A DNA stretch of 64,000 nucleotides, taken from the NCBI RefSeq assembly GCF_003018235.1, contig NZ_CP027437.1, one strand, 5' to 3'. Position numbers and translations under genes: made by a program. Shown here one piece after another: positions 1-64,000 of the stretch. Each line of letters starts with the position of its first letter. Positions within the stretch are counted from its first letter, which is position 1. The notes under the pieces were generated by a model, which worked only from the letters and a program-made list of their open reading frames with translations, was not told the origin of the DNA and ran no database searches. Origin of the DNA: Escherichia coli (GTDB lineage Bacteria; Pseudomonadota; Gammaproteobacteria; Enterobacterales; Enterobacteriaceae).

Positions 1-2
1 CG

Positions 3-641
3 GTGATTGGCGTCCTGGCGGCAACGCTGGCTGCGGGTAATTCGCTGGAAGAAGCCTGCTTCTTTGCCAATGCGGCGGCAGGCGTGGTGGTCGGCAAACT
101 GGGGACATCCACGGTTTCGCCGATCGAGCTGGAAAATGCAGTACGTGGACGTGCAGATACCGGCTTTGGTGTGATGACCGAAGAGGAACTGAAGCTTGCT
201 GTAGCGGCGGCGCGTAAACGCGGTGAAAAAGTGGTGATGACCAACGGCGTCTTCGACATCCTGCACGCCGGGCACGTCTCCTATCTGGCAAATGCCCGCA
301 AACTGGGTGACCGCCTGATTGTCGCTGTGAACAGCGATGCCTCCACCAAACGGCTGAAAGGGGATTCCCGCCCCGTTAACCCGCTCGAACAGCGTATGAT
401 TGTGCTGGGCGCACTGGAAGCGGTCGACTGGGTGGTGTCGTTTGAAGAAGACACGCCGCAGCGCTTAATTGCCGGGATCCTGCCAGACCTGCTGGTGAAA
501 GGTGGCGACTATAAACCAGAAGAGATTGCCGGGAGTAAAGAAGTCTGGGCCAACGGTGGCGAAGTGTTGGTGCTCAACTTTGAAGACGGTTGCTCGACGA
601 CCAACATCATCAAGAAGATCCAACAGGATAAAAAAGGCTAA
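3..641 (+). CDS. hldE: HldE (RfaE) C-terminal part: bifunctional heptose 7-phosphate kinase / heptose 1-phosphate adenylyltransferase; 5' end lies outside the window
   Basis: ORF open from window edge; translation matches the adenylyltransferase domain of E. coli HldE ([14 protein letters not shown]...). Confidence 0.9.
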
Positions 642-720
642 CCGGAAAGCGGTTCACAGATCTCGCTTCGTAGCAGGTGGGCCTATTGACGCTGTTGTTT
701 TTTCAACCTAGAGTAAAGGA

Positions 721-868
721 ACAAGGGTAAGGGAGGATTTCTCCCCCCTCTGAATTGGTTGTTAATAAGCCTGGAAACTTACTAGTAACAACACAATCAG
801 TATGATGACGAACTTCATCATAACCCTTTCCTTATACAAGGCCCCTTCCTCGGGAGGGGCTTTCCCGT
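721..868 (+). ncRNA. Sib-type antisense sRNA (QUAD repeat), antitoxin partner of the overlapping ibs toxin ORF
   Basis: Promoter-like TTGACG (686-691), 17-bp spacer, TAGAGT (709-714); covers the opposite-strand ibs ORF; ends at GC hairpin 841-860 followed by U-rich tract; sequence recalled as E. coli QUAD/Sib repeat (AAGGGTAAGGGAGGATT...). Confidence 0.5.
762..821 (-). CDS. Ibs-family type I toxin, 19-aa hydrophobic peptide MMKFVIILIVLLLVSFQAY
   Basis: Hand translation of minus strand: ATG ATG AAG ... TAT TAA; SD-like GGAAAGGG 5 nt upstream; length and composition typical of IbsA-E. Confidence 0.6.
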   Translation of the reverse strand: MMKFVIILIVLLLVSFQAY

Positions 869-1059
869 TTCAGCCCCCTGCTGACTCCCCGATTGTTGAT
901 GAGCGCCGGACCTCGCGCAACGCTTTCCCAGAGGCAGTTTTCCCTTCCCCGAGCGGTCACGCAAAAGGCTGCAACGACCTGAGCATTTGCAGTTTTTTGC
1001 GGAATGCAGATATAAAAAATCCCCGGCTTTTTGGGCCAGGGATGTTCATAGTTGAAAAT

Positions 1060-2721
1060 TTATTCTACGTTTTCGGCGACGGGAGTTGTTGAGGTTAAGG
1101 GTGAAGTCAATGCCGCCAGCGAGCCGCCAGAAACACCGATTTCATTGAGCAAGGAGTCAATCAGTGGTGCCTGTGTGCGGTAAGAGAGTGCGGCAGACAA
1201 TGCCTGTTCTGCCAGGTTTCCGCCACTAACGCTGCCTGATGCCGCATTCCCCGCAGCACCACCTCGGTTCAATCCATCGACCTGAATAATCTTGATGCCG
1301 TCGATAGACTTCATCGGCTCAACGGATTTCTCTATTACTGCAGGTAACGACTGTAATAGCGCCAGTTTGAATTTAAGGCTGGTTTGTTCATCAGAAAGTA
1401 CGTTGATAGCGTCGTTCAGCGCACGTTGCGCTTCTGCTTCCGCCAGACCCTTTTTACGCGTAGCTTCGGCTAACTCAACGATTGCCGCCGCCTGCATCTC
1501 TGCGGCTTCTTTCTCTGCTTTCGCCCGCACGGTCAGTTCAACCGCTTTGGTTTCTGCATCCTGCGCGGCAGCGATTAGGGCAACTTGTTTAGCACGATCG
1601 GCTTCTGCGGTCTGGCGAGTTGTTTCTACGTTTTGCTGGGCGCTTACCGCTTCTGCAAGTGCAAGGTTGGCACGCGCTTCCGCTTGTGACTGCTGTTCCG
1701 ATTTGGCGGCAATAGCGATCGATTTCGTCTGGTTGGCGATTTCGGTGACCTGCTGCTGTTCGATCTCTTTAATGCGAACTTCACGTTCAGCTTCAACTTT
1801 TCTGGAACGGACGGCCTGTTTGCGGTCGATTTCCGTTTCCTGAATCTGTCGTTCAGCCAGAATTCGCGTCTGCTCTGCTTCCCGACGACGCTCGGCCTCA
1901 AAAGCCGCAATTTTCGCATTCTGCTCAGCGGTACGGGTTTTAACCTGCTGCTCCTGCTCAAGCGTCATAAACGCTTCTTGTTGTTCAATCTCCAGCTTCC
2001 GCGAAAGTGCATCACGGTTTTTCTCACGCACCGCAACTTCTACATCCTGTTCAACTTCGTTACGTTCGCGACGACGGCGCTCCGTCTCCTGCGTCAGCTT
2101 GGTTAAACCTTCGGCGTCAAAGGCGTTGTTAGAATTGAAATGTTCTTTCGAGGTCTGGTTAAAGTTGGTAAGTGAAACGCTTTCCAGTTCCAGGCCGTTT
2201 TTCGACAAATCTTCAGCTACGGTATTTTGTACGCCCTGCACGAAGTTCTCGCGGGTATCTTGTAACTCATGCATGGTCATTTGCGCAGCTGTTGCACGGA
2301 GGGCATCGACAAATTTATCTTCAACCAACATACGTAAGTCTTCAGGCGACAGTGTGCGTTGCCCCAGCGTCTGGGCAGCGGTGGCAATACCTTCCACTGA
2401 CGGTTTTACCCGCACAAAGAAAGCGACAACGACATCGACGCGCATACGATCTTTCGTAATCAGGCTATCAATGGTTGAGCGGCTGACTTCCAGCTTCAGG
2501 GTATTCATATTGATGGGGATTATTTCATGAAAGATCGGCATCACGATTGCGCCACCGCTCATTACCACTTTTTGCCCACCTAAACCAGTACGAACAAAAG
2601 CTTGCTCTGCCGAAGCGCGACGATAGAGCCTGGCGAAAATAATTCCAATAATAAACAGAATGCATACGGCAATAATTGCGGTAAACATCCAGGAGGGCAC
2701 AGAATTAACAATATCATCCAT
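1060..2721 (-). CDS. yqiK: YqiK, flotillin-like SPFH/band-7 membrane protein
   Basis: 553-aa ORF, N-terminal TM helix, long coiled-coil E/A/R/Q-rich region; matches E. coli YqiK. Confidence 0.9.
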   Translation of the reverse strand: MDDIVNSVPSWMFTAIIAVCILFIIGIIFARLYRRASAEQAFVRTGLGGQKVVMSGGAIVMPIFHEIIPINMNTLKLEVSRSTIDSLITKDRMRVDVVVAFFVRVKPSVEGIATAAQTLGQRTLSPEDLRMLVEDKFVDALRATAAQMTMHELQDTRENFVQGVQNTVAEDLSKNGLELESVSLTNFNQTSKEHFNSNNAFDAEGLTKLTQETERRRRERNEVEQDVEVAVREKNRDALSRKLEIEQQEAFMTLEQEQQVKTRTAEQNAKIAAFEAERRREAEQTRILAERQIQETEIDRKQAVRSRKVEAEREVRIKEIEQQQVTEIANQTKSIAIAAKSEQQSQAEARANLALAEAVSAQQNVETTRQTAEADRAKQVALIAAAQDAETKAVELTVRAKAEKEAAEMQAAAIVELAEATRKKGLAEAEAQRALNDAINVLSDEQTSLKFKLALLQSLPAVIEKSVEPMKSIDGIKIIQVDGLNRGGAAGNAASGSVSGGNLAEQALSAALSYRTQAPLIDSLLNEIGVSGGSLAALTSPLTSTTPVAENVE

Positions 2722-2747
2722 TATTAAATTTCCTTTTGATTAATAAA

Positions 2748-3377
2748 TTACAATATTTGGGGCCAGGGATTGTTTTCCGCCAAATATCGCGTTGCAGAAA
2801 GTCGGTAAATAATTAACACTTTGTCTCCTTTAGTGAAAATTTTTCCTTCTTCAGGCTCCAGTAGTAAATAATGTATTTGGCCAAATTGATCGGTGAGTTT
2901 TCCTTCGCAGGGATTACCTGAAGTGGCTTGATGACCGGTAATTAATGCCATGCTACCAATATATTCTTCTTCTGTAATAGCTGAGCTCTGGTCGCGTGGA
3001 ATCCAGGGCGCAATTATTTTACCGGTATAATGCACCGCAATAATCGTAAACAATAAACTGACAGGAACCACGAACAGGTTCGACAGTGGTGATTGCCAGA
3101 CCATGAGGCAGGCATGCTGCAACAGGATGCCAATAAGACCAAAAAAACCAGCCAGTAAGCAGAGAACGACGAGAGCTGGCAATCTTCCGATATTGAGATA
3201 ATGAAGTGCCTGGCTAATATGACCTGTGGTTATGGAATCATAATGGTCAAGATGTGCATCAAGTGCACCGGAGAGCATGTGACCGCAGATAAGCGCAAAA
3301 ATTTCTAAAAGGCCGATCAACAGTACAAAGGAAATAGCGAAAAGATAAGGGGTGTTATAGTCGGCGAATAAAATCAT
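2748..3377 (-). CDS. yqiJ: YqiJ, NfeD-like inner membrane protein partnered with YqiK
   Basis: 209-aa multi-TM ORF immediately upstream of yqiK in the same orientation. Confidence 0.85.
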
Positions 3378-3645
3378 ATGTCACTCCAATGTCCATTTAG
3401 TGACGCAATATTTACTTTAGGATAGTTTCCTTGCTTACATTTATCTTTGTTAATAATAACACATGTTAGAGAAGTTCTGGAAGAGAAAGTCTTTTAATAT
3501 GGTTTTTTATTTTTCACTAAAAAGTGTGATCGGGGACAATATATTTACGCACGTTATGTTTAAAGGCACTACACTGATTGGGGAATACTGAAATCAGAAA
3601 AAGCATATGGCCTTAAAAGGTATGCGATAACCGGAGGATGTGCTT

Positions 3646-3846
3646 ATGGATCATAGTCTTAATTCTTTAAATAATTTCGATTTCCTGGCGCGTAGTTTTG
3701 CCAGAATGCACGCAGAAGGTCGCCCGGTCGATATTCTGGCCGTTACTGGTAACATGGATGAAGAACATAGAACCTGGTTTTGCGCACGTTATGCCTGGTA
3801 TTGCCAACAGATGATGCAAACCAGAGAACTTGAATTAGAACACTGA
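3646..3846 (+). CDS. glgS: GlgS, small stationary-phase protein
   Basis: 66-aa translation [18 protein letters not shown]... matches GlgS; GGAGGA RBS 8 nt upstream of ATG 3646. Confidence 0.9.
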
Positions 3847-3850
3847 TATT

Positions 3851-3873
3851 ACGGGCCGTCTGGCCCGTTTTTG
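3851..3873. terminator. Bidirectional rho-independent terminator between convergent glgS and ubiK
   Basis: Hairpin CGGGCC-GTCT-GGCCCG followed by TTTTT. Confidence 0.6.
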
Positions 3874-3880
3874 TGTTGCT

Positions 3881-4180
3881 TTATTCTGCTTTATCAATAG
3901 GCGGGATAGCCGGAGGAGATTGAAGATCTGCTACCGAATTATTGCGCGCTTCCAGTTCACTGATGCGCTGCTCCAGTAATGCCAGTTTCTCACGAGTCCG
4001 TAACAGGACTTGCGTCTGTACGTCGAATTCTTCGCGGCTCACCAGATCGAGACGCGTCAGCTGCCCTTGTAGGGTTTGGCGGATTTTTTTCTCCACATCT
4101 TCCCCGAACTCCCTGATTCCTTTAGGCATTGATTCGTGAACCTGGCGAGCGATTTGCTCAATTTTTTTCGGGTCAATCAT
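3881..4180 (-). CDS. ubiK: UbiK (YqiC), ubiquinone biosynthesis accessory factor
   Basis: Translation [32 protein letters not shown]... matches YqiC/UbiK; start taken at internal Met of the longer ORF. Confidence 0.85.
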
Positions 4181-4299
4181 TGTAGTTTCCCTGTACTGAT
4201 AGGTGTTGAGTGCCATTGTAGTGCGATAAGGGTAAGTCATAAACCAGAATTATGTGAAGCTATGCGTTGCTGCCGCTAATCATTAGCGTTATAGTGAAT

Positions 4300-4455
4300 C
4301 CGCTTATTCTCAGGGCGGGGCGAAATTCCCCACCGGCGGTAAATCAACTCAGTTGAAAGCCCGCGAGCGCTTTGGGTGCGAACTCAAAGGACAGCAGATC
4401 CGGTGTAATTCCGGGGCCGACGGTTAGAGTCCGGATGGGAGAGAGTAACGATTCT
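4300..4455 (+). ncRNA. FMN riboswitch (RFN element) in the ribB leader
   Basis: Conserved RFN motifs GGGGCGAAATTCCCCACCGGCGGTAAA ... AGCCCGCGAGCGC ... GGACAGCAGATCCGGTGTAATTCCGGGGCCGACGGTTAGAGTCCGGATGGGAGAGAGT directly upstream of ribB. Confidence 0.85.
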
Positions 4456-4553
4456 GTCGGACATGGACCCGCTCACGTTATTTTGGCTATATGCCGCCAC
4501 TCCTAAGACTGCCCTGATTCTGGTAACCATAATTTTAGTGAGGTTTTTTTACC

Positions 4554-5207
4554 ATGAATCAGACGCTACTTTCCTCTTTTGGTACGCCTTTCGAACGTGT
4601 TGAAAATGCACTGGCTGCGCTGCGTGAAGGACGCGGTGTAATGGTGCTTGATGATGAAGACCGTGAAAACGAAGGCGATATGATCTTCCCGGCAGAAACC
4701 ATGACCGTTGAGCAGATGGCGCTGACCATTCGCCACGGTAGCGGTATTGTTTGCCTGTGCATTACTGAAGATCGCCGTAAACAACTCGATCTGCCAATGA
4801 TGGTAGAAAATAACACCAGCGCCTATGGCACCGGTTTTACCGTGACCATTGAAGCGGCTGAAGGTGTGACTACCGGTGTTTCTGCCGCTGACCGTATTAC
4901 GACCGTTCGCGCAGCGATTGCCGATGGCGCAAAACCTTCTGATCTGAATCGCCCGGGCCACGTTTTCCCACTTCGCGCTCAGGCTGGTGGTGTACTGACG
5001 CGTGGCGGCCATACTGAAGCGACTATTGATCTGATGACGCTGGCAGGCTTTAAACCGGCTGGTGTGCTGTGTGAGCTGACTAATGACGATGGTACGATGG
5101 CGCGTGCGCCAGAGTGCATTGAGTTTGCCAATAAACACAATATGGCGCTCGTGACTATTGAAGACCTGGTGGCTTATCGTCAGGCACATGAGCGTAAAGC
5201 CAGCTGA
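4554..5207 (+). CDS. ribB: RibB, 3,4-dihydroxy-2-butanone 4-phosphate synthase
   Basis: 217-aa ORF matching E. coli RibB; preceded by the FMN riboswitch. Confidence 0.95.
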
Positions 5208-5240
5208 AAATCGCTGCTTAATTTACTGTCTTAATCAAGA

Positions 5241-5275
5241 AACCGAAGTTGTAGCTGGCTTCGGTTTTTATTTTG
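5241..5275 (+). terminator. Rho-independent terminator after ribB
   Basis: Hairpin AACCGAAG...CTTCGGTT followed by TTTATTTTG. Confidence 0.6.
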
Positions 5276-5468
5276 CCCTGCTATGCAAGATGTTAATTCC
5301 GCTTCTCTTTCTATGAGAAAATTTCATTAATATCAGGCATTCTTTTTCATTATGATCAAAATCATATAATTGTTCCGTTATTATGCGACCATATGAATAT
5401 ATCCGAAAAAGGATATGTGAAATTTATGCGCTAAATGTTTAGTATTGTTAAATATTAAGGGTAAAAGG

Positions 5469-5639
5469 ATGTTTATCGCCTGGTACTGGATTGTATTGAT
5501 TGCTCTGGTTGTGGTGGGTTATTTCCTGCATTTGAAACGTTATTGTCGGGCGTTTCGCCAGGACAGAGACGCACTGCTTGAAGCGCGGAACAAATACTTA
5601 AACAGTACGAGAGAAGAGACAGCCGAAAAGGTAGAATAA
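5469..5639 (+). CDS. Small single-pass membrane protein (56 aa), uncharacterised
   Basis: ORF MFIAWYWIVLIALVVVGYFLHLKRY... with one TM helix and charged C-terminus; SD-like TAAGGG upstream; followed by hairpin 5657-5687 plus T-run. Confidence 0.45.
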   Translation: MFIAWYWIVLIALVVVGYFLHLKRYCRAFRQDRDALLEARNKYLNSTREETAEKVE

Positions 5640-5696
5640 GGCTTTCGTGAAGCTGGCAGAAGTTGTCCATGCGCTGGACAACTTCTGATGTTGTTT

Positions 5697-6470
5697 TTAA
5701 CCAATTCCCGCCGTTTGTAGCAGCACTAAACTGAATCCCATCACTGACATTCCACATAGTACGCCATAGCTGGGGTTATTATTAGGGTCAATCTCTTTGG
5801 CGAGCGGCATTAATTCATCAACCGAGAGCGCCACCATAATTCCTGCAACCGCCGCCATGATTGCCGCCATGACCACCGGGGAAATCATGCTACCGAGGAT
5901 TAACCACGCCAGCACACCACCAAGAATTTCTGCCAGTCCAGAAATCCCCGCCCAAAGAATCGCGGTGCGTTTAGACCCCGTTGCCGCGTAAACCGGGCCT
6001 GCAACCGCCAGACCTTCAGGAATATTGTGTAACGCAACGGCCAGTGCGATGCCAAAGCCCAGCTCCAGGTTGCTGCTCGCAGTGACAAAGGTGGCAATCC
6101 CTTCCGGGAAGTTATGCAGACTGATGCCGAGAGTGAGCAGAATGGCTGTGCGCTTGATCGATTTTGGCAACGGCTGCACCGATTTTTGCATTAAATCCTG
6201 CGGATGCGCATGTGGCAACATGCGGTCCAGGCCAAAATAGCCAAGCAGACCGAAGATAAACATTCCATAACCCAACACAGGCGACATTCCTTCGGCTGCT
6301 AGTGCGGCAGGAAGCATTTCCATTAATGAGATGAGCAACATGATCCCCGCCGCAAATCCTAGCGAAAACGCCAGTAAGCGGTTCGAGGGTTTTTGCCCGA
6401 GAACGCCGAGAAACGCGCCAATAAACGTGGCTGCCCCCGCCAGTATGGTCAGAATGAGAGGTACTGACAT
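5697..6470 (-). CDS. zupT: ZupT, ZIP-family zinc/divalent metal transporter
   Basis: 257-aa translation from [16 protein letters not shown]... matches ZupT; start at internal Met of the longer ORF. Confidence 0.9.
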
Positions 6471-6585
6471 CGACAACTCCTTATAAATCTTCACCTTCAG
6501 GCAGATCGTCAAAATAACTGATGATCATCATCATTGTTATCCGGGTTCTTACTCCGCCGAACAAGCGTATTGTGAGGATATCAAA

Positions 6586-7401
6586 ATGACACCTTTAGTT
6601 AAGGATATCATCATGTCTTCAACACGTATGCCAGCATTGTTTTTAGGTCACGGTAGTCCGATGAACGTGCTGGAAGATAATTTGTATACCCGCAGCTGGC
6701 AGAAGTTGGGGATGACATTGCCACGCCCGCAAGCGATTGTGGTGGTTTCGGCTCACTGGTTTACCCGTGGAACAGGAGTGACCGCGATGGAGACGCCGCC
6801 CACGATTCATGACTTTGGTGGCTTCCCGCAGGCGCTGTACGACACGCATTATCCTGCTCCGGGTTCGCCTGCGCTGGCACAGCATCTGGTTGAGCTGTTA
6901 GCGCCGGTCCCGGTGACGCTGGATAAAGAAGCCTGGGGCTTTGACCACGGCTCGTGGGGCGTGCTGATTAAGATGTATCCTGACGCCGATATTCCGATGG
7001 TGCAGTTGAGTATCGACAGTAGCAAACCTGCCGCCTGGCATTTCGAAATGGGGCGCAAACTGGCAGCGCTGCGGGATGAAGGAATAATGTTGGTCGCCAG
7101 CGGTAACGTGGTGCATAACCTGCGTACGGTGAAGTGGCACGGTGATAGTTCACCGTATCCTTGGGCGATGTCGTTTAATGAGTATGTAGAAGCGAATCTG
7201 ACGTGGCAAGGGCCGGTAGAGCAGCATCCTCTGGTGAATTATCTCGACCATGAAGGTGGCGCGTTATCTAACCCAACGCCAGAGCACTATCTGCCGTTGT
7301 TGTATGTGTTAGGTGCGTGGGATGGGCAGGAGCCAATTACCATTCCGGTCGATGGTATAGAAATGGGCAGTTTAAGTATGTTGTCGGTGCAGATAGGTTA
7401 A
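6586..7401 (+). CDS. ygiD: YgiD, extradiol ring-cleavage (DOPA 4,5-dioxygenase-like) enzyme
   Basis: 271-aa ORF matching E. coli YgiD. Confidence 0.85.
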   Translation: MTPLVKDIIMSSTRMPALFLGHGSPMNVLEDNLYTRSWQKLGMTLPRPQAIVVVSAHWFTRGTGVTAMETPPTIHDFGGFPQALYDTHYPAPGSPALAQHLVELLAPVPVTLDKEAWGFDHGSWGVLIKMYPDADIPMVQLSIDSSKPAAWHFEMGRKLAALRDEGIMLVASGNVVHNLRTVKWHGDSSPYPWAMSFNEYVEANLTWQGPVEQHPLVNYLDHEGGALSNPTPEHYLPLLYVLGAWDGQEPITIPVDGIEMGSLSMLSVQIG

Positions 7402-7408
7402 TAAAAGA

Positions 7409-7440
7409 ACCCGAAGCCAGAACGACTGGCTTCGGGTGTT
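7409..7440. terminator. Hairpin terminator between convergent ygiD and dsbI
   Basis: Perfect 12-bp stem ACCCGAAGCCAG / CTGGCTTCGGGT. Confidence 0.5.
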
Positions 7441-7446
7441 GCTGAG

Positions 7447-8118
7447 TTAGCCTCTGATGATTTTAAGCGCCCATGCGCCACTCATAATGACCAGCAGCAC
7501 CAGACACATACCAAAAGCCAGCATACAAGCCTGAGCCATATTCATAAAATGCCATGGTGGTAGCAGATACCAGCCTTCAGATTGCTGATACATTTCCACA
7601 AACCACTGTTGCGTGCTGCTCAGTGTGACGCCATCAGGAACGATTGGTGCGTCATAGCCACAATCCCCGGTAGGCTTGAACCAATTTGGTGCCCACTGTG
7701 CCAGCGGCAGGTTAAAGGGAAAAGTTGGATCGGTAGAGCACCCCTGTACGCCAAACAGTGAATCGGGATCCGGATTATGTACTGCATGGTGGATATCGTT
7801 CAGTTTGAGCGAAAACTTCAGTCCCAAAATGCTGCCGTAAAATGCCATCACGCAGCCAATTAGCTTTAGGATGATGTTCTTTGGGTTGATCGCTGCAACC
7901 AATCCTCCAATAACCATCACAAACATGGCGTAGCGAATGTATACACATTGCTCACAGGGTGCCATGTAGAGATAGATCTGGAAAAAAGAGTGCGCCAGGA
8001 TAATTAACGCGCCCATCGCAATGGCCATTAACAACCACAAAAAACGTTGTTCTTGCCATCTTACCAGCGTGTCCACCGGTGAAGTGCGAAGGTCTTTCCA
8101 CATTCCCTTAATACCCAT
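7447..8118 (-). CDS. dsbI: DsbI, DsbB-like membrane thiol oxidase
   Basis: 223-aa multi-TM ORF with CxxC-type cysteines, last gene of the assT-dsbL-dsbI operon. Confidence 0.85.
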
Positions 8119-8132
8119 AGCCTGTTTCCCTG

Positions 8133-8801
8133 TTATTTGCTTGCTAACTCGCGGATAAGGTCTGCCATTGAGTCAATAGATTTAATACTCTTGGTGTAGA
8201 TCAGGTATTTACCATTGACGACATACGCCGGAACGCCCTGGATTTTTGCAACTTCATAAGAGGCTTTCCATTTTTCCAGCGTTTCCTGAACTGCAGGCTC
8301 TTTCAGCGCGGCTTCAAAATCGGCCTGACTCATACCTGCGGCGTCCAGTCCGGTTGTGATAAAGGCAGCCGGATCTTTACCATCAGACCAGCGTTCTTTT
8401 TTGTCATGATAAGCCGCGTAATAAGCAAACTTGGCTTTCTTAAACTGAGAGTTAGCATCAAATAATGAAATACCTGCTGCTTTATCTTTATTGATCAAGA
8501 CCGCAAAGACTTCGCTTGCTTGTTTGCCGTATTCACCTTTTGTTTCCAGATGGAATGGAGTAAAAGCAACGATATCTTTCACTTTTTCCGATACCGGACC
8601 GGTAACCGCTTTGTCGTACTTGTAACAGAACGGGCAGGCGTAGCTAAATACCTTAATCAGCGTTTTGTCGGCATTCGGAATAGGTTTTTCCAGAACCATG
8701 TAATCCGTGCCTTCGGTAAATGCAGAAGCGGTAAATGAAACAGCCAAAGCTGCGGTAAGCAGTATGGTTTTAAATAGTGATGAGATCCCTAATTTCGACA
8801 T
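8133..8801 (-). CDS. dsbL: DsbL, periplasmic DsbA-like thiol:disulfide oxidoreductase
   Basis: 222-aa ORF with signal peptide and CPFC active-site motif. Confidence 0.85.
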
Positions 8802-8818
8802 TTTTATTCCCTTCTTAA

Positions 8819-10615
8819 TTATTTGAACATCTGTTGTGGACGGACTAACAGTGCACGATAGTGAGTCTGATTGGGTTTATCTGACAGCACGTCGATTTCC
8901 ACTTTCACTTCTTTGGTTTTGTAATCGATTTCGTTCAACTTACCGACGGTTGGCTGCCCGACATCGAACAAATGAATAGAACCACCGAAGCCAAACATGG
9001 TGTTACGGTCGGCTTGATATTCAATGATGGAGGTAATCGGGCTATAGAAATCGTAGCCACGTTCTTTACCGTATTCCCACACTTGCTGAACGGTGCCTTT
9101 CTTCTCATCAATCTTATATTCCACAAAGCGGGAGTATTTCATGGTTGGTAAGGCAGGTTGTTCCAGATGACGCCCATCGCCATTATCAAAAATGGTGAGC
9201 GTTCCTTTGCTGGAAATCCAGGCGGTATGCTGGGTGTAGGTAAAGTCGAAGTCTGAGTTTTCGCACAGGCCATTTTCGTTACAGGTAATTGGCTTACCGT
9301 TAGCATCAACCGGTTTCAGCAGCTTGCTGGCCAGCGGTTTTTCCCAACCTTTAGAGGGCGCAAGGATCCATTTCACTTGCTTATCACGACCAATTTTCAC
9401 AACACCCTGGTGGCGAGAGGAGAGGATGATTGAGTCGTCTTTTGCGTCATAGGCGATTGAGTTAACGTGCGCCCAGTTACGACCTGGCCCTACACCCAGC
9501 GCGTCGCCGAACGGTGTATCTGGTTCCAGTTTTGCCTGTTGTCCTGCATGGGCAAGGTCAACGTTAACGCAAACTGCACCTGCATCCAGCGCGCCGAGCA
9601 GTGCATCGCGTTTCGGATCGAGGATCTTGGTCAGATCCCATACATCGACAACGCGACCAGATTTATCGACTTCGAGGATATGGTCACGAATGGTGGTGAC
9701 GTGTACGCCGTCATCGCGACGATAGTTACTCTTACCTACGCGCAACAGTACCGTGCCATTTGGCATCTCAATGGACTCATGAGTAGCGTCAGCAAATCCG
9801 CGCGGTAGTTTGTGATCTTCGAGCACCTGCCCCATCATGTCGAACTCGTACCAGTGCTGACCTTGTACAGCGGTAAAGGTGCCGCGTGGCGTTTCGCGGA
9901 TACCCATCAGATAACCACGCTTGTTGATATCGCGGTCACGACCATCGTAGAAAGTGTCTTGATCCAGCCACCAGCGGTATTCACCTTCGGTATCGACGAT
10001 GAAAGTAAAGGGCGCGATATCAAAAGGTAGTGCGCCGGTTGCCGGACCCGCATCAAGGATACCGGCATTTTTATCTTTCTCACCATGCCAGTGGAGATCG
10101 GAACCTTGGGCGGTAAAGGTGTGGGTATTAACCAGATAGAGGCGATCTTCAAAACCCGGTGCGACTTTAATAACTTTGGTCTGTTGTAAATCGGAGATAG
10201 AGCGGTTATCCATGTAATTATTGACGATGGCCGAAGTGTGCACCACATAATCATCTTTCATGACCTTGCCGTTTTCTTTCCACTCAACGGTCACTTTGTT
10301 AGCAAATTTCTGATAAAGACCAAAAATCGGTACACCATCGTAAGTTTTTAGTGATTCCTGACCCACGGGATAGCTGATTTCTACGCCTTTTTCGCCCTTC
10401 CCATGGACGGTAACTTTGACGTCAGAAATAACATGGCTATCTAAGTCAACCAAAGCGGTCAGTGGTGCATTGCCGTAGGGATCGACAATGACCGCACCCA
10501 GTTGCCCGGCAGGCGGTGCGGGTTTAAAACCTGCTGCCATCACCCCCGGTGCTGACAAACCCAGAGTTATCGCCACAGCTCCGGCTACCAGAGTTTTTCT
10601 ATATTTATCAAACAT
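8819..10615 (-). CDS. assT: AssT, periplasmic arylsulfate sulfotransferase
   Basis: 598-aa ORF with signal peptide; matches the ASST family; first gene of the three-gene operon. Confidence 0.9.
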   Translation of the reverse strand: MFDKYRKTLVAGAVAITLGLSAPGVMAAGFKPAPPAGQLGAVIVDPYGNAPLTALVDLDSHVISDVKVTVHGKGEKGVEISYPVGQESLKTYDGVPIFGLYQKFANKVTVEWKENGKVMKDDYVVHTSAIVNNYMDNRSISDLQQTKVIKVAPGFEDRLYLVNTHTFTAQGSDLHWHGEKDKNAGILDAGPATGALPFDIAPFTFIVDTEGEYRWWLDQDTFYDGRDRDINKRGYLMGIRETPRGTFTAVQGQHWYEFDMMGQVLEDHKLPRGFADATHESIEMPNGTVLLRVGKSNYRRDDGVHVTTIRDHILEVDKSGRVVDVWDLTKILDPKRDALLGALDAGAVCVNVDLAHAGQQAKLEPDTPFGDALGVGPGRNWAHVNSIAYDAKDDSIILSSRHQGVVKIGRDKQVKWILAPSKGWEKPLASKLLKPVDANGKPITCNENGLCENSDFDFTYTQHTAWISSKGTLTIFDNGDGRHLEQPALPTMKYSRFVEYKIDEKKGTVQQVWEYGKERGYDFYSPITSIIEYQADRNTMFGFGGSIHLFDVGQPTVGKLNEIDYKTKEVKVEIDVLSDKPNQTHYRALLVRPQQMFK

Positions 10616-11067
10616 GGATATATCTCCTTATATAACGCAAATATATAATAATGATGAATATCGACTGTTGAGAGGGTGCTAATAAATTCGTTGCGTGAAT
10701 ATAAATATTAATTCAATAAAGAGTGAGAATGCTTTTGTGTTTCTTTTAAATATGTTGTTATCCGGTGAAACAAATATTTATGTTTAATGGATAGTAGGGG
10801 GGCAATATATCATTCACAATGTTCAATATTGTGTAGTGTGATCTCTGCAACATTGTTTTTTAATTATTAAATTTAAATCTGGTGAGATAAAAGTAAAGTA
10901 TTTAAATAATATCAATTGGTTATGTCGTGAAGTGTTCACTTACTTTAATTACAATATCGCTTGCATATGACGATTTAACATTAAATTGAATGTTAATGTT
11001 AAATAAAGGTTGGATATGTATGTGTTTATATATTGATGGGAATTATGAATGGTGGATTATAAGAGAT

Positions 11068-11090
11068 TGCCCCGCTTATCGGGGCAATAT
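11068..11090 (-). terminator. Hairpin downstream of ygiC
   Basis: Stem TTGCCCCG / CGGGGCAA with 5-nt loop just past the ygiC stop. Confidence 0.4.
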
Positions 11091-11099
11091 TAAGCTGCA

Positions 11100-12260
11100 T
11101 TATTCAACAAAAATATGCGGATAAAACCGAGACATATCCTGGGTGATCAATGCACGGTCTTCACGAATGCCAATTCCGGCAGGTTGATCGTTCACCAGCC
11201 AGCTACCAATCAGCATATAGCTGTCGCCAAATTTCGGTAACGGGTGGAATTGCTGAACAATCATCCCTTCTTCGCCATACGGACCTTCCGCTGCTTCAAT
11301 GGTTTTGCCGTTCTCAATGATCGACACGTTTGCGCCTTCACGGGAGAAGATCGGTTTAACCACATATTTTTCCATTTGCGGATGATCATCTTCCGCAAAA
11401 TAAGCGGGCAGCAGGTTCGGGTGATTCGGGAACATCTCCCACAACAGCGGTAGAAGCGCTTTGTTGGAGATAATGCTCTTCCACGCCGGTTCCAGCCAGC
11501 GTACGCCTGCATCCTCCAGCTTGGTGGAGAACATCTCACGCAGCATAAATTCCCACGGATACAGCTTGAACAGGTTAGAAATCACCTGATCTTGTAAATC
11601 CGTGAACTGACCTTTTTCGCCTAAACCGATATCGTCGATGTAGAGGAATTCAGTAGCGATTTCAGCTTCTGTCGCGCAGTCCTGCAAATACTGGATGGTT
11701 CCGCGATCTTCCACCGTGTCGCGACAGCAGGTGAGATGCAGCAACTGGAAGCCATACTGTTCACGCAACTCGACAAAGCGATCGATTAGCTTTTCTTGCA
11801 GACTGTTAAACTGGTCGCTGCCTTCCGGCAGGTTACCGGCGTTAAGCTGATCTTCCAGCCAGATCCACTGAAAGAATGCGGCTTCATACAGTGACGTTGG
11901 CGTATCGGCGTTATTTTCCAGAAGTTTAGGTTCGCCAGTACCATCCCACGCCAGATCAAGACGCGAATAAAGCGATGGCTGGTGAGTCAGCCATGACTGG
12001 CGCACAAAACTCCAGGTGTGTTTTGGAATGCGGAATTTGGTCATCAGCTCATCGCTGGCGATCACTTTTTCAACCACTTTCAGGCACATCTGGTGCAGTT
12101 CGGCGGTGACTTCTTCCAGCTTTTCAACCTGGGCGAGGGTCAACTTGTAGTAAGCATCTTCACACCAGTACGGTTCGCCGTACATGGTGTGAAAATTGAA
12201 ACCGTATTCGTGGGCTTTTTCGCGCCAGTCCGGGCGCTCGGTAATACTGACTCTTTCCAT
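11100..12260 (-). CDS. ygiC: YgiC, glutathionylspermidine synthase-like ATP-grasp protein
   Basis: 386-aa ORF matching E. coli YgiC. Confidence 0.9.
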
Positions 12261-12265
12261 CGGTA

Positions 12266-12937
12266 TCAGCCACCCATTGAACGAGAAGAGGTGCCGGTTG
12301 CGCTACGCTGCATAGTGCTTTGTTTGGCAACAGATTCACCAAAACCGCCACGAGTAACGGTGGTGGTGGTTGCCGGTTTTGGTGCCATTGCCGTCTTCGG
12401 TACGGTCATGGTGCGGCCTGGCTGGGCTGCGCCATAGTTTTTACCGGTCGCGTCGGTATATTTACCGTAAGCCGGGCTGGCCGGGTTTTTCGAGGAGAAC
12501 AGCGGCTGCTGTGCAAATCCCGCGCCGCCGCCCATCAGACGACCCATCATGTAACCGGCCATCAGCGGCATCCAGAAACTCCCGCTGGATTGCTGGGCCT
12601 GCGCCTGGTTTTCTGGTGCCATGCCAGCCTGGGCTGGTGCCTGCTGGCACTGACCTTCACCAAATTCAGCAACACAGTCTTCACGGGTGGCGTATTTCGG
12701 CGCAGTACGTTCGGCTTCTTTCAGCGCATTGTTGTACGCGGTGGTACATTCGGCGCTTTTGCCTGGGTTTGCAGCTGAACAGTCGTCAGCATTTTGATAG
12801 AGAGACACTGTTTCATCACTCTTTTCACAGCCAGCCAGCATAAAAACAGTGGCAACCGCGAGAGCGACTGGTGTCAGATGGCGTGCGCTCCAGTTTTTGC
12901 GGAACGATGCGTGGCGTATGGATTTTGTCCGTTTCAT
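12266..12937 (-). CDS. ygiB: YgiB, DUF1190 lipoprotein
   Basis: 223-aa translation from [12 protein letters not shown]... with lipobox LAGC; start at internal Met of the longer ORF. Confidence 0.85.
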
Positions 12938-13084
12938 TTTTGTCTTCCGGGACCAGTGGTAAATACCCATCAGAATAGAGGATGGCTGGTCGAAATTGAA
13001 GCGAGAAGGGGGAAGAATGCGGCAGATAACCCGTATCTTTACGTTGCCTTACGTTTAGACGGGGCCGAAGCCCCGTCGTCGTCA

Positions 13085-14566
13085 TCAGTTACGGAAAGGG
13101 TTATGACCGTTACTGGTGGTAGTGCGTGCGGATGTTTGCTGAACGACGGGTGCCGGGCTATCAGGCGCATAGCCATCAGCAATAGCATTCTGTTCCGGCG
13201 TTTGCGGGGCAACGTTTTCCGGATTAGTGGAAACCGGTTTGCTCAGCGCATTGTTCAGTGCCAGCAGATCCTGCTCGTTCAACGTACCCAGAGCTGACTT
13301 AATATTCAACTGGTTAATCAGGTAGTTATAACGCGCATTTGCCAGCTCTTGCTTAGCGTTGTACAGCGTGGTGGTCGCATCCAACACATCAACAATGGTA
13401 CGCGTACCGACCGAGTAACCCGCCTCCATCGCGTCTAATGAGCTTTGAGCGGAAACTACGGCTTGTTTGTAGGCGTTAATGCTACTGATAGAAGCATTAA
13501 TGTTGTTGAAGGAGGAACGTACGGTTTGTACGACGCTACGATGCGCGCTTTCCAGTTGCTCGCTGGCACCAACAAAGTTGTACTGGGCCTGTTTCACCTG
13601 CGAGTTAACCATTCCGCCCTGATAAATCGGCAGCGAGAAGCTCAGGCCAACTTTGTTCTGGCCCATATTGCTATCGTCATACTGGGTACCAGCGGCACCA
13701 CGGGTTTTCGAACCGCTATAAGAGGTGTCAGAAATCCCGGTAGAAGCCGTTAAATCCAGAGTCGGTAAGTGACCATCCTGCGCCTGGCGAATTTGCTCGC
13801 GTGCCAGGTCCTGGCTCAAGCGCGCCTGTAACAACGACAGGTTGCGTTTTTCGGCTTCTTTCAGCAGCGTGTTAACCGGCTGTGGTTTGTCGGTTTTAAA
13901 GTTTTCGACATTCAGCGCCGCCAGTTCCGGATAGTAGTTACCGGTGATCTGGCGCAGCTGCTCTACCGCGTTATCAAGGTTATTACGTGCGGTCACTTCG
14001 TTCGCCAGCACGGTATCGTACTGTGCGCGGGCGTTCTGCACGTCAGTGATTGCTACCAGGCCCACGTTAAAACGTTGGGTGGTTTGATCTAATTGACGGT
14101 AGATCGCTTCTTTTTGCGCCTGTGTATAGGAAAGAACGTCAATAGCATTCAACACGTTGAAATAAGCGGTCGCGGTGTTGAGGATCAAGGTTTGTTGATC
14201 GGTCTGATACGTGACGTCCTGAATCCCAGCTGCTTTTTCCTGCAGCGTTAACGCACGCCATTTCGACATATCAAAAATGGATTGAGTTAACTGCAGGGAC
14301 GCACTGGTCGCGTTAGAGTTGATGCCGTTCGCGTCGCGGTAGCCGTTGCTATAGGTGTAATCTGCACCTAAACCTAGCTGTGGCAGTAATGGACTGCGCG
14401 CTTCATTAATTTTTTCAAAGGCAGCATCACGATCGGCGGCAGACTTACGCAATTCCGGGTTACTAAGGCGTGCTTGCTGATAAACTTGCATCAGGTTCTC
14501 GGCCTGGCTCAACGAACTGAACCCAGAAAGGCTCAGGCCGATAAGAATGGGGAGCAATTTCTTCAT
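13085..14566 (-). CDS. tolC: TolC, outer membrane efflux channel
   Basis: 493-aa translation from MKKLLPILIGLSLSGFSSLSQA... matches TolC. Confidence 0.95.
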   Translation of the reverse strand: MKKLLPILIGLSLSGFSSLSQAENLMQVYQQARLSNPELRKSAADRDAAFEKINEARSPLLPQLGLGADYTYSNGYRDANGINSNATSASLQLTQSIFDMSKWRALTLQEKAAGIQDVTYQTDQQTLILNTATAYFNVLNAIDVLSYTQAQKEAIYRQLDQTTQRFNVGLVAITDVQNARAQYDTVLANEVTARNNLDNAVEQLRQITGNYYPELAALNVENFKTDKPQPVNTLLKEAEKRNLSLLQARLSQDLAREQIRQAQDGHLPTLDLTASTGISDTSYSGSKTRGAAGTQYDDSNMGQNKVGLSFSLPIYQGGMVNSQVKQAQYNFVGASEQLESAHRSVVQTVRSSFNNINASISSINAYKQAVVSAQSSLDAMEAGYSVGTRTIVDVLDATTTLYNAKQELANARYNYLINQLNIKSALGTLNEQDLLALNNALSKPVSTNPENVAPQTPEQNAIADGYAPDSPAPVVQQTSARTTTSNGHNPFRN

Positions 14567-14641
14567 TTGCATTCCTTGTGGTGAAGCAGTATTTAGCGCG
14601 ATCAAACTGTAAAATTATTGCGGATTCTAGCAGAAGCCGCT

Positions 14642-14669
14642 ACCGCAAAAGGTTGGCGTTACGTGCCAT
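14642..14669 (-). promoter_or_regulatory. Possible mar/sox/rob box in the tolC promoter region
   Basis: Minus-strand GCACGTAACGCCAACCTTTTGCGGT resembles the MarA/SoxS/Rob box (GCAC ... RYYAAAY); by-eye match only. Confidence 0.3.
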
Positions 14670-14770
14670 AGGGCGTTAATGTGCCTCAATTTAACACATG
14701 ACTGCTCAAACGGCAGTCAAACGTCGCTGAAATTCACATTTAATTCACTATTAGTGCCAGGACATTAACA

Positions 14771-15400
14771 ATGCTTAAGCCAGACAACCTGCCCGTTACA
14801 TTTGGCAAAAACGATGTAGAAATTATTGCACGAGAAACACTTTATCGCGGCTTTTTTTCATTAGATCTTTATAGATTTCGTCATCGTCTATTCAACGGGC
14901 AAATGAGTCATGAGGTACGGCGGGAAATTTTTGAGCGCGGTCACGCCGCAGTCTTGCTACCCTTTGACCCAGTGCGTGATGAAGTTGTGCTGATTGAGCA
15001 GATTCGAATTGCCGCGTACGACACTAGCGAAACCCCCTGGCTACTGGAGATGGTTGCCGGGATGATTGAAGAGGGTGAAAGTGTGGAAGATGTTGCCCGT
15101 CGCGAAGCGATTGAAGAGGCGGGGCTGATAGTCAAACGGACCAAACCGGTGTTAAGTTTCCTGGCAAGCCCGGGGGGCACCAGTGAGCGTTCGTCAATTA
15201 TGGTGGGCGAAGTGGACGCCACGACCGCAAGCGGTATTCACGGTCTGGCTGATGAAAACGAAGATATTCGCGTTCATGTGGTAAGCCGGGAACAGGCATA
15301 CCAGTGGGTAGAAGAGGGGAAAATCGACAACGCAGCGTCGGTCATCGCTTTGCAATGGCTGCAGCTGCATCATCAAGCGTTAAAAAATGAGTGGGCATAA
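14771..15400 (+). CDS. nudF: NudF, ADP-ribose pyrophosphatase
   Basis: 209-aa ORF with Nudix box, matches NudF. Confidence 0.95.
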
Positions 15401-15823
15401 ATGAAGCGTTACACACCTGACTTTCCTGAAATGATGCGCCTGTGCGAGATGAACTTTTCACAATTGCGCCGTTTGTTACCGCGCAATGACGCACCCGGCG
15501 AAACTGTAAGCTATCAGGTGGCAAACGCACAATATCGGCTGACGATTGTGGAATCGACCCGATACACTACCCTGGTGACAATAGAACAGACTGCGCCCGC
15601 GATCAGTTACTGGAGCCTTCCGTCAATGACGGTGCGTCTGTATCATGACGCGATGGTGGCTGAAGTGTGTTCAAGCCAGCAGATTTTTCGCTTCAAAGCG
15701 CGGTATGATTATCCTAATAAAAAGTTGCATCAACGCGACGAAAAGCATCAAATTAATCAGTTTCTAGCGGACTGGTTGCGATACTGTTTAGCACATGGAG
15801 CGATGGCGATTCCGGTTTACTAG
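15401..15823 (+). CDS. yqiB: YqiB, DUF1249 protein
   Basis: 140-aa ORF abutting the nudF stop. Confidence 0.85.
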
Positions 15824-15847
15824 CGTCGTGAAACCTAAGGACACCAT

Positions 15848-16675
15848 TTGGAAAGCCTGTTAACCCTTCCTCTGGCTGGTGAGGCCAGAGTCAGGATTTT
15901 ACAAATTACCGACACTCACCTGTTTGCGCAAAAGCACGAAGCCCTGTTAGGGGTAAACACCTGGGAAAGCTACCAGGCGGTGCTGGAGGCGATTCGGCCA
16001 CACCAGCACGAATTCGACCTGATTGTCGCGACAGGTGATTTAGCGCAGGATCAATCCTCTGCGGCCTATCAGCATTTCGCTGAAGGCATCGCAAGTTTTC
16101 GTGCGCCCTGCGTCTGGCTGCCGGGCAACCACGATTTCCAGCCCGCGATGTACAGCGCGTTACAGGATGCGGGTATCTCCCCGGCGAAGCGGGTGTTTAT
16201 TGGTGAGCAATGGCAAATCCTGTTGCTGGATAGCCAGGTGTTTGGCGTGCCGCACGGTGAGCTGAGCGAGTTTCAGCTTGAGTGGCTGGAACGTAAACTG
16301 GCCGATGCGCCAGAACGCCATACGTTGCTGCTGCTGCATCATCATCCGCTACCTGCAGGTTGTAGTTGGCTTGATCAACACAGCCTGCGTAACGCGGGCG
16401 AACTGGATACCGTGCTGGCGAAGTTTCCGCACGTCAAATACTTGCTGTGCGGTCATATTCATCAGGAGCTGGATCTCGACTGGAACGGTCGCCGCCTGCT
16501 GGCAACGCCGTCGACCTGTGTGCAGTTTAAGCCGCACTGTTCCAACTTTACGCTGGACACCATCGCGCCCGGCTGGCGTACTCTCGAGTTACATGCTGAT
16601 GGCACGCTGACCACCGAGGTGCATCGCCTGGCGGACACACGTTTCCAACCTGATACCGCTTCAGAAGGCTACTGA
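15848..16675 (+). CDS. cpdA: CpdA, 3',5'-cAMP phosphodiesterase
   Basis: 275-aa ORF matching CpdA; starts at TTG. Confidence 0.9.
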
Positions 16676-17256
16676 TGTCTACGCTTCTTTATTTACACGG
16701 TTTCAACAGCTCGCCGCGCTCTGCAAAAGCGAGCTTGTTAAAAAACTGGTTGGCGGAACATCACCCTGACGTAGAGATGATCATTCCGCAGTTGCCGCCG
16801 TATCCTTCCGATGCGGCAGAACTGCTGGAATCCATTGTCCTGGAACATGGCGGCGATTCGCTGGGTATTGTCGGTTCGTCACTGGGGGGATATTACGCCA
16901 CCTGGTTGTCGCAATGTTTTATGCTGCCCGCAGTGGTGGTCAACCCGGCGGTGCGCCCGTTTGAACTGCTGACGGACTATCTCGGTCAGAACGAGAACCC
17001 CTACACCGGGCAGCAATATGTGCTAGAGTCACGCCATATTTACGATCTCAAAGTCATGCAGATTGACCCGCTGGAAGCGCCGGATTTGATCTGGCTGCTG
17101 CAACAGACGGGAGATGAAGTGCTGGATTACCGCCAGGCGGTGGCGTACTACGCTTCCTGCCGCCAGACTGTCATAGAAGGCGGCAACCACGCATTCACGG
17201 GCTTCGAAGATTATTTCAACCCGATCGTCGATTTTCTTGGTCTGCACCATCTCTGA
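16675..17256 (+). CDS. yqiA: YqiA, esterase
   Basis: 193-aa alpha/beta hydrolase; start overlaps the cpdA stop by 1 nt. Confidence 0.9.
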
Positions 17257-17281
17257 CGATCAACTCGAATTGCTAACTTAA

Positions 17282-19177
<1,896 letters not shown>

Positions 19178-19206
19178 TAATCCTCCCGCCAGAAGAATAA
19201 AACATA

Positions 19207-19238
19207 GCCCGGTATACAAGTGTATACCGGGCTTTTTT
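19207..19238. terminator. Rho-independent terminator after parE, shared with the convergent receptor gene
   Basis: Stem GCCCGGTATAC / GTATACCGGGC followed by TTTTTT. Confidence 0.7.
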
Positions 19239-19240
19239 GA

Positions 19241-21382
19241 TCAAAATTCCATTTTCACCGTGAATTGCACTTCACGCGGATCGCCAATCTGATTCCCCAG
19301 ATTATTTGTGGCGATGGAAGAGGTGTAATACGTTTTATCAAACAGGTTTTTGACGTTTAATTGCAGTGTGACCGGATACTGCAATTTCATTTTGTATGCG
19401 GCGAAGGCATCGGCAACGAAATAGCCTGGCAGATAATAGTCAGCCCCATTGGTTGCCGAACGACGGCTTACGCCATGTCCACCACCGCCAAACGTCAGTG
19501 TGTTATTGCCTGGCATGTTATGAATGTCATAGGTCAGGAATAGCGAACCGGTATGACGAGGAACATTCGGCAATGGTTTCCCTGCATAATCAGGATCCTC
19601 CAGAACCTTAGCATCGGTATAGCCGTAGCTGGCAATGATATTAATGTTTTCAGTTAATGCTCCCGCAAGGTCGACTTCTACCCCTCTTGAACGAACGCGG
19701 CCTGCCGTTTTGGCGATGGTTTCATCACCAATACTTTCGGTATACAACACGTTACGTTTATGGATATCAAACAGCGCAATATCTGCGGTTATACCATCGA
19801 ACAGCTCGAATTTTGCCCCGACTTCGTAAGCATTAGATGATTCCGGTGGAAGATCGCCAATGTAGCTGGCAATTGACGATTGCGGCATAAATGTTTGCGA
19901 ATAATTAGCAAATAAGGATACCGATGGCGTCAGTTTGTAGACTAACCCCAGTTTGGGCGTCCATTGTTCATCGCGGCTGTCAGTATTGACATTAAAAGGA
20001 CGGCCTTTACCCGCATACTGCGTGTAATACTGATAGCGGATCCCGGCGACGGCAATCCAGTTATCGGTCAGATAGAGTGCGTCCTGTGCATACGCTGAGT
20101 AGCTCTCCTGTTTGATCGTCTGATCACTGTCCGACGCCGAAACCGTTGTACATTTGCTGGTATTACCATAAACAGGGTTGTAGATATTGAAATCTTTAGC
20201 TTTTTTACAGCGAATCATATCTGTGCGCAGAAGATCATAATATTCATATGACACCCCACCCAGAATCTCATTATAGAACCCAGCAATATCAACATTCCCT
20301 TGCAGATCCGCACGAGTAGAATGCATACGCTGGGTAGATCCCTGAGTTGCATCAACACGCCGTGTCAGCGTTCCTGTCGTTGCATCATACGCGGTAACGC
20401 GAGCCTGATTGTCGCTGTATTTATCCTGGCTGTAGCTGTAATCAAAGCGCGCTGTCCACTGGCTATTGAGATGATATTCTGCGTTGAGTTGCGCCAGATC
20501 GGACTGACCATCTGTAATATTAAACGGTTCGTCAAAACGTATTTTTCGATCAACGTTTACGGGCTGTTTCGTCGTAAGGTCGAAAATCGTTCCACGATCG
20601 AACGGAGTTTTATAGTCCCGATGGGAATAGAGCATAGTTACTGTTGCATTATCACCAAACCAGGTGAGTGACGGGGCAATAAATGTACTGCGCTCTTTAC
20701 CGAAGTTTCGCCAGTAATCTTCATCCTGCACTTCCCCCGTCAGGCGGTATGCCAGCTGAGTGCCTTCAATGGGACCTGTGATATCAAGTTGCCCAGTGCC
20801 TCCGCCAAAACTGGAGGAGGTGGCTGAAACCGAACCATGGAATGTTTTTTCCGGGCGCTTGGTCACGACGTTAATCAGTCCACCAGGATCGAGAATGCCA
20901 TACAGCGTGGAGGCCGGACCTTTTAGCACTTCCACACGTTCTGTGGCGGCGTTGAAACTGCGAGGAAGTACAGTTCGCAGGCCGTTGGTCATGATGGAGC
21001 CATCCCGGTTAGCACCAAACCCACGACGTACAAAGGCGTCCTGAGTTCCGCCTAATGTATTGGTCTGTACCACGTTACTGACGTTATAAAGCGCTTCATC
21101 CAGCGTCGTCGCATTCTGATTTTCCAGAACCTGATCGCTAACCGTATTGACCACCTGCGGGATATCCAACATCGGCATATCGGTTAATGTCGCCGTGGAA
21201 GTGCTCAGAGGTTGATAACCATCGGTCGCCTCAGTTGCGGTATTTGCATCCGCTGTAACAGTGATTGTTTCGCCATCTTTGGTCGTTGCAGTGTCGGTTG
21301 CATGAATCATTGGTGCTGCAAAGAGCAGTGAAAAGAGCGCCCGACCTTTGATTCCTGAGAATGAAGGTGTGAACTTAGCCAT
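19241..21382 (-). CDS. TonB-dependent outer membrane receptor (siderophore/metal-chelate type)
   Basis: 713-aa ORF; signal peptide; TonB-box-like ETITVTA; plug plus beta-barrel; C-terminal aromatic residue (…KMEF). Confidence 0.9.
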   Translation of the reverse strand: MAKFTPSFSGIKGRALFSLLFAAPMIHATDTATTKDGETITVTADANTATEATDGYQPLSTSTATLTDMPMLDIPQVVNTVSDQVLENQNATTLDEALYNVSNVVQTNTLGGTQDAFVRRGFGANRDGSIMTNGLRTVLPRSFNAATERVEVLKGPASTLYGILDPGGLINVVTKRPEKTFHGSVSATSSSFGGGTGQLDITGPIEGTQLAYRLTGEVQDEDYWRNFGKERSTFIAPSLTWFGDNATVTMLYSHRDYKTPFDRGTIFDLTTKQPVNVDRKIRFDEPFNITDGQSDLAQLNAEYHLNSQWTARFDYSYSQDKYSDNQARVTAYDATTGTLTRRVDATQGSTQRMHSTRADLQGNVDIAGFYNEILGGVSYEYYDLLRTDMIRCKKAKDFNIYNPVYGNTSKCTTVSASDSDQTIKQESYSAYAQDALYLTDNWIAVAGIRYQYYTQYAGKGRPFNVNTDSRDEQWTPKLGLVYKLTPSVSLFANYSQTFMPQSSIASYIGDLPPESSNAYEVGAKFELFDGITADIALFDIHKRNVLYTESIGDETIAKTAGRVRSRGVEVDLAGALTENINIIASYGYTDAKVLEDPDYAGKPLPNVPRHTGSLFLTYDIHNMPGNNTLTFGGGGHGVSRRSATNGADYYLPGYFVADAFAAYKMKLQYPVTLQLNVKNLFDKTYYTSSIATNNLGNQIGDPREVQFTVKMEF

Positions 21383-21481
21383 TTAGTCTGTTATCCCAAA
21401 AACTCACGGATTGTCGTGAGTGAAAATTGTTTCTTGTTGCTCACTAAGCACTATCCGTTTGTTATTTCACCATCGGATATG

Positions 21482-21500
21482 TAATTGAGAATCATTCAAC
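21482..21500. promoter_or_regulatory. Fur-box-like site in the divergent receptor/ABC promoter region
   Basis: TAATTGAGAATCATTCAAC; core TGAGAATCATT matches Fur consensus TGATAATCATT at 10 of 11 positions. Confidence 0.4.
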
Positions 21501-21755
21501 CATGCGGTGATGTAGTAGTAAATGAGAAATAACAAAAAATTGCTACATGTGTTTTTATGAGAGGTTAATGCAATTCAATTGATGGTAATTTATTAATATT
21601 TAATGGTTTTATTTTTATCTTTAAAAATATTTCACCTGTTATTTACCTTGTTTTTGTATGGCTTTTAACTTCTTGACTACTACATTTTGTGGCGTCAAAC
21701 TCTCAAAGGAGAATGAGTTTTATTTTTGTTTGTCTTTGATTAAGTTGGCGTACAC

Positions 21756-22565
21756 GTGGCACATAACGCAAAAGGGCAGGGGCTGATCCTCGACAATGTT
21801 TCTGCCGGGTATCACACGAAAATCATTGTTGATGGCGTTTCTTTCTCCGTTCCCACAGAAAAAATGACCGTTCTGGTTGGGGCAAACGGCTGTGGAAAGT
21901 CGACGTTGCTCAGCACCATTGCACGTATCTTGCAACCTATGGGCGGCTCGATATTGCTGGATGGTAAAGCGATTCACGAGCAACCAACGAAAGCGTTATC
22001 CCGTAGACTTGGGATCTTGCCGCAGTCGCCATTATTGCCGGAGGGCTTAACCGTTTATGAACTGGTGTCGCGTGGGCGTTTTCCCTGGCAGAATTTCATT
22101 CGTCAATGGAGCGACGCCGACGAGCAGGCGGTAGAAGAGGCCCTGAAATTAACCGGTACGCAGGAGTTTGCACATTTACCTGTTGAAAAACTTTCTGGTG
22201 GGCAGCGCCAGCGTTGCTGGATTGCGATGGTGTTGGCGCAAAAGACGCCTTATATCCTGCTGGATGAACCCACAACCTGGCTTGATTTACGTTATCAGGT
22301 TGAAATTCTTGAGTTATTACATGATTTAACGCGTCATCACGGGCGTACAGTCGTCGTGGTGTTGCATGATCTGAATTTTGCCGTCAATTATGGTGATACG
22401 TTGATATTTTTACGCCAGGGGAAAGTGGTGCGTGTGTTGAATGAGGGGGAGCATTGCACGCCTGAGCTGGTAAAAGCTGTCTTTGACGTTGATGTTCACG
22501 CATCAATAAATCCTCTGACGGGAAAGCCGTTCTTCATGCCGTTTCGTGGTGTAGAAAAAGTATGA
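21756..22565 (+). CDS. ABC transporter ATP-binding protein (FepC/FecE-like)
   Basis: Walker A GANGCGKST, signature LSGGQRQR, Walker B ILLDEPT, H-loop; GTG start. Confidence 0.85.
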   Translation: MAHNAKGQGLILDNVSAGYHTKIIVDGVSFSVPTEKMTVLVGANGCGKSTLLSTIARILQPMGGSILLDGKAIHEQPTKALSRRLGILPQSPLLPEGLTVYELVSRGRFPWQNFIRQWSDADEQAVEEALKLTGTQEFAHLPVEKLSGGQRQRCWIAMVLAQKTPYILLDEPTTWLDLRYQVEILELLHDLTRHHGRTVVVVLHDLNFAVNYGDTLIFLRQGKVVRVLNEGEHCTPELVKAVFDVDVHASINPLTGKPFFMPFRGVEKV

Positions 22566-23545
22566 TGCGCACAGGGCTGGTTACTGTAATTTTCCTCGCC
22601 TTACTGCTGGTGGGATGCGTGGTATATCCAGGGATTGGTGCCCGATTTATTGCACCACAAACGGTGTTGCAGGCATTTCTTCATTTTGAACCGCAAAACT
22701 TCGATCACAACGTAATTGTAAGACTCCGTTTGCCGCGTTTAGCGGCAGCATTGCTTACCGGTGCTTCTCTTGGAGTTGCTGGTGCTTTGTTGCAGGCTGT
22801 CATTCGTAACCCATTGGGGGAGCCACATATTTTAGGCTTAAATGCCGGAGCCGCTCTTGCTGTCGTTGCTGCCAGTGCGCTTGGGCTGGCCTTTCCGGTT
22901 GGACGCCCACTGCTGGCATCTACGGGCGGCGCGTTATTGTTCCTGTTGATATTGCTGCTTTCCTCCGCAGGGCGTTCAGGGTTAACGCCAATGAAAGTTA
23001 CTTTATGCGGCGTGGCGCTATCGGCGTTCGTGTCCTCAATAACGGCTGCAATCCTGATTCTTGACGAACAAACACTGCTGGCGATGCGGACATGGCTAGC
23101 AGGTGATTTAGCGGGGCAGGATTGGGCGACGCTGGGTACGTCCGCCTGGTTTTCTCTGGGGGGGGTTGTGTTAGCCATTTACCTTGCGCCCTCTCTTAAC
23201 ATGTTGGCACTGGGTGATCGCATGGCGCAGGGGCTGGGCGTCTCGGTACTCCGCACGCGAACATTCACTCTGCTTGCGATCGCGTTGCTCTGTGGCGCAG
23301 CCGTATCGATTGCTGGCCCCATTGGTTTTGTCGGTCTGCTAGTACCGCAGATTGTCAGGCGTCTGGTATCTGCGGATCTGCGCGTTCTGCTCCCTCTTTC
23401 AGCTTGTGTCGGTGCCTTACTGCTATTACTGGCAGATATTATTGCCCGGACGCTTTTCACGCCCCATGAGCTGGCGACCGGTGTCATGACGGCGTTAGTT
23501 GGTGCGCCCGTTTTTGTCATTATGGCGACGAGGATGTTCAAATGA
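22562..23545 (+). CDS. ABC transporter permease, FecCD family
   Basis: 327-aa multi-TM ORF; start overlaps the ATPase stop. Confidence 0.85.
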   Translation: MMRTGLVTVIFLALLLVGCVVYPGIGARFIAPQTVLQAFLHFEPQNFDHNVIVRLRLPRLAAALLTGASLGVAGALLQAVIRNPLGEPHILGLNAGAALAVVAASALGLAFPVGRPLLASTGGALLFLLILLLSSAGRSGLTPMKVTLCGVALSAFVSSITAAILILDEQTLLAMRTWLAGDLAGQDWATLGTSAWFSLGGVVLAIYLAPSLNMLALGDRMAQGLGVSVLRTRTFTLLAIALLCGAAVSIAGPIGFVGLLVPQIVRRLVSADLRVLLPLSACVGALLLLLADIIARTLFTPHELATGVMTALVGAPVFVIMATRMFK

Positions 23546-24591
23546 GTCGGATAATGAACGTCGGGCTACGTCCACTACGTGTTGGTAAGTTTTCGACACT
23601 GGTACGCCCTAAAAATCTGGTGTTGCTTGGTGGGCTGTTTCTGTTTGCGGTTGGAATACTGATATTCGGTCTGATGCATGGTTCTTTTTCTGTCCCAGCA
23701 TCGGAAGTAGGACGAGCGTTGTTTGCTCCAGAAAACGTAAGCACAGACGCACGTTATATTGTGCAGGATATTCGCTTGCCGAGAGTCATCATGGCATTGC
23801 TATGCGGAGCCATGTTAGGTATGGCGGGGGCCGCGATGCAATCCATTGCGCGTAACGGCCTTGCCGATCCTGGTTTAATCGGCGTCAAAGAAGGATGTAG
23901 CGTGGCGGTGCTGTGGCTGATTTTCCAGTTTCCAATGCTGGGAATGTTCTGGCGTCCAGTGGCTGGTCTTGCTGGTGGCTTGTTGGTGGCTTTAATCGTG
24001 ATTTTTTGTGCGCGCGATATTTCCCGCCCGCGATTTGTTCTGATTGGTATTGGTGTTTCCTGGTTTTTCGCCGCCGGTATCGGTGTATTTATGACCACTG
24101 CAGATGTTCGAGATGTACAAACTGCATTGATGTGGTTATCGGGAAGCCTGCATGCAGCTAACTGGATGTTAGTCGGTATTTCAGCCTGTTGGATGTTGCC
24201 AGCCGCTCTTTTATTGCTGTTCACCGCCAGGACGGCAGATATCGCTCTGCTTGGTCATCAGGTTGCAACCGGGTTAGGGGTGAATAGTTCTCGTCTGGCG
24301 TTGTTACGTGTCGCCGCACCAATAATCCTGACCGCCGTCTGCGTTTCGTGTGTTGGTAACATCGGTTTTGTCGGATTGATAGCACCCCATATATCACGTT
24401 TTATTCTACGTGGCGGGCAGACGACATTACTGCTGGGGAGCGCCGTATCGGGGGCGTTGTTAGTCATCCTGGCGGATAGCATTGGTCGTTTGGCTTTTTT
24501 GCCTTTGCAACTGCCTGCCGGAATCATTATTTCATTGATTGGTGGACCATTCTTTTTGCTACTGCTCTGGCAGCGCAGGAACAGTTTTTAA
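23542..24591 (+). CDS. ABC transporter permease, FecCD family (second)
   Basis: 349-aa multi-TM ORF; start overlaps the previous stop. Confidence 0.85.
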   Translation: MSRIMNVGLRPLRVGKFSTLVRPKNLVLLGGLFLFAVGILIFGLMHGSFSVPASEVGRALFAPENVSTDARYIVQDIRLPRVIMALLCGAMLGMAGAAMQSIARNGLADPGLIGVKEGCSVAVLWLIFQFPMLGMFWRPVAGLAGGLLVALIVIFCARDISRPRFVLIGIGVSWFFAAGIGVFMTTADVRDVQTALMWLSGSLHAANWMLVGISACWMLPAALLLLFTARTADIALLGHQVATGLGVNSSRLALLRVAAPIILTAVCVSCVGNIGFVGLIAPHISRFILRGGQTTLLLGSAVSGALLVILADSIGRLAFLPLQLPAGIIISLIGGPFFLLLLWQRRNSF

Positions 24592-24601
24592 TGGGAGTTA
24601 T

Positions 24602-25549
24602 ATGCGTTTATTTTTTTCTCTGCTGATACTGTTGTCATTCTTTGCCCGAGCGACAGAACCTGTTCAGGTCTTTACTGATGATTTAGGGCGCAAAGTCACT
24701 GTTCCTGCTCATCCAAAGAGAATTGTCTCTTTACACGATCTTGATATCACTATTCCTCTGATTGAGCTCGGTGTACCTCCTGTCGCCAGCCACGGGCGAA
24801 CCCGGCCTGACGGTAGCCATTTCATTCGATCAGGCGCGTTATTGACAGGTGTCGACTTTGATAATTCATCGATCGCTTTTATTGGCACCGCTGATATTGA
24901 TATTGAAGCGATTGTGGCGGCAAAGCCTGACCTGATCATCACAGAACCGACCCGTAATACGCCCATTGAACAACTGGAAAAAATTGCGCCCACGGTGAGC
25001 ATTGATCATCTCAAAGGAGGCGCGCCAGAAATCTACCGCAAGCTGGCAGAACTTACAGGAACGCAGTCGCAGCTGGCGATACTTGAACGCCGCTATCAGG
25101 CACAAATCAATGCGCTGAAGGCGACGCTGGACAGCCAAAAAATAACGGTATCGGTGATTCAGGCAAATCAGGGAAAAATTAATGTGATGCATAGCTATCA
25201 TTCGCTGGGGCGGGTATTACGCGATGCTGGTTTTCGCTTTCCGCCGCTGATTGAGAGCATTCCTGAAGGTGGGCGAATGGGTGTGAGCGCAGAGCGTTTA
25301 CCTGAACTGGATGCCGATTTTGTTTTTGCAACCTGGCGCGGTGACACCGGTGGTAAACCTCAGGATGAGCTGGCAGCAATGGAAAAAGTCATGCCGGGAT
25401 GGTGTCAGTTTCTGACGGCCTGTCGTTCCGGGCGCTATGTGCTGATTTCTCGTGAAGAGGCGATTTCTAACTCCTTTGCATCTCTGGGGCTGATGGCTGC
25501 GCAGATACAATCACAAATTGCGGGACGACCTCTACCGGAGGCTAAATGA
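24602..25549 (+). CDS. Periplasmic substrate-binding protein (siderophore/cobalamin-type)
   Basis: 315 aa from MRLFFSLLILLSFFARA with signal peptide; GGAG RBS 4 nt upstream of ATG 24602. Confidence 0.8.
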   Translation: MRLFFSLLILLSFFARATEPVQVFTDDLGRKVTVPAHPKRIVSLHDLDITIPLIELGVPPVASHGRTRPDGSHFIRSGALLTGVDFDNSSIAFIGTADIDIEAIVAAKPDLIITEPTRNTPIEQLEKIAPTVSIDHLKGGAPEIYRKLAELTGTQSQLAILERRYQAQINALKATLDSQKITVSVIQANQGKINVMHSYHSLGRVLRDAGFRFPPLIESIPEGGRMGVSAERLPELDADFVFATWRGDTGGKPQDELAAMEKVMPGWCQFLTACRSGRYVLISREEAISNSFASLGLMAAQIQSQIAGRPLPEAK

Positions 25550-26433
25550 TCCAGAAAGACAAAACGCGGGTTGATATTTATGGTGAGTGTTTTCGCACTC
25601 GCGCGAGTCAGTTAACGCCTGGGTTAAGAGCTGTCGCAAGCTACATTAATGAGCATCGTGAAGTGGTACTCGAGCAAACGGCGATGGAAATTGCGGCCAC
25701 GTTGAACACTTCCGATGCCACAGTTATCAGGGCTATACAGGCTCTGGGGTTTGCCGGGCTGCGTGATCTGAAACGCACACTGGAACAGTGGCTTGGTCCA
25801 GCCCTTAGTTCCAGCGAAAAGATGTCTACGACGGTGAGTAACTTGACGTGCGATGTTAACACCGCAATCGACTTTGTTCTTGAAGGGCATTTGTATACTT
25901 GTAATGTCCTGTCAGAGCCTGAAAACCGCCACGCGCTTGAGCAAGCTGTAGCGTTGTTGGTGCAGGCACGGCAAGTCGCTATTTTTGGCATTGGCGCTTC
26001 GGGTATCCTGGCGGACTATACCGCACGACTATTCAACCGCATAGGTTTGCCTGCCACGGCACTAAACCGTACGGGTATTGGCCTTGCCGAGCAACTGATC
26101 GCGCTTCAACGTGGCGATGTTCTGATCATGATGGCGCAAAAATCTGCGCACCGGGAAGGGCTGACAACGCTTCGTGAGGCGAGGCGGCTGGGGATCCCTG
26201 TTATTTTGCTGACAAACGCGCTGGATTCACGTTTTAGCAAAGACGCCAGTATCGTGATTCATGTTCCGCGCGGGGATGAAAAGGGGAAAACGCCACTACA
26301 TGGTACGGTATTGTTGTGTCTGGAAATGATTGTCTGGTCGGTAGCTTCCGCAGTGCCGCAGCGTGCGGTTAAAACCATTAAGCGAATTAACGATTTCCAT
26401 CGAGGACTGAAAACGGGAAGAAAGAATGGCTAA
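25546..26433 (+). CDS. RpiR/MurR-family transcriptional regulator (N-terminal HTH, C-terminal SIS phosphosugar-binding domain)
   Basis: 295-aa ORF; HTH region then SIS-like VAIFGIGASG...; ATGA overlap with the binding-protein stop. Confidence 0.8.
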   Translation: MIQKDKTRVDIYGECFRTRASQLTPGLRAVASYINEHREVVLEQTAMEIAATLNTSDATVIRAIQALGFAGLRDLKRTLEQWLGPALSSSEKMSTTVSNLTCDVNTAIDFVLEGHLYTCNVLSEPENRHALEQAVALLVQARQVAIFGIGASGILADYTARLFNRIGLPATALNRTGIGLAEQLIALQRGDVLIMMAQKSAHREGLTTLREARRLGIPVILLTNALDSRFSKDASIVIHVPRGDEKGKTPLHGTVLLCLEMIVWSVASAVPQRAVKTIKRINDFHRGLKTGRKNG

Positions 26434-26441
26434 TCTGGGCT

Positions 26442-26470
26442 GAGACCGGTAGCAGCACCGGCCTCTTTTC
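26442..26470 (+). terminator. Terminator after the island operon
   Basis: Stem GAGACCGGT / ACCGGCCTC (one mismatch) followed by TTTT. Confidence 0.45.
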
Positions 26471-26477
26471 AGGAATG

Positions 26478-26792
26478 TTAAATCCCCGGTTGCAGAATAC
26501 GGATATTCATCTCCAGCACGTCGCCTTTTACGGCTTCGCTGTACGCCTTCATGTGCGGGGTTTGCAGATGCGCTTCAAGATGCGCGATGCTTTCCCACTG
26601 CTCAATCATCACGATAGAATCCGGTGCCATAGACTGGAAACTCACGCCAGCAGCGCAATCCACCATTGGCGCATAGCCGTGGCAACCTTCTTCTTTCAGT
26701 ACGGTTGGAACGATTTTAGCAAACTGATCCAATACTGCCTGACGGTGATGTTGACCAGGACGAGTACGGATTTCTGCGATTACGGTAAGCAT
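26478..26792 (-). CDS. ygiN: YgiN, quinol monooxygenase
   Basis: 104-aa ORF matching YgiN. Confidence 0.9.
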   Translation of the reverse strand: MLTVIAEIRTRPGQHHRQAVLDQFAKIVPTVLKEEGCHGYAPMVDCAAGVSFQSMAPDSIVMIEQWESIAHLEAHLQTPHMKAYSEAVKGDVLEMNIRILQPGI

Positions 26793-26822
26793 GGTTAACT
26801 CCTTCTAAAGCCTGAGCTCTAG

Positions 26823-27404
26823 TTAACCAAAAATTTCCACAAGATGCTTGCGATATTCTTCAGTATAGCGGGGAACATCAGGCATTTTTATCACGTCATT
26901 AGCGATAAATGTCGGCAGCGGTTCCATGCCAAGGAATTGGTTTGCTTTATGGAACGGCAGATACACACCGTCAACGCCAACGCCGTGGAAGAACTGATCT
27001 TTTTCGGTGAAGGCTTCCATTGGTGCGTTCCAGGTCAGAGCAAGCATATATTTTTTGCCCTGTACCAGGCCGCCGGAACCGTATTTTTTCGACGGATCTT
27101 TGCGGGTACGACCATCGCTGGCATACAGAGTCCCGTGACCTTCGGTGAATACATCATCAATGTATTTTTTCACTGTCCACGGCGCGCCCATCCACCAGCC
27201 TGGCATCTGCCAGATCACCACATCAGCCCAGAGAAAGTTTTGTACTTCCGCTTTGACATCGTAGTTGCTGTCGGCGCGAACGATGCGAACATCATGCCCG
27301 AGGTCGCGCAGTGTGCCATCCGCGACTTCGGTCAGGGTGTCGTTCAGTTGACCATTGGAGTGGGCGAATTTTTTCGCGCCGTTGATAATCAGGATGTTGC
27401 TCAT
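26823..27404 (-). CDS. mdaB: MdaB, NADPH:quinone oxidoreductase
   Basis: 193-aa ORF matching MdaB. Confidence 0.9.
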   Translation of the reverse strand: MSNILIINGAKKFAHSNGQLNDTLTEVADGTLRDLGHDVRIVRADSNYDVKAEVQNFLWADVVIWQMPGWWMGAPWTVKKYIDDVFTEGHGTLYASDGRTRKDPSKKYGSGGLVQGKKYMLALTWNAPMEAFTEKDQFFHGVGVDGVYLPFHKANQFLGMEPLPTFIANDVIKMPDVPRYTEEYRKHLVEIFG

Positions 27405-27463
27405 TTTTTAACCTCAAGGTGAGACGTTTGTCGACTATAGTACGTCACAGAGCGGTACGGTGA

Positions 27464-27496
27464 AATTAGCAAAATGTGCAAAGTCTTTTGCTAATT
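27464..27496. promoter_or_regulatory. Perfect 11-bp inverted repeat upstream of mdaB, candidate operator
   Basis: AATTAGCAAAA-(11 bp)-TTTTGCTAATT, then direct repeat TAGCAAAAGTC; 60-90 bp upstream of the mdaB start. Confidence 0.3.
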
Positions 27497-27761
27497 TAGC
27501 AAAAGTCTGATCTTGCTCTGACTCACCGATGCAGGATAAATATTTTCTGAAAATGACAATACTGATAGCAATTTCTCATCATTCCAACTAGCACAGGGTT
27601 AATTTACAACGTTGGTGTGGACTTTCTGCGAGTTGATAATTGTGGTGTTGAATAACTAAAAATGAAAATATCAGCGTGTTACGCAGATTATTTTAAATAG
27701 ATTTACTGGAGGGTATCGAAAACCAGATCTCCGACTGGACTTTTTTAGAGAGTGCTAACAT

Positions 27762-28091
27762 ATGTTAAAGCATAAAATTCAAACAATATTTGAAGCTCTG
27801 TTATATATAATGCTTACTTATTGGTTAATAGATGCTTTTTTTGCTTTCAATAAGTATGACTGGATGCTTGAGTCGGGAGACAATATTTACAGTATACCTT
27901 CCGTTTCAGGCGAAGATCGTATATTGCAAGCAATGATTGCAGCATTTTTTCTTTTGACGCCACTTATTATTCTTATCTTAAGAAAACTCTTTATGCGGGA
28001 AATGTTCGAGTTTTGGCTATATGTATTCACGCTCGTTATTTGTTTGGTTTGTGGTTGGTGGCTTTTTTGGGGTCGGTTTATATTTTGCTAA
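27762..28091 (+). CDS. ygiZ: YgiZ, inner membrane protein
   Basis: 109-aa ORF with three predicted TM helices in the position of K-12 ygiZ. Confidence 0.7.
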   Translation: MLKHKIQTIFEALLYIMLTYWLIDAFFAFNKYDWMLESGDNIYSIPSVSGEDRILQAMIAAFFLLTPLIILILRKLFMREMFEFWLYVFTLVICLVCGWWLFWGRFIFC

Positions 28092-28139
28092 TAGTAAAAT
28101 CTATGAGAGTCGTTTTAACGGCTCTCATAGACAGAGAAG

Positions 28140-29489
28140 TTACCAGCTTACCTTCGCCTCAAATCCACCTTGTTCCGCATTCCCAAACTCAACATTCATG
28201 CCATGCAATTTGGCGATCCGCTGGACAATCGATAGCCCAAGTCCACTGCCGGTAGCGGTTTGTCCGGGTGGGCGATAGAAGCGTTCGCCAATTCTCGCCA
28301 GTGCCTCTGGCGTCACACCGGGGCCGTTATCCCTCACGATGAAATTTTCGGCATTCAGCGTGACGTCCACCACGCTGCCCTGTGGACTGTAGCGCACGGC
28401 GTTATCCAGAAGGTTTCGTACCAACAAACTTAGCAACAGCGGTTGTCCGGTGCGTTTGATGCCGTGGGCATTGAGTGTCAGTCGCACGTCAATTTTCGCC
28501 TGCTGCGCCGTGTGGTAAATATCCATCACCGATGATTGCAGGAGATCTTCAAGCGGGATCTCCGCGACGTCCTGAAGGTTATCCAGTGAGTCCAGCCGCG
28601 ATAGCGTGAGCAGTTGATCAACCAGACGAGTAGCACGATCGATTCCGGAATGTAATTGAAGCAGCGCTTTTTTCCGCGCCTGCGGATCATCGTCAGAGAG
28701 CTGCGCAACTTCGGTTTGCACTTTCAGCGCCGTTAACGGGCTACGAAGTTCGTGAGCTGCGTCGGAGGTAAAGCGTCGTTCTCGAACCATCATCGCATGT
28801 GTGCGGGCGAACAGTTGATTCAACGACTCAACCAGTGGACGCACTTCGCTGGGTACGCCCGTCGCGTTTAGTGGTTTTTCCGAGTCAGGGTCACGCATAC
28901 GTAGTGCCAGCGCCAGTTTGTTCAGCGGCGCGAGTTCACGACCCAGTAGTACCATCATGATGATTAACATAATCGGCAGTGCGACAAGCCACGGGATCAA
29001 TTGCCCTGCAACAATCGCCAGCGCCATGTCTTCGCGGTATTCCCATTCCTGACCAACAACGATGCGATATTTGCCATCAGGTGAGGTCATCCAGACAAAA
29101 CGCCAGGGATCGTCTTCACCGACCAGTTGCCCGTCAGCAAAACCTTCCCGTTGATAGCTATAGGGAATATCTTCTCCGTTATCGCCATCGTTAAGGACCA
29201 TTCTGCCGTCGTGGGTAAAGATGGCAAAGGTTAGCGCATCGTCATCAACATGACCGTGTTTTAATTTATTTGGCGTCTGTGCCATGCGATCTGCCGCGTT
29301 GATTTCGTTGAGATCGAGCGTACTTAACCGCTTGGCAAACAGCATCAGTTGGGTGTCGAACAACTCATCGACGTTATCCGTTGTTTGTTTCCAGGCGACA
29401 AAGCTGGAAAGCAGCCAGGTCACTGAGGCCAGAATTAAAAAGATTAGCGTCAGCCTGACTCGCAGACTAAGACGTTGGGTAAATTTCAT
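28140..29489 (-). CDS. qseC: QseC, sensor histidine kinase
   Basis: 449-aa ORF with two TM helices, HAMP, H-box and ATPase motifs. Confidence 0.9.
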
Positions 29490-30145
29490 TTCTCACCTAA
29501 TGTGTAGCCAATACCATGAACGGTACGAATAAAATCACTGCCGAGTTTGCGTCGCAGATGATGCACATGCACTTCAACGGCATTACTGGTGACCTCTTCG
29601 TCCCAGGTATACAGTTTCTCTTCAATCAGTTTGCGCGGCAGTACCCGACCAGCGTTACGCATCAGTAATTCCAGCAGGGCAAATTCTTTTGGTTTCAGAG
29701 TTAAGGGTTCGCCAGCCAGCGTGGCGATACGTTTGCCGGGGTCGAGCATGACGTTACCGTGGCGCAGTTCGTTGCTGGCCTGGCCGTTGGTTCGGCGCAT
29801 CAGAGCTTCCAGCCTGGCGGCGACTTCTATCAACGCAAAAGGTTTACACAGATAATCGTCAGCTCCCAGACGCAGCCCCTCTACACGTTCCGCTAACGCA
29901 TCGCGCGCGGTCAGGATCAGTACCGGCTCACGCTGACCTTTTTCTCGCCATTCGCGCAAAATATCGCGACCATCCATGCCTGGTAAGGTTAAATCCAGGA
30001 TCACCGCATCATAAGGCGCACTATATAGCGCCTCTTTTCCCTGACGACCTTGTGTAAACCAGTCGACGCTAAAACCCATTTTACTAAGGCCCGTTTTGAT
30101 GCCGTCGCCAATCAGCATGTCATCTTCTATCAGTAAAATTCGCAT
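29486..30145 (-). CDS. qseB: QseB, OmpR-family response regulator
   Basis: 219-aa receiver plus winged-helix ORF; 4-nt overlap with qseC. Confidence 0.9.
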
Positions 30146-30296
30146 TTTTTCATCCCTGCGATAACCGTATTTGCTGCCAGTAAACCGTGTTGTAACGCGC
30201 TCTGTACAGCATTAAATTTTATTTTTTTCCCTTAAGAAGTTGTTAAGGACTATCTTGTTAAATGCTCGGAAACAGACATTAAAGGGAGTAATAAAC

Positions 30297-30689
30297 ATGA
30301 AAAAATTCGCAGCAGTAATCGCAGTAATGGCCCTGTGCAGCGCACCGGTGATGGCAGCAGAGCAGGGCGGTTTTTCTGGCCCATCGGCAACGCAAAGTCA
30401 GGCCGGAGGATTCCAGGGGCCGAACGGCAGCGTAACGACCGTAGAAAGCGCAAAATCCCTGCGTGACGACACCTGGGTAACCCTGCGCGGCAATATCGTT
30501 GAACGCATCTCTGACGATCTCTACGTGTTCAAAGATGCCAGCGGTACTATCAATGTTGATATCGACCACAAACGCTGGAACGGCGTGACGGTGACGCCGA
30601 AAGATACGGTTGAGATTCAGGGTGAAGTCGATAAAGACTGGAATTCTGTTGAAATTGACGTCAAACAGATCCGCAAAGTAAATCCGTAA
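30297..30689 (+). CDS. ygiW: YgiW (VisP), BOF-family periplasmic stress protein
   Basis: 130 aa from MKKFAAVIAVMALCSAPVMA; start at internal Met of the longer ORF. Confidence 0.85.
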   Translation: MKKFAAVIAVMALCSAPVMAAEQGGFSGPSATQSQAGGFQGPNGSVTTVESAKSLRDDTWVTLRGNIVERISDDLYVFKDASGTINVDIDHKRWNGVTVTPKDTVEIQGEVDKDWNSVEIDVKQIRKVNP

Positions 30690-30741
30690 TTGTTACCGCT
30701 CCCGGGACGCATTCCCGGGAATAATTTCGCAGGGAGGCAAA

Positions 30742-31224
30742 ATGACAAACCTGACACTGGATGTAAATATTATCGATTTCCCATCAATCCCTGTGGCGAT
30801 GTTGCCGCACCGCTGTAGCCCTGAGTTGCTCAACTACAGCGTGGCGAAATTTATCATGTGGCGTAAAGAGACGGGGCTTTCTCCTGTTAACCAAAGCCAG
30901 ACTTTTGGCGTCGCCTGGGACGACCCTGCCACCACCGCACCGGAAGCGTTTCGCTTTGATATCTGCGGCAGCGTTAGCGAACCGATCCCCGATAATCGTT
31001 ATGGTGTGAGTAATGGTGAACTTACCGGTGGACGTTATGCTGTGGCCCGCCATGTTGGCGAGCTGGACGATATTTCACACACGATATGGGGCATCATTCG
31101 CCACTGGCTACCTGCAAGCGGCGAGAAAATGCGTAAAGCACCGATTCTGTTTCACTACACCAATCTTGCCGAAGGGATGACAGAGCAGCTACTGGAAACG
31201 GATGTTTATGTACCGTTAGCGTGA
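30742..31224 (+). CDS. ygiV: YgiV, GyrI-like domain protein
   Basis: 160-aa ORF in the position of K-12 ygiV. Confidence 0.8.
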   Translation: MTNLTLDVNIIDFPSIPVAMLPHRCSPELLNYSVAKFIMWRKETGLSPVNQSQTFGVAWDDPATTAPEAFRFDICGSVSEPIPDNRYGVSNGELTGGRYAVARHVGELDDISHTIWGIIRHWLPASGEKMRKAPILFHYTNLAEGMTEQLLETDVYVPLA

Positions 31225-31332
31225 TGGAGAATCTTTACCGGAGTGTGAGCCACATCACTCGCGATAAGTTTGAGCGAACAATGCCACAGGCGTATTGTTG
31301 TCGGGCTTATAATTTCTCCGGTAAGGAATACC

Positions 31333-32940
31333 ATGTATACGCGAAATTTATTATGGCTGGTCAGCCTGGTAAGTGCGGCTCCTCTCTACGCTGCTGACGT
31401 TCCCGCCAACACACCGCTCGCCCCGCAACAAGTCTTTCGTTACAACAATCATAGCGACCCAGGTACGCTCGACCCGCAAAAGGTAGAGGAGAATACTGCC
31501 GCGCAGATTGTGCTGGATCTGTTTGAAGGTCTGGTATGGATGGACGGTGAAGGCCAGGTGCAGCCCGCTCAGGCTGAACGCTGGGAGATACTGGACGGCG
31601 GCAAGCGCTATATTTTCCATCTGCGTAGCGGTTTGCAGTGGTCAGACGGTCAGCCTCTGACGGCAGAGGATTTTGTCCTCGGCTGGCAGCGCGCGGTTGA
31701 CCCGAAAACGGCAAGCCCTTTTGCTGGCTATCTGGCACAGGCGCACATTAACAATGCCGCGGCTATTGTTGCGGGTAAAGCAGATGTTACATCGCTGGGT
31801 GTCAAAGCGATGGATGATCGTACTCTTGAAGTTACGCTTGAGCAGCCGGTTCCTTGGTTCACGACGATGCTCGCCTGGCCGACGCTGTTCCCGGTTCCCC
31901 ATCATGTCATCGCGAAATATGGCGATAGCTGGAGTAAGCCTGCGCATATGGTTTACAACGGTGCCTTTGTGCTTGAACAGTGGGTAGTTAACGAAAAGAT
32001 TACTGCACGCAAAAATCCAAAGTACCGCGATGCGCAACATACAGTATTGCAACAGGTTGAGTATCTGGCGCTGGATAATTCGGTCACCGGCTATAACCGC
32101 TATCGCGCGGGAGAGGTCGATCTCACCTGGGTTCCGGCGCAGCAAATTCCCACCATTGAAAAATCACTGCCTGGCGAGCTACGAATTATCCCGCGTCTGA
32201 ACAGCGAATATTACAACTTTAACCTTGAGAAACCGCCATTTAACGATGTGCGGGTGCGTCGGGCGCTATATCTTACGGTTGATCGACAGCTTATTGCGCA
32301 AAAGGTACTGGGGTTGAGAACGCCCGCAACCACGCTGACGCCGCCAGAGGTAAAAGGCTTTAGCGCGACGACGTTCGATGAACTGCAAAAGCCAATGAGT
32401 GAGCGTGTCGCGATGGCAAAAGCCTTGCTGAAACAGGCGGGATACGACGCCTCTCATCCGCTACGCTTTGAGCTGTTCTACAACAAGTACGATCTGCATG
32501 AAAAAACCGCGATAGCGTTGTCTTCCGAATGGAAAAAATGGCTGGGTGCACAGGTGACGCTGCGCACAATGGAGTGGAAAACTTATCTTGATGCCCGACG
32601 AGCCGGTGATTTCATGCTGTCGCGGCAGTCGTGGGATGCGACGTATAATGATGCTTCCAGCTTCCTGAACACGCTCAAAAGCGATAGTGAAGAAAACGTC
32701 GGTCACTGGAAAAATGCGCAGTATGACGCCTTACTAAACCAGGCCACGCAGATCACTGATGCGACAAAGCGTAATGCGTTGTATCAGCAGGCAGAAGTGA
32801 TCATCAACCAACAGGCACCGCTGATTCCTATCTACTATCAGCCGTTAATCAAACTGCTTAAACCCTACGTTGGCGGTTTTCCGCTGCATAATCCCCAGGA
32901 TTATGTCTACAGCAAAGAGTTGTATATCAAGGCACATTGA
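31333..32940 (+). CDS. ygiS: YgiS, periplasmic solute-binding protein (OppA/DppA family)
   Basis: 535 aa from MYTRNLLWLVSLVSAAPLYA with signal peptide; start at internal Met of the longer ORF. Confidence 0.85.
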   Translation: MYTRNLLWLVSLVSAAPLYAADVPANTPLAPQQVFRYNNHSDPGTLDPQKVEENTAAQIVLDLFEGLVWMDGEGQVQPAQAERWEILDGGKRYIFHLRSGLQWSDGQPLTAEDFVLGWQRAVDPKTASPFAGYLAQAHINNAAAIVAGKADVTSLGVKAMDDRTLEVTLEQPVPWFTTMLAWPTLFPVPHHVIAKYGDSWSKPAHMVYNGAFVLEQWVVNEKITARKNPKYRDAQHTVLQQVEYLALDNSVTGYNRYRAGEVDLTWVPAQQIPTIEKSLPGELRIIPRLNSEYYNFNLEKPPFNDVRVRRALYLTVDRQLIAQKVLGLRTPATTLTPPEVKGFSATTFDELQKPMSERVAMAKALLKQAGYDASHPLRFELFYNKYDLHEKTAIALSSEWKKWLGAQVTLRTMEWKTYLDARRAGDFMLSRQSWDATYNDASSFLNTLKSDSEENVGHWKNAQYDALLNQATQITDATKRNALYQQAEVIINQQAPLIPIYYQPLIKLLKPYVGGFPLHNPQDYVYSKELYIKAH

Positions 32941-33077
32941 TGCCTTTATCGCCGTCGGAGCACGTCCGGCGGCGCTATTCACGCTGATCTCCTGTGACTC
33001 GACGCGGCAGATAATGTAGTATCTCCGGCAATATTGCCCCTTTGAAGGCTGGCGAATAAGTTGAGGAATCAGAATTA

Positions 33078-35336
33078 ATGAGCGATATGGCAGAGCGCCT
33101 TGCGCTACATGAATTTACGGAAAACGCCTATTTAAACTACTCCATGTACGTGATCATGGACCGCGCGTTGCCGTTTATTGGTGATGGTCTGAAACCTGTT
33201 CAGCGCCGCATTGTGTATGCGATGTCTGAGCTGGGCCTGAATGCCAGCGCCAAATTTAAAAAATCGGCCCGTACCGTCGGTGACGTACTGGGTAAATACC
33301 ATCCGCACGGCGATAGCGCCTGTTATGAAGCGATGGTCCTGATGGCGCAGCCGTTCTCTTACCGTTATCCGCTGGTTGATGGTCAGGGGAACTGGGGCGC
33401 GCCGGACGATCCGAAATCGTTCGCGGCAATGCGTTACACCGAATCCCGGTTGTCGAAATATTCCGAGCTGCTATTGAGCGAGCTGGGGCAGGGGACGGCT
33501 GACTGGGTACCAAACTTCGACGGCACTTTGCAGGAGCCGAAAATGCTACCTGCCCGTCTGCCAAACATTTTGCTTAACGGCACCACCGGTATTGCCGTCG
33601 GCATGGCGACCGATATTCCACCGCATAACCTGCGTGAAGTGGCTCAGGCGGCAATCGCATTAATCGACCAGCCGAAAACCACGCTCGACCAGCTGCTGGA
33701 TATCGTGCAGGGGCCGGATTATCCGACTGAAGCGGAAATTATCACTTCGCGCGCCGAGATCCGTAAAATCTACGAGAACGGACGTGGTTCAGTGCGTATG
33801 CGCGCGGTGTGGAAGAAAGAAGATGGCGCGGTGGTTATCAGCGCATTGCCGCATCAGGTTTCAGGTGCGCGCGTACTGGAGCAAATTGCTGCGCAAATGC
33901 GCAACAAAAAGCTGCCGATGGTTGACGATCTGCGCGATGAATCTGACCACGAGAACCCGACTCGTCTGGTGATTGTGCCGCGTTCCAACCGCGTGGATAT
34001 GGATCAGGTGATGAACCACCTCTTCGCAACCACCGATCTGGAAAAGAGCTATCGTATTAACCTCAATATGATCGGTCTGGATGGTCGTCCGGCGGTGAAA
34101 AACCTGCTGGAAATTCTCTCCGAATGGCTGGTGTTCCGCCGCGATACCGTGCGCCGCCGACTGAACTATCGTCTGGAGAAAGTCCTCAAGCGCCTGCATA
34201 TCCTCGAAGGTTTGCTGGTGGCGTTTCTCAATATCGACGAAGTGATTGAGATCATTCGTAATGAAGATGAACCGAAACCGGCGCTGATGTCGCGGTTTGG
34301 CCTTACGGAAACCCAGGCGGAAGCGATCCTCGAACTGAAACTGCGTCATCTTGCCAAACTGGAAGAGATGAAGATTCGCGGTGAGCAGAGTGAGCTGGAA
34401 AAAGAGCGCGACCAGTTGCAGGGCATTTTGGCTTCCGAGCGTAAAATGAATAACCTGCTGAAGAAAGAACTGCAGGCAGACGCGCAAGCCTACGGTGACG
34501 AACGTCGTTCGCCGTTGCAGGAACGCGAAGAAGCGAAAGCGATGAGCGAGCACGACATGCTGCCGTCTGAACCTGTCACCATTGTGCTGTCGCAGATGGG
34601 CTGGGTACGCAGCGCTAAAGGCCATGATATCGACGCGCCGGGCCTGAATTATAAAGCGGGCGATAGCTTCAAAGCGGCGGTGAAAGGTAAGAGCAACCAA
34701 CCGGTAGTGTTTGTTGATTCCACCGGTCGTAGCTATGCCATCGACCCGATTACGCTGCCGTCGGCGCGTGGTCAGGGCGAGCCGCTCACCGGCAAATTAA
34801 CGTTGCCGCCTGGAGCGACCGTTGACCATATGCTGATGGAAAGCGACGATCAGAAACTGCTGATGGCTTCCGATGCGGGTTACGGTTTCGTCTGCACTTT
34901 TAACGATCTGGTGGCGCGTAACCGTGCAGGTAAGGCTTTGATCACCTTACCGGAAAATGCCCATGTTATGCCGCCGGTGGTGATTGAAGATGCTTCTGAT
35001 ATGCTGCTGGCAATCACTCAGGCAGGCCGTATGTTGATGTTCCCGGTAAGCGATCTGCCGCAGCTGTCGAAGGGCAAAGGCAACAAGATTATCAACATTC
35101 CATCGGCAGAAGCCGCGCGTGGAGAAGATGGTCTGGCGCAACTGTACGTTCTGCCGCCGCAAAGCACGCTGACCATTCATGTTGGGAAACGCAAAATTAA
35201 ACTGCGTCCGGAAGAGCTACAGAAAGTCACTGGCGAACGTGGACGCCGCGGTACGTTGATGCGCGGTTTGCAGCGTATCGATCGTGTTGAGATCGACTCT
35301 CCTCGCCGTGCCAGCAGCGGTGATAGCGAAGAGTAA
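33078..35336 (+). CDS. parC: ParC, topoisomerase IV subunit A
   Basis: 752-aa ORF matching ParC. Confidence 0.95.
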
Positions 35337-35377
35337 TATGCCGGGGAGGGCGCTGTTTCCTCCCGCTTGCAAGGAAC

Positions 35378-35407
35378 GCCGGATGAAACGTTAAGTCGTC
35401 ATCCGGC
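35378..35407. repeat. REP-like imperfect palindrome in the parC-plsC spacer
   Basis: GCCGGATGAAACG...CGTCATCCGGC. Confidence 0.35.
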
Positions 35408-35569
35408 AGCGTATTCAACCCCCGGAAACGATAAAAATTCCCTTGAAACCGTTGTTTATTCATGCGTTGCGATTAACAATACGCTTTTCCAGAGAGCGGC
35501 TTTTAACAATGCCCTAACCTGATTTCAGGTGACGTACAATGCCAGTCTCTCAGACCTTCAGAGGGTGTT

Positions 35570-36307
35570 ATGCTATATATCTTTCGTCTTATTATTACCG
35601 TGATTTACAGCATCTTAGTCTGTGTATTCGGCTCCATTTACTGCCTTTTCAGCCCGCGTAACCCGAAACATGTGGCCACCTTTGGGCATATGTTTGGTCG
35701 TCTTGCACCGCTGTTCGGCCTGAAAGTTGAGTGCCGCAAACCTGCGGATGCTGAAAGCTACGGCAATGCTATTTATATCGCTAACCACCAGAACAACTAT
35801 GACATGGTGACAGCATCGAACATTGTGCAACCGCCGACGGTGACGGTAGGTAAAAAGAGCTTGCTGTGGATCCCCTTCTTCGGGCAGTTGTACTGGTTAA
35901 CCGGCAACTTATTGATCGACAGAAACAATCGCACTAAAGCTCACGGCACTATTGCGGAAGTCGTGAATCACTTCAAAAAACGCCGCATTTCCATCTGGAT
36001 GTTCCCGGAAGGAACTCGCAGCCGTGGTCGCGGCCTGCTACCGTTCAAGACCGGGGCATTTCACGCGGCAATTGCGGCGGGCGTCCCGATTATTCCCGTG
36101 TGCGTCTCTACAACTTCGAATAAGATTAATCTTAATCGTCTACACAACGGTCTGGTGATTGTCGAAATGCTGCCACCAATTGACGTCAGTCAGTATGGCA
36201 AAGATCAGGTTCGCGAGTTGGCTGCCCATTGTCGTTCGATAATGGAACAAAAAATCGCTGAGCTCGATAAAGAAGTCGCAGAGCGCGAAGCCGCCGGAAA
36301 AGTTTAA
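35570..36307 (+). CDS. plsC: PlsC, 1-acyl-sn-glycerol-3-phosphate acyltransferase
   Basis: 245-aa ORF with HxxxxD and PEGTR acyltransferase motifs. Confidence 0.9.
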   Translation: MLYIFRLIITVIYSILVCVFGSIYCLFSPRNPKHVATFGHMFGRLAPLFGLKVECRKPADAESYGNAIYIANHQNNYDMVTASNIVQPPTVTVGKKSLLWIPFFGQLYWLTGNLLIDRNNRTKAHGTIAEVVNHFKKRRISIWMFPEGTRSRGRGLLPFKTGAFHAAIAAGVPIIPVCVSTTSNKINLNRLHNGLVIVEMLPPIDVSQYGKDQVRELAAHCRSIMEQKIAELDKEVAEREAAGKV

Positions 36308-36381
36308 GTCGGCAATCTGTATTTTTGCGGGGAACACTTTCCTGCACGGTATTACTTTAGCCAGTTTTACATGGAGCAAAT

Positions 36382-37794
36382 ATGTCACTCAGTCGGCGTC
36401 AGTTCATTCAGGCATCGGGGATTGCACTTTGTGCAGGCGCTGTTCCCCTGAAGGCCAGCGGAGCCGGGCAACAGCAACCGCTACCCGTTCCGCCGCTGCT
36501 TGAATCTCGCCGTGGGCAACCGCTGTTTATGACTGTACAACGTGCGCACTGGTCATTTACGCCAGGGACACGCGCGTCGGTTTGGGGAATCAATGGTCGT
36601 TACCTGGGGCCGACTATCCGCGTCTGGAAGGGCGACGATGTTAAGCTTATTTACAGCAACCGCCTGACAGAAAATGTCTCAATGACGGTGGCCGGGCTAC
36701 AGGTACCTGGCCCGCTGATGGGCGGTCCGGCACGCATGATGTCGCCAAACGCTGACTGGGCACCCGTACTGCCTATTCGCCAGAACGCAGCTACTCTGTG
36801 GTATCACGCCAATACTCCCAACCGCACGGCTCAGCAGGTCTATAACGGCCTTGCCGGAATGTGGCTGGTGGAAGATGAAGTCAGCAAGTCGCTGCCTATC
36901 CCCAACCATTATGGTGTGGATGATTTTCCGGTCATTATCCAGGATAAACGGCTGGACAACTTTGGTACGCCAGAATACAACGAACCGGGAAGCGGCGGCT
37001 TTGTTGGTGACACACTGCTGGTTAACGGTGTACAAAGCCCGTACGTTGAAGTCTCGCGTGGCTGGGTGCGCTTGCGTCTGTTGAACGCGTCGAACTCTCG
37101 ACGCTATCAACTACAGATGAGCGATGGTCGCCCGTTACATGTGATTTCTGGCGATCAGGGATTCCTGCCCGCTCCTGTATCGGTGAAGCAACTTTCGCTA
37201 GCACCGGGCGAGCGTCGTGAGATTCTGGTGGATATGAGCAACGGTGATGAAGTGTCGATCACCTGTGGCGAAGCGGCGAGCATTGTTGATCGTATTCGTG
37301 GCTTCTTTGAGCCATCCAGCATTCTGGTTTCTACGCTGGTGCTAACGCTGCGCCCAACCGGCCTTCTGCCGCTGGTCACAGACAGTCTTCCGATGCGCTT
37401 GCTGCCAACTGAAATCATGGCTGGTTCGCCGATTCGCAGTCGTGATATCAGTCTGGGTGATGACCCGGGTATTAATGGACAACTGTGGGACGTTAACCGT
37501 ATTGATGTCACCGCGCAGCAAGGAACGTGGGAACGCTGGACGGTACGCGCGGACGAGCCGCAAGCGTTCCATATTGAAGGCGTGATGTTCCAGATCCGTA
37601 ACGTGAATGGCGCGATGCCGTTCCCGGAGGACAGAGGCTGGAAAGATACCGTTTGGGTTGACGGACAAGTGGAGCTGCTGGTTTATTTCGGTCAGCCTTC
37701 CTGGGCGCACTTCCCGTTCTACTTCAACAGTCAGACGCTGGAAATGGCGGACCGTGGCTCGATAGGGCAACTGTTGGTCAATCCGGTACCGTAA
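36382..37794 (+). CDS. ftsP: FtsP (SufI), Tat-exported multicopper-oxidase-like divisome protein
   Basis: 470-aa ORF with twin-arginine signal SRRQFIQ. Confidence 0.9.
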   Translation: MSLSRRQFIQASGIALCAGAVPLKASGAGQQQPLPVPPLLESRRGQPLFMTVQRAHWSFTPGTRASVWGINGRYLGPTIRVWKGDDVKLIYSNRLTENVSMTVAGLQVPGPLMGGPARMMSPNADWAPVLPIRQNAATLWYHANTPNRTAQQVYNGLAGMWLVEDEVSKSLPIPNHYGVDDFPVIIQDKRLDNFGTPEYNEPGSGGFVGDTLLVNGVQSPYVEVSRGWVRLRLLNASNSRRYQLQMSDGRPLHVISGDQGFLPAPVSVKQLSLAPGERREILVDMSNGDEVSITCGEAASIVDRIRGFFEPSSILVSTLVLTLRPTGLLPLVTDSLPMRLLPTEIMAGSPIRSRDISLGDDPGINGQLWDVNRIDVTAQQGTWERWTVRADEPQAFHIEGVMFQIRNVNGAMPFPEDRGWKDTVWVDGQVELLVYFGQPSWAHFPFYFNSQTLEMADRGSIGQLLVNPVP

Positions 37795-37904
37795 TCTTCA
37801 TACTCGCCCGAGGAGGGCGAGTATGGAATACCTTTCGATTTCTCTTTCGTTCCGGCTTATAATCCCCGGCCTTTGATTATTTTTTTATCATTTCTGGAAG
37901 CAAA

Positions 37905-40124
37905 ATGAGCTCTATCTCCCTGATCCAACCGGATCGCGACCTGTTCTCCTGGCCGCAGTACTGGGCCGCCTGTTTTGGACCGGCACCGTTTTTGCCGATG
38001 TCTCGTGAAGAGATGGATCAACTTGGCTGGGATAGCTGCGACATCATTTTGGTTACTGGCGACGCGTATGTCGATCACCCAAGCTTCGGGATGGCGATTT
38101 GCGGTCGTATGCTGGAAGCGCAGGGCTTTCGCGTCGGGATCATCGCCCAGCCGGACTGGAGCAGCAAAGACGACTTTATGCGTCTGGGTAAACCGAATCT
38201 GTTTTTTGGTGTTACTGCTGGCAACATGGATTCGATGATCAACCGCTATACCGCCGATCGCCGTTTACGTCATGACGATGCCTACACGCCGGATAACGTC
38301 GCGGGTAAGCGACCGGATCGCGCCACACTGGTTTATACCCAGCGTTGTAAAGAGGCGTGGAAAGATGTGCCGGTGATCCTCGGCGGTATTGAGGCTAGTC
38401 TGCGCCGTACCGCGCATTATGATTACTGGTCCGATACCGTGCGCCGTTCCGTGCTGGTGGATTCCAAAGCCGACATGCTGATGTTCGGTAACGGTGAGCG
38501 TCCGTTGGTGGAGGTGGCGCACCGTCTGGCGATGGGCGAGCCGATTAGTGAAATCCGCGATGTGCGTAATACTGCGATTATCGTAAAAGAGGCGTTGCCA
38601 GGCTGGAGCGGCGTGGATTCCACCCGTCTCGATACCCCAGGGAAAATCGACCCGATCCCGCATCCGTATGGCGAAGATCTGCCGTGCGCGGATAACAAAC
38701 CTGTTGCGCCGAAAAAGCAGGAAGCGAAAGCCGTAACCGTGCAGCCGCCGCGCCCGAAACCGTGGGAAAAAACCTACGTATTGCTGCCTTCTTTCGAGAA
38801 AGTGAAGGGCGATAAAGTGCTGTACGCCCATGCTTCGCGTATTCTGCACCACGAAACTAACCCAGGCTGCGCCCGCGCATTGATGCAAAAACATGGCGAC
38901 CGCTATGTGTGGATCAACCCGCCTGCTATTCCGCTCTCTACCGAAGAGATGGACAGCGTTTTTGCGCTGCCGTACAAGCGCGTGCCGCATCCGGCCTATG
39001 GCAATGCTCGTATTCCGGCTTACGAAATGATCCGTTTCTCGGTCAACATTATGCGTGGCTGCTTTGGCGGCTGCTCTTTCTGTTCTATCACCGAGCACGA
39101 AGGGCGCATTATTCAGAGCCGTTCGGAAGATTCGATCATCAATGAGATCGAAGCGATCCGCGACACCGTTCCAGGTTTTACGGGCGTAATTTCCGATCTC
39201 GGTGGGCCAACTGCCAACATGTATATGTTGCGCTGCAAATCGCCACGCGCTGAGCAAACCTGCCGTCGTTTGTCGTGCGTTTATCCGGATATTTGTCCGC
39301 ATATGGACACTAACCACGAACCGACGATCAACCTCTATCGCCGTGCGCGTGATCTGAAAGGCATTAAAAAGATCCTGATCGCTTCCGGCGTACGTTATGA
39401 CATAGCCGTGGAAGATCCGCGCTATATCAAAGAGCTGGCGACCCATCACGTCGGCGGTTATCTGAAGATTGCCCCGGAACATACCGAAGAAGGGCCGTTG
39501 TCGAAGATGATGAAGCCGGGTATGGGCAGCTATGACCGCTTTAAAGAGTTGTTCGATACCTACTCGAAACAGGCAGGTAAAGAGCAGTATTTGATCCCGT
39601 ATTTCATCTCGGCACACCCCGGTACGCGCGATGAAGATATGGTGAATCTGGCGCTGTGGCTGAAAAAGCACCGCTTCCGCCTCGACCAGGTACAGAACTT
39701 CTACCCGTCGCCGCTGGCTAACTCGACCACTATGTATTACACCGGCAAAAACCCGCTGGCGAAGATTGGTTATAAAAGTGAAGACGTCTTTGTACCGAAG
39801 GGCGACAAGCAGCGTCGCCTGCATAAAGCGTTGTTGCGTTACCACGATCCGGCAAACTGGCCGTTAATCCGCCAGGCGCTAGAAGCGATGGGCAAAAAGC
39901 ATCTGATTGGCAGCCGTCGCGATTGCTTAGTGCCTGCGCCAACCATTGAAGAGATGCGTGAGGCTCGTCGCCAGAACCGCAATACCCGTCCGGCGTTGAC
40001 TAAACATACGCCGATGGCGACCCAGCGTCAGACGCCTGCTACGGCAAAAAAAGCGTCGTCTACGCAATCTCGTCCGGTGAATGCTGGTGTGAAGAAACGC
40101 CCTAAAGCGGCGGTTGGACGTTAA
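37905..40124 (+). CDS. ygiQ: YgiQ, UPF0313 radical SAM protein
   Basis: 739-aa ORF with a cysteine cluster (CFGGCSFC) and basic C-terminal tail. Confidence 0.85.
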
Positions 40125-40132
40125 AAAATATC

Positions 40133-40164
40133 CCCGGTAACAGAATGCTACCGGGAATTTTTTT
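40133..40164. terminator. Rho-independent terminator between convergent ygiQ and yqhH
   Basis: Stem CCCGGTA / TACCGGG followed by AATTTTTTT. Confidence 0.6.
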
Positions 40165-40165
40165 A

Positions 40166-40423
40166 TCATTCTGCGTACATACGCAAGCAGCGCAGGCAAT
40201 CAAAATAGTCCTGAGCATCAAGACGCGTATTGGCTCTGTTAGCGTCGGATTTGGCAGCATAGATTTGTGGGCGTAATGCTTTCATATCCTGCTCAAGCCG
40301 GGCGATTTTGGCATTTAATGTTTGCACATTGCTCGCCAGCTGATTGACCTTTTGCTCATTGACGCAGCCACTGAGCAAGCAGGTTGCCAGAACAACAGCT
40401 CCCACGGTGAAAATCGTTTTCAT
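40166..40423 (-). CDS. yqhH: YqhH, Lpp-paralog outer membrane lipoprotein
   Basis: 85-aa ORF with lipobox LSGC and Lpp-like coiled coil. Confidence 0.75.
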
Positions 40424-40473
40424 ATAGTGTTCCCTTTTATTTATTGTTCCGGCTAATTGTTATTTAACTCAGC

Positions 40474-41400
40474 TCATTGTTTTAATCTGGCGGCGGTTTT
40501 TGCCTCAATCTGCTTAAGTAGGCTGCCGCTGTTCGGGCGGATAAAATCAGCGATTTCCCACTTACCTTCGCGCCGCTGTAAAATCAGTTCTTGCTCTTCG
40601 TTGTTGCCATTGGTCAGCGTAAAACGAACATGAATGCGGGCGGAATCGGTGGTTTTCTCCAGGACTCGAATTTCATCAACGCGGGAAAATAACGACTCTT
40701 CGCCAAAACAGATCGGATTGTCGTAAATAAATTGCCGTTCTATTTGCATATCTTCATCGGGATTGTTGGCAGTCTTGAAGGTGGTTTTATAGAAGGCATT
40801 GACCGCCTGGCGGTAAGAGTCGGAAACCACCCACGTCCACGGCCAGCTATAATCAGCAATATGTTCAAAGAGTTCGGCAACAAAGGCTTCCGGCTGTTCT
40901 TTTTGCAACGAAGCTATAGCGGCCAGCGTTTTTTCATTCTCGCTATTAACTGCTTGTAAGACGCTGCCATGATTGCTGACAATATCGTCAATGACCCAAC
41001 GACCATTTTCCGCCACCATTTTCAGTGTCTGCATGGTCTTTTCTTTGTCGTCTTTAAAGATACGAAAGCGCACAACGGCATCGGCATGATCGGCGTCAGG
41101 TTGTGTTATCGCTACGCTTTCTAACACCAGATCGCCAAAATCCTGACAATCACAAACCGGATCATAATCCAGCCAGCCAATATTGCCCGGTAGTGTAAGA
41201 TTGTCGTTCAGCGTAAGCGCCTGTTGAATACGCGCAGAAGTTATCGCTCGCTCCCCGGTTTCACCAAAATAAGGCGTACTGGCATCTGATTTATAGTTCT
41301 GATAAATCTGCCGGACTGTTTGTTCTACGGTCTGTGAAGGAGGCTGCGCCTGTACGGTAAAACTTGCCAGGGCTGCTAAAAACAGAAGTATTATTTTCAT
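40474..41400 (-). CDS. yqhG: YqhG, DUF3828 periplasmic protein
   Basis: 308-aa ORF with signal peptide in the position of K-12 yqhG. Confidence 0.8.
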   Translation of the reverse strand: MKIILLFLAALASFTVQAQPPSQTVEQTVRQIYQNYKSDASTPYFGETGERAITSARIQQALTLNDNLTLPGNIGWLDYDPVCDCQDFGDLVLESVAITQPDADHADAVVRFRIFKDDKEKTMQTLKMVAENGRWVIDDIVSNHGSVLQAVNSENEKTLAAIASLQKEQPEAFVAELFEHIADYSWPWTWVVSDSYRQAVNAFYKTTFKTANNPDEDMQIERQFIYDNPICFGEESLFSRVDEIRVLEKTTDSARIHVRFTLTNGNNEEQELILQRREGKWEIADFIRPNSGSLLKQIEAKTAARLKQ

Positions 41401-41599
41401 CTGTTTTTCACCTCTCCGTTGCGTTTATCCCGGGTGTAGATGAATTGTTCCTTTAAGAGCTTCCGGCTCTGCATGATGATATCCTTATATTTGGCATTCC
41501 TGAACAAGGAAGAGTAACAATGGGCAGGACGCGAGGGGAATAAATGATTTCTGAAAAGTCCGGTAGCGGAACATTACCGCCACCGGGAGAATTTGCACG

Positions 41600-42427
41600 T
41601 TAGCCGCCAAACTGGTCAGGATCGGGACCGAGACGCTTGCCCTGATCGAGTTTTGCAATTTCGCCGAGTTCGTCTTTGTCGAGACGGAAATCCCAGACAT
41701 CAAAGTTTTCGGCAATACGTGAAGGTGTGACCGATTTCGGGATCACCACCAGGCCGCTATCCAGATGCCAGCGGATAACAATCTGCGCCGGGGTTTTGCC
41801 GTATTTATCTGCCAGATCGCGAATGACTTTCTGATCGAAAACGCCTTTCCCTCCTTGCGCTAATGGGCTCCAGGATTCGGTCTGGATTTTGTGTGTCGCG
41901 TTCCAGGCATGTAGCTGGCGTTGTTGCATCAGCGGGTGAAGTTCGATCTGGTTTATCACAGGCGTCACGCCAGTTTCATCAATCAGGCGTTGCAAGTGAT
42001 GGATCTGGAAGTTGCACACGCCGATGCTTTTGATTAATCCCTCTTTTTGCAATTCGATCATGCCTTTCCATGCTTCGACATAATGGTCGATAGCGGGAAC
42101 GGGCCAGTGCATTAAGTAGAGGTCGATATAATCAAGCTGGAGTTTTTTCAGGCTGTCGAGCAGGGCTTCGCGGGGGCGCTTGTGGTCGTCGTTCCACAGT
42201 TTAGTGGTGATGAACAGTTCTTCTCTGTTGACTGAGGCATTTTTCAGGGCTTTGCCGACACCTTCTTCGTTCTTATAGGCCGCGGCGGTATCAATCGAGC
42301 GATAACCCACGTCTAACGCTTTTTGAATGGCGGTGATTACTTCCTCATTACTTGCTTGCCAGACGCCCAGTCCCAACTGGGGCATGACATTGCCATCCTG
42401 TAGCTTAATAACGGTTGGATTAGCCAT
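41600..42427 (-). CDS. dkgA: DkgA, 2,5-diketo-D-gluconate reductase A (aldo-keto reductase)
   Basis: 275-aa ORF matching DkgA. Confidence 0.9.
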   Translation of the reverse strand: MANPTVIKLQDGNVMPQLGLGVWQASNEEVITAIQKALDVGYRSIDTAAAYKNEEGVGKALKNASVNREELFITTKLWNDDHKRPREALLDSLKKLQLDYIDLYLMHWPVPAIDHYVEAWKGMIELQKEGLIKSIGVCNFQIHHLQRLIDETGVTPVINQIELHPLMQQRQLHAWNATHKIQTESWSPLAQGGKGVFDQKVIRDLADKYGKTPAQIVIRWHLDSGLVVIPKSVTPSRIAENFDVWDFRLDKDELGEIAKLDQGKRLGPDPDQFGG

Positions 42428-42531
42428 ACGTTCCTCCTTTATATGAACTCACCGGAGCAGGCTCCGGTGAGGTGTTGTGAACTTAAGTCTGGACGAAATG
42501 CCCGAAAACGAAAGTTTGAGGCGTAAAAAGC

Positions 42532-43695
42532 TTAGCGGGCGGCTTCGTATATACGGCGGCTGACATCCAGCGTAATGTCATGATTTTCGCCCAGTTGGGT
42601 CATACCGTGCTCTTCCAGTTTTTTCAACAAAGCCGGGATGGAGCTGCCGTCCAGACCGTAGTCGGAGAGGTGGGTCGGCACGCCTAATTGCTCAAAGAAA
42701 TTGCGGGTTGCGGCAATCGCGGCGTCAATACGCTCATCGTCGGAACCTTCTGTGATGTTCCAGACGCGTTCAGCATATTGCAGCAGCTTAGCGCGCTTGG
42801 TATCGCGTTTTTCATTCCACAGTGCAGGCAGGACGATAGCCAGTGTTTGTGCGTGATCCAGACCGTGCATCGCAGTCAGTTCGTGGCCTAGCATATGCGT
42901 TGCCCAGTCCTGCGGTACGCCAGCGCCAATCAAACCGTTCAGCGCCTGAGTCGCCGCCCACATAACGTTGGCGCGCACATCGTAGTTTTCTGGCTCTTTC
43001 AGGGCTTTCGGACCATCTTCGATCAGCGTCAACAAAATGCCTTCTGCGAAACGGTCCTGAATTTTGGCATCAACCGGTTTGGTAACATACTGTTCCACGG
43101 TGTGCACAAAGGCATCCACTACACCGTTAGCCACCTGACGCGGCGGCAGAGTGTAGGTATAAACCGGATCGAGCACGGCAAATACGGGTTGAACATGGGC
43201 AGAATGGAATGCCTGCTTGTCGCCTGTGGTTTTACGGGAGATCACCGCGCCTGCGTTGGATTCTGAACCGGTTGCTGGCAGCGTCAGCACACAGCCCATC
43301 GGGATGGCGCTTTTAATTTCTTTACCGCCCGTTTGTAGAATGTGCCACGGATCGATATTTTCCGGATAATTAGCCGCTGCGGCGATAAATTTGGTGCCGT
43401 CCAGTACAGAACCGCCGCCAACCGCCAGCAGGAAAGTCACTTTTTGTTCGCGAACCAGTTTCACGGCGTTCATCAGCGTTTCATAAGCCGGGTTTGGCTC
43501 AATACCGCCAAATTCCAGCACGTCCATGCCTTTCAGGGCATCCAGAACTTGATCGAGAACGCCGGTTTTTTTCACGCTGCCGCCGCCGTAGGTAATCAAT
43601 ACGCGAGCATCGTGAGGAATTTGTTCGCGTAAACCAGCGATTGCGCCTTTACCAAAAAGAATGCGGGTTGGGGTGTGCAGATTAAAGTTGTTCAT
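42532..43695 (-). CDS. yqhD: YqhD, NADPH-dependent aldehyde reductase
   Basis: 387 aa from [17 protein letters not shown]; start at internal Met of the longer ORF. Confidence 0.9.
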
Positions 43696-43831
43696 TACTT
43701 GCTCCCTTTGCTGGGTCAATATGAGGGCAGAGAACGATCTGCCTGATGTTTTTCATTGTGGTCGCCAGCGCCGTACCTCTCAATGCTCATTTCTGCCAAT
43801 GTCTTGCCTATTTCTCCAGAGTGCTGGAGAA

Positions 43832-44788
43832 ATGCTACAAAATTGCGCACAATCAAATTGCCGCATTATTCCTAAGAAATTACGCGATATGAAACGTGAA
43901 GAGATTTGCCGCTTGCTGGCGGATAAAGTTAATAAACTGAAAAATAAAGAAAATGAATTGTCAGAGCTGTTGCCCGATGTGCGTTTGTTGTATGGCGAGA
44001 CGCCTTTCGCACGTACACCGGTAATGTACGAGCCTGGCATCATAATTCTCTTTTCCGGGCATAAAATCGGTTATATCAATGAACGCGTGTTTCGTTATGA
44101 TGCCAATGAATACCTGCTGCTGACGGTGCCGTTGCCGTTTGAGTGCGAAACCTATGCCACGTCAGAGGTGCCGCTGGCAGGGTTGCGTCTCAATGTCGAT
44201 ATTTTGCAGTTACAGGAACTGTTGATGGACATTGGCGAAGATGAGCATTTCCAGCCGTCGATGGCAGCCAGCGGGATTAACTCCGCCACGTTATCAGAAG
44301 AGATTTTATGCGCGGCGGAGCGGTTACTCGACGTGATGGAGCGACCACTGGATGCGCGTATTCTCGGCAAACAGATCATCCGTGAAATTCTGTACTACGT
44401 GCTGATCGGACCTTGCGGCGGCGCGTTACTGGCGCTGGTCAGTCGCCAGACTCACTTCAGCCTGATTAGCCGCGTGCTGAAACGGATTGAGAATAAATAC
44501 ACCGAAAACCTGAGCGTCGAGCAACTGGCGGCAGAAGCCAACATGAGCGTATCGGCGTTCCACCATAATTTTAAGTCTGTCACTAGCACCTCGCCGTTGC
44601 AGTATTTGAAGAATTACCGTCTGCATAAGGCGCGGATGATGATTATCCACGACGGCATGAAAGCCAGTGCGGCAGCGATGCGCGTCGGTTACGAAAGCGC
44701 ATCGCAATTTAGCCGTGAGTTTAAACGTTACTTTGGTGTGACGCCGGGGGAAGATGCGGCAAGAATGCGGGCGATGCAGGGGAATTAA
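43832..44788 (+). CDS. yqhC: YqhC, AraC-family regulator of yqhD-dkgA
   Basis: 318 aa from [13 protein letters not shown]... with C-terminal AraC HTH; divergent from yqhD. Confidence 0.85.
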
Positions 44789-44792
44789 ATAC

Positions 44793-44816
44793 GTTCCCGG
44801 TACAGCAACCGGGAAC
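44793..44816. terminator. Hairpin between convergent yqhC and yghB
   Basis: Stem GTTCCCGGT / ACCGGGAAC, 6-nt loop; no strong T-run. Confidence 0.35.
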
Positions 44817-44834
44817 GGGGAAAATCGTCAGGCG

Positions 44835-45488
44835 TTACAGTATTTTTTTTTTAATCACCACAAACAGCGTGCCTAACAAGCCAGCGGTTAACAAGGCAAT
44901 TGGCAGGATCATCAGGAACGTCATTACCTGATCTTCATGGCGTTTAACGAACGGAATCATACTTAAGGCATAGCCGAAACTGGTTACCACGCTGACCCAC
45001 AGCAATCCGCTTAACCAGTTGAAAAACTGGAAACGGCGGTTTGGCAAACCGGAAATTCCCGCCATGGTTGGCAGCAGCGTACGGACAAATGCAAGAAAAC
45101 GTCCAGCCAGCAGCGCCAACAGACCGTGGCGGTCAAACATGCAGGTGGCGCGCTGGTGATATTTAGCGGGAAGCTGTGCCAGCCAGCCTTTCACCGTTTT
45201 GGTATTCCCTAACCAGCGCCCCTGAATATAACTTAACCAGCAGCCCAGACTTGCTGCGGCGGTCAGAATCGCAATCGTAGGCAGAAAATCCATAACCCCC
45301 TGGGCAATCAATGCGCCAGCCAATATCAACAAGCTGTCGCCTGGCAAAAATGAGGCGGGCAGCAGGCCGTTTTCTAAAAACAGCGTGGCAAACATGACAA
45401 AGTAAACAACGCTAACAATATGAGGATCCGCCAGCGCGGCAAAGTCGTGTTGCCAGAGCGCAGCGATGATATCTTGAATAACAGCCAT
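44835..45488 (-). CDS. yghB: YghB, DedA-family inner membrane protein
   Basis: 217-aa multi-TM ORF matching YghB. Confidence 0.85.
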
Positions 45489-45627
45489 GGACTTTCCTGT
45501 GGAACAGCGTTTAAGCCTTTATCTGCCTATTGTACTCCTGAATCGTCCGGGACGCCTTGATCCCGGACGCAACAATTTAAGACTTTTCACAATAAAATGT
45601 CTGCAAAATTGTCCAAAAGTGGCAATG

Positions 45628-46815
45628 TTATACAATTCGCGCAAAACCGGCGTCCAGATCGGCAATCAGATCGTCGACATCTTCCAGACCAATATGCAGG
45701 CGAATCAAGGTCCCGCTAAAATCGATCTCGCCTTGCGGGCGAATGGCGGCGATATGTTCTGGTTGATTTGCCAGGATCAACGATTCATAACCGCCCCACG
45801 AGTAGGCCATGCTGAATAAACTGAAGTTATCCAGATAGTTCGCCAGCTCTTCATCATTGAGCTTTTTCTTAAGCACAAAGGAAAATAGCCCGCTGCTACC
45901 TGTAAAGTCTCGTTTCCAGAATTCGTGGCCTTTACTGCCAGGCAGAGCAGGGTGGTTAACTCGCGCTACTTGCGGATGTTCTGCCAGCCATTTGGCCACT
46001 TTCAGACTGCTTTCATGATGTTGACGCAAACGCACACCTAATGTGCGCAGGCCACGGCTGGTTATATAGGCGGTATCGGCATCGACCATCTGGCCCATCA
46101 GGTAGGCATTCTCCCGTAGTTGCTCCCAGCAACGGGCATTGCACACCGCAGTGCCAATCATCGCATCTGAATGCCCAACCAGATATTTGGTGGCGGCCTG
46201 AATAGAAACATCGATGCCAAAATCCAGCGCCTTAAACAGCACACCGGCTGCCCAGGTGTTGTCGATCATAATGATGGCATCCGGCACCACACTGCGTACG
46301 GCGGCAACAATCGCCGGAACGTCGTGGACTTCCATGGTGATGGATCCTGGGGATTCCAGAAATACGATTTTGGTGTTTGGCTGTAGATACTTAACGATAT
46401 CGGCACCAATCAGCGGATCAAACCATGATGTCGTTACGCCCAGTTTGCTGAGGATTTTGCTACAGAAATCCTGGCTCGGTTCGTAGGCGGTATTGGTCAT
46501 CAACACATGATCGCCCTGTTCAACAAAAGCAAGAATGGAATTGGCAACCGCAGCCGCCCCGCAAGGAAACAGCACGCAACCTGCGCCACCTTCCAGTTCG
46601 CACATCGCTTCTTGTAATGAGAAGTGCGTTAGCGTTCCGCGCCGTCCATAGAACAACTCGCCATTGGCGCGATTGCGCGTCGCATGTTTTTTGGCTTCCA
46701 CACTGTCAAAGACCAGCGAAGAGGCGCGCTGAATCACGCTATTTACCGCGCCGAGAGTGTATTTTTTGCTGCGTCCTGCATTGACCAGTTGAGTATCAAG
46801 TTGTTTGTCTGCCAT
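45628..46815 (-). CDS. metC: MetC, cystathionine beta-lyase
   Basis: 395 aa from [19 protein letters not shown]...; PLP-enzyme motifs; start at internal Met of the longer ORF. Confidence 0.9.
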
Positions 46816-46833
46816 GTTGGGATTCCTGTTTTT

Positions 46834-46849
46834 ATACGTCTGGATGTCT
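46834..46849. promoter_or_regulatory. Tandem MetJ-box-like repeats upstream of metC
   Basis: ATACGTCT GGATGTCT resembles tandem AGACGTCT met boxes, about 20-35 bp upstream of the metC start. Confidence 0.4.
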
Positions 46850-46978
46850 AAACTAGCACGAATGAGGTCATGCGCATCCTGAAGAATTGGCATAAAGCAG
46901 AAAAATTTCGCAAAAGGTGTACTGGTGACTTTTTTACTGCGTAAACGCAAAGAAAAGAAAGCAAAGGTACGGCAGTAT

Positions 46979-47003
46979 GCAAATAGTAATGAGAACGACT
47001 ATC
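46979..47003. promoter_or_regulatory. Fur-box-like site upstream of exbB
   Basis: GCAAATAGTAATGAGAACGACTATC resembles the Fur consensus. Confidence 0.35.
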
Positions 47004-47066
47004 AATTCGACGTCGTTTTGATATTATTGTGCGCAGATTTTGTGACTTGCGTCCTGGAGATACACA

Positions 47067-47801
47067 GTGGGTAATAATTTAATGCAGACGGACCTTTCCG
47101 TCTGGGGTATGTATCAGCACGCCGATATTGTTGTTAAGTGCGTGATGATTGGGCTGATTCTGGCCTCCGTAGTCACCTGGGCAATCTTCTTCAGTAAGAG
47201 CGTAGAGTTCTTCAACCAGAAGCGTCGCCTGAAGCGCGAACAGCAACTTCTGGCTGAAGCACGCTCCTTAAACCAGGCCAATGATATCGCCGCTGATTTT
47301 GGTAGCAAAAGCTTAAGCCTGCATTTGCTCAATGAAGCGCAGAATGAGCTGGAACTGTCAGAAGGCAGCGACGATAACGAAGGTATTAAAGAACGTACCA
47401 GCTTCCGTCTGGAGCGTCGGGTCGCCGCAGTAGGTCGTCAAATGGGCCGCGGTAACGGTTATCTGGCAACCATCGGCGCGATTTCGCCGTTCGTTGGTCT
47501 GTTTGGTACGGTCTGGGGCATCATGAACAGCTTTATTGGTATCGCGCAAACGCAGACCACTAACCTGGCAGTCGTTGCGCCGGGTATTGCAGAAGCTCTG
47601 TTAGCAACGGCAATCGGCCTCGTGGCAGCGATTCCGGCGGTCGTTATCTATAACGTATTTGCACGTCAGATTGGCGGCTTTAAAGCGATGCTGGGTGATG
47701 TCGCAGCGCAGGTATTGTTGCTGCAAAGCCGTGACCTGGATCTGGAAGCCAGCGCCGCTGCGCATCCGGTTCGTGTCGCACAAAAATTACGCGCAGGATA
47801 A
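47067..47801 (+). CDS. exbB: ExbB, TonB-system proton channel
   Basis: 244-aa ORF matching ExbB; GTG start. Confidence 0.9.
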   Translation: MGNNLMQTDLSVWGMYQHADIVVKCVMIGLILASVVTWAIFFSKSVEFFNQKRRLKREQQLLAEARSLNQANDIAADFGSKSLSLHLLNEAQNELELSEGSDDNEGIKERTSFRLERRVAAVGRQMGRGNGYLATIGAISPFVGLFGTVWGIMNSFIGIAQTQTTNLAVVAPGIAEALLATAIGLVAAIPAVVIYNVFARQIGGFKAMLGDVAAQVLLLQSRDLDLEASAAAHPVRVAQKLRAG

Positions 47802-47807
47802 TGTCCG

Positions 47808-48233
47808 ATGGCAATGCATCTTAACGAAAACCTCGACGATAACGGCGAAATGCATGATATCAACGTGACGCCGTTTATCGACGTGATGTTGGTTTTGCTG
47901 ATTATCTTTATGGTGGCGGCACCGTTAGCGACGGTAGATGTGAAGGTGAATTTGCCTGCTTCTACCAGCACGCCGCAGCCGCGCCCGGAAAAACCGGTTT
48001 ATCTGTCGGTGAAAGCAGACAACTCGATGTTTATTGGTAACGATCCGGTCACCGATGAAACAATGATTACGGCGTTGAATGCGTTAACCGAAGGCAAGAA
48101 AGACACCACCATCTTCTTCCGAGCGGACAAAACCGTCGATTACGAGACGTTGATGAAGGTAATGGATACGCTGCATCAGGCGGGTTACCTGAAAATAGGT
48201 CTGGTCGGCGAAGAAACTGCGAAAGCGAAATAA
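47808..48233 (+). CDS. exbD: ExbD, TonB-system energy transducer
   Basis: 141-aa ORF matching ExbD. Confidence 0.9.
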   Translation: MAMHLNENLDDNGEMHDINVTPFIDVMLVLLIIFMVAAPLATVDVKVNLPASTSTPQPRPEKPVYLSVKADNSMFIGNDPVTDETMITALNALTEGKKDTTIFFRADKTVDYETLMKVMDTLHQAGYLKIGLVGEETAKAK

Positions 48234-48237
48234 AAAT

Positions 48238-48273
48238 GATGCCCGGTTGCTTTTCACAACCGGGCATTTTTTT
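48238..48273. terminator. Rho-independent terminator between convergent exbD and yghA
   Basis: Stem ATGCCCGGTTG / CAACCGGGCAT followed by TTTTTTT. Confidence 0.7.
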
Positions 48274-49156
48274 AACCTAAATGCTCGCCGCCGCAGACAC
48301 CGTGCACTTCTGCGGTGACGTAGCTCGACTCCTGACTTGCCAGGTAAACATATACAGGGGCCAGTTCCGCCGGTTGCCCCGCACGCTTCATCGGCGTTTT
48401 CTGACCAAACTGCGGGATCTTATCCTGCGTCTGTCCGCCGGAAATTTGCAGTGCTGTCCAGATCGGCCCTGGCGCAACAATATTCACCCGAATACCTTTC
48501 TCTGCGACCTGTTTTGCCAGGCCACGGCTGTAGTTCAGAATCGCCGCCTTCGTAGCCGCATAGTCCAGTAAATGCGGGCTTGGCTGGTATGCCTGGATTG
48601 ACGAAGTGGTGATGATACTGGCACCTTTCGGTAGCAGGGGGATCGCTTCCTGGGTTAGCCAGAACAGCGCGAAAACGTTAATGGCAAAGGTCTTTTGAAA
48701 CTGTTCGCTGGTGAGGTCTGCAATATCAGGAATGGCAACCTGTTTCCCGGCGACCAGCACCATAATATCCAGCCCGCCTAACGCCTTGTGCGCTTCGTGA
48801 ACCAGCGAACGGGCGAATTTCTCATCGCTTAAATCGCCTGGCAGCAGGACGGCTTTGCGTCCGCATTCTTCAATGATCTTTTTCACATCCTGAGCGTCTT
48901 CTTCTTCCACGGGAAGATAACTGATCGCCACGTCAGCCCCTTCACGCGCGTAAGCAATGGCGGCAGCGCGACCGATTCCGGAATCGCCCCCTGTCACCAG
49001 GGCTTTACGATCTTTCAGGCGACCGCTACCAACATAGGTTTTCTCGCCGCAATCCGGCACCGGTGTCATTTTCGCCTGGATGCCTGGCGTCGGTTGTTTC
49101 TGTTTGGGATATTCACCAGTGTAATACTGCGTGGTCGGGTCTTTTAAATGAGACAT
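48272..49156 (-). CDS. yghA: YghA, SDR-family NADP-dependent oxidoreductase
   Basis: 294-aa ORF with Rossmann TGGDSGIG and SDR motifs. Confidence 0.85.
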
Positions 49157-49277
49157 CATTTTTCTCCCTTCAGGTTCAACGTCCTTTAAGGGTAGACGCT
49201 CTCGATGCGTTGATAAGGGAACCAGGAAGATCCCTAACCCTCAGAATTATGCGACAAAGGTTTAACGGATATGTTGA

Positions 49278-49841
<564 letters not shown>

Positions 49842-49880
49842 TCTGATTCGGGCGCGGTTCTCGCGCCCGTTATTAACAGA

Positions 49881-50921
49881 TCATTTATCGGAAGACGCCT
49901 GCCACAGATTCAGCTCGCCATCGGCGATATGCTGATCAATCTGCGCCAGCTCCTCGGTGCTAAATGTCAGATTATTCAGCGCCTGCACGTTCTCCTCAAG
50001 TTGCTCCGCGCGGCTGGCACCAATCAATACCGACGTCACGCGATCATCTTTCAGCAACCAGCTTAACGCCATTTGCGCCATTGATTGTCCACGTTGCTGT
50101 GCCATTTCATTTAATAACCGCAGGCTGTTGAGGTTGGCTTCGGTGAGCATTTTCGGCGTCAGACCACGAACTTTATTCCCTTCACGATGCATCCGTGAAT
50201 CTTGCGGAATGCCGTTGAGATATTTCCCGGTCAGCAATCCCTGAGCCAGAGGAGTAAAGGCAATGCAGCCCACGCCGTTATTTTGCAGGGTATCCAGCAG
50301 GCCGCTTTTATCCACCCAGCGGTTCAGTAAATTGTAAGAAGGTTGATGAATTAACAGCGGAATTTTCCACTCGCGCAGTAACTCGACCATTTTTTGCGTC
50401 CGCTCTGGCGAGTAAGAGGAGATCCCGACATACAGCGCCTTACCGCTTTGTACCGCATGGGCCAGCGCAGAGGCGGTTTCTTCCATCGGCGTATTTTCAT
50501 CGACGCGATGAGAGTAAAAGATATCGACATACTCAAGCCCCATACGCTTCAGGCTTTGGTCGAGGCTGGCGAGCAGGTATTTACGTGAACCGCCAGAGCC
50601 GTAAGGGCCGGGCCACATATCGTAGCCAGCCTTGGTAGAGATAATCAGTTCATCGCGATAAGCGGCAAAATCCTCCCGCAGCAGGCGACCAAAGTTCTCT
50701 TCTGCGCTTCCTGGAGGCGGCCCGTAATTGTTGGCTAAATCAAAGTGCGTAATGCCTAAATCAAACGCTTTACGCAGGATCGCACGCTGTGATTCCAGCG
50801 CGTTAACGTGACCGAAATTGTGCCATAAACCGAGCGATAACGCGGGCAGGCGTAAACCGCTTTTTCCGCAATAACGGTACTGCATCTGCCCGTAACGCTC
50901 GGGATTCGCTAACCAGACCAT
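49881..50921 (-). CDS. gpr: Gpr (YghZ), L-glyceraldehyde 3-phosphate reductase (aldo-keto reductase)
   Basis: 346-aa ORF matching YghZ. Confidence 0.9.
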   Translation of the reverse strand: MVWLANPERYGQMQYRYCGKSGLRLPALSLGLWHNFGHVNALESQRAILRKAFDLGITHFDLANNYGPPPGSAEENFGRLLREDFAAYRDELIISTKAGYDMWPGPYGSGGSRKYLLASLDQSLKRMGLEYVDIFYSHRVDENTPMEETASALAHAVQSGKALYVGISSYSPERTQKMVELLREWKIPLLIHQPSYNLLNRWVDKSGLLDTLQNNGVGCIAFTPLAQGLLTGKYLNGIPQDSRMHREGNKVRGLTPKMLTEANLNSLRLLNEMAQQRGQSMAQMALSWLLKDDRVTSVLIGASRAEQLEENVQALNNLTFSTEELAQIDQHIADGELNLWQASSDK

Positions 50922-51074
50922 GACCTCTCCTTTCCACCGTTCAATTTCGAAACAATGTTTCTAGTTTAGCGATTCATCAGCGCGTATCCCGTAGTCTGGC
51001 TCACAGAGTGACGAAAAACTGGGCAAAAACACGTGCTTATGCTTTGCTTAAAAAAACACCAATTGAGGAGTGCA

Positions 51075-51965
51075 ATGATGCCGCGTCTGACCGCTAAAGA
51101 TTTCCCACAAGAGTTGCTGGATTACTACGACTATTACGCTCACGGGAAAATTTCGAAACGTGAGTTCCTCAACCTTGCGGCGAAGTATGCGGTAGGCGGG
51201 ATGACGGCATTAGCGTTGTTTGATTTGCTCAAGCCAAATTATGCGCTGGCGACTCAGGTAGAGTTTACCGACCCGGAAATTGTTGCTGAGTACATCACGT
51301 ATTCTTCACCAAATGGTCACGGCGAGGTGCGGGGTTATCTGGTGAAGCCCGCAAAGATGAGCGGCAAAACGCCAGCCGTAGTGGTGGTGCATGAGAATCG
51401 TGGACTGAATCCGTATATCGAAGATGTGGCACGGCGAGTGGCGAAGGCGGGGTATATCGCCCTGGCACCTGACGGCTTAAGTTCCGTTGGAGGTTATCCG
51501 GGTAATGATGATAAAGGTCGTGAGCTGCAACAGCAGGTTGATCCAACCAAACTGATGAATGATTTCTTTGCCGCAATTGAGTTTATGCAACGCTATCCGC
51601 AAGCGACAGGCAAAGTGGGTATTACCGGATTTTGCTATGGCGGTGGCGTATCGAACGCGGCGGCTGTCGCGTATCCGGAACTGGCCTGCGCGGTGCCGTT
51701 TTATGGTCGACAGGCACCCACCGCCGATGTGGCGAAGATTGAAGCGCCTTTACTGCTGCACTACGCGGAACTGGATACCCGAATCAACGAGGGCTGGCCC
51801 GCTTACGAGGCGGCGTTGAAAGCCAATAATAAGGTCTATGAGGCGTATATCTATCCGGGGGTTAATCACGGATTCCATAATGATTCCACGCCCCGTTATG
51901 ACAAATCTGCCGCCGATCTTGCCTGGCAAAGGACGCTGAAATGGTTCGATAAATATCTCTCCTGA
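51075..51965 (+). CDS. yghX: YghX, dienelactone hydrolase family protein (intact here)
   Basis: 296-aa uninterrupted alpha/beta-hydrolase ORF; GAGGAG RBS upstream of ATG 51075. Confidence 0.8.
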   Translation: MMPRLTAKDFPQELLDYYDYYAHGKISKREFLNLAAKYAVGGMTALALFDLLKPNYALATQVEFTDPEIVAEYITYSSPNGHGEVRGYLVKPAKMSGKTPAVVVVHENRGLNPYIEDVARRVAKAGYIALAPDGLSSVGGYPGNDDKGRELQQQVDPTKLMNDFFAAIEFMQRYPQATGKVGITGFCYGGGVSNAAAVAYPELACAVPFYGRQAPTADVAKIEAPLLLHYAELDTRINEGWPAYEAALKANNKVYEAYIYPGVNHGFHNDSTPRYDKSAADLAWQRTLKWFDKYLS

Positions 51966-52083
51966 TAGGTTTATCTCTTACGGGATTACGTCTTAAACAA
52001 GCATGAAAAAATAGCGTGCGCAAAAGTCGTTCTTTGCCTAAAATATCGCTATATATGGCAATATATAGCGAATGAGGTGAACG

Positions 52084-52371
52084 ATGAATAACCATTTTGG
52101 TAAAGGCTTAATGGCGGGATTAAAAGCAACGCATGCCGACAGTGCGGTTAATGTGACAAAATACTGTGCCGATTATAAACGCGGTTTTGTATTAGGCTAC
52201 TCACACCGGATGTACGAAAAGACCGGAGATCGCCAGCTTAGCGCCTGGGAAGCGGGTATTCTGACGCGCCGCTATGGACTGGATAAAGAGATGGTAATGG
52301 ATTTCTTTCGTGAGAATAATTCCTGTTCTACGTTGCGCTTTTTTATGGCCGGTTATCGCCTCGAAAATTGA
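52084..52371 (+). CDS. yghW: YghW, DUF2623 protein
   Basis: 95-aa ORF in the position of K-12 yghW. Confidence 0.75.
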
Positions 52372-52559
52372 TCAAACATACGTATTATCTTGCTTTAATT
52401 AATTACACTAATGCTTCTTCCCTTCGTTTTAGCGCCCCGCCGCAGTATCATGATATCGATAACCATAATAAATGTGTGGTAAATGGCGCATCGATCGCAT
52501 TATTGATTTTGCGATTGAGGCAAAATATATGCCAGGTCTTCGCAACGGAATAACTATAA

Positions 52560-53678
52560 ATGACTGGAGATAACACCCTCATCCATTCTCACGGCATTAA
52601 CCGTCGTGATTTCATGAAGCTTTGTGCAGCATTAGCCGCCACCATGGGGTTAAGTAGCAAAGCCGCGGCAGAGATGGCCGAATCGGTTACTAACCCGCAG
52701 CGTCCGCCAGTTATCTGGATTGGCGCGCAGGAGTGTACCGGTTGTACGGAATCTCTGCTTCGTGCAACGCATCCAACGGTAGAAAACCTCGTGCTGGAGA
52801 CTATCTCTCTGGAATATCACGAAGTGCTTTCCGCCGCCTTCGGTCATCAGGTCGAAGAGAACAAACATAACGCTCTCGAGAAGTACAAAGGGCAGTATGT
52901 GTTAGTGGTGGATGGTTCCATCCCATTAAAAGATAATGGTATTTATTGCATGGTTGCCGGTGAGCCGATTGTGGATCACATCCGCAAAGCGGCGGAAGGC
53001 GCAGCAGCCATTATCGCTATCGGTTCCTGCTCTGCGTGGGGCGGTGTTGCCGCGGCTGGGGTTAACCCAACTGGCGCAGTCAGCCTGCAAGAAGTTCTGC
53101 CTGGCAAAACCGTTATCAACATTCCGGGCTGCCCGCCGAACCCGCACAACTTCCTCGCGACCGTTGCGCACATTATCACTTACGGCAAGCCGCCGAAACT
53201 GGATGACAAAAACCGTCCGACCTTCGCCTATGGCCGTCTGATTCACGAACACTGTGAACGTCGCCCGCACTTCGATGCTGGTCGCTTTGCGAAAGAGTTC
53301 GGCGACGAAGGCCACCGTGAAGGCTGGTGCCTGTACCACCTCGGCTGTAAAGGGCCAGAAACTTACGGCAACTGCTCAACGCTGCAATTCTGCGACGTTG
53401 GCGGCGTGTGGCCGGTGGCGATTGGTCACCCGTGCTATGGCTGTAACGAAGAAGGTATCGGCTTCCATAAAGGCATCCATCAGCTTGCCAACGTCGAAAA
53501 TCAGACTCCGCGTTCACAGAAACCGGACGTTAACGCTAAAGAAGGCGGCAACGTCTCTGCGGGCGCTATTGGTTTGCTCGGCGGTGTGGTTGGGCTGGTT
53601 GCCGGTGTCAGCGTGATGGCGGTGCGTGAACTGGGTCGTCAGCAAAAGAAAGATAACGCTGACTCACGGGGAGAATAA
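52560..53678 (+). CDS. hybO: HybO, hydrogenase 2 small subunit
   Basis: 372-aa ORF with Tat signal NRRDFMK and FeS cysteine clusters. Confidence 0.95.
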
Positions 53679-53680
53679 CC

Positions 53681-54667
53681 GTGAACAGACGTAATTTTAT
53701 TAAAGCAGCCTCCTGCGGGGCATTGCTGACGGGCGCGTTGCCGTCTGTCAGTCATGCGGCTGCTGAAAACCGCCCGCCAATTCCGGGATCGCTGGGGATG
53801 TTGTACGACTCGACCTTGTGCGTAGGCTGCCAGGCTTGCGTCACCAAGTGTCAGGATATCAACTTCCCTGAACGTAACCCGCAAGGGGAACAGACCTGGT
53901 CGAACAACGACAAACTGTCGCCGTATACCAATAACATCATTCAGGTGTGGACCAGCGGCACGGGTGTCAACAAAGACCAGGAAGAGAACGGCTACGCGTA
54001 CATTAAGAAACAGTGTATGCACTGCGTCGATCCGAACTGTGTCTCCGTGTGTCCGGTCTCTGCGCTGAAAAAAGATCCGAAAACCGGCATTGTCCATTAC
54101 GACAAAGATGTGTGCACTGGCTGCCGTTACTGCATGGTCGCCTGCCCATACAACGTGCCGAAGTACGACTACAACAACCCATTTGGTGCGCTGCATAAGT
54201 GTGAACTGTGCAACCAGAAAGGTGTGGAACGTCTTGATAAAGGCGGTCTGCCTGGCTGCGTAGAAGTGTGCCCGGCGGGCGCGGTGATTTTTGGTACGCG
54301 TGAAGAGCTGATGGCTGAGGCGAAAAAACGTCTGGCGCTGAAGCCAGGCAGCGAATACCACTATCCGCGTCAGACGCTGAAATCTGGCGACACTTACCTG
54401 CATACGGTGCCGAAATATTATCCGCATCTGTACGGCGAGAAAGAGGGCGGCGGTACTCAGGTTCTGGTACTGACCGGTGTGCCTTACGAAAATCTCGACC
54501 TGCCGAAACTGGACGATCTTTCTACCGGTGCGCGTTCCGAAAATATTCAACACACCCTGTATAAAGGCATGATGCTACCACTGGCTGTGCTGGCGGGCTT
54601 AACCGTGCTGGTTCGTCGCAACACCAAAAACGACCATCACGACGGAGGAGACGATCATGAGTCATGA
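53681..54667 (+). CDS. hybA: HybA, hydrogenase 2 ferredoxin-type 4Fe-4S subunit
   Basis: 328-aa ORF with several CxxCxxCxxxCP motifs and Tat-like signal. Confidence 0.95.
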
Positions 54668-55835
54668 TCCACAACCGCTGGGCGGCAAAATCATCAGTAA
54701 ACCGGTCATGATTTTTGGACCGTTAATCGTCATCTGTATGCTCCTGATTGTGAAGCGTCTGGTGTTCGGTCTGGGCTCTGTCTCTGACCTGAACGGCGGC
54801 TTCCCGTGGGGCGTGTGGATCGCGTTTGACCTGCTGATTGGCACCGGCTTTGCCTGTGGCGGCTGGGCGCTGGCGTGGGCGGTATACGTCTTTAACCGTG
54901 GGCAATACCATCCGCTGGTGCGTCCGGCGCTGTTGGCGAGTCTGTTTGGTTACTCACTGGGTGGCTTGTCGATCACTATCGACGTGGGTCGCTACTGGAA
55001 CCTGCCGTACTTCTACATTCCGGGTCACTTCAACGTGAACTCGGTACTGTTCGAGACGGCGGTCTGTATGACCATCTATATCGGCGTGATGGCACTGGAG
55101 TTTGCTCCGGCACTGTTTGAACGTCTGGGCTGGAAGGTGTCGCTACAGCGTCTGAACAAGGTGATGTTCTTCATCATTGCACTTGGCGCGCTGCTGCCGA
55201 CTATGCACCAGTCTTCAATGGGGTCGCTGATGATCTCGGCGGGCTACAAGGTGCATCCGCTGTGGCAGAGCTATGAAATGTTGCCGCTGTTCTCGCTGCT
55301 GACGGCGTTCATAATGGGCTTCTCGATTGTCATCTTTGAAGGTTCGCTGGTGCAGGCGGGTCTGCGTGGCAACGGTCCGGATGAAAAGAGTCTGTTCGTT
55401 AAGCTGACCAACACCATCAGTGTGTTGCTGGCGATTTTCATCGTGCTGCGCTTTGGCGAGCTTATCTATCGCGACAAGCTGTCGTTAGCGTTTGCCGGTG
55501 ACTTCTATTCCGTGATGTTCTGGATTGAAGTCCTGCTGATGCTCTTCCCGCTGGTCGTTCTGCGTGTGGCGAAGCTGCGTAATGATTCCCGCATGCTGTT
55601 CCTGTCAGCACTGAGCGCGCTGTTAGGTTGTGCAACCTGGCGTCTGACCTATTCGCTGGTGGCATTCAACCCGGGCGGCGGTTACGCCTACTTCCCGACC
55701 TGGGAAGAACTGTTGATTTCTATTGGTTTTGTGGCTATTGAGATTTGCGCTTACATCGTACTCATTCGTCTACTGCCGATACTTCCTCCTTTAAAACAAA
55801 ACGATCATAATCGTCATGAGGCGAGCAAAGCATGA
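54657..55835 (+). CDS. hybB: HybB, hydrogenase 2 integral membrane subunit
   Basis: 392-aa polytopic membrane ORF. Confidence 0.95.
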
Positions 55836-57535
55836 GCCAGAGAATTACTATTGATCCGGTAACCCGTATTGAGGGGCATTTACGCATCGATTGCGAAATC
55901 GAAAATGGCGTCGTTTCGAAAGCATGGGCTTCCGGTACCATGTGGCGCGGCATGGAAGAGATCGTGAAAAACCGCGATCCGCGCGATGCATGGATGATTG
56001 TGCAACGTATCTGTGGCGTATGTACTACCACTCACGCGCTGTCTTCCGTTCGTGCGGCAGAGAGTGCGCTGAATATCGACGTTCCGGTTAACGCGCAATA
56101 CATCCGTAACATCATTCTGGCTGCGCACACCACGCATGACCATATCGTTCATTTCTATCAACTTTCGGCGCTGGACTGGGTGGACATCACTTCTGCACTG
56201 CAAGCTGACCCAACCAAAGCCTCCGAAATGCTGAAAGGCGTTTCGACCTGGCATCTGAACAGTCCGGAAGAGTTCACTAAAGTTCAGAACAAGATCAAAG
56301 ATCTGGTTGCCAGCGGTCAGTTGGGAATTTTCGCCAATGGCTACTGGGGTCACCCGGCGATGAAACTGCCGCCGGAAGTGAACCTGATTGCGGTAGCGCA
56401 CTACCTGCAGGCGCTGGAGTGCCAGCGTGACGCTAACCGCGTCGTGGCGCTGCTGGGCGGTAAAACGCCGCACATTCAGAACCTGGCAGTAGGTGGGGTC
56501 GCTAACCCGATCAACCTCGACGGTCTGGGCGTGCTGAATCTTGAGCGTCTGATGTACATCAAGTCCTTCATCGACAAGCTGAGCGACTTTGTTGAGCAGG
56601 TTTATAAGGTTGATACCGCGGTTATCGCCGCGTTCTACCCGGAATGGCTGACGCGCGGTAAAGGTGCGGTGAACTACCTGAGCGTGCCGGAATTCCCGAC
56701 CGACAGTAAAAACGGCAGCTTCCTGTTCCCGGGCGGCTACATTGAGAATGCGGATCTGTCCTCGTATCGTCCGATCACTTCTCATTCCGATGAATACCTG
56801 ATCAAAGGCATTCAGGAAAGCGCGAAGCACTCCTGGTATAAAGACGAAGCGCCGCAGGCACCGTGGGAAGGCACCACCATTCCGGCTTATGATGGTTGGT
56901 CTGACGACGGGAAATATTCCTGGGTGAAATCACCGACTTTCTACGGCAAAACGGTAGAAGTGGGTCCGCTGGCTAATATGCTGGTGAAACTGGCGGCAGG
57001 TCGCGAATCTACCCAGAATAAACTGAATGAAATCGTTGCGATTTATCAGAAACTGACTGGCAACACGCTGGAAGTGGCGCAGCTGCACTCCACGCTGGGC
57101 CGTATTATTGGTCGTACCGTTCACTGCTGCGAATTGCAGGATATCCTGCAAAATCAATACAGTGCACTGATCACCAATATCGGCAAAGGCGATCACACCA
57201 CCTTTGTTAAGCCGAACATTCCGGCAACGGGTGAGTTCAAAGGTGTTGGCTTCCTCGAAGCGCCGCGCGGTATGCTCTCTCACTGGATGGTGATCAAAGA
57301 CGGTATTATCAGTAACTACCAGGCAGTTGTTCCATCAACCTGGAACTCTGGCCCGCGTAACTTCAATGATGACGTCGGTCCTTACGAGCAGTCGCTGGTG
57401 GGTACACCGGTTGCCGATCCGAATAAACCGCTGGAAGTGGTGCGTACCATTCACTCCTTCGACCCGTGCATGGCCTGTGCGGTACACGTAGTGGATGCCG
57501 ACGGCAACGAAGTGGTTTCAGTGAAGGTTCTGTAA
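55832..57535 (+). CDS. hybC: HybC, hydrogenase 2 large [NiFe] subunit
   Basis: 567-aa ORF with N-terminal RICGVC and C-terminal DPCMACAVH nickel-binding motifs. Confidence 0.95.
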   Translation: MSQRITIDPVTRIEGHLRIDCEIENGVVSKAWASGTMWRGMEEIVKNRDPRDAWMIVQRICGVCTTTHALSSVRAAESALNIDVPVNAQYIRNIILAAHTTHDHIVHFYQLSALDWVDITSALQADPTKASEMLKGVSTWHLNSPEEFTKVQNKIKDLVASGQLGIFANGYWGHPAMKLPPEVNLIAVAHYLQALECQRDANRVVALLGGKTPHIQNLAVGGVANPINLDGLGVLNLERLMYIKSFIDKLSDFVEQVYKVDTAVIAAFYPEWLTRGKGAVNYLSVPEFPTDSKNGSFLFPGGYIENADLSSYRPITSHSDEYLIKGIQESAKHSWYKDEAPQAPWEGTTIPAYDGWSDDGKYSWVKSPTFYGKTVEVGPLANMLVKLAAGRESTQNKLNEIVAIYQKLTGNTLEVAQLHSTLGRIIGRTVHCCELQDILQNQYSALITNIGKGDHTTFVKPNIPATGEFKGVGFLEAPRGMLSHWMVIKDGIISNYQAVVPSTWNSGPRNFNDDVGPYEQSLVGTPVADPNKPLEVVRTIHSFDPCMACAVHVVDADGNEVVSVKVL

Positions 57536-58029
57536 TGCGTATTTTAGTCTTAGGGGTCGGCAATATTTTGCTGACCGATGAAGCCATCGGCGTGCGGATT
57601 GTCGAAGCGTTAGAGCAACGATACATTCTGCCGGATTATGTTGAGATCCTCGATGGCGGCACGGCGGGAATGGAGCTGCTTGGCGACATGGCAAATCGCG
57701 ATCATCTGATTATTGCGGATGCCATTGTGTCGAAAAAGAACGCGCCGGGAACGATGATGATCCTGCGGGATGAAGAAGTTCCGGCGTTGTTTACCAACAA
57801 AATCTCTCCGCATCAGCTTGGCCTGGCCGACGTATTGTCGGCCCTGCGCTTCACCGGTGAGTTTCCGAAAAAGCTGACGCTGGTCGGCGTGATCCCGGAA
57901 TCGCTGGAGCCGCACATCGGCTTAACGCCGACGGTCGAAGCGATGATTGAACCTGCGCTTGAGCAGGTTCTGGCTGCGCTGCGCGAATCAGGCGTGGAAG
58001 CCATCCCACGGGAGGCGACTCATGACTGA
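57535..58029 (+). CDS. hybD: HybD, hydrogenase 2 maturation endopeptidase
   Basis: 164 aa from MRILVLGVGNILLTDE...; ATG overlaps the hybC stop. Confidence 0.9.
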   Translation: MRILVLGVGNILLTDEAIGVRIVEALEQRYILPDYVEILDGGTAGMELLGDMANRDHLIIADAIVSKKNAPGTMMILRDEEVPALFTNKISPHQLGLADVLSALRFTGEFPKKLTLVGVIPESLEPHIGLTPTVEAMIEPALEQVLAALRESGVEAIPREATHD

Positions 58030-58510
58030 AGAGATAGCAGGTTTCCAGACCTCCCCGAAGGCGCAAGTACAGGCAGCTTTTGAAGAAATTGCCCGGCGTT
58101 CGATGCATGATCTCTCTTTTCTGCATCCTTCAATGCCGGTGTATGTTTCTGACTTTACGCTGTTCGAAGGTCAGTGGACGGGGTGTGTGATCACCCCGTG
58201 GATGCTGAGTGCAGTTATCTTCCCCGGCCCGGATCAACTCTGGCCGCTGCGCAAAGTGAGTGAAAAAATTGGTCTGCAACTGCCGTATGGCACCATGACC
58301 TTTACCGTTGGCGAACTGGACGGTGTTTCGCAATACCTCTCCTGCTCGCTGATGTCGCCGCTTTCGCACAGCATGTCGATTGAAGAGGGCCAACGCCTGA
58401 CGGATGACTGCGCACGAATGATCCTTTCGCTGCCAGTCACGAATCCGGATGTACCACACGCAGGGCGTCGCGCCCTGCTGTTTGGCCGCAGGAGTGGCGA
58501 AAATGCATGA
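58022..58510 (+). CDS. hybE: HybE, hydrogenase 2 chaperone
   Basis: 162 aa from MTEEIAGFQTSPKAQ... Confidence 0.85.
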   Translation: MTEEIAGFQTSPKAQVQAAFEEIARRSMHDLSFLHPSMPVYVSDFTLFEGQWTGCVITPWMLSAVIFPGPDQLWPLRKVSEKIGLQLPYGTMTFTVGELDGVSQYLSCSLMSPLSHSMSIEEGQRLTDDCARMILSLPVTNPDVPHAGRRALLFGRRSGENA

Positions 58511-58844
58511 GTTGTCGCTTTGCCAGAGCGCCGTTGAAATTATCCAACGGCAGGCGGAGCAGCACGATGTTAAGCGCGTCACCGCCGTGTGGCTGGAAAT
58601 TGGCGCGCTCTCCTGCGTTGAGGAGAGCGCCGTCCGTTTTAGTTTTGAAATTGTCTGCCACGGAACGGTGGCGCAAGGGTGCGATTTACATATCGTCTAT
58701 AAACCCGCCCAGGCCTGGTGCTGGGATTGCAGCCAGGTGGTGGAGATTCATCAGCACGATGCGCAGTGTCCGCTCTGTCATGGCGAGCGGTTGCGTGTCG
58801 ATACCGGCGATTCGCTGATCGTCAAAAGTATTGAAGTTGAATAA
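58503..58844 (+). CDS. hybF: HybF, HypA-like nickel insertion protein
   Basis: 113 aa from MHELSLCQSAVEII... with CxxC...CxxC zinc motif. Confidence 0.9.
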   Translation: MHELSLCQSAVEIIQRQAEQHDVKRVTAVWLEIGALSCVEESAVRFSFEIVCHGTVAQGCDLHIVYKPAQAWCWDCSQVVEIHQHDAQCPLCHGERLRVDTGDSLIVKSIEVE

Positions 58845-58856
58845 CCGGAGTTAACA

Positions 58857-59105
58857 ATGTGTATTGGCGTTCCAGGCCAGGTGCTGGCTGTCGGTGAAGA
58901 TATTCACCAGCTTGCGCAGGTTGAAGTATGTGGTATCAAGCGCGACGTGAATATCGCCCTGATTTGTGAAGGTAACCCTGCCGATCTGCTGGGCCAGTGG
59001 GTGCTGGTACACGTCGGATTTGCCATGAGCATCATCGACGAAGATGAAGCCAAAGCCACATTAGACGCGCTGCGCCAAATGGATTACGACATTACCAGCG
59101 CGTGA
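58857..59105 (+). CDS. hybG: HybG, HypC-like hydrogenase maturation factor
   Basis: 82-aa ORF beginning MCIGVPGQV. Confidence 0.9.
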
Positions 59106-59173
59106 TGATTAAAGCCGGATGCGGCGTAAATTGAACTGCACCCCAAATGTTGGACACAATCTGACATCTGAAG

Positions 59174-59704
59174 GTGCAGTTTATGAAACATTCATTTGAA
59201 GTAAAACTTGCCGCTGTAAATCATTACCTGGCCGGTCATGCAGGCATCATTTCTACGGCAAAACTCTTTCAACTTTCTCACACCAGCCTCTCACACTGGA
59301 TTAATCTTTTTCTTCTTCACGGTCCTCAGGCACTGGATTGCAGACACAAGCGTAGCTATTCTCCTGAAGATAAACTTTGCGTGGTTCTTTATGCTCTCGG
59401 GCATTCTGAGTCTCTACCCCGGGTAGCTGCCCGGTTTAACATTCCCAGCCACAACACGGTTAAAAACTGGATAAAAGGCTACCGCAAATCTGGTAATGAG
59501 GCCTTTATCAGGCGCAGGAAGGAGAAAAGCATGACCCGTTCTGATGATACCCATGAAAACGAGGCAAACATGACGCCGGAAGAGATGAAGAATGAGCTGC
59601 GTTATCTTCGCGCAGAAAATGCATATCTGAAAGCCATGCAGGAGCATCTCCTGGAAAAAAAGCGCCAGGAGCTGGAGAAAAAACGAAAGTCATCCGGAGC
59701 CTGA
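59174..59704 (+). CDS. IS3-family transposase OrfA (HTH / leucine-zipper part)
   Basis: 176-aa ORF, GTG start; contains slippery heptamer A_AAA_AAG at 59656-59662. Confidence 0.85.
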   Translation: MQFMKHSFEVKLAAVNHYLAGHAGIISTAKLFQLSHTSLSHWINLFLLHGPQALDCRHKRSYSPEDKLCVVLYALGHSESLPRVAARFNIPSHNTVKNWIKGYRKSGNEAFIRRRKEKSMTRSDDTHENEANMTPEEMKNELRYLRAENAYLKAMQEHLLEKKRQELEKKRKSSGA

Positions 59705-59808
59705 GGTGCGGACACTGCCAGTCTGACCTGTTAAAGGCTGCAGGGCTGGCCAGAAGCACGCTGTACTACCAGCTGTCACTGCAGAAGGCTAAGGACAAGT
59801 ATGCTGAT

Positions 59809-60563
<755 letters not shown>

Positions 60564-60610
60564 AAATGCTTTATCCGGCTACATAGCGATAAGCCTGCCA
60601 ATGTTGCGAC

Positions 60611-61477
60611 TTACCCCTGACGCTTATCTTCCGTATTCGTCTCGAAATCACTGGCGTCATGGCGTTCATGCAACTGCTCGTTCAGCGGTCCGTTGGTGCG
60701 GTTAACAATACGCCCACGCTTCACCGCCGGACGTTCGCCCACTTCTTTCGCCCAGCGTTGTACGTGTTTATAACTACCTGCATCAAGAAACTCTGCGGCA
60801 TCATACACGCCGCCTAACACCACGTTGCCAAACCACGGCCAAATCGCCATATCCGCAATGGTGTACTCATCGCCCGCAACAAACTTATGCTGCGCCAGTT
60901 GCTTATCCAGCACGTCGAGCAGGCGCTTGGCTTCCATAGTAAAGCGGTTGATGGCGTACTCAATTTTCACCGGCGCGTAATGGTAAAAGTGACCAAAACC
61001 ACCGCCGAGGAACGGCGCGGCACCCTGTAACCAGAACAGCCAGTTCAGCGTTTCAGTCCGTTTTGCCAGATCCTGCGGCAGGAAGTAGCCAAATTTCTCC
61101 GCCAGATAAAGCAGAATCGATCCAGACTCAAACACGCGGATCGGCGGAGTATGGGTATGGTCGCGCAGCGCCGGGATCTTCGAGTTTGGGTTCACTTCGA
61201 CAAAGCCGCTGGAGAATTGATCGCCATCGCCAATACGAATCAGCCAGGCGTCGTACTCTGCACCAGTAACGCCCAGCGCCAGCAGCTCCTCAAGCATAAT
61301 CGTTACTTTCTGACCGTTCGGCGTTCCCAGTGAATAGAGTTGCAGCGGATGTTTGCCCACCGGCAGCGTTTTTTCATGCGTCGGACCAGAAACCGGGCGA
61401 TTGATATTGGCGAACGCGCCGCCAGCGGATTTATCCCACGTCCAGACTTTCGCGGGCTGATAAGTATTGTCTGTCAT
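60611..61477 (-). CDS. yghU: YghU, Nu-class glutathione S-transferase-like protein
   Basis: 288 aa from MTDNTYQPAKVWTWD...; start at internal Met of the longer ORF. Confidence 0.85.
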   Translation of the reverse strand: MTDNTYQPAKVWTWDKSAGGAFANINRPVSGPTHEKTLPVGKHPLQLYSLGTPNGQKVTIMLEELLALGVTGAEYDAWLIRIGDGDQFSSGFVEVNPNSKIPALRDHTHTPPIRVFESGSILLYLAEKFGYFLPQDLAKRTETLNWLFWLQGAAPFLGGGFGHFYHYAPVKIEYAINRFTMEAKRLLDVLDKQLAQHKFVAGDEYTIADMAIWPWFGNVVLGGVYDAAEFLDAGSYKHVQRWAKEVGERPAVKRGRIVNRTNGPLNEQLHERHDASDFETNTEDKRQG

Positions 61478-61681
61478 AGTGAGTTGCCTTCTCAGTGGTA
61501 GTGTTGAAGCAGTGTAGCAGGTCACTTGCTGTACAGAATGTGAATTTTTTAACCCTTTGCGCCAGCCGCTGCGATGAGGTGTATGATTAGTCTGACCTCT
61601 GTCCGGTTAATGTCGCTGAGCAGGTAATCAGAGCACAACAATTACGCCAACTGCTTAGGTTGTATTGTTAAAGGTAAAGTG

Positions 61682-63541
61682 ATGAGCAAAGGAACGACCA
61701 GCCAGGATGCCCCGTTCGGGACATTATTGGGCTACGCCCCAGGTGGGGTAGCAATCTACTCTTCAGATTACAGTTCTCTCGATCCGCAGGAATACGAAGA
61801 TGACGCCGTATTCCGTAGCTATATCGACGACGAATATATGGGCCACAAATGGCAATGCGTTGAATTTGCTCGCCGTTTTCTCTTTCTGAATTACGGTGTG
61901 GTCTTCACTGACGTGGGTATGGCGTGGGAGATTTTCTCGCTGCGCTTCCTGCGTGAAGTGGTTAATGACAACATCCTGCCATTGCAGGCATTTCCTAATG
62001 GCTCGCCGCGTGCACCGGTCGCGGGCGCGCTTCTTATCTGGGATAAAGGCGGTGAATTTAAAGACACTGGCCATGTCGCCATCATTACCCAATTGCATGG
62101 CAACAAAGTCCGTATTGCGGAACAGAACGTGATTCATTCCCCGTTACCGCAAGGGCAACAGTGGACACGCGAGCTGGAGATGGTGGTCGAAAACGGCTGC
62201 TATACCCTTAAAGACACGTTTGATGACACCACCATTCTCGGCTGGATGATCCAGACGGAAGATACTGAATACAGCTTACCGCAGCCGGAAATTGCAGGCG
62301 AGCTGCTGAAAATCAGCGGAGCGCGCCTGGAAAACAAAGGTCAGTTTGACGGTAAATGGCTGGATGAAAAAGATCCGCTACAAAACGCCTATGTGCAGGC
62401 CAACGGTCAGGTGATCAATCAGGATCCGTATCATTACTACACCATTACCGAGAGTGCCGAGCAGGAGCTGATTAAAGCCACCAACGAGCTGCACCTGATG
62501 TATCTTCACGCCACCGACAAGGTGCTGAAAGATGACAACCTGCTGGCGCTGTTCGACATCCCAAAAATCCTCTGGCCACGTTTGCGTCTCTCCTGGCAGC
62601 GTCGCCGTCACCATATGATCACCGGTCGTATGGATTTCTGTATGGACGAACGTGGCCTGAAGGTCTACGAATACAACGCCGATTCCGCCTCCTGTCATAC
62701 CGAAGCGGGCTTGATCCTCGAACGTTGGGCGGAGCAGGGCTATAAAGGCAACGGCTTCAATCCGGCGGAAGGGCTGATTAACGAACTGGCTGGTGCCTGG
62801 AAACACAGTCGTGCACGTCCGTTTGTCCATATCATGCAGGACAAAGATATCGAGGAAAACTATCACGCGCAGTTTATGGAGCAGGCGCTGCACCAGGCGG
62901 GCTTTGAAACGCGTATCTTGCGCGGGCTGGATGAACTGGGCTGGGATGCTGCCGGGCAACTGATTGATGGGGAAGGGCGACTGGTTAACTGCGTGTGGAA
63001 AACCTGGGCGTGGGAAACCGCGTTTGATCAGATTCGTGAAGTTAGCGACCGTGAGTTTGCTGCGGTGCCGATCCGTACCGGTCATCCGCAAAATGAAGTG
63101 CGTCTTATCGACGTATTGCTGCGCCCGGAAGTGCTGGTCTTTGAACCTCTGTGGACAGTGATCCCCGGCAACAAAGCGATTCTGCCGATCCTCTGGTCGC
63201 TGTTCCCGCACCATCGTTACCTGCTGGATACCGATTTCACTGTTAATGATGAACTGGTAAAAACAGGTTACGCAGTGAAACCGATCGCCGGTCGCTGTGG
63301 CAGTAACATCGACCTCGTCAGCCATCATGAAGAGGTGCTGGACAAAACCAGCGGTAAATTTGCCGAGCAGAAAAACATCTATCAGCAACTGTGGTGTTTG
63401 CCGAAAGTGGACGGTAAATACATTCAGGTATGTACCTTCACCGTTGGCGGCAACTACGGTGGGACGTGTTTGCGCGGTGATGAATCACTGGTCATTAAAA
63501 AAGAGAGTGATATTGAACCGTTAATTGTGGTGAAAGAGTAA
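61682..63541 (+). CDS. gss: Gss (Gsp), bifunctional glutathionylspermidine synthetase/amidase
   Basis: 619 aa from MSKGTTSQDAPFG...; CHAP amidase plus ATP-grasp synthetase. Confidence 0.9.
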   Translation: MSKGTTSQDAPFGTLLGYAPGGVAIYSSDYSSLDPQEYEDDAVFRSYIDDEYMGHKWQCVEFARRFLFLNYGVVFTDVGMAWEIFSLRFLREVVNDNILPLQAFPNGSPRAPVAGALLIWDKGGEFKDTGHVAIITQLHGNKVRIAEQNVIHSPLPQGQQWTRELEMVVENGCYTLKDTFDDTTILGWMIQTEDTEYSLPQPEIAGELLKISGARLENKGQFDGKWLDEKDPLQNAYVQANGQVINQDPYHYYTITESAEQELIKATNELHLMYLHATDKVLKDDNLLALFDIPKILWPRLRLSWQRRRHHMITGRMDFCMDERGLKVYEYNADSASCHTEAGLILERWAEQGYKGNGFNPAEGLINELAGAWKHSRARPFVHIMQDKDIEENYHAQFMEQALHQAGFETRILRGLDELGWDAAGQLIDGEGRLVNCVWKTWAWETAFDQIREVSDREFAAVPIRTGHPQNEVRLIDVLLRPEVLVFEPLWTVIPGNKAILPILWSLFPHHRYLLDTDFTVNDELVKTGYAVKPIAGRCGSNIDLVSHHEEVLDKTSGKFAEQKNIYQQLWCLPKVDGKYIQVCTFTVGGNYGGTCLRGDESLVIKKESDIEPLIVVKE

Positions 63542-63556
63542 TACATGTTGTAGCAA

Positions 63557-63590
63557 CCCTGCACTGATTATGAAGAATAATCAGTGCAGG
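63557..63590. terminator. Hairpin downstream of gss (terminator or REP-like)
   Basis: 14-bp stem CCCTGCACTGATTA / TAATCAGTGCAGGG; no clear T-run. Confidence 0.35.
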
Positions 63591-63832
63591 GATTAATCAA
63601 AATATTCAATATTTATATATTCCAATATTTATTCATTTCATATGTGAATGTATTAACCAGTGGAATACCTGTGTTTTGATTATTTCTAAAGGTTTTGAAT
63701 GAATGCTTATTATCTGATACACAAGAAATAACACTCTTTTTATCGTTAAAAAATGATATTTCACTTTGCCCACGCCGTTAAAGTCACTGATAATGCGTCC
63801 GTTCGTAAATTCAAAATGGCGTAATCTAATAT

Positions 63833-64000
63833 ATGCTAAATTTATTTGTTGGCCTTGATATATACACAGGGTTTTTGTTATTACTTGCTCTGGCATTTGT
63901 GTTGTTCTACGAAGCAATCAATGGTTTTCATGACACGGCGAATGCGGTGGCAACCGTTATTTATACTCGTGCCATGCAGCCACAGCTTGCCGTGGTGATG
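63833..64000 (+). CDS. pitB: PitB, low-affinity phosphate transporter, N-terminal part; 3' end outside window
   Basis: Translation [56 protein letters not shown] matches the PitA/PitB N-terminus. Confidence 0.8.

Follow-up and report, generated by a model that had tools for sequence, protein, structure and literature searches.

Back-to-back operons for iron uptake are well known from the enterobactin cluster, where fepA-fes, fepD-entS and fepB-entC are divergently arranged and their Fur boxes overlap the core promoters. To our knowledge, these ent/fep promoters have no locus-specific second repressor like the FitR of fit. Leader peptides (tnaC, ermCL and the leaders of amino-acid operons) are a familiar class of short ORFs at the head of operons; their SD spacing is functional, the peptide or its key codons are conserved, and the position of the ribosome is read out downstream by a structure or a Rho/terminator element. 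The fit iron-transport locus, in which fitA was identified as a fit gene, contains a spacer that acts as a bidirectional promoter under repression by Fur and by FitR, an RpiR-type regulator encoded in the locus itself (PMC2593036). Published experiments have demonstrated that both proteins repress, that FitR binds the spacer and that Fur gives two ChIP peaks there. Loss of fur raised fitA expression 23-fold, iron depletion brought fitB-lacZ activity from 168 to 525 units, and FitR repressed in both directions and shifted the whole 347-bp spacer fragment in EMSA (PMC2593036). ChIP-seq of Fur in CFT073 placed one summit at 3607979 and another at 3607777, each marked as having a Fur motif (PMC7157518). 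The values of 5.7 for c3774 and 7.0 for c3775 in the first ratio column of that study's supplement are taken here to be fur mutant versus wild type (PMC7157518). Expression from both fit promoters is thus described as Fur- and iron-dependent (PMC2593036; PMC7157518). The 2008 paper states explicitly that the exact Fur and FitR sites were unmapped (PMC2593036), and the 2020 paper gives peak summits and motif presence only (PMC7157518). Neither paper maps Fur or FitR sites, and the positions given below are predictions.

The DNA analyzed here was a 64-kb stretch of the E. coli genome (the window), in which a 373-bp spacer, positions 21383-21755, separates a TonB-dependent receptor gene from an ABC transporter ATPase gene, as the earlier note on this sequence had described. 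The receptor gene is fitA, divergent from the fitB ATPase gene, and on the fitB side the locus continues with the fitC and fitD permeases, the fitE binding protein and fitR. With six genes, parE as its neighbor and a 373-bp spacer, it is identical to the published fit locus. It is an accessory island next to parE, and in RefSeq a 99.9% identical locus is flanked by parE and ygiN. The spacer between c3774 and c3775 of CFT073 is also 373 bp, is collinear with that of the window and has both Fur boxes (Table 1) in identical form, and the two ChIP-seq summits map to 21493 and 21695 of the window. Among 5426 complete E. coli genomes, 1870 carried the fit locus. A plasmid search found the fit spacer on no true plasmid, the one match being a chromosome-sized record; only the conserved block was matched, in megaplasmids of Pantoea and Rahnella. 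The spacer can be regarded with good confidence as the bidirectional control region of the known fit locus, with the arrangement of Fur boxes, promoters and FitR sites described below as its best explanation. The locus, its bidirectional promoter and its repression by Fur and FitR are already published and are largely ordinary biology.

Table 1 Coordinates of genes and predicted control elements of the fitA-fitB region in the window.
Feature	Position	Strand	Remarks
fitA, TonB-dependent siderophore receptor	19241..21382	-	c3775 in CFT073; NCBIfam TIGR01783, 1.4e-111
Hairpin 2, ACUCACG-N6-CGUGAGU then U-run	21402..21421	-	just upstream of the fitA ribosome-binding region
Hairpin 1, near 5' end of predicted fitA mRNA	21453..21478	-	arms 21474-21478 / 21453-21457
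Fur box 1, GTAATTGAGAATCATTCAA	21481..21499		12/19 to consensus; 6.85 bits; overlaps predicted fitA -10/+1
Predicted PfitA extended -10, TGgTTGAAT	21494..21502	-	sigma-70 matrix; predicted start near 21487
Invariant motif ATGTAGTAGTAAAT, candidate FitR operator	21510..21523		98% conserved; holds predicted PfitA -35 and TGTAGT-type half-sites
Third half-site (G)CTACA, possible FitR partner site	21542..21547		putative; TGTAGT-N25-CTACA with 21511-21516
Invariant motif TTGACTACTACATT, candidate FitR operator	21673..21686		94% conserved; predicted PfitB -35 TTGACT (21673-21678) and ACTACTACA half-sites
Predicted PfitB -10, CAAACT	21696..21701	+	17 bp from TTGACT; predicted start ~21707-21709
SD-like AAAGGAGA (21705-21712) with mini-ORF ATG...TGA, proposed as 8-codon uORF	21705..21739	+	judged a by-product of box 2 and the T-rich leader
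Fur box 2, GAGAATGAGTTTTATTTTT	21709..21727		13.86 bits; contains the mini-ORF ATG (21713-21715)
fitB, ABC transporter ATPase, GTG start	21756..22565	+	c3774 in CFT073; NCBIfam FecE/FepC/FhuC-type

The spacer has a G+C content of 30.8%, compared with 50.7% for the window, and a comparative footprint was made from 59 unique orthologous spacers of about 15 genera. Conservation averaged 54% over these sequences, and four blocks were nearly invariant (96, 98, 94 and 92%). These correspond to the block at 21480-21502 (96%), the two candidate FitR motifs and Fur box 2. Several repeats were set aside: the 11-nt perfect inverted repeat I2 (21458-68 / 21526-36) and the direct repeat D3 (TATTTCACC, two copies 165 bp apart) are not conserved across genera, and repeats D1 and D2 are T-rich; all four were taken to be chance or lineage-specific. 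A search of positions 21000-22100 against Rfam at a permissive threshold returned only a plant microRNA family (E = 0.08), which was considered spurious.

A simple consensus scan with a 9-of-12 threshold yielded no promoter, and a terminator scan gave a single chance-level terminator, located inside fitA. Both proposed promoters have weak hexamers (8/12 each), and because their sigma-70 matrix scores were no better than those of shuffled sequence, the promoter calls rest on conservation. On the plus strand the best sigma-70 candidate was TTGACT-17-CAAACT, predicted as PfitB. Its -10 element varies to CATGAT in Klebsiella and to CAAAAT in Kosakonia, and keeps the A at position 2, the T at position 6 and the 17-bp spacing in all genera examined. 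On the minus strand the second-best candidate, TTTACT-17-TGnTTGAAT, is predicted as PfitA, with its -35 hexamer TTTACT at 21522-21517; the TG and TTGAAT are invariant across genera, and position 2 of the -10 is not the usual A. The top-scoring minus-strand candidate, TTGAGA-16-TGTAGT, reading leftward from 21706, was rejected because its spacing is not kept in Klebsiella, and TTGAGA (21485-90) with TGTAGT as a rightward -10 was rejected for its 20-bp spacer. A covarying hairpin in the fitA leader begins at 21478, so that fitA transcription must start upstream of it; the hairpin lies 9 nt downstream of the predicted start.

The predicted -35 elements of both promoters lie within invariant motifs, and 21510-21522 and 21673-21685 form a 13-nt inverted repeat. 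Exact copies of ACTACTACAT occur only twice in the 64 kb, in these two motifs. FitR is, by family assignment, an HTH plus SIS protein of the RpiR/MurR family, and the RpiR-family protein RccR binds TGTAGT/ACTACA half-sites (PMC5489143). Half-sites of this type were found as TGTAGTAGT at 21511-19, ACTACTACA at 21676-84 and CTACA at 21543-47. The third of these is moderately conserved in fitA-fitB spacers; in 15 receptor-fitR spacers CTACA is invariant and CTACAT nearly so. The TGTAGT/ACTACA motif was present in all 74 analyzable loci that encode a FitR homolog. Compared with the RccR/HexR operators of Pseudomonas (TGTAGT/ACTACA, TTGT-N7-8-ACAA), the fit motifs carry exactly the half-site of RccR, but in another arrangement. 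RccR sites are pseudo-palindromes of 15 or 28 bp with linkers of 3 or 16 bp, whereas the fit half-sites overlap in tandem and pair either across a 25-bp linker (21517-21541) or as arms about 156 bp apart over the -35 boxes. The regulons also differ, since FitR controls iron uptake and regulators of the RccR/HexR type control carbon metabolism. By analogy with RccR and from their conservation, the two invariant motifs TGTAGTAGT and ACTACTACA, which face each other in inverted orientation over the predicted -35 boxes, probably serve as FitR operators. If TGTAGTAGT is such an operator, a change of TGTAGTAGT to TCTACTACT would abolish the FitR shift.

The earlier note had pointed to a Fur-like site, TAATTGAGAATCATTCAAC at 21482-21500, as a sign of iron repression, and the published expression data and the CFT073 ChIP-seq support repression of this divergent region by Fur. 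The sequence is present, and its best register against the 19-bp consensus is 21481-21499 (box 1). Counting matches to the consensus was undiscriminating in this AT-rich spacer, where several sites match at 11-13 of 19 positions, and a Fur matrix was therefore built from 13 Fur-regulated promoter regions of K-12. This 19-bp 9-1-9 matrix is small, consensus-seeded and symmetrized; its training sites score 9.9-20.1 bits, or 5.1-18.6 bits when each is left out in turn. The matrix scan suggested by the earlier note gave a divided result: its own site reached only 6.85 bits, and the high-scoring box lay instead at the start of its proposed uORF (box 2).

The score of box 1 falls near the bottom of the leave-one-out range, was reached by 27% of dinucleotide shuffles of the spacer and is not significant alone. 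The site is nevertheless a genuine, deeply conserved element, also kept in the receptor-fitR loci of Pantoea, Rahnella and Erwinia. One ChIP-seq summit (21493) lies 3 bp from its center and 225 bp from that of box 2, and with a height of 2720 it is the larger of the two. The low score, the overlap with the predicted extended -10 of PfitA, an initial TGTAAT that could be read as part of a FitR site, and an invariance more rigid than that of box 2 would all fit a sequence kept as the core promoter of fitA, as a FitR site or as both, with Fur acting through box 2 and weak neighboring sites. We regard this as distinctly unlikely in view of the separate summit over box 1, the Fur half-site TGAGAAT-C-ATT that it contains, and the direction of its changes in other genera, where substitutions shift toward the consensus (GATAATCATT, 8.3-12.4 bits; the Rahnella version scores 12.4 bits). 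In addition, fitA is Fur-repressed (PMC2593036). Box 1 is thus retained as a Fur box, and the overlapping promoter or FitR may account for as much of its complete invariance as Fur does. If Fur binds box 1, mutation of TGAGAATCATT would abolish that binding.

Box 2 had the top Fur-matrix score in the 64-kb window, inside the range of the training sites, and its score was reached by 0.36% of spacer shuffles (P = 0.0036). It was the top-scoring site in 57 of 60 orthologous spacers. Conservation in the 59-spacer footprint dropped to 45% directly after the box, and the single variable site within it, 21718 (T/A), is the center of the 19-bp palindrome. In Tatumella the equivalent is GATAATGATATTGATTATT (16/19) and in Shimwellia GATAATGATATTTATTACT (15/19), and both start with GATAATGAT. 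The second ChIP-seq summit (21695) lies 23 bp from the box 2 center. The ChIP-seq data show occupancy by Fur in vivo, at a summit resolution that does not prove the exact 19-mers. Both boxes overlap the -10/+1 regions of promoters that are themselves predictions. The conserved block also starts some bases before the 19-mer, with CAAA(A/G) at 21704-08 kept as well, as would be expected if 21704-21727 were conserved neither for Fur nor for coding and served as a discriminator/initial-transcribed region, a site for another regulator or a 5' RNA element of the fitB mRNA. We consider this very improbable, because the cross-genus variation of box 2 runs along the Fur consensus, its score is the best in the window, the second Fur peak falls on the fitB side of the spacer, and the block matched no Rfam family and formed no stable structure. 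A Fur box is the preferred reading of the 19-mer, and its score is comparable to those of the Fur-matrix sites in the enterobactin cluster (12.9-17.4 bits at fepA-fes, fepD-entS and fepB-entC). The fit spacer differs from those regions in having two well-separated Fur sites, 228 bp from center to center, in a long AT-rich spacer.

The same segment had been read earlier as a strong ribosome-binding site and an eight-codon ORF, possibly a leader peptide or upstream translational element. AAAGGAGA and the ORF encoding MSFIFVCL are present, with the start codon at 21713-21715, rather than 21711, and the TGA at 21737-21739. The ribosome-binding site is strong in that it forms a duplex of -8.7 kcal/mol with the anti-SD, but its GGAG (21708-21711) is only 1 nt from the ATG. 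Efficient initiation in E. coli has an SD-to-start spacing of about 5-9 nt, and no ATG, GTG or TTG lies 5-9 nt from this GGAG. The duplex energy also holds only for the GGAG allele and is about -2.9 kcal/mol elsewhere. In the other orthologous spacers, position 21708 is A in 97% and G in 3%. The GGAG allele is the majority form among fit-positive E. coli (1479 of 1870, 79%), is missing in at least 375 of these 1870 genomes, and was found outside Escherichia in one Enterobacter MAG only. It comes from one A-to-G substitution at or beside the predicted transcription start, which is largely restricted to Escherichia.

The ORF itself is not conserved. In orthologs it measures between 4 and at least 100 codons, its peptides include MSFIFVCL, MRFILI, MRFI and MIFIFIC, and it is in frame with fitB in one species. 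Codons 1-5 were equally conserved at all three positions, and the change at 21718, a third position, exchanges Ser and Arg. All 60 cross-genus sequences share the ATG, and it is replaced by ATA in 11 E. coli genomes, a natural variant in which box 2 still scores 11.96 bits. The likeness to leader peptides such as tnaC and ermCL is that a short ORF precedes the operon's first gene; functional SD spacing, a conserved peptide and a downstream readout element were not found. With a 1-nt SD gap, a variable ORF, no codon pattern and conservation that coincides with the 19-bp box, the leader-peptide or uORF interpretation was unsupported.

The start of fitB, which the earlier note had considered uncertain, is securely the GTG at 21756. 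An in-frame TAA (21741-43) lies upstream, homology to FecE/FepC-type proteins starts by residue 10 (NCBIfam matches begin at residues 5-10), the context of the GTG is kept in Enterobacter and Lelliottia, and RefSeq uses the same start. Ahead of the GTG lies a weak SD-like TAAGTTGG (21741-21748). The U-rich fitB leader folded into less structure than shuffled sequence (z = +1.43), and a regulatory RNA structure there was rejected.

These features bear on whether the mini-ORF is really translated in GGAG strains, with synthesis of MSFIFVCL setting FitB output through re-initiation or unfolding, as a leader peptide or by coupling. Besides the constant ATG and the frequency of GGAG in E. coli, such a role would suit the position of its stop codon, 16 nt before the SD-poor GTG, and the state of fitB in the E. 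coli/Enterobacter group, where the gene has a GTG and only a weak SD and where, in several members, the ORF overlaps the GTG or stops 1-16 nt short of it. However, the predicted fitB transcription start leaves just 4-6 nt before the AUG, and the unstructured leader offers nothing for a ribosome to unfold. In the Klebsiella, Kosakonia and Kluyvera loci examined, fitB has a strong SD (GCAGGAG or GGAGAG) upstream of an ATG, and the mini-ORF stops well before that SD or passes the ATG out of frame. Together with the 1-nt gap, the distribution of GGAG and ATA, the lack of conservation in length, frame and peptide, and conservation that tracks the Fur box rather than codons, this leaves only a slim chance that the mini-ORF has such a function. 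The mini-ORF is most likely Fur box 2 that happens to contain an ATG, and not a conserved coding element; its ATG is the one built into the Fur consensus GATAATGAT. Judging from the sequence, some translation of the mini-ORF may occur in strains with the GGAG allele. It is highly improbable that the A-to-G change made an SD beside the Fur-box ATG such that, after release of Fur, the eight-codon ORF boosts FitB by re-initiation; if true, one DNA element would be both a Fur operator and, as RNA, a translational enhancer.

On the other side of the spacer, the predicted fitA leader is more structured (fold z = -2.86). Hairpin 1 had compensatory double changes at all 5 consensus pairs in an RNAalifold alignment of 26 orthologs, with AU replaced by GC in 7 sequences and UA by CG in 5. 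Hairpin 2 has a GC-rich counterpart of different sequence in nearly all orthologs, and in CFT073 the pair 21406/21417 is altered in a compensatory manner. This hairpin may act in attenuation, in stability or as an Hfq/sRNA element.

Taken together, we propose that two divergent sigma-70 promoters, about 165 bp apart, would each have a -35 element embedded in the invariant TT(G/T)ACTACTACAT motif, the probable FitR operator, followed by a Fur operator. Box 1 would cover the PfitA -10 and start, and box 2 the PfitB start and the early transcribed stretch. When iron is present, Fur-Fe2+ on both boxes would block both promoters, and FitR would add an independent, weaker repression. Translation of fitB begins at GTG 21756, behind a short U-rich leader without structure. 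Here we infer the exact boxes, promoter hexamers, start sites and FitR operator, and the analysis thereby adds base-level predictions to questions left open by the 2008 authors: two Fur boxes, a probable FitR operator and likely core promoters. It also suggests caution, because the Fur consensus GATAATGAT includes an ATG and Fur boxes near transcription starts can mimic short uORFs. As fitA is used as a marker of ExPEC/AIEC (PMC9409007), a correct map of its control region would have modest practical value.

Family scans and an ORF map placed yqiA-parE upstream of the fit genes in the window, and the plus-strand genes that diverge from the siderophore receptor encode an ABC ATPase, a pair of FecCD-type permeases, a substrate-binding protein and a regulator of the RpiR/MurR type. 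With the receptor gene, they make up the fit iron-transport locus known from the literature (fitA, fitBCDE and fitR); in RefSeq the island is flanked by parE and ygiN. Searched against 5426 complete E. coli genomes, a 1-kb query around the fitA-fitB spacer found matches of 95-100% identity in 1870. A mechanical ORF list started fitD at ATG 23542 and fitE at TTG 24539; the RefSeq starts lie later, at about 23554 and 24602. Ouyang and Isaacson described a bidirectional promoter in the spacer, iron-dependent fit expression, fitA expression induced 23-fold by mutation of fur, binding of the spacer by FitR in EMSA, and an independent repression of 2- to 5-fold by FitR, the precise Fur and FitR sites not being known to them (PMC2593036). 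Banerjee et al. reported two ChIP-seq summits within the spacer (3607979 and 3607777), both flagged with a Fur motif (PMC7157518). The region is an ordinary divergent promoter under Fur regulation that has been characterised before.

The spacer is 373 bp long, with a G+C content of 30.8% vs 50.7% for the window. A FitR-homolog alignment was scanned over one genome per species and yielded 80 loci. The fitA-spacer-fitB arrangement was found in 59 of these (Escherichia, Enterobacter, Lelliottia, Klebsiella, Raoultella, Kluyvera, Kosakonia, Phytobacter, Pluralibacter, Yokenella, Shimwellia, Tatumella and others). In 15 of the 80, which belong to Pantoea, Rahnella, Erwinia and Tatumella, fitR lies directly opposite a distant receptor that shares 35-38% identity with FitA. 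Alignment of 59 unique spacers gave a mean conservation of 54%, falling to 39% in the AT-rich centre, and revealed four near-invariant blocks, of which blocks 1 and 2 were also kept upstream of the unrelated receptors of the 15 receptor-fitR loci.

Features of the fit divergent control region (window coordinates)
Feature	Coordinates	Strand	Sequence	Conservation or basis	Remark
fitA, TonB-dependent siderophore receptor	19241-21382	minus		ORF map and family scans	
fitB, ABC ATPase	21756-22565	plus		ORF map and family scans	GTG start
Block 1	21480-21502		TGTAATTGAGAATCATTCAAnCA	96%	Fur-like site of the earlier note (box 1)
Block 2	21510-21523		ATGTAGTAGTAAAT	98%	
Block 3	21673-21686		TTGACTACTACATT	94%	
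Block 4	21709-21727		GAGAATGAGnTTTATTTTT	92%	uORF start of the earlier note (box 2)
Predicted PfitA	-35 21522-21517; -10 21502-21494	minus	TTTACT, 17 bp, TGgTTGAAT	second-best candidate	
Predicted PfitB	-35 21673-21678; -10 21696-21701	plus	TTGACT, 17 bp, CAAACT	best sigma-70 candidate	

A symmetrised 19-bp Fur matrix was built from 13 K-12 promoter regions under Fur control, each contributing its best site (consensus GATAATGATAATCATTATC; training-site scores 9.9-20.1 bits, leave-one-out 5.1-18.6). The top match in the spacer was box 2 at 13.86 bits, the highest score anywhere in the 64-kb window; when the spacer was dinucleotide-shuffled, only 0.36% of the shuffles scored as high. Box 2 ranked first in 57 of 60 orthologous spacers and lies nearer the consensus in distant genera, such as Tatumella (GATAATGATATTGATTATT, 16/19) and Shimwellia (GATAATGATATTTATTACT, 15/19). 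The Fur-like 19-mer of the earlier note was confirmed at 21482-21500 and ranked second in the spacer, although its 6.85 bits, reached by 27% of shuffles, are not significant alone; the Rahnella version, GCAATTGATAATCATTCCA, scored 12.4 bits. The CFT073 spacer, also 373 bp, is collinear with that of the window; the two align without indels, agree at 348 positions and have the same sequence in both boxes. Its Fur ChIP summits fall at window position 21493, 3 bp off the centre of box 1, and at 21695, 23 bp off that of box 2. We conclude that both boxes are Fur operators, and that the earlier note, right in its Fur call, had picked the weaker-scoring box and taken the stronger for a uORF. Elsewhere in the window, AGTAATGAGAACGACTATC at 46985-47003 (9.88 bits) is identical to the matrix-picked site of the K-12 exbB promoter, which suggests that the window includes the exbBD promoter; further matches of at least 10 bits lie at 4275, 12191, 28956, 35424, 52452 and 52932.

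The 8-codon ORF MSFIFVCL is present at 21713-21739, its ATG being at 21713 and not at 21711 as first given, and AAAGGAGA stands at 21705-21712. Its proposed role as a leader peptide or translational element did not hold up. A single base separates GGAG (21708-21711) from the ATG, and the range 5-9 nt beyond GGAG contains no other start codon. G21708, which makes GGAG, is shared with 3% of the other orthologous spacers; those others read AAAAGAG, which weakens the predicted anti-SD duplex from -8.7 to about -2.9 kcal/mol. Were the predicted PfitB correct, the mRNA 5' end would fall 4-6 nt before the AUG, placing the SD at or before the 5' end. The fitB leader (z = +1.43) has no fold that a ribosome could remodel. 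ORF length varies by species (4, 6, 7, 8, 11, 12, 16, 27-59 or at least 100 codons), and codons 1-5 are equally conserved at all three codon positions. Their only variable base, 21718 (T/A, Ser to Arg), is the centre of the 19-bp palindrome, where by symmetry the swap is neutral. Conservation falls to 45% directly past 21727, and the ATG is built into the Fur consensus (GATAATGAT). In strains with the GGAG allele the mini-ORF might still be translated, a reading that we consider very improbable and that the comparison across orthologs does not support. We regard the model as a whole as likely: a divergent promoter regulated by Fur, the supposed uORF being most probably a Fur box.

Haplotypes over 21690-21760 were compared in the 1870 E. 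coli genomes. The window allele was found in 1479, AAAAGAG alleles, including that of O157:H7, in 66 + 298, and AAAAGAG with ATG changed to ATA in 11. The corresponding polymorphisms are 21708 G/A (GGAG vs AGAG) and 21715 G/A (ATG vs ATA); 21732 G/T exchanges Cys for Phe in the mini-ORF, and the O157:H7 allele lacks the SD. In Enterobacter genomosp. O (L078) the Fur-box ATG shares the reading frame of fitB, with no stop between, and could add a 16-residue N-terminal extension to FitB, a case that illustrates how free the ORF frame is.

The start of fitB, which had been left in doubt, was settled at GTG 21756. The frame is closed upstream by an in-frame TAA (21741-21743), family scans pick up homology to FecE/FepC/FhuC-type ATPases by residue 5-10, the GTG context CACGTGGC is kept in Enterobacter and Lelliottia, and RefSeq uses the same GTG. 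The frame offers no ATG before codon 37, which stands just ahead of the Walker A motif. Among the loci inspected, those of Klebsiella, Raoultella, Kosakonia, Kluyvera and Phytobacter (L004, L018, L023, L038, L050, L079 and others) carry a longer, GC-rich fitB leader ending in a strong SD (GCAGGAG; GGAGAG in Kluyvera) before an ATG start. The E. coli/Enterobacter/Lelliottia lineage is without this segment (compared at 21728-21755) and starts fitB from GTG with only the weak SD-like TAAGTTGG.

The predicted promoters share one layout, TT(G/T)ACT-ACTACAT, 17 bp, -10, Fur box. Their sigma-70 scores were no higher than those of shuffled sequence and a built-in promoter scan found no promoter, so their placement rests on conservation and symmetry. 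The TG and -10 hexamer of PfitA are invariant, as is the -35 of PfitB, whose -10 varies (CATGAT, CAAAAT) with A2, T6 and the 17-bp spacing kept. A minus-strand stem-loop at 21453-21478 (arms 21474-21478 and 21453-21457), near the predicted 5' end of fitA mRNA, showed compensatory double changes at 5 of 5 consensus pairs among 26 orthologs. The 5' edge of this stem lies 9 nt downstream of the predicted fitA start, so its covariation points to a transcribed region and independently supports that start; the stem-loop may be a 5' stabilising hairpin. Another minus-strand hairpin (21402-21421), with a GC-rich stem of 7 bp and a U-run behind it, directly precedes the fitA ribosome-binding region and looks like a terminator/attenuator or an Hfq-binding module. 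Nearly all orthologs have an equivalent hairpin of different sequence, and in CFT073 the pair 21406/21417 has changed in a compensatory way from A-T to G-C. Between the two hairpins, a conserved, apparently single-stranded stretch (21433-21442, minus strand) reads GAGCAACAAG here and GGGCAAUGA in most other genera, and is a possible small-RNA target.

Blocks 2 and 3 form a 13-nt inverted repeat and hold the only two exact copies of ACTACTACAT in the 64 kb. They overlie both predicted -35 boxes and reach well past a -35 hexamer. All 74 analysable loci encoding a FitR homolog carry the core motif TGTAGTAGT with at most one mismatch. A third half-site, CTACA(T) at 21543-21547 (element 21542-21547), is invariant in the receptor-fitR loci and yields TGTAGT-N25-CTACA. 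RccR, a Pseudomonas RpiR-family regulator, binds TGTAGT/ACTACA half-sites joined by linkers of 3 or 16 bp (PMC5489143). The half-site of blocks 2 and 3 is identical, but the linkers in the fit spacer are not those of RccR, so the likeness is one of functional analogy, not membership. Together, blocks 2 and 3 and the 21542-21547 element are probably the FitR operator, and FitR sitting over both -35 boxes would account for the published repression in both directions.

The 15 receptor-fitR spacers (L002, L003, L035, L044, L047, L053, L055, L057-L061, L064, L065 and L070) have no fitBCDE between receptor and fitR, and carry a near-identical cassette of Fur box 1, TGTAGTAGTAAA, about 25 bp and CTACAT. 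The control cassette goes along with fitR and is more conserved than the receptor under its control.

Follow-up and report, generated by a model that had tools for sequence, protein, structure and literature searches.

The RpiR-family regulator FitR of the Escherichia coli fit siderophore-uptake locus: a candidate operator and the question of its ligand

Introduction

The AraC-type proteins PchR, YbtA and AlcR, together with FecIR, are dedicated, locus-specific regulators that act on top of Fur. With this extra layer, production of an uptake system is confined to times when the siderophore it imports is present. For the fit system of Escherichia coli, the earlier description is reportedly that of Ouyang and Isaacson in Infect Immun in 2006.

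The regulator of the fit system, FitR, was characterized by Ouyang and Isaacson in 2008 (Open Microbiol J; PMC2593036), who already described its HTH and SIS domains. In that work, FitR repressed fitA and fitBCDER about 2–5-fold, and repression was seen in LB without added inducer, cofactor or iron. FitR was found to be an autorepressor that shifts fitA–fitB intergenic DNA in gels, and its action is independent of Fur and additive with it (PMC2593036). The pairing of an SIS/HTH regulator with a siderophore operon is therefore already known, having been published in 2006–2008, and finding it again is no new biology by itself.

This report considers a fit locus in a window of E. coli DNA, meaning the whole stretch that was analyzed (64,000 nucleotides). 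To the published description of FitR (PMC2593036) it adds a proposed operator, proposed Fur sites and a narrowed effector. Two of the results are new here: the candidate operator, and a second genomic architecture in which the same regulator accompanies a different receptor.

The fit locus and its terminal gene

The fit island (fitA, fitBCDE and fitR) sits between parE and ygiN, and its six genes follow the published order: a divergent TonB receptor, then the ATPase, two permeases, the binding protein and the regulator (Table 1). All 17 of the published fit primers (Table 2 of PMC2593036) find their targets in the expected genes and in the right order, with 0–3 mismatches. FitA scores 374 bits against TIGR01783 (cutoff 223.5), and its nearest solved structures are FetA, FoxA, CntO and FhuA (~1e-48). 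FitE matches PDB 3BE5/3BE6 (E 2e-194), the second of which carries the name Ec-FitE in PMC10553834. FitA, FitE and FitR all score below cutoff against the NCBIfam equivalog models, so the substrate class of Fit is not assignable by family membership. The system is present in 1870 of 5426 complete E. coli genomes (about one-third), ST131 and O157:H7 strains included, and PMC9409007 puts it forward as a marker for adherent-invasive strains of the species.

The 295-aa product of the last gene is labeled a MurR/RpiR family transcriptional regulator in RefSeq (WP_000614954.1). The earlier note on this DNA, made from the letters alone, had taken it for an HTH plus SIS-domain protein encoded by the last gene of an ABC operon, and both points hold. 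A Pfam search places HTH_6 (PF01418) at residues 17–81 (E 1.6e-9) and SIS (PF01380) at residues 138–247 (E 1.3e-13), and the full-length sequence matches the solved RpiR regulators RccR (8K3B) and NanR (4IVN) at E ~1e-15. Structure prediction confirms the RpiR fold: the AlphaFold (AF2) model has a pLDDT of 90.8, and a Foldseek search with it returns RccR, NanR, 3SHO and MurR on top, with probability 1.00. The start codon of the gene overlaps the stop codon of the upstream Peripla_BP_2 gene fitE by 4 bp (ATGA, 25546–25549), which makes it the final gene of the ABC operon, and GGAGG lies 5 nt upstream of the start. This arrangement shows fitR closing the operon, translationally coupled to fitE.

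The gene is very probably fitR, the dedicated autorepressor of the E. coli fit ferric-siderophore uptake island. It agrees with the published FitR in the gene itself, the primers, the six-gene order, the HTH and SIS domains, repression of its own locus and intergenic binding. The published work used strain i484 (O25) and the window is from another E. coli, with no difference in kind. That the regulator acts on its own locus, as had been supposed, is borne out by the published repression of fitA and fitB and the shift of intergenic DNA; the accompanying idea that the locus is an exception to control by Fur does not stand, given the published fur-mutant data (PMC2593036).

Table 1. Features of the fit locus, in window coordinates
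Feature	Position	Strand	Basis or remark
fitA, TonB-dependent siderophore receptor, 713 aa	19241..21382	-	ORF, TIGR01783, published qPCR primers
Fur-box-like block GTAATTGAGAATCATTCAA	21481..21499		overlaps inferred -10 (TTGAAT, minus strand, 21494-21499) of fitA promoter
Candidate FitR operator copy A, TTTACTACTACA	21511..21522	-	overlaps inferred -35 (TTTACT) of fitA promoter
Candidate FitR operator copy B, TTGACTACTACA	21673..21684	+	overlaps inferred -35 (TTGACT) of fitBCDER promoter
Second Fur-box-like block GAGAATGAGTTTTATTTTT	21709..21727		upstream of fitB
fitB, ABC ATPase, 269 aa, GTG start	21756..22565	+	ORF, RefSeq, profile, published primers
fitC, FecCD-family permease	22562..23545	+	ORF, RefSeq, profile, published primers
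fitD, FecCD-family permease, RefSeq start	23554..24591	+	RefSeq, profile, published primers
fitE, periplasmic siderophore-binding protein (Peripla_BP_2), RefSeq start	24602..25549	+	PDB match, published primers
fitR, RpiR/MurR-family repressor (HTH_6 + SIS)	25546..26433	+	ORF, profile and structure matches, published characterization (PMC2593036)
Terminator-like hairpin CCGGTAGCAGCACCGG with T-rich tail	26446..26471	+	between convergent fitR and ygiN; consensus scan only

Two architectures across the Enterobacterales

The six-gene cassette also occurs in Kosakonia, Erwinia, Raoultella, Serratia and Sodalis, where its flanks differ. In 57 of the best 80 species genomes fitBCDE lies upstream of the regulator, and in a further 22 the regulator is divergent from another TonB receptor (type 2). 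This second architecture, found in Pantoea, Erwinia, Serratia and Rahnella, pairs the same regulator with a different TonB receptor. In a GC-rich genome (locus L009), a regulator with 44% identity is still the last gene of a receptor/ABC operon. The comparison shows the regulator and a siderophore-uptake module to be conserved together across the Enterobacterales.

Four more distant relatives have varied contexts that are uninformative on the ligand: P0124 stands alone as an orphan, BOF/HupE-UreJ genes neighbor P0137, and P0130 and P0146 are in other contexts.

Candidate FitR and Fur sites between fitA and fitB

The candidate operator, TT(G/T)ACTACTACA, is present in two inverted copies (A and B), the only two matches to the 12-mer in the 64-kb window, where 0.31 are expected. 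Both copies are invariant in an intergenic alignment of seven genera that is otherwise 51% identical, and each adjoins a Fur-like box, at both of the divergent promoters. Copy A falls within the published EMSA probe (window 21404–21762). The exact 9-mer ACTACTACA occurs at least twice in 51 of 53 type-1 promoters and at least once in 21 of 22 type-2 promoters. With 2.78 per kb in promoter windows versus 0.0076 per kb elsewhere, it is enriched about 370-fold; the orthologous promoters share descent, so this figure does not represent independent occurrences. The 9-mer pair also flanks regulators that are 44% (L009) and 41% (L012) identical, and the second of these loci has no iron genes. On the protein side, the recognition helix TSDATV(I/V)RAxQALGF is kept over the whole clade. 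Conservation lends strong support to TT(G/T)ACTACTACA as the candidate FitR operator.

Characterized RpiR operators are near-palindromes (PMC12713135), and the candidate has no clear dyad symmetry. A TTGAC...GTCAA repeat at 21673–21698 was considered as an operator dyad and rejected; it is not conserved outside E. coli, in the other genera.

The Fur-like block at 21481–21499 is invariant in the seven genera, with further occurrences in the GC-rich locus L009 and by the different receptor in Pantoea (L081). For the block at 21709–21727, a core of GAATGAG..TTATTTTT.TTT is conserved in the seven genera. The 19-bp Fur consensus GATAATGATAATCATTATC is matched at 12/19 positions by the first block and at 12–13/19 by the second, against 115 matches at 12/19 in the window; scoring against the consensus was rejected as stand-alone evidence, the fit boxes not being separable from the window background. 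A Fur function for the block at 21481–21499 is instead suggested by its conservation together with the published fur-mutant data (PMC2593036).

An alternative that we consider unlikely is that TT(G/T)ACTACTACA represents unusually conserved promoter elements (a -35 hexamer with its spacer) or a site for some other protein, and that FitR binds elsewhere, for example at the TGTAAT-containing block here called a Fur box. HexR-type operators do carry TGTAAT half-sites, the match of that block to the Fur consensus is weak, and the proposed FitR motif is not palindromic. The first six bases of the motif resemble TTGACA, and with a -35-like hexamer forming part of it, its conservation could in part be that of a promoter. 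A sigma-70 consensus scan found no promoter at threshold in 21300–21800, and the -35/-10 hexamers inferred at the fit promoters match the consensus at 8 of 12 positions. However, the six bases past the -35 hexamer are also invariant over the seven genera. In addition, the distal copy in L009 retains ACTACTACA even though its TTG/TTT prefix is missing and there is no divergent gene for it to face, and the motif accompanies the regulator into the L012 context, away from iron genes.

The SIS pocket and what it might bind

In RccR the phosphate of the effector is held by S139, S183, S185 and S188, and in SpNanR by S135, S179, S181 and T184 (PMC12713135 for the latter). In the alignment with FitR, the first of these hydroxyls is kept as S152 and the other three positions are occupied by A197, K199 and H202. 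The canonical S-x-S-x-x-S/T loop is thus absent, and only the Ser of the G-x-G-x-S loop is retained. In its place FitR has QKSxHRE, which is kept in 78 of 80 orthologs (the best 80 species genomes), and the S-x-S-G-x-S/T loop was found in none of 97 full-length relatives at 27–50% identity. Across both architectures, 105 FitR positions are at least 95% conserved, including S152, R161, R165, H202, R242 and H252.

From the SIS domain the earlier note had reasoned to a phosphosugar or amino-sugar ligand and on to a sugar-containing transported substrate. On this view FitR, like MurR, NanR, RccR and HexR, would be a sensor of phosphosugars or amino-sugar phosphates, and fit expression would be tied to carbon status or to a chelate that bears sugar, for instance a glycosylated siderophore. 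We regard this as quite improbable. FitR does have a true SIS fold, and all four of the structurally characterized RpiR effectors are phosphorylated carbohydrates (PMC12713135). The retained S152 of the first phosphate loop and the basic residues of the pocket could still bind phosphate. Against this, three of the four hydroxyls are replaced, and equivalent mutants of characterized proteins are unresponsive to effector: the response was lost in the SpNanR S179A/S181A/T184A triple mutant (PMC12713135) and in the RccR quadruple serine mutant.

The genomic surroundings also bear on the sugar idea. Directly 3' of fitR in L003, L004 and L006 lies a beta-glucoside operon (two GH1 genes, PTS IIA-IIC-IIB and LacI), but it has its own LacI regulator, and the E. 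coli, Kosakonia, Raoultella and Sodalis loci lack it. No gene for a sugar kinase, isomerase or glycosidase was found as a constant neighbor of the cassette across the genera examined, and the cassette itself is without a sugar kinase, isomerase or deacetylase gene. A phosphorylated or other anionic ligand could still be accommodated, which leaves the sugar idea without support but not disproved.

Only a small chance is given to the view that FitR has no small-molecule effector and is a constitutive negative-feedback damper, with the SIS domain used for oligomerization only. Being made from the operon it represses, as the autoregulated last gene, FitR would cap Fit expression after Fur derepression; the repression is only 2–5-fold without added cofactor or iron, the literature names no FitR ligand, and the canonical phosphate loop is lost, but an unused cavity is hard to reconcile with a pocket lining that is at least 95% conserved over 80 species in both architectures (the lineage-specific Q198, S200, H202 and E204 and the basic R161, R165, R242 and H252 included), and in the type-2 loci transcription of the regulator starts at a divergent promoter of its own instead of coming from the transporter operon. 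A literature search for other links between RpiR proteins and siderophores gave nothing relevant.

Proposed mechanism and wider reading

In the preferred reading, FitR is a repressor with a working sensor domain. FitR, probably a tetramer like other RpiR proteins, would bind both candidate operator copies, and at these positions overlapping the -35 regions of the divergent promoters it would occlude RNA polymerase. Occlusion could possibly involve bridging of the two sites, and RpiR tetramers that bridge two DNA sites have been described (PMC12713135). Fur would bind the Fur-like boxes beside the FitR sites, and full expression of the operon would require both low iron and the release of FitR. 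The releasing signal is proposed to be a small anionic molecule in a remodeled SIS pocket lined by S152, R161, R165, K199, H202, R203, R242 and H252. The likeliest candidate would be an imported xenosiderophore or its product (substrate induction) and not a canonical phosphosugar; this is the weakest step of the scheme.

A wider reading is put forward tentatively, as a possibility more than an expectation. FitR would belong to a large RpiR subclade that has lost phosphosugar sensing. In the Enterobacterales it would have been co-opted to sense, in the cytoplasm, an anionic xenosiderophore of the hydroxamate or carboxylate type after its import, or a product of it. Acting through the two inverted ACTACTACA sites, it would form with Fur a "low iron AND siderophore present" gate that controls two or more TonB-receptor modules unrelated to each other. 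The subclade may be marked by the helix TSDATVxRAxQALGF, loss of the S-x-S-G-x-S/T loop, and conserved PRG and LHG motifs. An operator to mutate, pocket residues to mutate and the case against phosphosugars could serve as handles toward identifying the Fit substrate.

Comparison with known regulators

The best full-length matches to FitR in both sequence and fold are RccR and HexR of Pseudomonas (PDB 8K3B and 8JU9), which are KDPG-responsive repressors. They share with FitR the HTH_6 plus SIS architecture and repressor action, and the RccR residues R152 and H148, ligand contacts contributed by the neighboring subunit, align with the invariant R165 and R161 of FitR. Identity between RccR and FitR is ~23%, and S183, S185 and S188 of RccR correspond to A197, K199 and H202 of FitR. 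Their targets differ as well, with RccR acting on carbon metabolism and FitR on iron uptake.

The amino-sugar-phosphate sensors NanR (Vibrio vulnificus 4IVN; Streptococcus pneumoniae 9DQN) and MurR (E. coli 7EN5) have the fold and domain order of FitR. Their tetramers are able to bridge a pair of DNA sites, as is proposed here for FitR and its two operator copies. While NanR and MurR have an S-x-S-x-x-T phosphate loop and recognize 18-bp near-palindromes, FitR has QKSxHRE and a candidate site without a clear dyad.

For the SIS domain alone, the best fold match is an RpiR-family SIS domain from Sphaerobacter thermophilus solved by structural genomics (PDB 3SHO; TM 0.83–0.85, rmsd 2.4–3.0 Å). 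Like FitR, it is without the S-x-S-G loop, and it has SVWRYLRD at that position. Its identity to FitR is only ~23%, and 3SHO has no known genomic link to iron uptake.

The functional parallel is with PchR, YbtA, AlcR and FecIR, the dedicated regulators of other siderophore systems, although for FitR siderophore sensing is a proposal only. Those regulators are activators or sigma/anti-sigma pairs with unrelated folds, whereas FitR is a repressor with an SIS sensor domain.

The fit locus and its regulator

The gene at issue is fitR, which is translationally coupled to fitE and comes last in a FecCD-type ABC operon divergent from a siderophore receptor gene. This reading rests on the overlap of its ATG with the fitE TGA, a GGAGG just 5' of its start, the domains of its product, and the terminator-like hairpin beyond it. 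The earlier note had proposed, from sequence alone, an HTH-plus-SIS regulator at the end of the ABC operon, and a Pfam search bears this out: residues 17-81 match HTH_6 (E 1.6e-9) and residues 138-247 match SIS (E 1.3e-13). In a PDB sequence search, the full-length protein matches RccR (8K3B/8JU9) and V. vulnificus NanR (4IVN) at about 1e-15. An AlphaFold2 model from 50 homologues (mean pLDDT 90.8) agrees at the level of the fold, with RccR, NanR, SpNanR, 3SHO, and MurR as top Foldseek matches. The divergent fitA gene specifies a siderophore receptor of the TonB-dependent kind, whose TIGR01783 score of 374 bits exceeds the cutoff of 223.5.

Ouyang & Isaacson described this locus as the fit system, so an RpiR-type regulator on this operon is already known. 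All 17 published fit primers (Table 2, PMC2593036) map in the window with 0-3 mismatches, in the expected genes and order, and the fitE product matches PDB 3BE5/3BE6 (E 2e-194), of which 3BE6 is named Ec-FitE in PMC10553834. In the 2008 work, over-expression of fitR led to repression, a fitR mutant was derepressed and could be complemented, and FitR specifically shifted a 347-bp fitA-fitB intergenic fragment (PMC2593036). Of the earlier interpretation, action of the regulator on its own locus therefore stands; the locus as an exception to Fur control does not, as Fur controls fit too (PMC2593036), and the sugar-linked ligand lacks support. Enterobactin is not a fit substrate (2018; PMC5907654). 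What the analysis adds is a testable candidate operator, a list of pocket residues, and a second receptor architecture.

Features of the window and of related loci retrieved for comparison
Sequence	Feature	Position	Strand	Remark
Window	SIB RNA	686-836	+	Rfam gathering threshold
Window	FMN riboswitch	4302-4450	+	5' of ribB; Rfam gathering threshold
Window	Published EMSA probe	21404-21762		includes both 12-mer copies
Window	Invariant block 1	21479-21522		ATGTAATTGAGAATCATTCAA, 11-12 partly conserved bases, TGTAGTAGTAAA
Window	Invariant block 2	21673-21684		TTGACTACTACA; further downstream, GAATGAG..TTATTTTT.TTT
Window	fitR ORF	25546-26433	+	295 aa
Window	fitE/fitR overlap	25546-25549		ATGA
Window	pBAD-fitR1 forward primer	25603-25620		starts at ORF codon 20
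Window	Terminator-like hairpin	26446-26461		downstream of fitR
Window	ygiZ region	27405-28139
Window	ES173 sRNA	42466-42529	-	Rfam gathering threshold
L002 (Kosakonia)	HicA/HicB toxin-antitoxin pair	10891-11536		immediately 3' of fitR
L003	PepSY_TM protein, two PstS-like (PBP_like_2) proteins	7007-10004		between fitE and fitR
L003	Beta-glucoside operon	11226-17553		Erwinia- or Serratia-type locus
L004	Beta-glucoside operon	13032-19525		Erwinia- or Serratia-type locus
L006	Beta-glucoside operon	11221-17667		Erwinia- or Serratia-type locus
L009	PBP_like_2 protein, unannotated 334-aa protein	7010-8946		between binding protein and regulator
L011	FitR-like regulator outside iron-uptake locus	8355-9798		loop KSKHHEG; adjoins BOF (YgiW-like) gene and HupE/UreJ-type metal transporter gene
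L012	Distant FitR-like regulator outside iron-uptake loci	698-1872		Rrf2 regulator adjoins
L015 (E. coli K_EC180)	IS200C transposase between parE and fitA	18672-21382		swine isolate; fitA annotated as frameshifted
L081 (Pantoea agglomerans)	Second architecture	7400-10870		21 more such loci among L050-L095

The window is E. coli chromosomal DNA; its genes run tolC, nudF, yqiB, cpdA, yqiA, parE, a 7.3-kb insert, ygiN, mdaB, ygiZ, qseC, qseB ... parC, and 1870 of 5426 complete E. coli genomes carry fitR. For the ygiZ region, identity lies at 90-95 % in exactly 3555 complete E. coli genomes, equal to the count without fitR (5425 minus 1870), and reaches 95 % or more in about 1867. As these counts mirror the presence and absence of fitR, the fit-positive haplotype seems to extend into the adjoining mdaB-qseC region. 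The transposase and frameshifted fitA of the swine isolate point to an island decaying in some strains. Given the position of its forward primer, the published complementing clone pBAD-fitR1 restores repression without the first 19 residues of FitR; these are poorly conserved, and the model has low pLDDT at residues 1-10.

The cassette across species

Scanning a single genome from each species turned up a FitR relative in 544 genomes. The best 80 of these 544 share 65-98 % identity and all belong to the Enterobacterales. Among them, fitBCDE lies directly upstream on the same strand in 57 (type 1), the regulator diverges from a different TonB receptor with fitBCDE absent in 22 (type 2), and one shows neither arrangement. 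Coupling of regulator and transporter is a fixed feature: the fitA/fitBCDE-fitR cassette occurs with unrelated flanks in Kosakonia, Erwinia, Raoultella, Serratia, and Sodalis, and in a GC-rich genome (L009) a regulator of 44 % identity still ends a receptor/ABC/binding-protein operon.

The type-2 arrangement is found in Pantoea, some Erwinia, Serratia, and Rahnella. Its receptor is only 35-39 % identical to FitA, while its regulators are 65-73 % identical to FitR and keep the same pocket loop; no fixed amino-acid difference between type-1 and type-2 regulators was found among the best 80 of 544 species. In the single type-2 locus looked at, L081, a FhuD-like binding protein is encoded downstream of the receptor. 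Additional genes can separate regulator and transporter, as in L003, where the PepSY_TM membrane protein is possibly a ferric-siderophore reductase, and in L009; in L051 and L053, fitE and fitR are 3 kb apart.

Candidate FitR operators

A promoter scan of the fitA-fitB intergenic region reported no promoter. The fitA promoter would have a -35 TTTACT and a -10 TTGAAT separated by 17 bp, with a Fur-like box overlapping the -10, and the fitB promoter a -35 TTGACT and a -10 CAAACT at the same spacing. These hexamer assignments are weak, and the Fur-like boxes match 12-13 of 19 consensus positions, which is not above background.

Across seven genera, the intergenic alignment has a mean column identity of 51 % and two invariant blocks. 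TGTAGTAGTAAA reads as TTTACTACTACA on the opposite strand, which places one and the same 12-mer, pointing outward, at each of the two divergent promoters; the 64-kb window holds only these two copies, against 0.31 expected by chance. Among the loci of the best 80 of 544 species, exact copies of ACTACTACA number two or more in 51 of 53 type-1 promoters and one or more in 21 of 22 type-2 promoters, counts in which orthologous promoters are related by descent. Promoter windows contain ACTACTACA at 2.78 per kb, against 0.0076 per kb, the chance rate, elsewhere. Type-2 loci retain the same Fur-like box and TGTAGTAGTAAA on the receptor side, with shorter copies (TTGACTACA / TTTACTACA) on the regulator side.

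The 12-mer copies are probably FitR sites and represent candidate operators. That they are something else is doubtful, although the 12-mer is no obvious palindrome. The motif goes with the regulator and not with the iron genes. At L012, where no iron genes are nearby, three ACTACTACA copies surround a regulator of 41 % identity, and each of them precedes a gene. At L009, two inverted copies lie 5' of a co-directional operon, the distal one without a -35-like prefix and facing no divergent gene. Another related locus, L013, has a one-mismatch copy upstream of a neighbouring binding-protein gene, and the recognition helix TSDATV(I/V)RAxQALGF is kept across the whole regulator clade. RpiR proteins are tetramers able to bridge two DNA sites (RccR work; PMC12713135), and two copies 124-188 bp apart would fit such bridging.

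The sensor pocket and its possible signal

In the best-supported model, two independent repressors would act on one bidirectional promoter, with Fur reporting iron status and FitR, made from its own operon, reporting something other than iron. Induction of fit by its substrate, an imported xenosiderophore or its product, is tentatively favored. FitA lies about as far from FetA as from FoxA, CntO, and FhuA, the nearest matches of FitE, YfiY and FhuD, reach only 1e-15 to 1e-13, and no NCBIfam equivalog model reaches its cutoff for FitA, FitE, or FitR, so that no one substrate class stands out.

That FitR senses a phosphosugar or carbon status, as the earlier note suggested, is quite unlikely. 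The phosphate loop shows high conservation in the RpiR family, and each of the four characterised effectors is a phosphosugar (PMC12713135). RccR holds the KDPG phosphate with S139, S183, S185, and S188, and mutating all four abolishes its response; the SpNanR equivalents are S135, S179, S181, and T184, and a triple mutant loses binding (PMC12713135). FitR has S152, A197, K199, and H202 at these positions in a phmmer alignment, so that three of the four phosphate-binding hydroxyls are replaced and the pocket chemistry differs from the standard loop. No sugar-metabolism gene was found as a constant neighbour across the loci compared. A beta-glucoside operon (two GH1, PTS IIA-IIC-IIB, and its own LacI) lies directly 3' of fitR in three loci only, whose upstream flanks differ despite the common operon, and the loci of E. 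coli, Kosakonia, Raoultella, and Sodalis lack it; the operon's position may reflect shared synteny and not a functional link.

The FitR loop M-(A/G)-Q-K-S-x-H-R-E-G does not vary among 11 orthologues, and 78 of the best 80 of 544 species have it. Residues at least 95 % conserved in both architectures include S152, R161, R165, Q198, S200, H202, E204, R242, and H252, a level of conservation that marks the cavity as under selection, with a different and rather basic chemistry. An improbable alternative, FitR as a ligand-free feedback damper, would leave this conserved cavity unused. The pocket is compatible with an anionic ligand. Among 97 full-length relatives at 27-50 % identity, not one has the canonical phosphate loop, and most carry LAY-GxxYxE plus PRG and LHG motifs. 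In having a noncanonical phosphate loop, the FitR relatives resemble 3SHO, a structural-genomics protein.

What the first reader, a model, noticed from the sequence alone, without database searches (positions are those of the whole stretch)
27405..27761. Perfect 11-bp inverted repeat plus direct repeat in the mdaB/ygiZ divergent promoter region
AATTAGCAAAA-(11 bp)-TTTTGCTAATT at 27464-27496 is followed immediately by TAGCAAAAGTC. A perfect palindrome of this length at 60-90 bp upstream of mdaB is unlikely by chance and looks like a dimeric regulator operator. mdaB is a redox-stress gene, so a dedicated repressor site is plausible. I cannot assign it to a known regulator from sequence alone.
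Basis: seen in the sequence. Interest (0 to 1): 0.35.

Follow-up and report, generated by a model that had tools for sequence, protein, structure and literature searches.

The report
LysR-type operator upstream of mdaB
The palindrome is real, but it is a by-product of three TTTTGC half-sites that most likely form the binding site of the uncharacterised LysR-type regulator YafC at the promoter of the quinone reductase gene mdaB, overlapped by a MarA/SoxS/Rob box; the same site recurs upstream of dkgB and yafC, which gives YafC a testable function.

Summary
The inverted repeat exists. It has 12-nt perfect arms (27463-27474 / 27486-27497) with an 11-nt gap, and arises in 0.05% of shuffles. It is not the conserved unit. 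The perfect form occurs in 218 of 5,426 E. coli genomes; K-12 has 11/12. Its outer bases fall in a variable spacer, while its "spacer" is invariant across 82 Enterobacteriaceae.

The conserved sequence, in mdaB orientation, is ATTATTGC-N7-GCAAAAGACTTTGCACATTTTGCTnATTT. The dyad centre lies 53 bp upstream of a conserved -10 hexamer, which puts it at about -65.

The same dyad and geometry occur upstream of dkgB, and the dyad abuts the yafC start codon. In one bacterium a YafC orthologue sits divergently next to mdaB, with this block between them. YafC's closest solved relative is Neisseria CrgA, which activates mdaB. CrgA's published footprint aligns in register with the block.

I conclude that this is a LysR-type operator, with a recognition site and an activation site, most likely bound by YafC. 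Its activation half doubles as a marbox, which fits mdaB's known membership of the mar regulon.

"Dedicated repressor" is not supported. Protein binding has not been shown.

The parts
27484..27506 (-). Recognition site (RBS-like dyad). In mdaB orientation it reads (A/G)ACTTTTGC-TAAATTA-GCAAAAGA. The genus-wide consensus is ATTATTGC-N7-GCAAAAGA, which has the T-N11-A form. Its centre is at 27495.
   Evidence: Both half-sites are 74-82/82 conserved and the N7 is variable. The same dyad occurs upstream of dkgB and in the yafC leader, and in the yafC-mdaB intergenic region of L088. It aligns in register with CrgA footprint site 2. The centre lies 53 bp from the -10 hexamer in 76/84 unique sequences.
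27453..27482 (-). Activation-site-like half of the block. In mdaB orientation it reads TTTGCACATTTTGCTAATTT followed by CACCGTACCG. It overlaps the -35 region of the predicted promoter.
   Evidence: Positions -78..-59 are nearly invariant and -58..-49 are moderately conserved. A related element, CTCTGCATTTTACGCTCTTTTTC, occupies the same place upstream of dkgB. TTTGCAC is also present in the CrgA footprint.
27463..27482 (-). Embedded marbox candidate, TTTGCACATTTTGCTAATTT. It is in forward orientation and ends 20 bp before the -10 hexamer.
   Evidence: It matches AYnGCACnnWnnRYYAAAYn at 12 of 14 positions. Twelve of 15 bases are identical to the mar marbox core CCACGTTTTGCTAAA. PMC12052159 Table S2 lists it as a predicted marbox, GCACATTTTGCTAAT. 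Papers cite mdaB as a mar regulon member and report it as RamA-dependent.
27463..27497 (.). It is formed by the TTTTGC half-site of the activation site and the promoter-proximal half of the recognition dyad, plus Escherichia-specific flanking bases.
27437..27442 (-). Predicted -10 hexamer of mdaB-ygiN, TACTAT (consensus TAnnAT).
   Evidence: The T, A, A and T positions are 77-82/82 conserved. Spacing to the dyad is constant.
27429..27430 (-). Predicted transcription start (conserved CA). It has not been mapped experimentally.
   Evidence: 81-82/82 conserved and 7-8 nt after the -10 hexamer. Primer extension failed in Salmonella. A large start-site list places other starts at about 27456 and 27504.
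27412..27415 (-). Shine-Dalgarno sequence GAGG of mdaB.
   Evidence: 75-81/82 conserved.
26823..27404 (-). mdaB, NADPH:quinone oxidoreductase. It is the first gene of the mdaB-ygiN unit (ygiN at 26478-26792).

Best explanation
The palindrome is part of a 54-bp operator-promoter block (27453-27506) that controls mdaB-ygiN.

The block has the two-part layout of a LysR-type regulator site. The first part is a symmetric recognition dyad, TTTTGC-N7-GCAAAA (T-N11-A form), centred about 65 bp upstream of the predicted transcription start. The second part is a less symmetric activation site, reaching to the -35 region. The regulator is most likely YafC (b0208). YafC is the E. coli orthologue of Neisseria meningitidis CrgA, which binds the crgA-mdaB intergenic region and activates mdaB.

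Inferred mechanism: YafC sits on the dyad permanently. On sensing a quinone- or electrophile-type signal it repositions on the activation site and recruits RNA polymerase to a promoter that has a good -10 but no usable -35. The same box upstream of dkgB (an aldo-keto reductase) and over the yafC ribosome-binding site would give co-activation of dkgB and autorepression of yafC.

In Enterobacteriaceae the activation site also reads as a forward marbox (GCAC ... GCTAAT). MarA, SoxS, Rob or RamA monomers can therefore probably activate the same promoter independently.

What is shown: the sequences, their conservation, the shared geometry, the gene adjacency, the protein orthology and the match to the footprint. 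What is inferred: that YafC binds here, the direction of regulation, the signal, and the start site.
For: 1. Phylogenetic footprint. ATTATTGC (-102..-95) and GCAAAAGACTTTGCACATTTTGCTnATTT (-87..-59) are nearly invariant in 82 Enterobacteriaceae, with a variable N7 between them.

2. Geometry. The dyad centre lies 53 bp upstream of the first base of a conserved TAnnAT hexamer in 76/84 unique mdaB upstream sequences. The same 53 bp separates the dyad from CATAAT in 34/39 unique dkgB upstream sequences.

3. A paralogous block sits upstream of dkgB, the neighbour of yafC: ATTATTGC-N7-GCAAAAATCCTCTGCATTTTACGCTCTTTTTC. It is conserved across genera and has no marbox.

4. The yafC leader reads AATTTTGC-N7-GCAAnA-ATG in all 76 readable leaders among 80 YafC-orthologue loci, and in K-12.

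5. In locus L088 a LysR gene lies divergently next to mdaB, and the 145-bp spacer carries GGATTATTGC-TGTATGA-GCAAAAGAGTTTGTGCATTTTTATCATTTTA. That protein passes the NCBIfam YafC equivalog model (506.8 bits, cut-off 470). It is 74.8% identical to E. coli YafC. Its best solved relative is 3HHG, which is CrgA (E 1.4e-113).

6. PMC2724274 states that YafC is 59% identical to CrgA and that CrgA activates the divergent mdaB. It gives the 63-bp DNase footprint. The reverse complement of that footprint reads GATTATTTC-ATTTGAC-GCAAAAGTGTTT...TTTGCAC, in register with the enteric block.

7. In more distant relatives (Tenebrionibacter group L087/L090, Shimwellia L091, and L088) the dyad is kept while the marbox core GCAC is lost.

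8. Perfect TTTTGC-N7-GCAAAA occurs twice in the 64-kb window against 0.05 expected.

9. yafC-dkgB is present in 5,424 of 5,426 E. coli genomes.

10. For the marbox component.
Against: No binding experiment for YafC at mdaB was found. YafC ChIP-exo and ChIP-seq data sets exist, but their target lists were not readable here. The ChIP-exo authors proposed no function for YafC, which is surprising if mdaB and dkgB were strong peaks under their conditions.

In E. coli yafC is about 2.9 Mb from mdaB, so there is no local linkage.

The transcription start is predicted, not mapped. A large start-site list instead gives starts at -52 and -100 relative to the ATG, and primer extension failed in Salmonella.

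Local alignment of the CrgA footprint with the block is only modestly better than shuffles (p 0.03-0.06) because the sequences are A/T-rich.

For the marbox, matches of this quality are no more frequent in the window than in shuffles (12 found, 16.8 expected). GCAC lies 2 bp further from the -10 hexamer than in the class II micF promoter. mdaB is also absent from the list of high-confidence MarA targets.
Confidence: 0.68

Rival explanations
1. MarA/SoxS/Rob only. The block is one strong marbox (27463-27482) and a weaker tandem marbox 21 bp upstream (27484-27503). Both are bound by monomeric AraC-type activators, and no LysR regulator is involved.
For: Papers cite mdaB as a mar regulon member and report it as RamA-dependent. 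A published computational screen lists both units as predicted marboxes, GCACATTTTGCTAAT and GCTAAATTCGCAAAA. The proximal unit resembles the mar marbox. The two units are 21 bp apart, on the same face of the helix.
Against: In the distal unit the positions that should read A-C of the GCAC core fall in the freely variable N7, while bases outside a 20-bp marbox (ATT at -102..-100) are invariant. The same dyad is conserved upstream of dkgB and in the yafC leader, where no marbox can be read. Distant relatives keep the dyad and lose GCAC. The consensus match is not above chance.
Confidence: 0.14
2. A dedicated homodimeric repressor recognises the 12-bp arms AAATTAGCAAAA / TTTTGCTAATTT, two helical turns apart.
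For: The perfect inverted repeat is improbable by chance.
Against: The outer six bases of the right arm are not conserved outside Escherichia, and the left arm's partner bases vary. The perfect form is a 4% minority allele in E. coli. The spacer is more conserved than the arms. The position upstream of the -35 region suits activation rather than repression.
Confidence: 0.03
3. QseB (PreA in Salmonella) response-regulator site. The block mediates the 7- to 32-fold rise in mdaB seen when PreA is overproduced in Salmonella.
For: PMC2653508 reports PreA-dependent induction of mdaB. It also reports that preB and mdaB are not co-transcribed, and its authors propose PreA binding at mdaB-ygiN. The block directly follows qseC in most genera.
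Against: The ygiW-qseB region carries a PmrA/QseB-type direct repeat, CTTAAGAAGTTGTTAAGG (30231-30248). Nothing similar, and no shared 7-mer, exists in the mdaB block. The block also occurs at dkgB and yafC, far from qseBC.
Confidence: 0.05
4. RNA or DNA hairpin. The repeats form a stem-loop that terminates qseC transcription, or acts in the mdaB leader.
For: In E. coli a 9-bp stem can form (-8.9 kcal/mol centroid, z about -2.2 to -2.5). Salmonella shows no preB-mdaB co-transcript.
Against: The Klebsiella sequence folds no better than shuffles (z +0.31). The scan finds no terminator-like site. No Rfam family matches above threshold. The block lies upstream of the predicted start, and conservation is of primary sequence, including unpaired bases.
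Confidence: 0.03

Closest known systems
CrgA operator in the crgA-mdaB intergenic region of Neisseria meningitidis (LysR-type regulator; PDB 3HHG)
   Same: The target gene is the same (mdaB). The regulator is orthologous (YafC is 59% identical to CrgA). Both have a 50-60-bp two-part site with T-N11-A boxes. The sequences read in register: GATTATT(T/G)C-N7-GCAAAAG..TTT, followed by a TTTGCAC element. In both, the inner half-sites form a GCAAAA...TTTTGC inverted repeat (N12 in Neisseria, N11 here).
   Different: In E. coli the regulator gene is unlinked, about 2.9 Mb away. TTTGCAC lies one helical turn closer to the dyad. Extra copies of the box sit at dkgB and in the yafC leader. Binding has been shown only for CrgA.
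[quoted passage not shown]
   Same: A 20-bp asymmetric box with GCAC and a GCTAAT/YAAA element, in forward orientation, replaces a recognisable -35 hexamer. Papers cite mdaB as a mar regulon member and report it as RamA-dependent. Twelve of 15 core bases are identical to the mar marbox.
   Different: GCAC lies at about -49..-46 rather than -47..-44 as in micF. The box is embedded in a larger invariant block that also exists at a promoter without a marbox (dkgB). The GCAC core is lost in distant relatives. No ChIP or footprint evidence was found.
Generic LysR-type promoter architecture (recognition site near -65, activation site near -35 to -45, as in CbnR/BenM/OxyR-type promoters)
   Same: A 4+7+4 dyad of T-N11-A form is centred at about -65. 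A second, weaker site reaches the -35 region. The box lies over the regulator's own leader, which suggests autorepression.
   Different: The regulator is not divergently adjacent in Enterobacteriaceae. The oligomeric state (tetramer, or a CrgA-like octamer) is unknown.

Membership tests
LysR-type regulator operator (YafC/CrgA type) | Interrupted dyad of T-N11-A form with a variable interior | tested here: met
   TTTTGC-N7-GCAAAA at 27486-27504. Half-sites are conserved in 81/82 sequences and the N7 is variable.
LysR-type regulator operator (YafC/CrgA type) | Recognition site centred near -65 and a second site overlapping or adjoining the -35 region | tested here: met
   The dyad centre lies 53 bp upstream of the first base of the conserved -10 hexamer at both mdaB and dkgB. 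This rests on a predicted, unmapped start site.
LysR-type regulator operator (YafC/CrgA type) | Cognate regulator gene divergently adjacent to the target | tested here: not met
   In E. coli and in 80 enteric yafC loci, mdaB is not within 2.5 kb. The feature is met in locus L088 and in Neisseria.
LysR-type regulator operator (YafC/CrgA type) | The same box at the regulator's own gene (autoregulation) | tested here: met
   AATTTTGC-N7-GCAAnA abuts the yafC start codon in K-12 and in all 76 leaders that could be read.
LysR-type regulator operator (YafC/CrgA type) | Sequence correspondence with an experimentally footprinted site of the orthologous regulator | tested here: met
   The reverse complement of the CrgA footprint reads GATTATTTC-ATTTGAC-GCAAAAGTGTTT, against the enteric GATTATTGC-N7-GCAAAAGACTTT. 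Local alignment p is 0.03-0.06.
LysR-type regulator operator (YafC/CrgA type) | Direct binding of the protein and effector-dependent activation | not testable with these tools
   YafC ChIP-exo and ChIP-seq targets were not readable.
Marbox (MarA/SoxS/Rob/RamA site) | Match to AYnGCACnnWnnRYYAAAYn (consensus recalled from Martin et al. 1999) or to gcannwwntgnnaaa (PMC12052159) | tested here: inconclusive
   The match is 12/14 and 14/15, but matches of this quality are not enriched over shuffles (12 found against 16.8 expected). The known tolC marbox at 14651-14669 was recovered as a positive control.
Marbox (MarA/SoxS/Rob/RamA site) | Class II geometry: forward orientation, overlapping the -35, with GCAC at about -47..-44 | tested here: inconclusive
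   The orientation is forward, but GCAC would lie at -49..-46. The centre of the 15-mer is at -42/-43, which is inside one published window (-36 to -55) and at the edge of another (30-42).
Marbox (MarA/SoxS/Rob/RamA site) | Activator-dependent expression of the gene | tested here: met
   From the literature only. mdaB is named a mar regulon member (PMC2989944, PMC6561319) and drops 3.2-fold in a Salmonella ramA mutant (PMC3139621).
Marbox (MarA/SoxS/Rob/RamA site) | Demonstrated binding (ChIP, footprint) | tested here: not met
   mdaB is not in the EcoCyc high-confidence MarA target list reproduced in PMC12052159 Table S3. It is also not mentioned in the Salmonella ChIP-seq paper or its held supplement.
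Intrinsic terminator / structured RNA | Conserved stable hairpin followed by a U-tract, or an Rfam match | tested here: not met

The most novel reading that the evidence does not exclude
YafC is the long-unassigned quinone/electrophile-responsive activator of mdaB-ygiN in E. coli. It heads a small conserved detoxification regulon (mdaB-ygiN, dkgB, yafC itself, possibly a site at hybO). In Enterobacteriaceae its activation site has been co-opted as a marbox, so that two unrelated activator families (LysR and AraC/XylS) use the same 20 bp to drive one promoter.
Probability: 0.4. Interest if true: 0.65.

Novelty: new member of a known kind. Interest (0 to 1): 0.55.

Why it matters
YafC is still described as an uncharacterised transcription factor (PMC6237786 in 2018; PMC12192344 in 2025). 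None of the 32 papers in the searched library that mention YafC links it to E. coli mdaB or dkgB.

The comparative evidence here yields a concrete and cheap set of tests. It gives a binding motif (TTTTGC-N7-GCAAAA), three target promoters with identical geometry, and a candidate class of inducers borrowed from Neisseria CrgA.

It would also explain why the mdaB promoter is far more conserved than a degenerate marbox would require. And it would supply a worked example of two activator families sharing one site.

For genome annotation, the result shows that a perfect palindrome can be an accident of neighbouring half-sites rather than the functional unit.

Tried and rejected
- RNA hairpin or qseC terminator. 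The folds are weak and not conserved, with no terminator-like site and no Rfam family. The only hit was a sub-threshold MicA-like match at 27501-27584, 25.5 bits against a cut-off of 41.
- QseB/PreA box. There is no similarity to the CTTAAG-N5-GTTAAG repeat in the ygiW-qseB region.
- PtrR (YneJ). The one ChIP-exo paper that mentions mdaB does so only in a sentence about MarA.
- Sigma-54 promoter, LacI/PurR-type, MarR-type (TTGCC..GGCAA) and SlyA-type sites. I considered these by eye and rejected them on half-site spacing (my own knowledge of the consensus sequences).
- Other YafC-box matches in the window. Only the hybO upstream site was found.
- Neighbourhoods of MdaB in Neisseriaceae ESL0693 and Acinetobacter. 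Neither had an adjacent LysR gene or a box.
- Literature. Martin & Rosner 2002 and Shi et al. 2016 (yafC*) are not held. The supplements of the YafC ChIP studies are not held.
- The distance column of PMC12052159 Table S2 is internally inconsistent by 10 bp in many rows. I used only its absolute coordinates, calibrated on the mar marbox.

Full report
**Where the window is.** The window is E. coli, 100% identical to strain CFSAN061763 over the intergenic region. The local genes are ygiN (26478-26792, -), mdaB (26823-27404, -), ygiZ (27762-28091, +), qseC (28140-29489, -) and qseB (29486-30145, -).

**The observation.** The inverted repeat is real. Its arms are 27463-27474 and 27486-27497, 12 nt each, perfectly complementary, with 11 nt between them. 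A second, overlapping repeat lies at 27482-27494 / 27496-27508. A perfect repeat of this size arose once in 2,000 dinucleotide-preserving shuffles of the 357-bp region. The perfect form is a minority allele. The exact 58-bp sequence is in 218 of 5,426 complete E. coli genomes. The K-12 form, with G at 27492 and arms of 11/12, is in 4,799.

**What is conserved.** I fetched mdaB loci from 80 species of Enterobacteriaceae and aligned the upstream 130 bp. Positions below are relative to the mdaB ATG; the window coordinate is 27404 minus the position.
- ATTATTGC (-102..-95) is nearly invariant.
- The next 7 bp vary freely.
- GCAAAAGACTTTGCACATTTTGCTnATTT (-87..-59) is nearly invariant.
- A TAnnAT hexamer (-38..-33), a CA (-26/-25) and GAGG (-11..-8) follow.

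The palindrome as drawn is Escherichia-specific. The conserved symmetry is the neighbouring dyad, TTTTGC-N7-GCAAAA.

In O157:H7 and E. albertii ygiZ is absent and qseC ends a few bases beyond 27508. The block is thus the whole of the qseC-mdaB spacer in most genera.

**First lead: a marbox.** In mdaB orientation, TTTGCACATTTTGCTAATTT (27482-27463) fits the marbox consensus at 12 of 14 positions (the consensus is recalled from Martin et al. 1999). It shares 12 of 15 core bases with the mar marbox.

The literature gives the following:
- mdaB is cited as a mar regulon member (PMC2989944, PMC6561319).
- mdaB falls 3.2-fold in a Salmonella ramA mutant (PMC3139621).
- A 2025 computational screen lists both GCACATTTTGCTAAT and the upstream GCTAAATTCGCAAAA as predicted marboxes (PMC12052159 Table S2).

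Three points weaken the marbox as a full explanation:
- Matches of this quality are no more common in the window than in shuffles (12 against 16.8). The known tolC marbox upstream of tolC was recovered as a control.
- mdaB is not among the high-confidence MarA targets.
- GCAC would lie at about -49..-46, against -47..-44 in the class II micF complex.

A degenerate 20-bp box also does not explain 37 invariant bases.

**Second lead: a LysR-type site.** The distal dyad has the T-N11-A form and lies about 65 bp upstream of the predicted start. A related half-dyad (TTGC-N7-GCTA) lies 21 bp downstream. This is the recognition-site plus activation-site layout of LysR regulators.

There is a precedent. 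In N. meningitidis the LysR regulator CrgA binds the crgA-mdaB spacer and activates mdaB (PMC2724274). I therefore looked at MdaB neighbourhoods in other taxa. In locus L088 a LysR gene lies divergently next to mdaB. The spacer carries GGATTATTGC-TGTATGA-GCAAAAGAGTTTGTGCATTTTTATCATTTTA, which is the same block but without GCAC or GCTAA.

That protein is a YafC orthologue on three counts:
- It passes the NCBIfam equivalog model for YafC (506.8 bits, cut-off 470).
- It is 74.8% identical to E. coli YafC.
- Its best solved relative is 3HHG (E 1.4e-113), which is CrgA.

The CrgA paper itself calls YafC the close E. coli homologue, at 59% identity. The reverse complement of the CrgA footprint reads GATTATTTC-ATTTGAC-GCAAAAGTGTTT...TTTGCAC. 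This is in register with the enteric block, with TTTGCAC one helical turn further away.

**Independent copies of the box.** E. coli yafC has TATTTTGC-AACAGGA-GCAAAA directly before its ATG. Among 80 YafC-orthologue loci from metagenomes, all 76 leaders that could be read keep AATTTTGC-N7-GCAAnA-ATG.

Unexpectedly, the same loci carry a third conserved box upstream of dkgB, the convergent neighbour of yafC. It reads ATTATTGC-N7-GCAAAAATCCTCTGCATTTTACGCTCTTTTTC, followed by CATAAT.

The distance from the dyad centre to the first base of the -10 hexamer is 53 bp in 76/84 unique mdaB sequences and in 34/39 unique dkgB sequences. The dkgB block cannot be read as a marbox.

Distant relatives (Tenebrionibacter group, Shimwellia) keep the mdaB dyad but lose GCAC. 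yafC-dkgB is present in 5,424 of 5,426 E. coli genomes.

**Conclusion.** The element is best read as a YafC (CrgA-type) operator with a recognition site (27484-27506) and an activation site (27453-27482) in front of a promoter with a -10 hexamer at 27437-27442. A marbox is embedded in the activation site.

The inner half-sites of the two CrgA boxes do the same in Neisseria (GCAAAA-N12-TTTTGC).

The proposed mechanism is inferred by analogy with CrgA and other LysR regulators. YafC is bound constitutively. A quinone- or electrophile-derived signal repositions it on the activation site, and RNA polymerase is recruited. MarA, SoxS or Rob provide a parallel input. From memory, Hayashi et al. 1996 reported that 2-methylene-4-butyrolactone induces MdaB in E. 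coli. The same compound induces mdaB through CrgA in Neisseria.

**Weak points.**
- No YafC binding data could be read, and the ChIP-exo authors assigned YafC no function.
- The start site is predicted. A large start-site list gives -52 and -100 instead, and primer extension failed in Salmonella.
- PreA (QseB) overproduction raises mdaB in Salmonella, but no QseB-type repeat is present.
- Hairpin and terminator readings fail on conservation.

**Novelty.** The kind of element (a LysR operator, and the CrgA-mdaB pair) is known. The assignment of YafC to mdaB-ygiN, dkgB and its own leader in Enterobacteriaceae was not found in the searched library. Of 32 papers that mention YafC, none links it to E. 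coli mdaB or dkgB. It may nevertheless already sit in unpublished or supplementary ChIP tables.

Noticed in passing
window 52507-52525: A second perfect TTTTGC-N7-GCAAAA dyad (TTTTGCGATTGAGGCAAAA) ends 35 bp before the hybO (hydrogenase-2 small subunit) start codon. Two perfect matches occur in the window against 0.05 expected. The surrounding 101 bp are at least 99% identical in 5,417 E. coli genomes. It is a possible further YafC-type site, but its position suits repression rather than activation. Conservation outside E. coli was not tested.
   Followed up: partly
L092 1058-1079 (K-12 229,057-229,078) and L093-L172 at about 4300-4345: A conserved YafC-type block lies upstream of dkgB, with the same 53-bp distance to its -10 hexamer as at mdaB. 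This suggests that dkgB belongs to the same regulon.
   Followed up: yes
window 27509-28139: ygiZ (DUF2645 membrane protein) and its upstream region form an insertion/deletion polymorphism. It is absent in O157:H7 (L003) and E. albertii (L006). One junction lies immediately after the mdaB operator. The ygiZ-proximal intergenic DNA is only about 88% identical across most E. coli, unusually divergent for the species.
   Followed up: partly
window about 22000-26433: Between ygiN and parE this strain (like O157:H7) carries a FecCD-type iron-siderophore ABC transporter and a MurR/RpiR regulator. K-12 lacks both.
   Followed up: no
window 30231-30248: CTTAAGAAGTTGTTAAGG in the ygiW-qseB intergenic region is a PmrA/QseB-type direct repeat with 11-bp period. 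It is presumably the QseB autoregulatory site.
   Followed up: no
window 14651-14669 (-): The known tolC marbox (ATGGCACGTAACGCCAACC) lies 85-103 bp upstream of the tolC start at 14566. It served as a positive control for the marbox scan.
   Followed up: yes
PMC12052159 Table S2: The 'distance to TSS' column differs by exactly 10 bp from the difference of the listed coordinates in many rows. Only the absolute coordinates should be trusted.
   Followed up: partly

Follow-up and report, generated by a model that had tools for sequence, protein, structure and literature searches.

The 108-bp spacer between ygiV and ygiS in this E. coli strain appears, with high confidence, to be an ancestral intergenic region that the mqsRA toxin-antitoxin cassette never entered, and the strain very probably has no MqsR or MqsA anywhere. 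The reading is drawn from comparisons of the junction with K-12, with other Escherichia lineages and with the complete E. coli genomes. At this well-known accessory toxin-antitoxin (TA) locus, absence of mqsRA is nothing unusual: it is the ancestral state and that of the majority. K-12 represents the minority, derived state at this site.

The window, i.e., the whole 64-kb stretch of DNA that was analysed, corresponds to the parE-ygiQ segment of E. coli in inverted orientation relative to K-12 numbering. Strain Ecol_545 is colinear with it and 99.4% identical over 20 kb, and its RefSeq annotation matches the gene calls (Table 1). Both neighbours of the spacer are intact. YgiV is GyrI-like (Pfam, E = 1.3e-35), and YgiS belongs to SBP_bac_5 (Pfam, E = 1.4e-83). 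The spacer extends from the ygiV stop codon (31222-31224) to the ygiS ATG at 31333, and the ORF list has no reading frame wholly inside it. Two mechanical ORFs overlap the spacer (31221-31397 on the plus strand and 31206-31334 on the minus strand); both continue into the neighbouring genes and are without a Pfam match.

Table 1. Features of the ygiV-ygiS junction and its surroundings in the window
Feature	Position	Strand	Evidence and remarks
qseC	28140-29489	-	ORF list; agrees with Ecol_545 RefSeq annotation
qseB	29486-30145	-	ORF list; agrees with Ecol_545 RefSeq annotation
ygiW	end at 30689	+	ORF list; agrees with Ecol_545 RefSeq annotation
ygiV, 160 aa, GyrI-like transcriptional regulator	30742-31224	+	Left flank of the site, intact; ORF list, Pfam, Ecol_545 RefSeq annotation
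ygiV-ygiS intergenic spacer, 108 bp, unoccupied mqsRA site	31225-31332	+	Sequence; alignments with K-12 and other Escherichia
GAGAA, 5 nt at the position of the K-12 cassette	31227-31231	+	blastn breakpoints, alignment
Inverted repeat, 5' arm TCTTTACCGGAG	31232-31243	+	Repeat search; starts immediately 3' of the insertion point
TATAAT hexamer, perfect; possible -10 element of a ygiS promoter	31308-31313	+	Read from the sequence
Inverted repeat, 3' arm CTCCGGTAAGGA	31316-31327	+	Repeat search; holds the ygiS Shine-Dalgarno AAGGA (31323-31327)
ygiS, 535 aa, periplasmic family-5 solute-binding protein	31333-32940	+	Right flank of the site, intact; ORF, Pfam, annotation
parC	33078-35336	+	ORF list; agrees with Ecol_545 RefSeq annotation

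No trace of the module was found in the window. The tblastn searches with the K-12 proteins gave no gene for the MqsR toxin (about 98 aa; best E = 1.5) or for the MqsA antitoxin, a protein of about 131 aa with a zinc-binding N-terminal domain and an HTH-XRE domain (best E = 1.6), in the 64 kb. A blastn search (word size 7) with the 1,030-bp K-12 interval detected no remnant in the window in the form of a scar, a partial gene or a terminator; only the shared 101 bp matched. Palindromes of the operator type, ACCT-N(2-4)-AGGT, occur three times in the 64 kb, at 16351, 24658 and 27411. This is at chance level, as 19 of 100 shuffles reach the same count, and the window scan found none near the spacer.

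In the RefSeq annotation of MG1655, the gene order is parC-ygiS-mqsA-mqsR-ygiV-ygiW-qseB-qseC, with mqsA (b3021) and mqsR (b3022) between ygiS (b3020) and ygiV (b3023). This type II TA locus, also named ygiU-ygiT (b3022-b3021), has its neighbourhood in common with the window, namely qseBC-ygiW-ygiV on one side and ygiS-parC on the other, and over the 101 bp preceding ygiS the two are 98% identical. In contrast to K-12, the window is devoid of the entire 927-bp cassette, comprising the promoter, two ACCT-N4-AGGT palindromes, mqsR, mqsA and the terminator. According to the alignment and blastn, positions 3167820-3168746 of NC_000913.3 stand against only the five nucleotides GAGAA. In the K-12 locus extract (L001), where the cassette occupies 7821-8747, position 8748 corresponds to window position 31226 and position 7820 to 31232; the left breakpoint has an ambiguity of 1 nt. 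Outside the indel, the two sequences are collinear at 97-98% identity, with nucleotide identities of 97.3% for ygiV and 98.6% for ygiS.

The K-12 cassette starts with about 200 bp of promoter region holding two ACCTTTTAGGT operator palindromes, followed by mqsR, mqsA and a terminator. The latter is a hairpin with a T-run, and its end lies exactly at the right junction. The GC content of the cassette is 41.1%, compared to 52-53% for ygiV and ygiS and 50.7% for the window. Neither target-site duplications nor terminal inverted repeats were found at the cassette ends in a repeat search. Three statements of the earlier note can be settled at this point. The coordinates, the ORF list and Pfam agree on the ORF-free gap of 108 bp it had described. 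The position of mqsRA in K-12 that it had given is the annotated one, and the possibility that ygiV and ygiS are adjacent in K-12 as well, because of a wrong gene order or a misannotation, is thereby refuted. As for the claim that the strain is without mqsRA at the canonical site, it is borne out by the K-12 junction alignment and the null tblastn result in the window.

The direction of the change can be read from other members of the genus. One YgiV scan of species-representative genomes provided five non-K-12 Escherichia lineages as outgroups, namely E. albertii, E. whittamii, Escherichia sp. E1V33, MOD1-EC7003 and SCPM-O-B-8794, the last a divergent genome labelled 'E. coli'. MqsR and MqsA are absent beside ygiV in all five. 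In three of them (E. albertii, E. whittamii and an Escherichia sp.), a spacer of 108-110 bp separates ygiV from an intact ygiS; ygiV is followed by a decayed ygiS in the remaining two (L005 and L007). The outgroup spacers are orthologous to that of the window and align with it over the full length, insertion point included. This point reads GGGAA or GGGA in the outgroups and in E. coli strain PI6, and GAGAA in the window. Since other Escherichia have the same empty junction, the K-12 state is best described as a derived insertion. The outgroup alignment and the low GC content of the cassette together argue that the window carries the ancestral site, never occupied. The word 'absent' used in the earlier note is thus appropriate for mqsRA at this site, but it should not be understood as 'lost', since the outgroup junctions are likewise empty.

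The distribution of the cassette was determined in 5,426 complete E. coli genomes. It is present in 2,299 of them, always at 99% identity or more and always on the chromosome. A contiguous ygiV-ygiS junction of the window type occurs in 1,754 genomes, among others in the O157:H7 strain ECP19-2498, and a further 1,354 have an empty site with ygiS replaced by an unrelated segment of about 240 bp. Together, these three haplotypes account for 5,407 of about 5,424 genomes. The module is missing altogether from 3,127 of the 5,426 (58%). A sensitive blastn search with the coding region returned the same 2,299 genomes as megablast, and no divergent copy was detected in the E. coli genomes. Decay of the module was observed in some carriers: IS1 interrupts or adjoins mqsR, or lies between mqsA and ygiS (L004 6295-6992; L013 7208-7498; H31 and H136), and strain JNEC-KY203 has an mqsR pseudogene next to an intact mqsA.

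The third haplotype, represented by strain PI6 (NZ_CP074042.1), resembles the window in its empty mqsRA site (GGGAA) and its spacer. Unlike in the window, ygiS consists of its first 22 nt and its last 40 nt or so around the unrelated sequence (L003 4331-4570 in PI6). A remnant of a group II intron was considered as the source of this segment, and Rfam gave no support for it. ygiS has been lost repeatedly, as it is degraded in the 1,354 E. coli genomes and in two outgroup lineages.

Sequence diversity differs between the cassette and its surroundings. Across the junction query, most genomes share only 95-99% identity with the window, as against at least 99% for the cassette in all 2,299 carriers. 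The insertion breakpoints are uniform among the carriers listed (query positions 202 and 208). The flanks of the four carriers examined are K-12-like, with 99.9-100% identity in ygiS, whereas empty-site genomes differ by 1-3%. K-12-like flanks in the carriers are compatible with a single insertion and its joint spread with the flanking sequence. The following course of events would be consistent with these data. Just behind the ygiV stop codon, a self-contained cassette of 927 bp would have entered an ancestor of the K-12-like local haplotype, replacing 5 nt. From there, vertical inheritance and homologous recombination of the flanks would have carried it to about 42% of the sequenced E. coli; the strain studied here carries the older allele. 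Both the single insertion event and the mode of spread are suggested by low diversity and linkage rather than by a phylogeny.

Alternatively, the site may once have been occupied in this lineage, with mqsRA removed later through a deletion or through recombination with an empty allele. Decay of TA cassettes does occur in E. coli, as illustrated by the carriers with IS1 in or beside mqsR or with an mqsR pseudogene and an intact mqsA, and allele replacement through recombination would be scarless. Nevertheless, secondary loss is distinctly improbable here. The empty site has the pentanucleotide and the spacer of the outgroup species, which a simple deletion would not restore. Moreover, the flanks in the window are 1-3% different from the mqsRA-linked haplotype, and the window contains no partial cassette.

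It is also conceivable that mqsRA or a close homologue is located elsewhere on the chromosome or on a plasmid, as the window covers 64 kb of the genome. MqsR-family pairs with 57-68% amino-acid identity are found on plasmids of Rahnella, Pectobacterium, Yersinia, Burkholderia and other genera, which indicates that the family is mobile. However, the 2,299 carriers among the 5,426 E. coli genomes have mqsRA only on the chromosome, and the counts fit this site only. For disjoint classes, 7,706 BLAST places were expected and 7,726 were observed; a second query gave 11,784 for 11,759 expected. These numbers leave essentially no room for empty-site genomes with a cassette elsewhere. Two E. coli 'plasmid' records in PLSDB match mqsRA. 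The one of 353 kb shows the chromosomal context ygiV-mqsRA-ygiS-parC, and the one of 4.9 Mb is, judged by its length, chromosome-sized. Hence, no E. coli record in PLSDB demonstrates a plasmid-borne copy; MqsR had no match in phages either, and the window holds no second copy. Relocation is therefore hardly credible: given the counts across the 5,426 genomes, an mqsRA copy elsewhere in the strain is very unlikely. A pair of the MqsR family so divergent that its DNA identity falls below about 65% could be encoded in the genome beyond the 64-kb window.

Apart from being the insertion site, the spacer probably carries the translation start signals of ygiS and perhaps its promoter too. A putative K-12 ygiS promoter is listed in RegulonDB, as quoted in PMC5120126. 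A consensus scan of the spacer found no acceptable -35 element and no full sigma-70 promoter consensus. The two 12-nt arms of the inverted repeat are 92% complementary and form the outer stem of a predicted RNA fold. The fold of positions 31232-31327 is a stable multi-stem structure with a minimum free energy of -42.6 kcal/mol, compared to -29.3 +/- 3.6 kcal/mol for shuffled sequences (z = -3.7), and its outer 12-bp stem covers the ygiS Shine-Dalgarno sequence. The sequence of this structure is conserved across six Escherichia alleles, and none of the 37 pairs shows a compensatory change (RNAalifold). A search of the spacer against Rfam families gave matches at chance level only, the best being to an archaeal snoRNA (E = 0.13). 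A scan of the spacer also revealed a weak terminator-like hairpin of 5 bp at 31281-31293. In K-12, the cassette lies directly 5' of the fold element, which is left intact.

One might ask whether the spacer is a structured leader, whose outer stem masks the ribosome-binding site of ygiS in read-through transcripts from ygiV, and whether the mqsRA cassette altered the supply of ygiS transcripts. This is a tentative and rather unlikely reading, suggested by the predicted fold. With such a leader, translation of ygiS would depend on its own promoter or on a structural switch. The cassette would have landed in the only short stretch free of structure between the end of ygiV and the element, a few nucleotides long, and its terminator would change which transcripts reach ygiS. 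If this were true, strains with and without mqsRA would differ in the expression of ygiS, and thus in deoxycholate uptake, for a reason unrelated to the RNase activity of MqsR. Such a difference would bear on the disputed bile phenotype attributed to MqsR and YgiS.

The uneven distribution of type II TA modules among strains, mqsRA included, has already been published (PMC7167474; PMC7232551; PMC11059956). According to a 2020 review, no type II TA system is common to MG1655, W, EDL933 and UTI89 (PMC7167474). An uneven phylogroup distribution of TA modules (Fiedoruk 2015) and the horizontal transfer of minimal TA cassettes into intergenic regions (Ramisetty and Santhosh 2016) were described earlier, as cited in PMC7167474 and PMC5120126. 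The AIEC strain NRG857c was reported to be without MqsRA (PMC7232551), and a PCR survey detected mqsRA in 42 of 88 urinary isolates (PMC11059956). The empty-site alleles of other chromosomal type II TA modules in E. coli are alike: a small, low-GC, self-contained cassette is present or absent between core genes, with no transposon signature, as here, and nothing essential differs. The empty mqsRA site is one further case of this kind, quantified here on 5,426 genomes. The polarity of the change and the census of three haplotypes agree with the published view that chromosomal TA modules are accessory cassettes acquired by horizontal transfer.

As for the consequences, MqsR-dependent regulation, e.g., of ghoST and ygiS mRNA, would be unavailable to the strain. 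The earlier note had considered the absence important for the persistence and biofilm phenotypes attributed to MqsRA. This importance was overstated, considering that 3,127 genomes are without mqsRA and that the biofilm and stress phenotypes were not reproduced in an independent study. Indeed, Fraikin et al. (2019) did not reproduce the biofilm, rpoS/csgD and deoxycholate phenotypes of MqsRA, and polar effects on ygiS were raised in the same study (PMC6918082). Absence of mqsRA is thus an established observation whose weight for the phenotype is uncertain. Furthermore, MqsRA phenotypes of K-12 cannot be general E. coli physiology, as about 58% of the complete genomes do not have the module.

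Along the 64 kb, at least five presence/absence differences from K-12 were observed, mqsRA being one of them. An island of 7.3 kb at 19174-26477, between parE and ygiN, is not found in K-12. In the annotation of Ecol_545, it encodes a TonB-dependent siderophore receptor, an ABC ATPase, two FecCD-type permeases, a substrate-binding protein and a MurR/RpiR regulator. A 20-kb query containing this island is covered to 80% or more in at least 1,866 genomes. A cluster of aryl-sulfate sulfotransferase, dsbL and dsbI lies between ygiD and ygiC (about 7447-10615), based on colinearity with Ecol_545; ygiC and ygiD are adjacent in K-12, without this cluster. At about 3846-3881, glgS adjoins ubiK; in K-12, the two are separated by the ygiL-yqiGHI fimbrial operon, in which yqiG contains IS2. 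Compared to Ecol_545, the window has a 1.4-kb insertion between hybG and yghU (about 59132-60563) with two ORFs showing IS3-family features (HTH_28/HTH_Tnp_1 and the rve integrase core). Next to hldE, the ibs/sib type I toxin-antitoxin repeats (377-1043) are 94% identical to those of Ecol_545, the rest of the window being about 98-99% identical. Some genomes (L012 2337-3529; L015 135-1327) carry an orphan Hcp gene (type VI secretion) and a hypothetical gene between mdaB and ygiZ, both absent from the window and from K-12. Upstream of ygiZ, a short stretch at 27704-27742 differs between the window and K-12.

Follow-up and report, generated by a model that had tools for sequence, protein, structure and literature searches.

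A probable degenerate y-type REP palindrome between parC and plsC of Escherichia lies at the parC mRNA 3' end and is a target of IS1397

The window analyzed here, a stretch of 64,000 nucleotides, is E. coli chromosome. It carries parC, the coding sequence of DNA topoisomerase IV subunit A, on the plus strand at 33078..35336 (ORF list, and RefSeq annotation of an identical E. coli sequence), with a TAA stop codon whose last base is 35336, and the downstream neighbor plsC on the same strand at 35570..36307 (ORF list and RefSeq annotation). The 233-nt spacer between the two genes shows no differences from the MG1655 copy and is near-invariant in ~5,400 genomes, a 401-nt parC-plsC query being matched at 99% identity or more in 5,407 of 5,425 complete genomes. 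Comparison of 80 orthologous loci revealed that parC-plsC synteny is kept throughout Enterobacterales, with spacers of 38-530 bp. A permissive-threshold Rfam search of 35200-35700 returned noise only, a scan for consensus promoters and terminators found no site anywhere in the spacer, and a literature search found no relevant report tying a repetitive extragenic palindrome (REP) to parC and plsC. The MG1655 RefSeq record NC_000913.3 contains zero REP repeat features and omits even the canonical REPs after hybG; that no REP is annotated between parC and plsC is therefore without weight, and annotation cannot decide whether the element described below belongs to the REP family.

Two palindromes follow the parC stop codon, both within 35341-35410, where a sequence-only reading of the window had placed them. 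The first, HP1 (35344..35364, plus strand), was recognized by inspection and folding as a weak GC-rich hairpin, GGGAGG(G)/(T)CCTCCC, that starts 8 nt past the stop codon and has arms at 35344-35349 (GGGAGG) and 35359-35364 (CCTCCC) and a 9-nt loop. Its predicted RNA fold of -11.9 kcal/mol is matched by 61 of 200 shuffles (z = -0.44), and HP1 was rejected as a significant structure in its own right. The second, HP2 (35378..35407, no strand assigned), emerged from palindrome, fold and REP-model analyses as a 30-nt element reading GCCGGATGA-AACGTTAAGTCG-TCATCCGGC, with arms GCCGGATGA at 35378-35386 and TCATCCGGC at 35399-35407 separated by a 12-nt loop. A perfect 9-bp lower stem is topped by an AA bulge and a 2-bp distal stem (CG/CG), and the RNA fold of -17.2 kcal/mol (z = -3.84) was equaled by none of 200 shuffles. 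A shuffled 64-kb window contains 5.1 +/- 2.7 perfect stems of at least 9 bp with loops of 3-20 nt, a chance expectation of ~0.02 per 233-nt spacer; HP2 is thus far beyond chance, and it is the only GCCKGAT...ATCMGGC palindrome in the 64-kb window. In the Escherichia lineages retrieved, from E. coli to E. albertii, the lower stem is unchanged while its flanks have diverged. Covariation values in HP1 and HP2 within Escherichia did not rise above shuffle controls, and the HP2 stem never varies, so that its conservation, being invariance and not covariation, does not by itself prove a structural role in RNA.

The sequence-only reading had proposed that one of the two palindromes is a REP-type element. 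As in REPs, HP2 is an extragenic palindrome in the ~25-35 nt range with the stem base GCC(G/T)GAT...ATC(C/A)GGC. A search of 250 kb of MG1655 for the pattern GCC[GT]GA[TA]...[AT]TC[CA]GGC returned 23 sites, comprising 20 canonical REPs, 2 chance matches within genes, and HP2. The canonical REPs carry GATGCG on one arm (20/20) and TTATC on the other (19/20), the opposition of GATGCG to CTTATC creating a two-base stem mismatch (GC x TT), and 17 of them have a CTAC foot. The likeness of HP2 to the y-type consensus extends to 22 of 30 positions in either orientation and to the 30-nt length characteristic of y-type REPs, but not to the foot or the mismatch: GAAC stands upstream and AGCG downstream in place of the GTAG/CTAC foot, the GCCGGATGA/TCATCCGGC stem is perfect with the AA bulge above it, and only 6-7 of 14 interior positions agree. 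On a REP covariance model (R1) built from the 20 MG1655 REPs, HP2 scores 13.5 bits (E ~0.1, minus strand, 35371-35410; 8.5 bits on the plus strand), against 43-61 bits for canonical REPs outside the training set and no better than the 16 bits of a canonical REP read on the wrong strand, although no other full-length natural match to the model in the 64-kb window scores as high. The proposal of a REP-type element therefore holds for the stem base and length of HP2 and does not hold for the foot, the mismatch and the score. What HP2 has in common with REPs comes down to the palindromic base of the stem and the geometry, and strict tests of membership leave it outside the family. It is nevertheless an ordinary degenerate member of that known repeat family, not a new kind of element. 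The REP-associated tyrosine transposase TnpA_REP needs both the GTAG foot and the stem mismatch in order to bind and cleave its substrate (Ton-Hoang et al., PMC3333891). Since both are gone, HP2 is predicted to be no substrate of TnpA_REP and hence an immobile, "dead" REP.

The same observations can be read differently, namely that HP2 is not derived from a REP at all but is a locus-specific hairpin that happens to share GCCGGATG...CATCCGGC, and that the insertion sequence IS1397, whose insertions are described below, reads just that short stem. The low covariance-model score, which derives from the stem only, the missing foot and mismatch, and the poorly matching interior are all as this reading would have it. 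We nevertheless consider it quite unlikely. The length and register of HP2 are those of y-type REPs, and palindromes of this quality, irrespective of sequence, are expected far less than once per spacer. Three of the 20 canonical REPs likewise lack CTAC, which makes loss of the foot ordinary decay. Every Escherichia lineage retrieved, represented by E. albertii, E. coli and three divergent genomes of the genus, has the element. Its E. albertii orthologue is near-canonical in both foot and interior, reading GTAcGCCGGATgAGGCaTT where canonical REPs read GTAGGCCGGATAAGGCGTT (foot GTAc, interior AGGCaTT). Lastly, genuine REPs occupy the HP2 site in Salmonella: in Salmonella enterica subsp. arizonae (L012, 1255-1343) two head-to-head REPs scoring 19.9 and 32.7 bits directly follow the parC stop codon, where E. 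coli has HP1 and HP2. Within the set of 80 orthologous loci, REP-model matches in this spacer are confined to Escherichia and Salmonella; no E. coli-type REP was found in the corresponding spacers of Citrobacter, Enterobacter, Klebsiella and other genera. In one locus from an uncultured Pseudocitrobacter (L037), the first ~140 nt of the spacer hold a palindromic repeat of another kind, CCCTCTCCCC...GGGGAGAGGG flanked by GGGTGAGGG, which is present as two inverted copies in the same position behind parC, and it would seem that other genera place their own repeat families there.

The linker between the two hairpins, GCTTGCAAGGAAC (35365..35377, plus strand), when aligned with canonical REP feet, could be read as what is left of a tail-to-tail junction between REPs (CTAC-nnn-GTAG in canonical form), and the E. 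albertii junction CTGCAAGGTAC, that is CTgC-aag-GTAc, looks like such a junction as well. A BIME consists of two opposed REPs with a short linker. HP1 stands 13 nt upstream of HP2; on the REP covariance model its E. coli copy stays below 7 bits while the E. albertii copy reaches 16.0 bits. HP1 may thus be the decayed partner of HP2 in a tail-to-tail pair, a "decayed BIME" that is kept here as no more than a possibility because HP1 of E. coli earns no REP-model score. HP1 would then be the remnant of a first REP unit; otherwise it would be the counterpart of a hairpin found at this position in other genera.

Nearly all of the 80 orthologous spacers carry a stable GC-rich hairpin within 75 nt of the parC stop codon, the exceptions being the shortest ones (e.g., L077, L082 and L086). 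These hairpins mostly fold at -14 to -31 kcal/mol and are often followed by a T/A-rich tail, as in Enterobacter, Klebsiella and others, and they plausibly represent the ancestral parC terminator. In E. coli the position is held by HP1, which lends some substance to the arrangement proposed in the sequence-only reading, a terminator (HP1) followed by a REP, and to the corresponding explanation in which parC transcription ends intrinsically at HP1 while HP2 is a REP behind it with no role at the 3' end. An intrinsic terminator is a GC-rich stem-loop followed by a U-tract. HP1 is no more stable than its shuffles and is followed by GCTTGCAAGG, with the tail GCTTGCAAG, neither providing a T-tract; the tail of HP2, AGCGTATTC, has no U-tract either, and the terminator scan was negative at both hairpins.

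Published maps of RNA 3' ends speak to the same point. In the TRS study (PMC10687069), MG1655 position 3163636 (range 3163631-42, signal 0.75) is entered as a "Primary" 3' terminus of parC, and a second dataset in the same work gives a parC terminus at 3163637 (signal 0.61). These minus-strand positions map to 35414-35415 of the window, 7-8 nt past the HP2 stem, the mapped parC terminus as a whole spanning 35409..35420 on the plus strand (PMC10687069, Supplementary Data 2, 3 and 4). The parC 3' UTR is given there as 80 nt, the HP2 fold is shown upstream of the end, and no parC terminus is listed at HP1. The roles assigned in the sequence-only reading are therefore swapped: it is behind HP2 that the dominant parC 3' end falls, and a terminator function of HP1 appears unlikely. 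The maps do not agree throughout, as the Term-seq data of Adams et al. (PMC7815308) contain no 3' end at HP2 and place the sole 3' end in the spacer at MG1655 3163495, window position 35556.

A steady-state 3' end just downstream of a stable stem-loop without a U-tract is the hallmark of protective stem-loops, and from the end 7-8 nt downstream of the stem we therefore regard HP2 as the hairpin that defines and protects the 3' end of parC. In E. coli, stem-loops without a U-tract stand immediately before the 3' ends of many mRNAs and protect against PNPase and RNase II (Dar and Sorek, 2018, PMC6061677), and a quarter of such 3' stem-loops are REPs (PMC6061677); as far as the work is summarized in that paper, REPs were described as mRNA stabilizers by Newbury et al. 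in 1987. At the RNA level, then, the HP2 stem-loop (-17 kcal/mol) would define the parC 3' end and shield it from exonuclease. The position of the end is mapped; it would arise either by weak termination at HP2 or from longer transcripts that are trimmed 3' to 5' as far as HP2. By base count, the 43 nt behind HP2 (35408..35450, plus strand) are C-rich and G-poor (13 C vs 6 G) and possibly constitute a rut-like region, for which the bicyclomycin (BCM) data give no backing. Adams et al. report no Rho region for parC or plsC and a Rho score of 0.96 ("No") for 800-nt windows around 3163495 (PMC7815308), which speaks against a Rho-dependent origin of the end, although the plsC promoter may mask read-through there.

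Downstream of this tract, a block upstream of plsC (35431-35540) is conserved in Enterobacteriaceae, with GCGATTAACAA present in 45 of the 80 orthologous spacers. It contains an inverted repeat, TTGTTTAT at 35452-59 and ATTAACAA at 35472-79, a third copy, TTTAACAA, at 35502-09, and a -10-like TACAAT at 35535-40, 35 nt before the plsC ATG, where Enterobacter and Klebsiella have TATAAT at the same offset. To judge from these motifs, the block looks like a regulated plsC promoter with a putative transcription-factor site. The end at 35556 (MG1655 3163495), 14 nt upstream of the plsC start, is classed as a strong "orphan" RNA 3' end (Adams et al., 2021, PMC7815308), with a Rho score of 0.96 and an intrinsic-terminator score of 1.26 (PMC7815308).

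The sequence-only reading had further suggested that the spacer is a possible target for REP-specific insertion elements like the one seen after hybG, and this suggestion is confirmed. The element after hybG, identified by reading the sequence, is a 1432-bp copy of IS1397, a member of the IS3 family, at 59132..60563, with its transposase encoded on the plus strand. It interrupts a y-type REP, of which the halves lie at 59114-59131 (GCCGGATGCGGCGTAAAT) and 60564-60582 (AAATGCTTTATCCGGCTAC), and the target duplication AAAT is nt 15-18 of the split REP. In HP2, a 1432-bp IS1397 is found in the loop in the unrelated strains BH100N, NY1601 and ECA64. The insertion point and target-site duplication, TAAG at 35392..35395 (no strand assigned), was located from the junctions in three loci (L001, L091 and L092), those of BH100N reading ...GCCGGATGAAACGTTAAG|IS|TAAGTCGTCATCCGGC with TAAG duplicated. 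TAAG is nt 15-18 of the HP2 palindrome, the register of the hybG insertion. Four records bear junctions (BH100N, NY1601, and ECA64 twice), and an uninterrupted spacer is missing from an equal number, 4 of 5,425, with BH100N in both sets; the three strains thus appear to have the sole interrupted spacers among the 5,425 genomes. Their parC flanks differ from one another at 21-109 positions per 2,300 nt and their IS1397 copies at 8-11 positions per 1,432 nt, and BH100N is a laboratory sub-strain derived in 1987 whose sequenced parents lack IS1397 in HP2. Because flanks and insertion sequences differ and the BH100N parents lack the insertion, the three insertions are most plausibly independent hits on a hotspot.

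The other IS1397 copies that were read lie in loops of canonical REPs, and the four canonical targets read include both orientations. The three HP2 insertions share one orientation; since canonical targets show both, assignment of a polarity to HP2 from the orientation of IS1397 was rejected. The HP2 insertions show that IS1397 requires neither a GTAG foot nor a stem mismatch to pick its target. The REP stem and the loop geometry are enough, and slightly more sites are therefore open to insertion. Within orfB of the window's IS1397 copy (60151-60170) the REP model gives a 20-bit match, ACTGCCTG|CAGGCCTACAGA, which corresponds to a z-type REP that lacks its center and has its two outer ends joined directly. 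Other IS1397 copies (L001 and L004-L006) give 14-20 bits at this site, and the match may be due to chance within coding sequence.

A role of HP2 mainly as a DNA site, binding gyrase, IHF or Pol I or structuring the chromosome near the topoisomerase IV gene, would suit the invariance of the stem sequence throughout Escherichia, and all three proteins have been reported to bind REPs and BIMEs (PMC1525189). However, binding of gyrase and IHF needs complete BIME-2 and BIME-1 arrangements, respectively, with specific linkers (PMC3333891), of which there are none here, and the mapped RNA 3' end offers a simpler account. We regard such a role as very improbable.

Our results suggest that HP2 is probably an old and decayed y-type REP that became fixed in Escherichia and now serves as the parC 3'-end hairpin in RNA and as a target of IS1397 in DNA. 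The REP would have been fixed in the genus between the parC stop codon and the conserved region upstream of plsC, and at the DNA level the IS1397 transposase would still read it as a REP and insert at the center of its loop. So understood, HP2 accounts for the site at which the parC mRNA ends in E. coli and for a spacer longer than those of sister genera, and the IS1397 insertions in HP2 provide a natural allele for testing REP-dependent mRNA stabilization upstream of an essential gene. More tentatively, and with less than even confidence, we propose that in Escherichia the ancestral parC terminator hairpin, which is still present in other Enterobacteriaceae, gave way to a REP pair. The pair would then have decayed until its own transposase no longer recognized it, its surviving stem being co-opted for the parC 3' end and held invariant. 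If true, the locus would provide a dated case of REP domestication, with a recurrent IS1397 hotspot between the essential genes parC and plsC as a side effect.

Several known systems resemble HP2 in part. Like y-type REPs (GTAG-GCCGGATAAGGCGTTCACGCCGCATCCGGC-A; a BIME component), it is an extragenic 30-nt palindrome that follows a gene at its 3' end, is built on the stem base GCCGGAT...ATCCGGC and has an irregular stem ending in a small distal helix; IS1397 enters the center of its loop, and an mRNA 3' end maps just downstream. Unlike them, it has neither the GTAG/CTAC foot nor the GC x TT mismatch, its interior has diverged, its model score is 13.5 bits as opposed to 43-61 bits, and it is a predicted non-substrate of TnpA_REP. 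Protective 3' stem-loops (PMC6061677) are likewise stable, lack a U-rich tail, have a 3' end a few nucleotides downstream, and are followed by C-rich, G-poor sequence; HP2 may depart from those of Rho-dependent transcripts, as the BCM data around the spacer give a Rho score of ~1. Finally, HP2 is not a canonical REP, unlike the other IS1397 targets read, but it shares with the IS1397 sites in palindromic units the insertion at the loop center, recurrent in independent strains, and with the y-type REP after hybG the 4-bp duplication at nt 15-18 counted from the first G of GCCGGATG.
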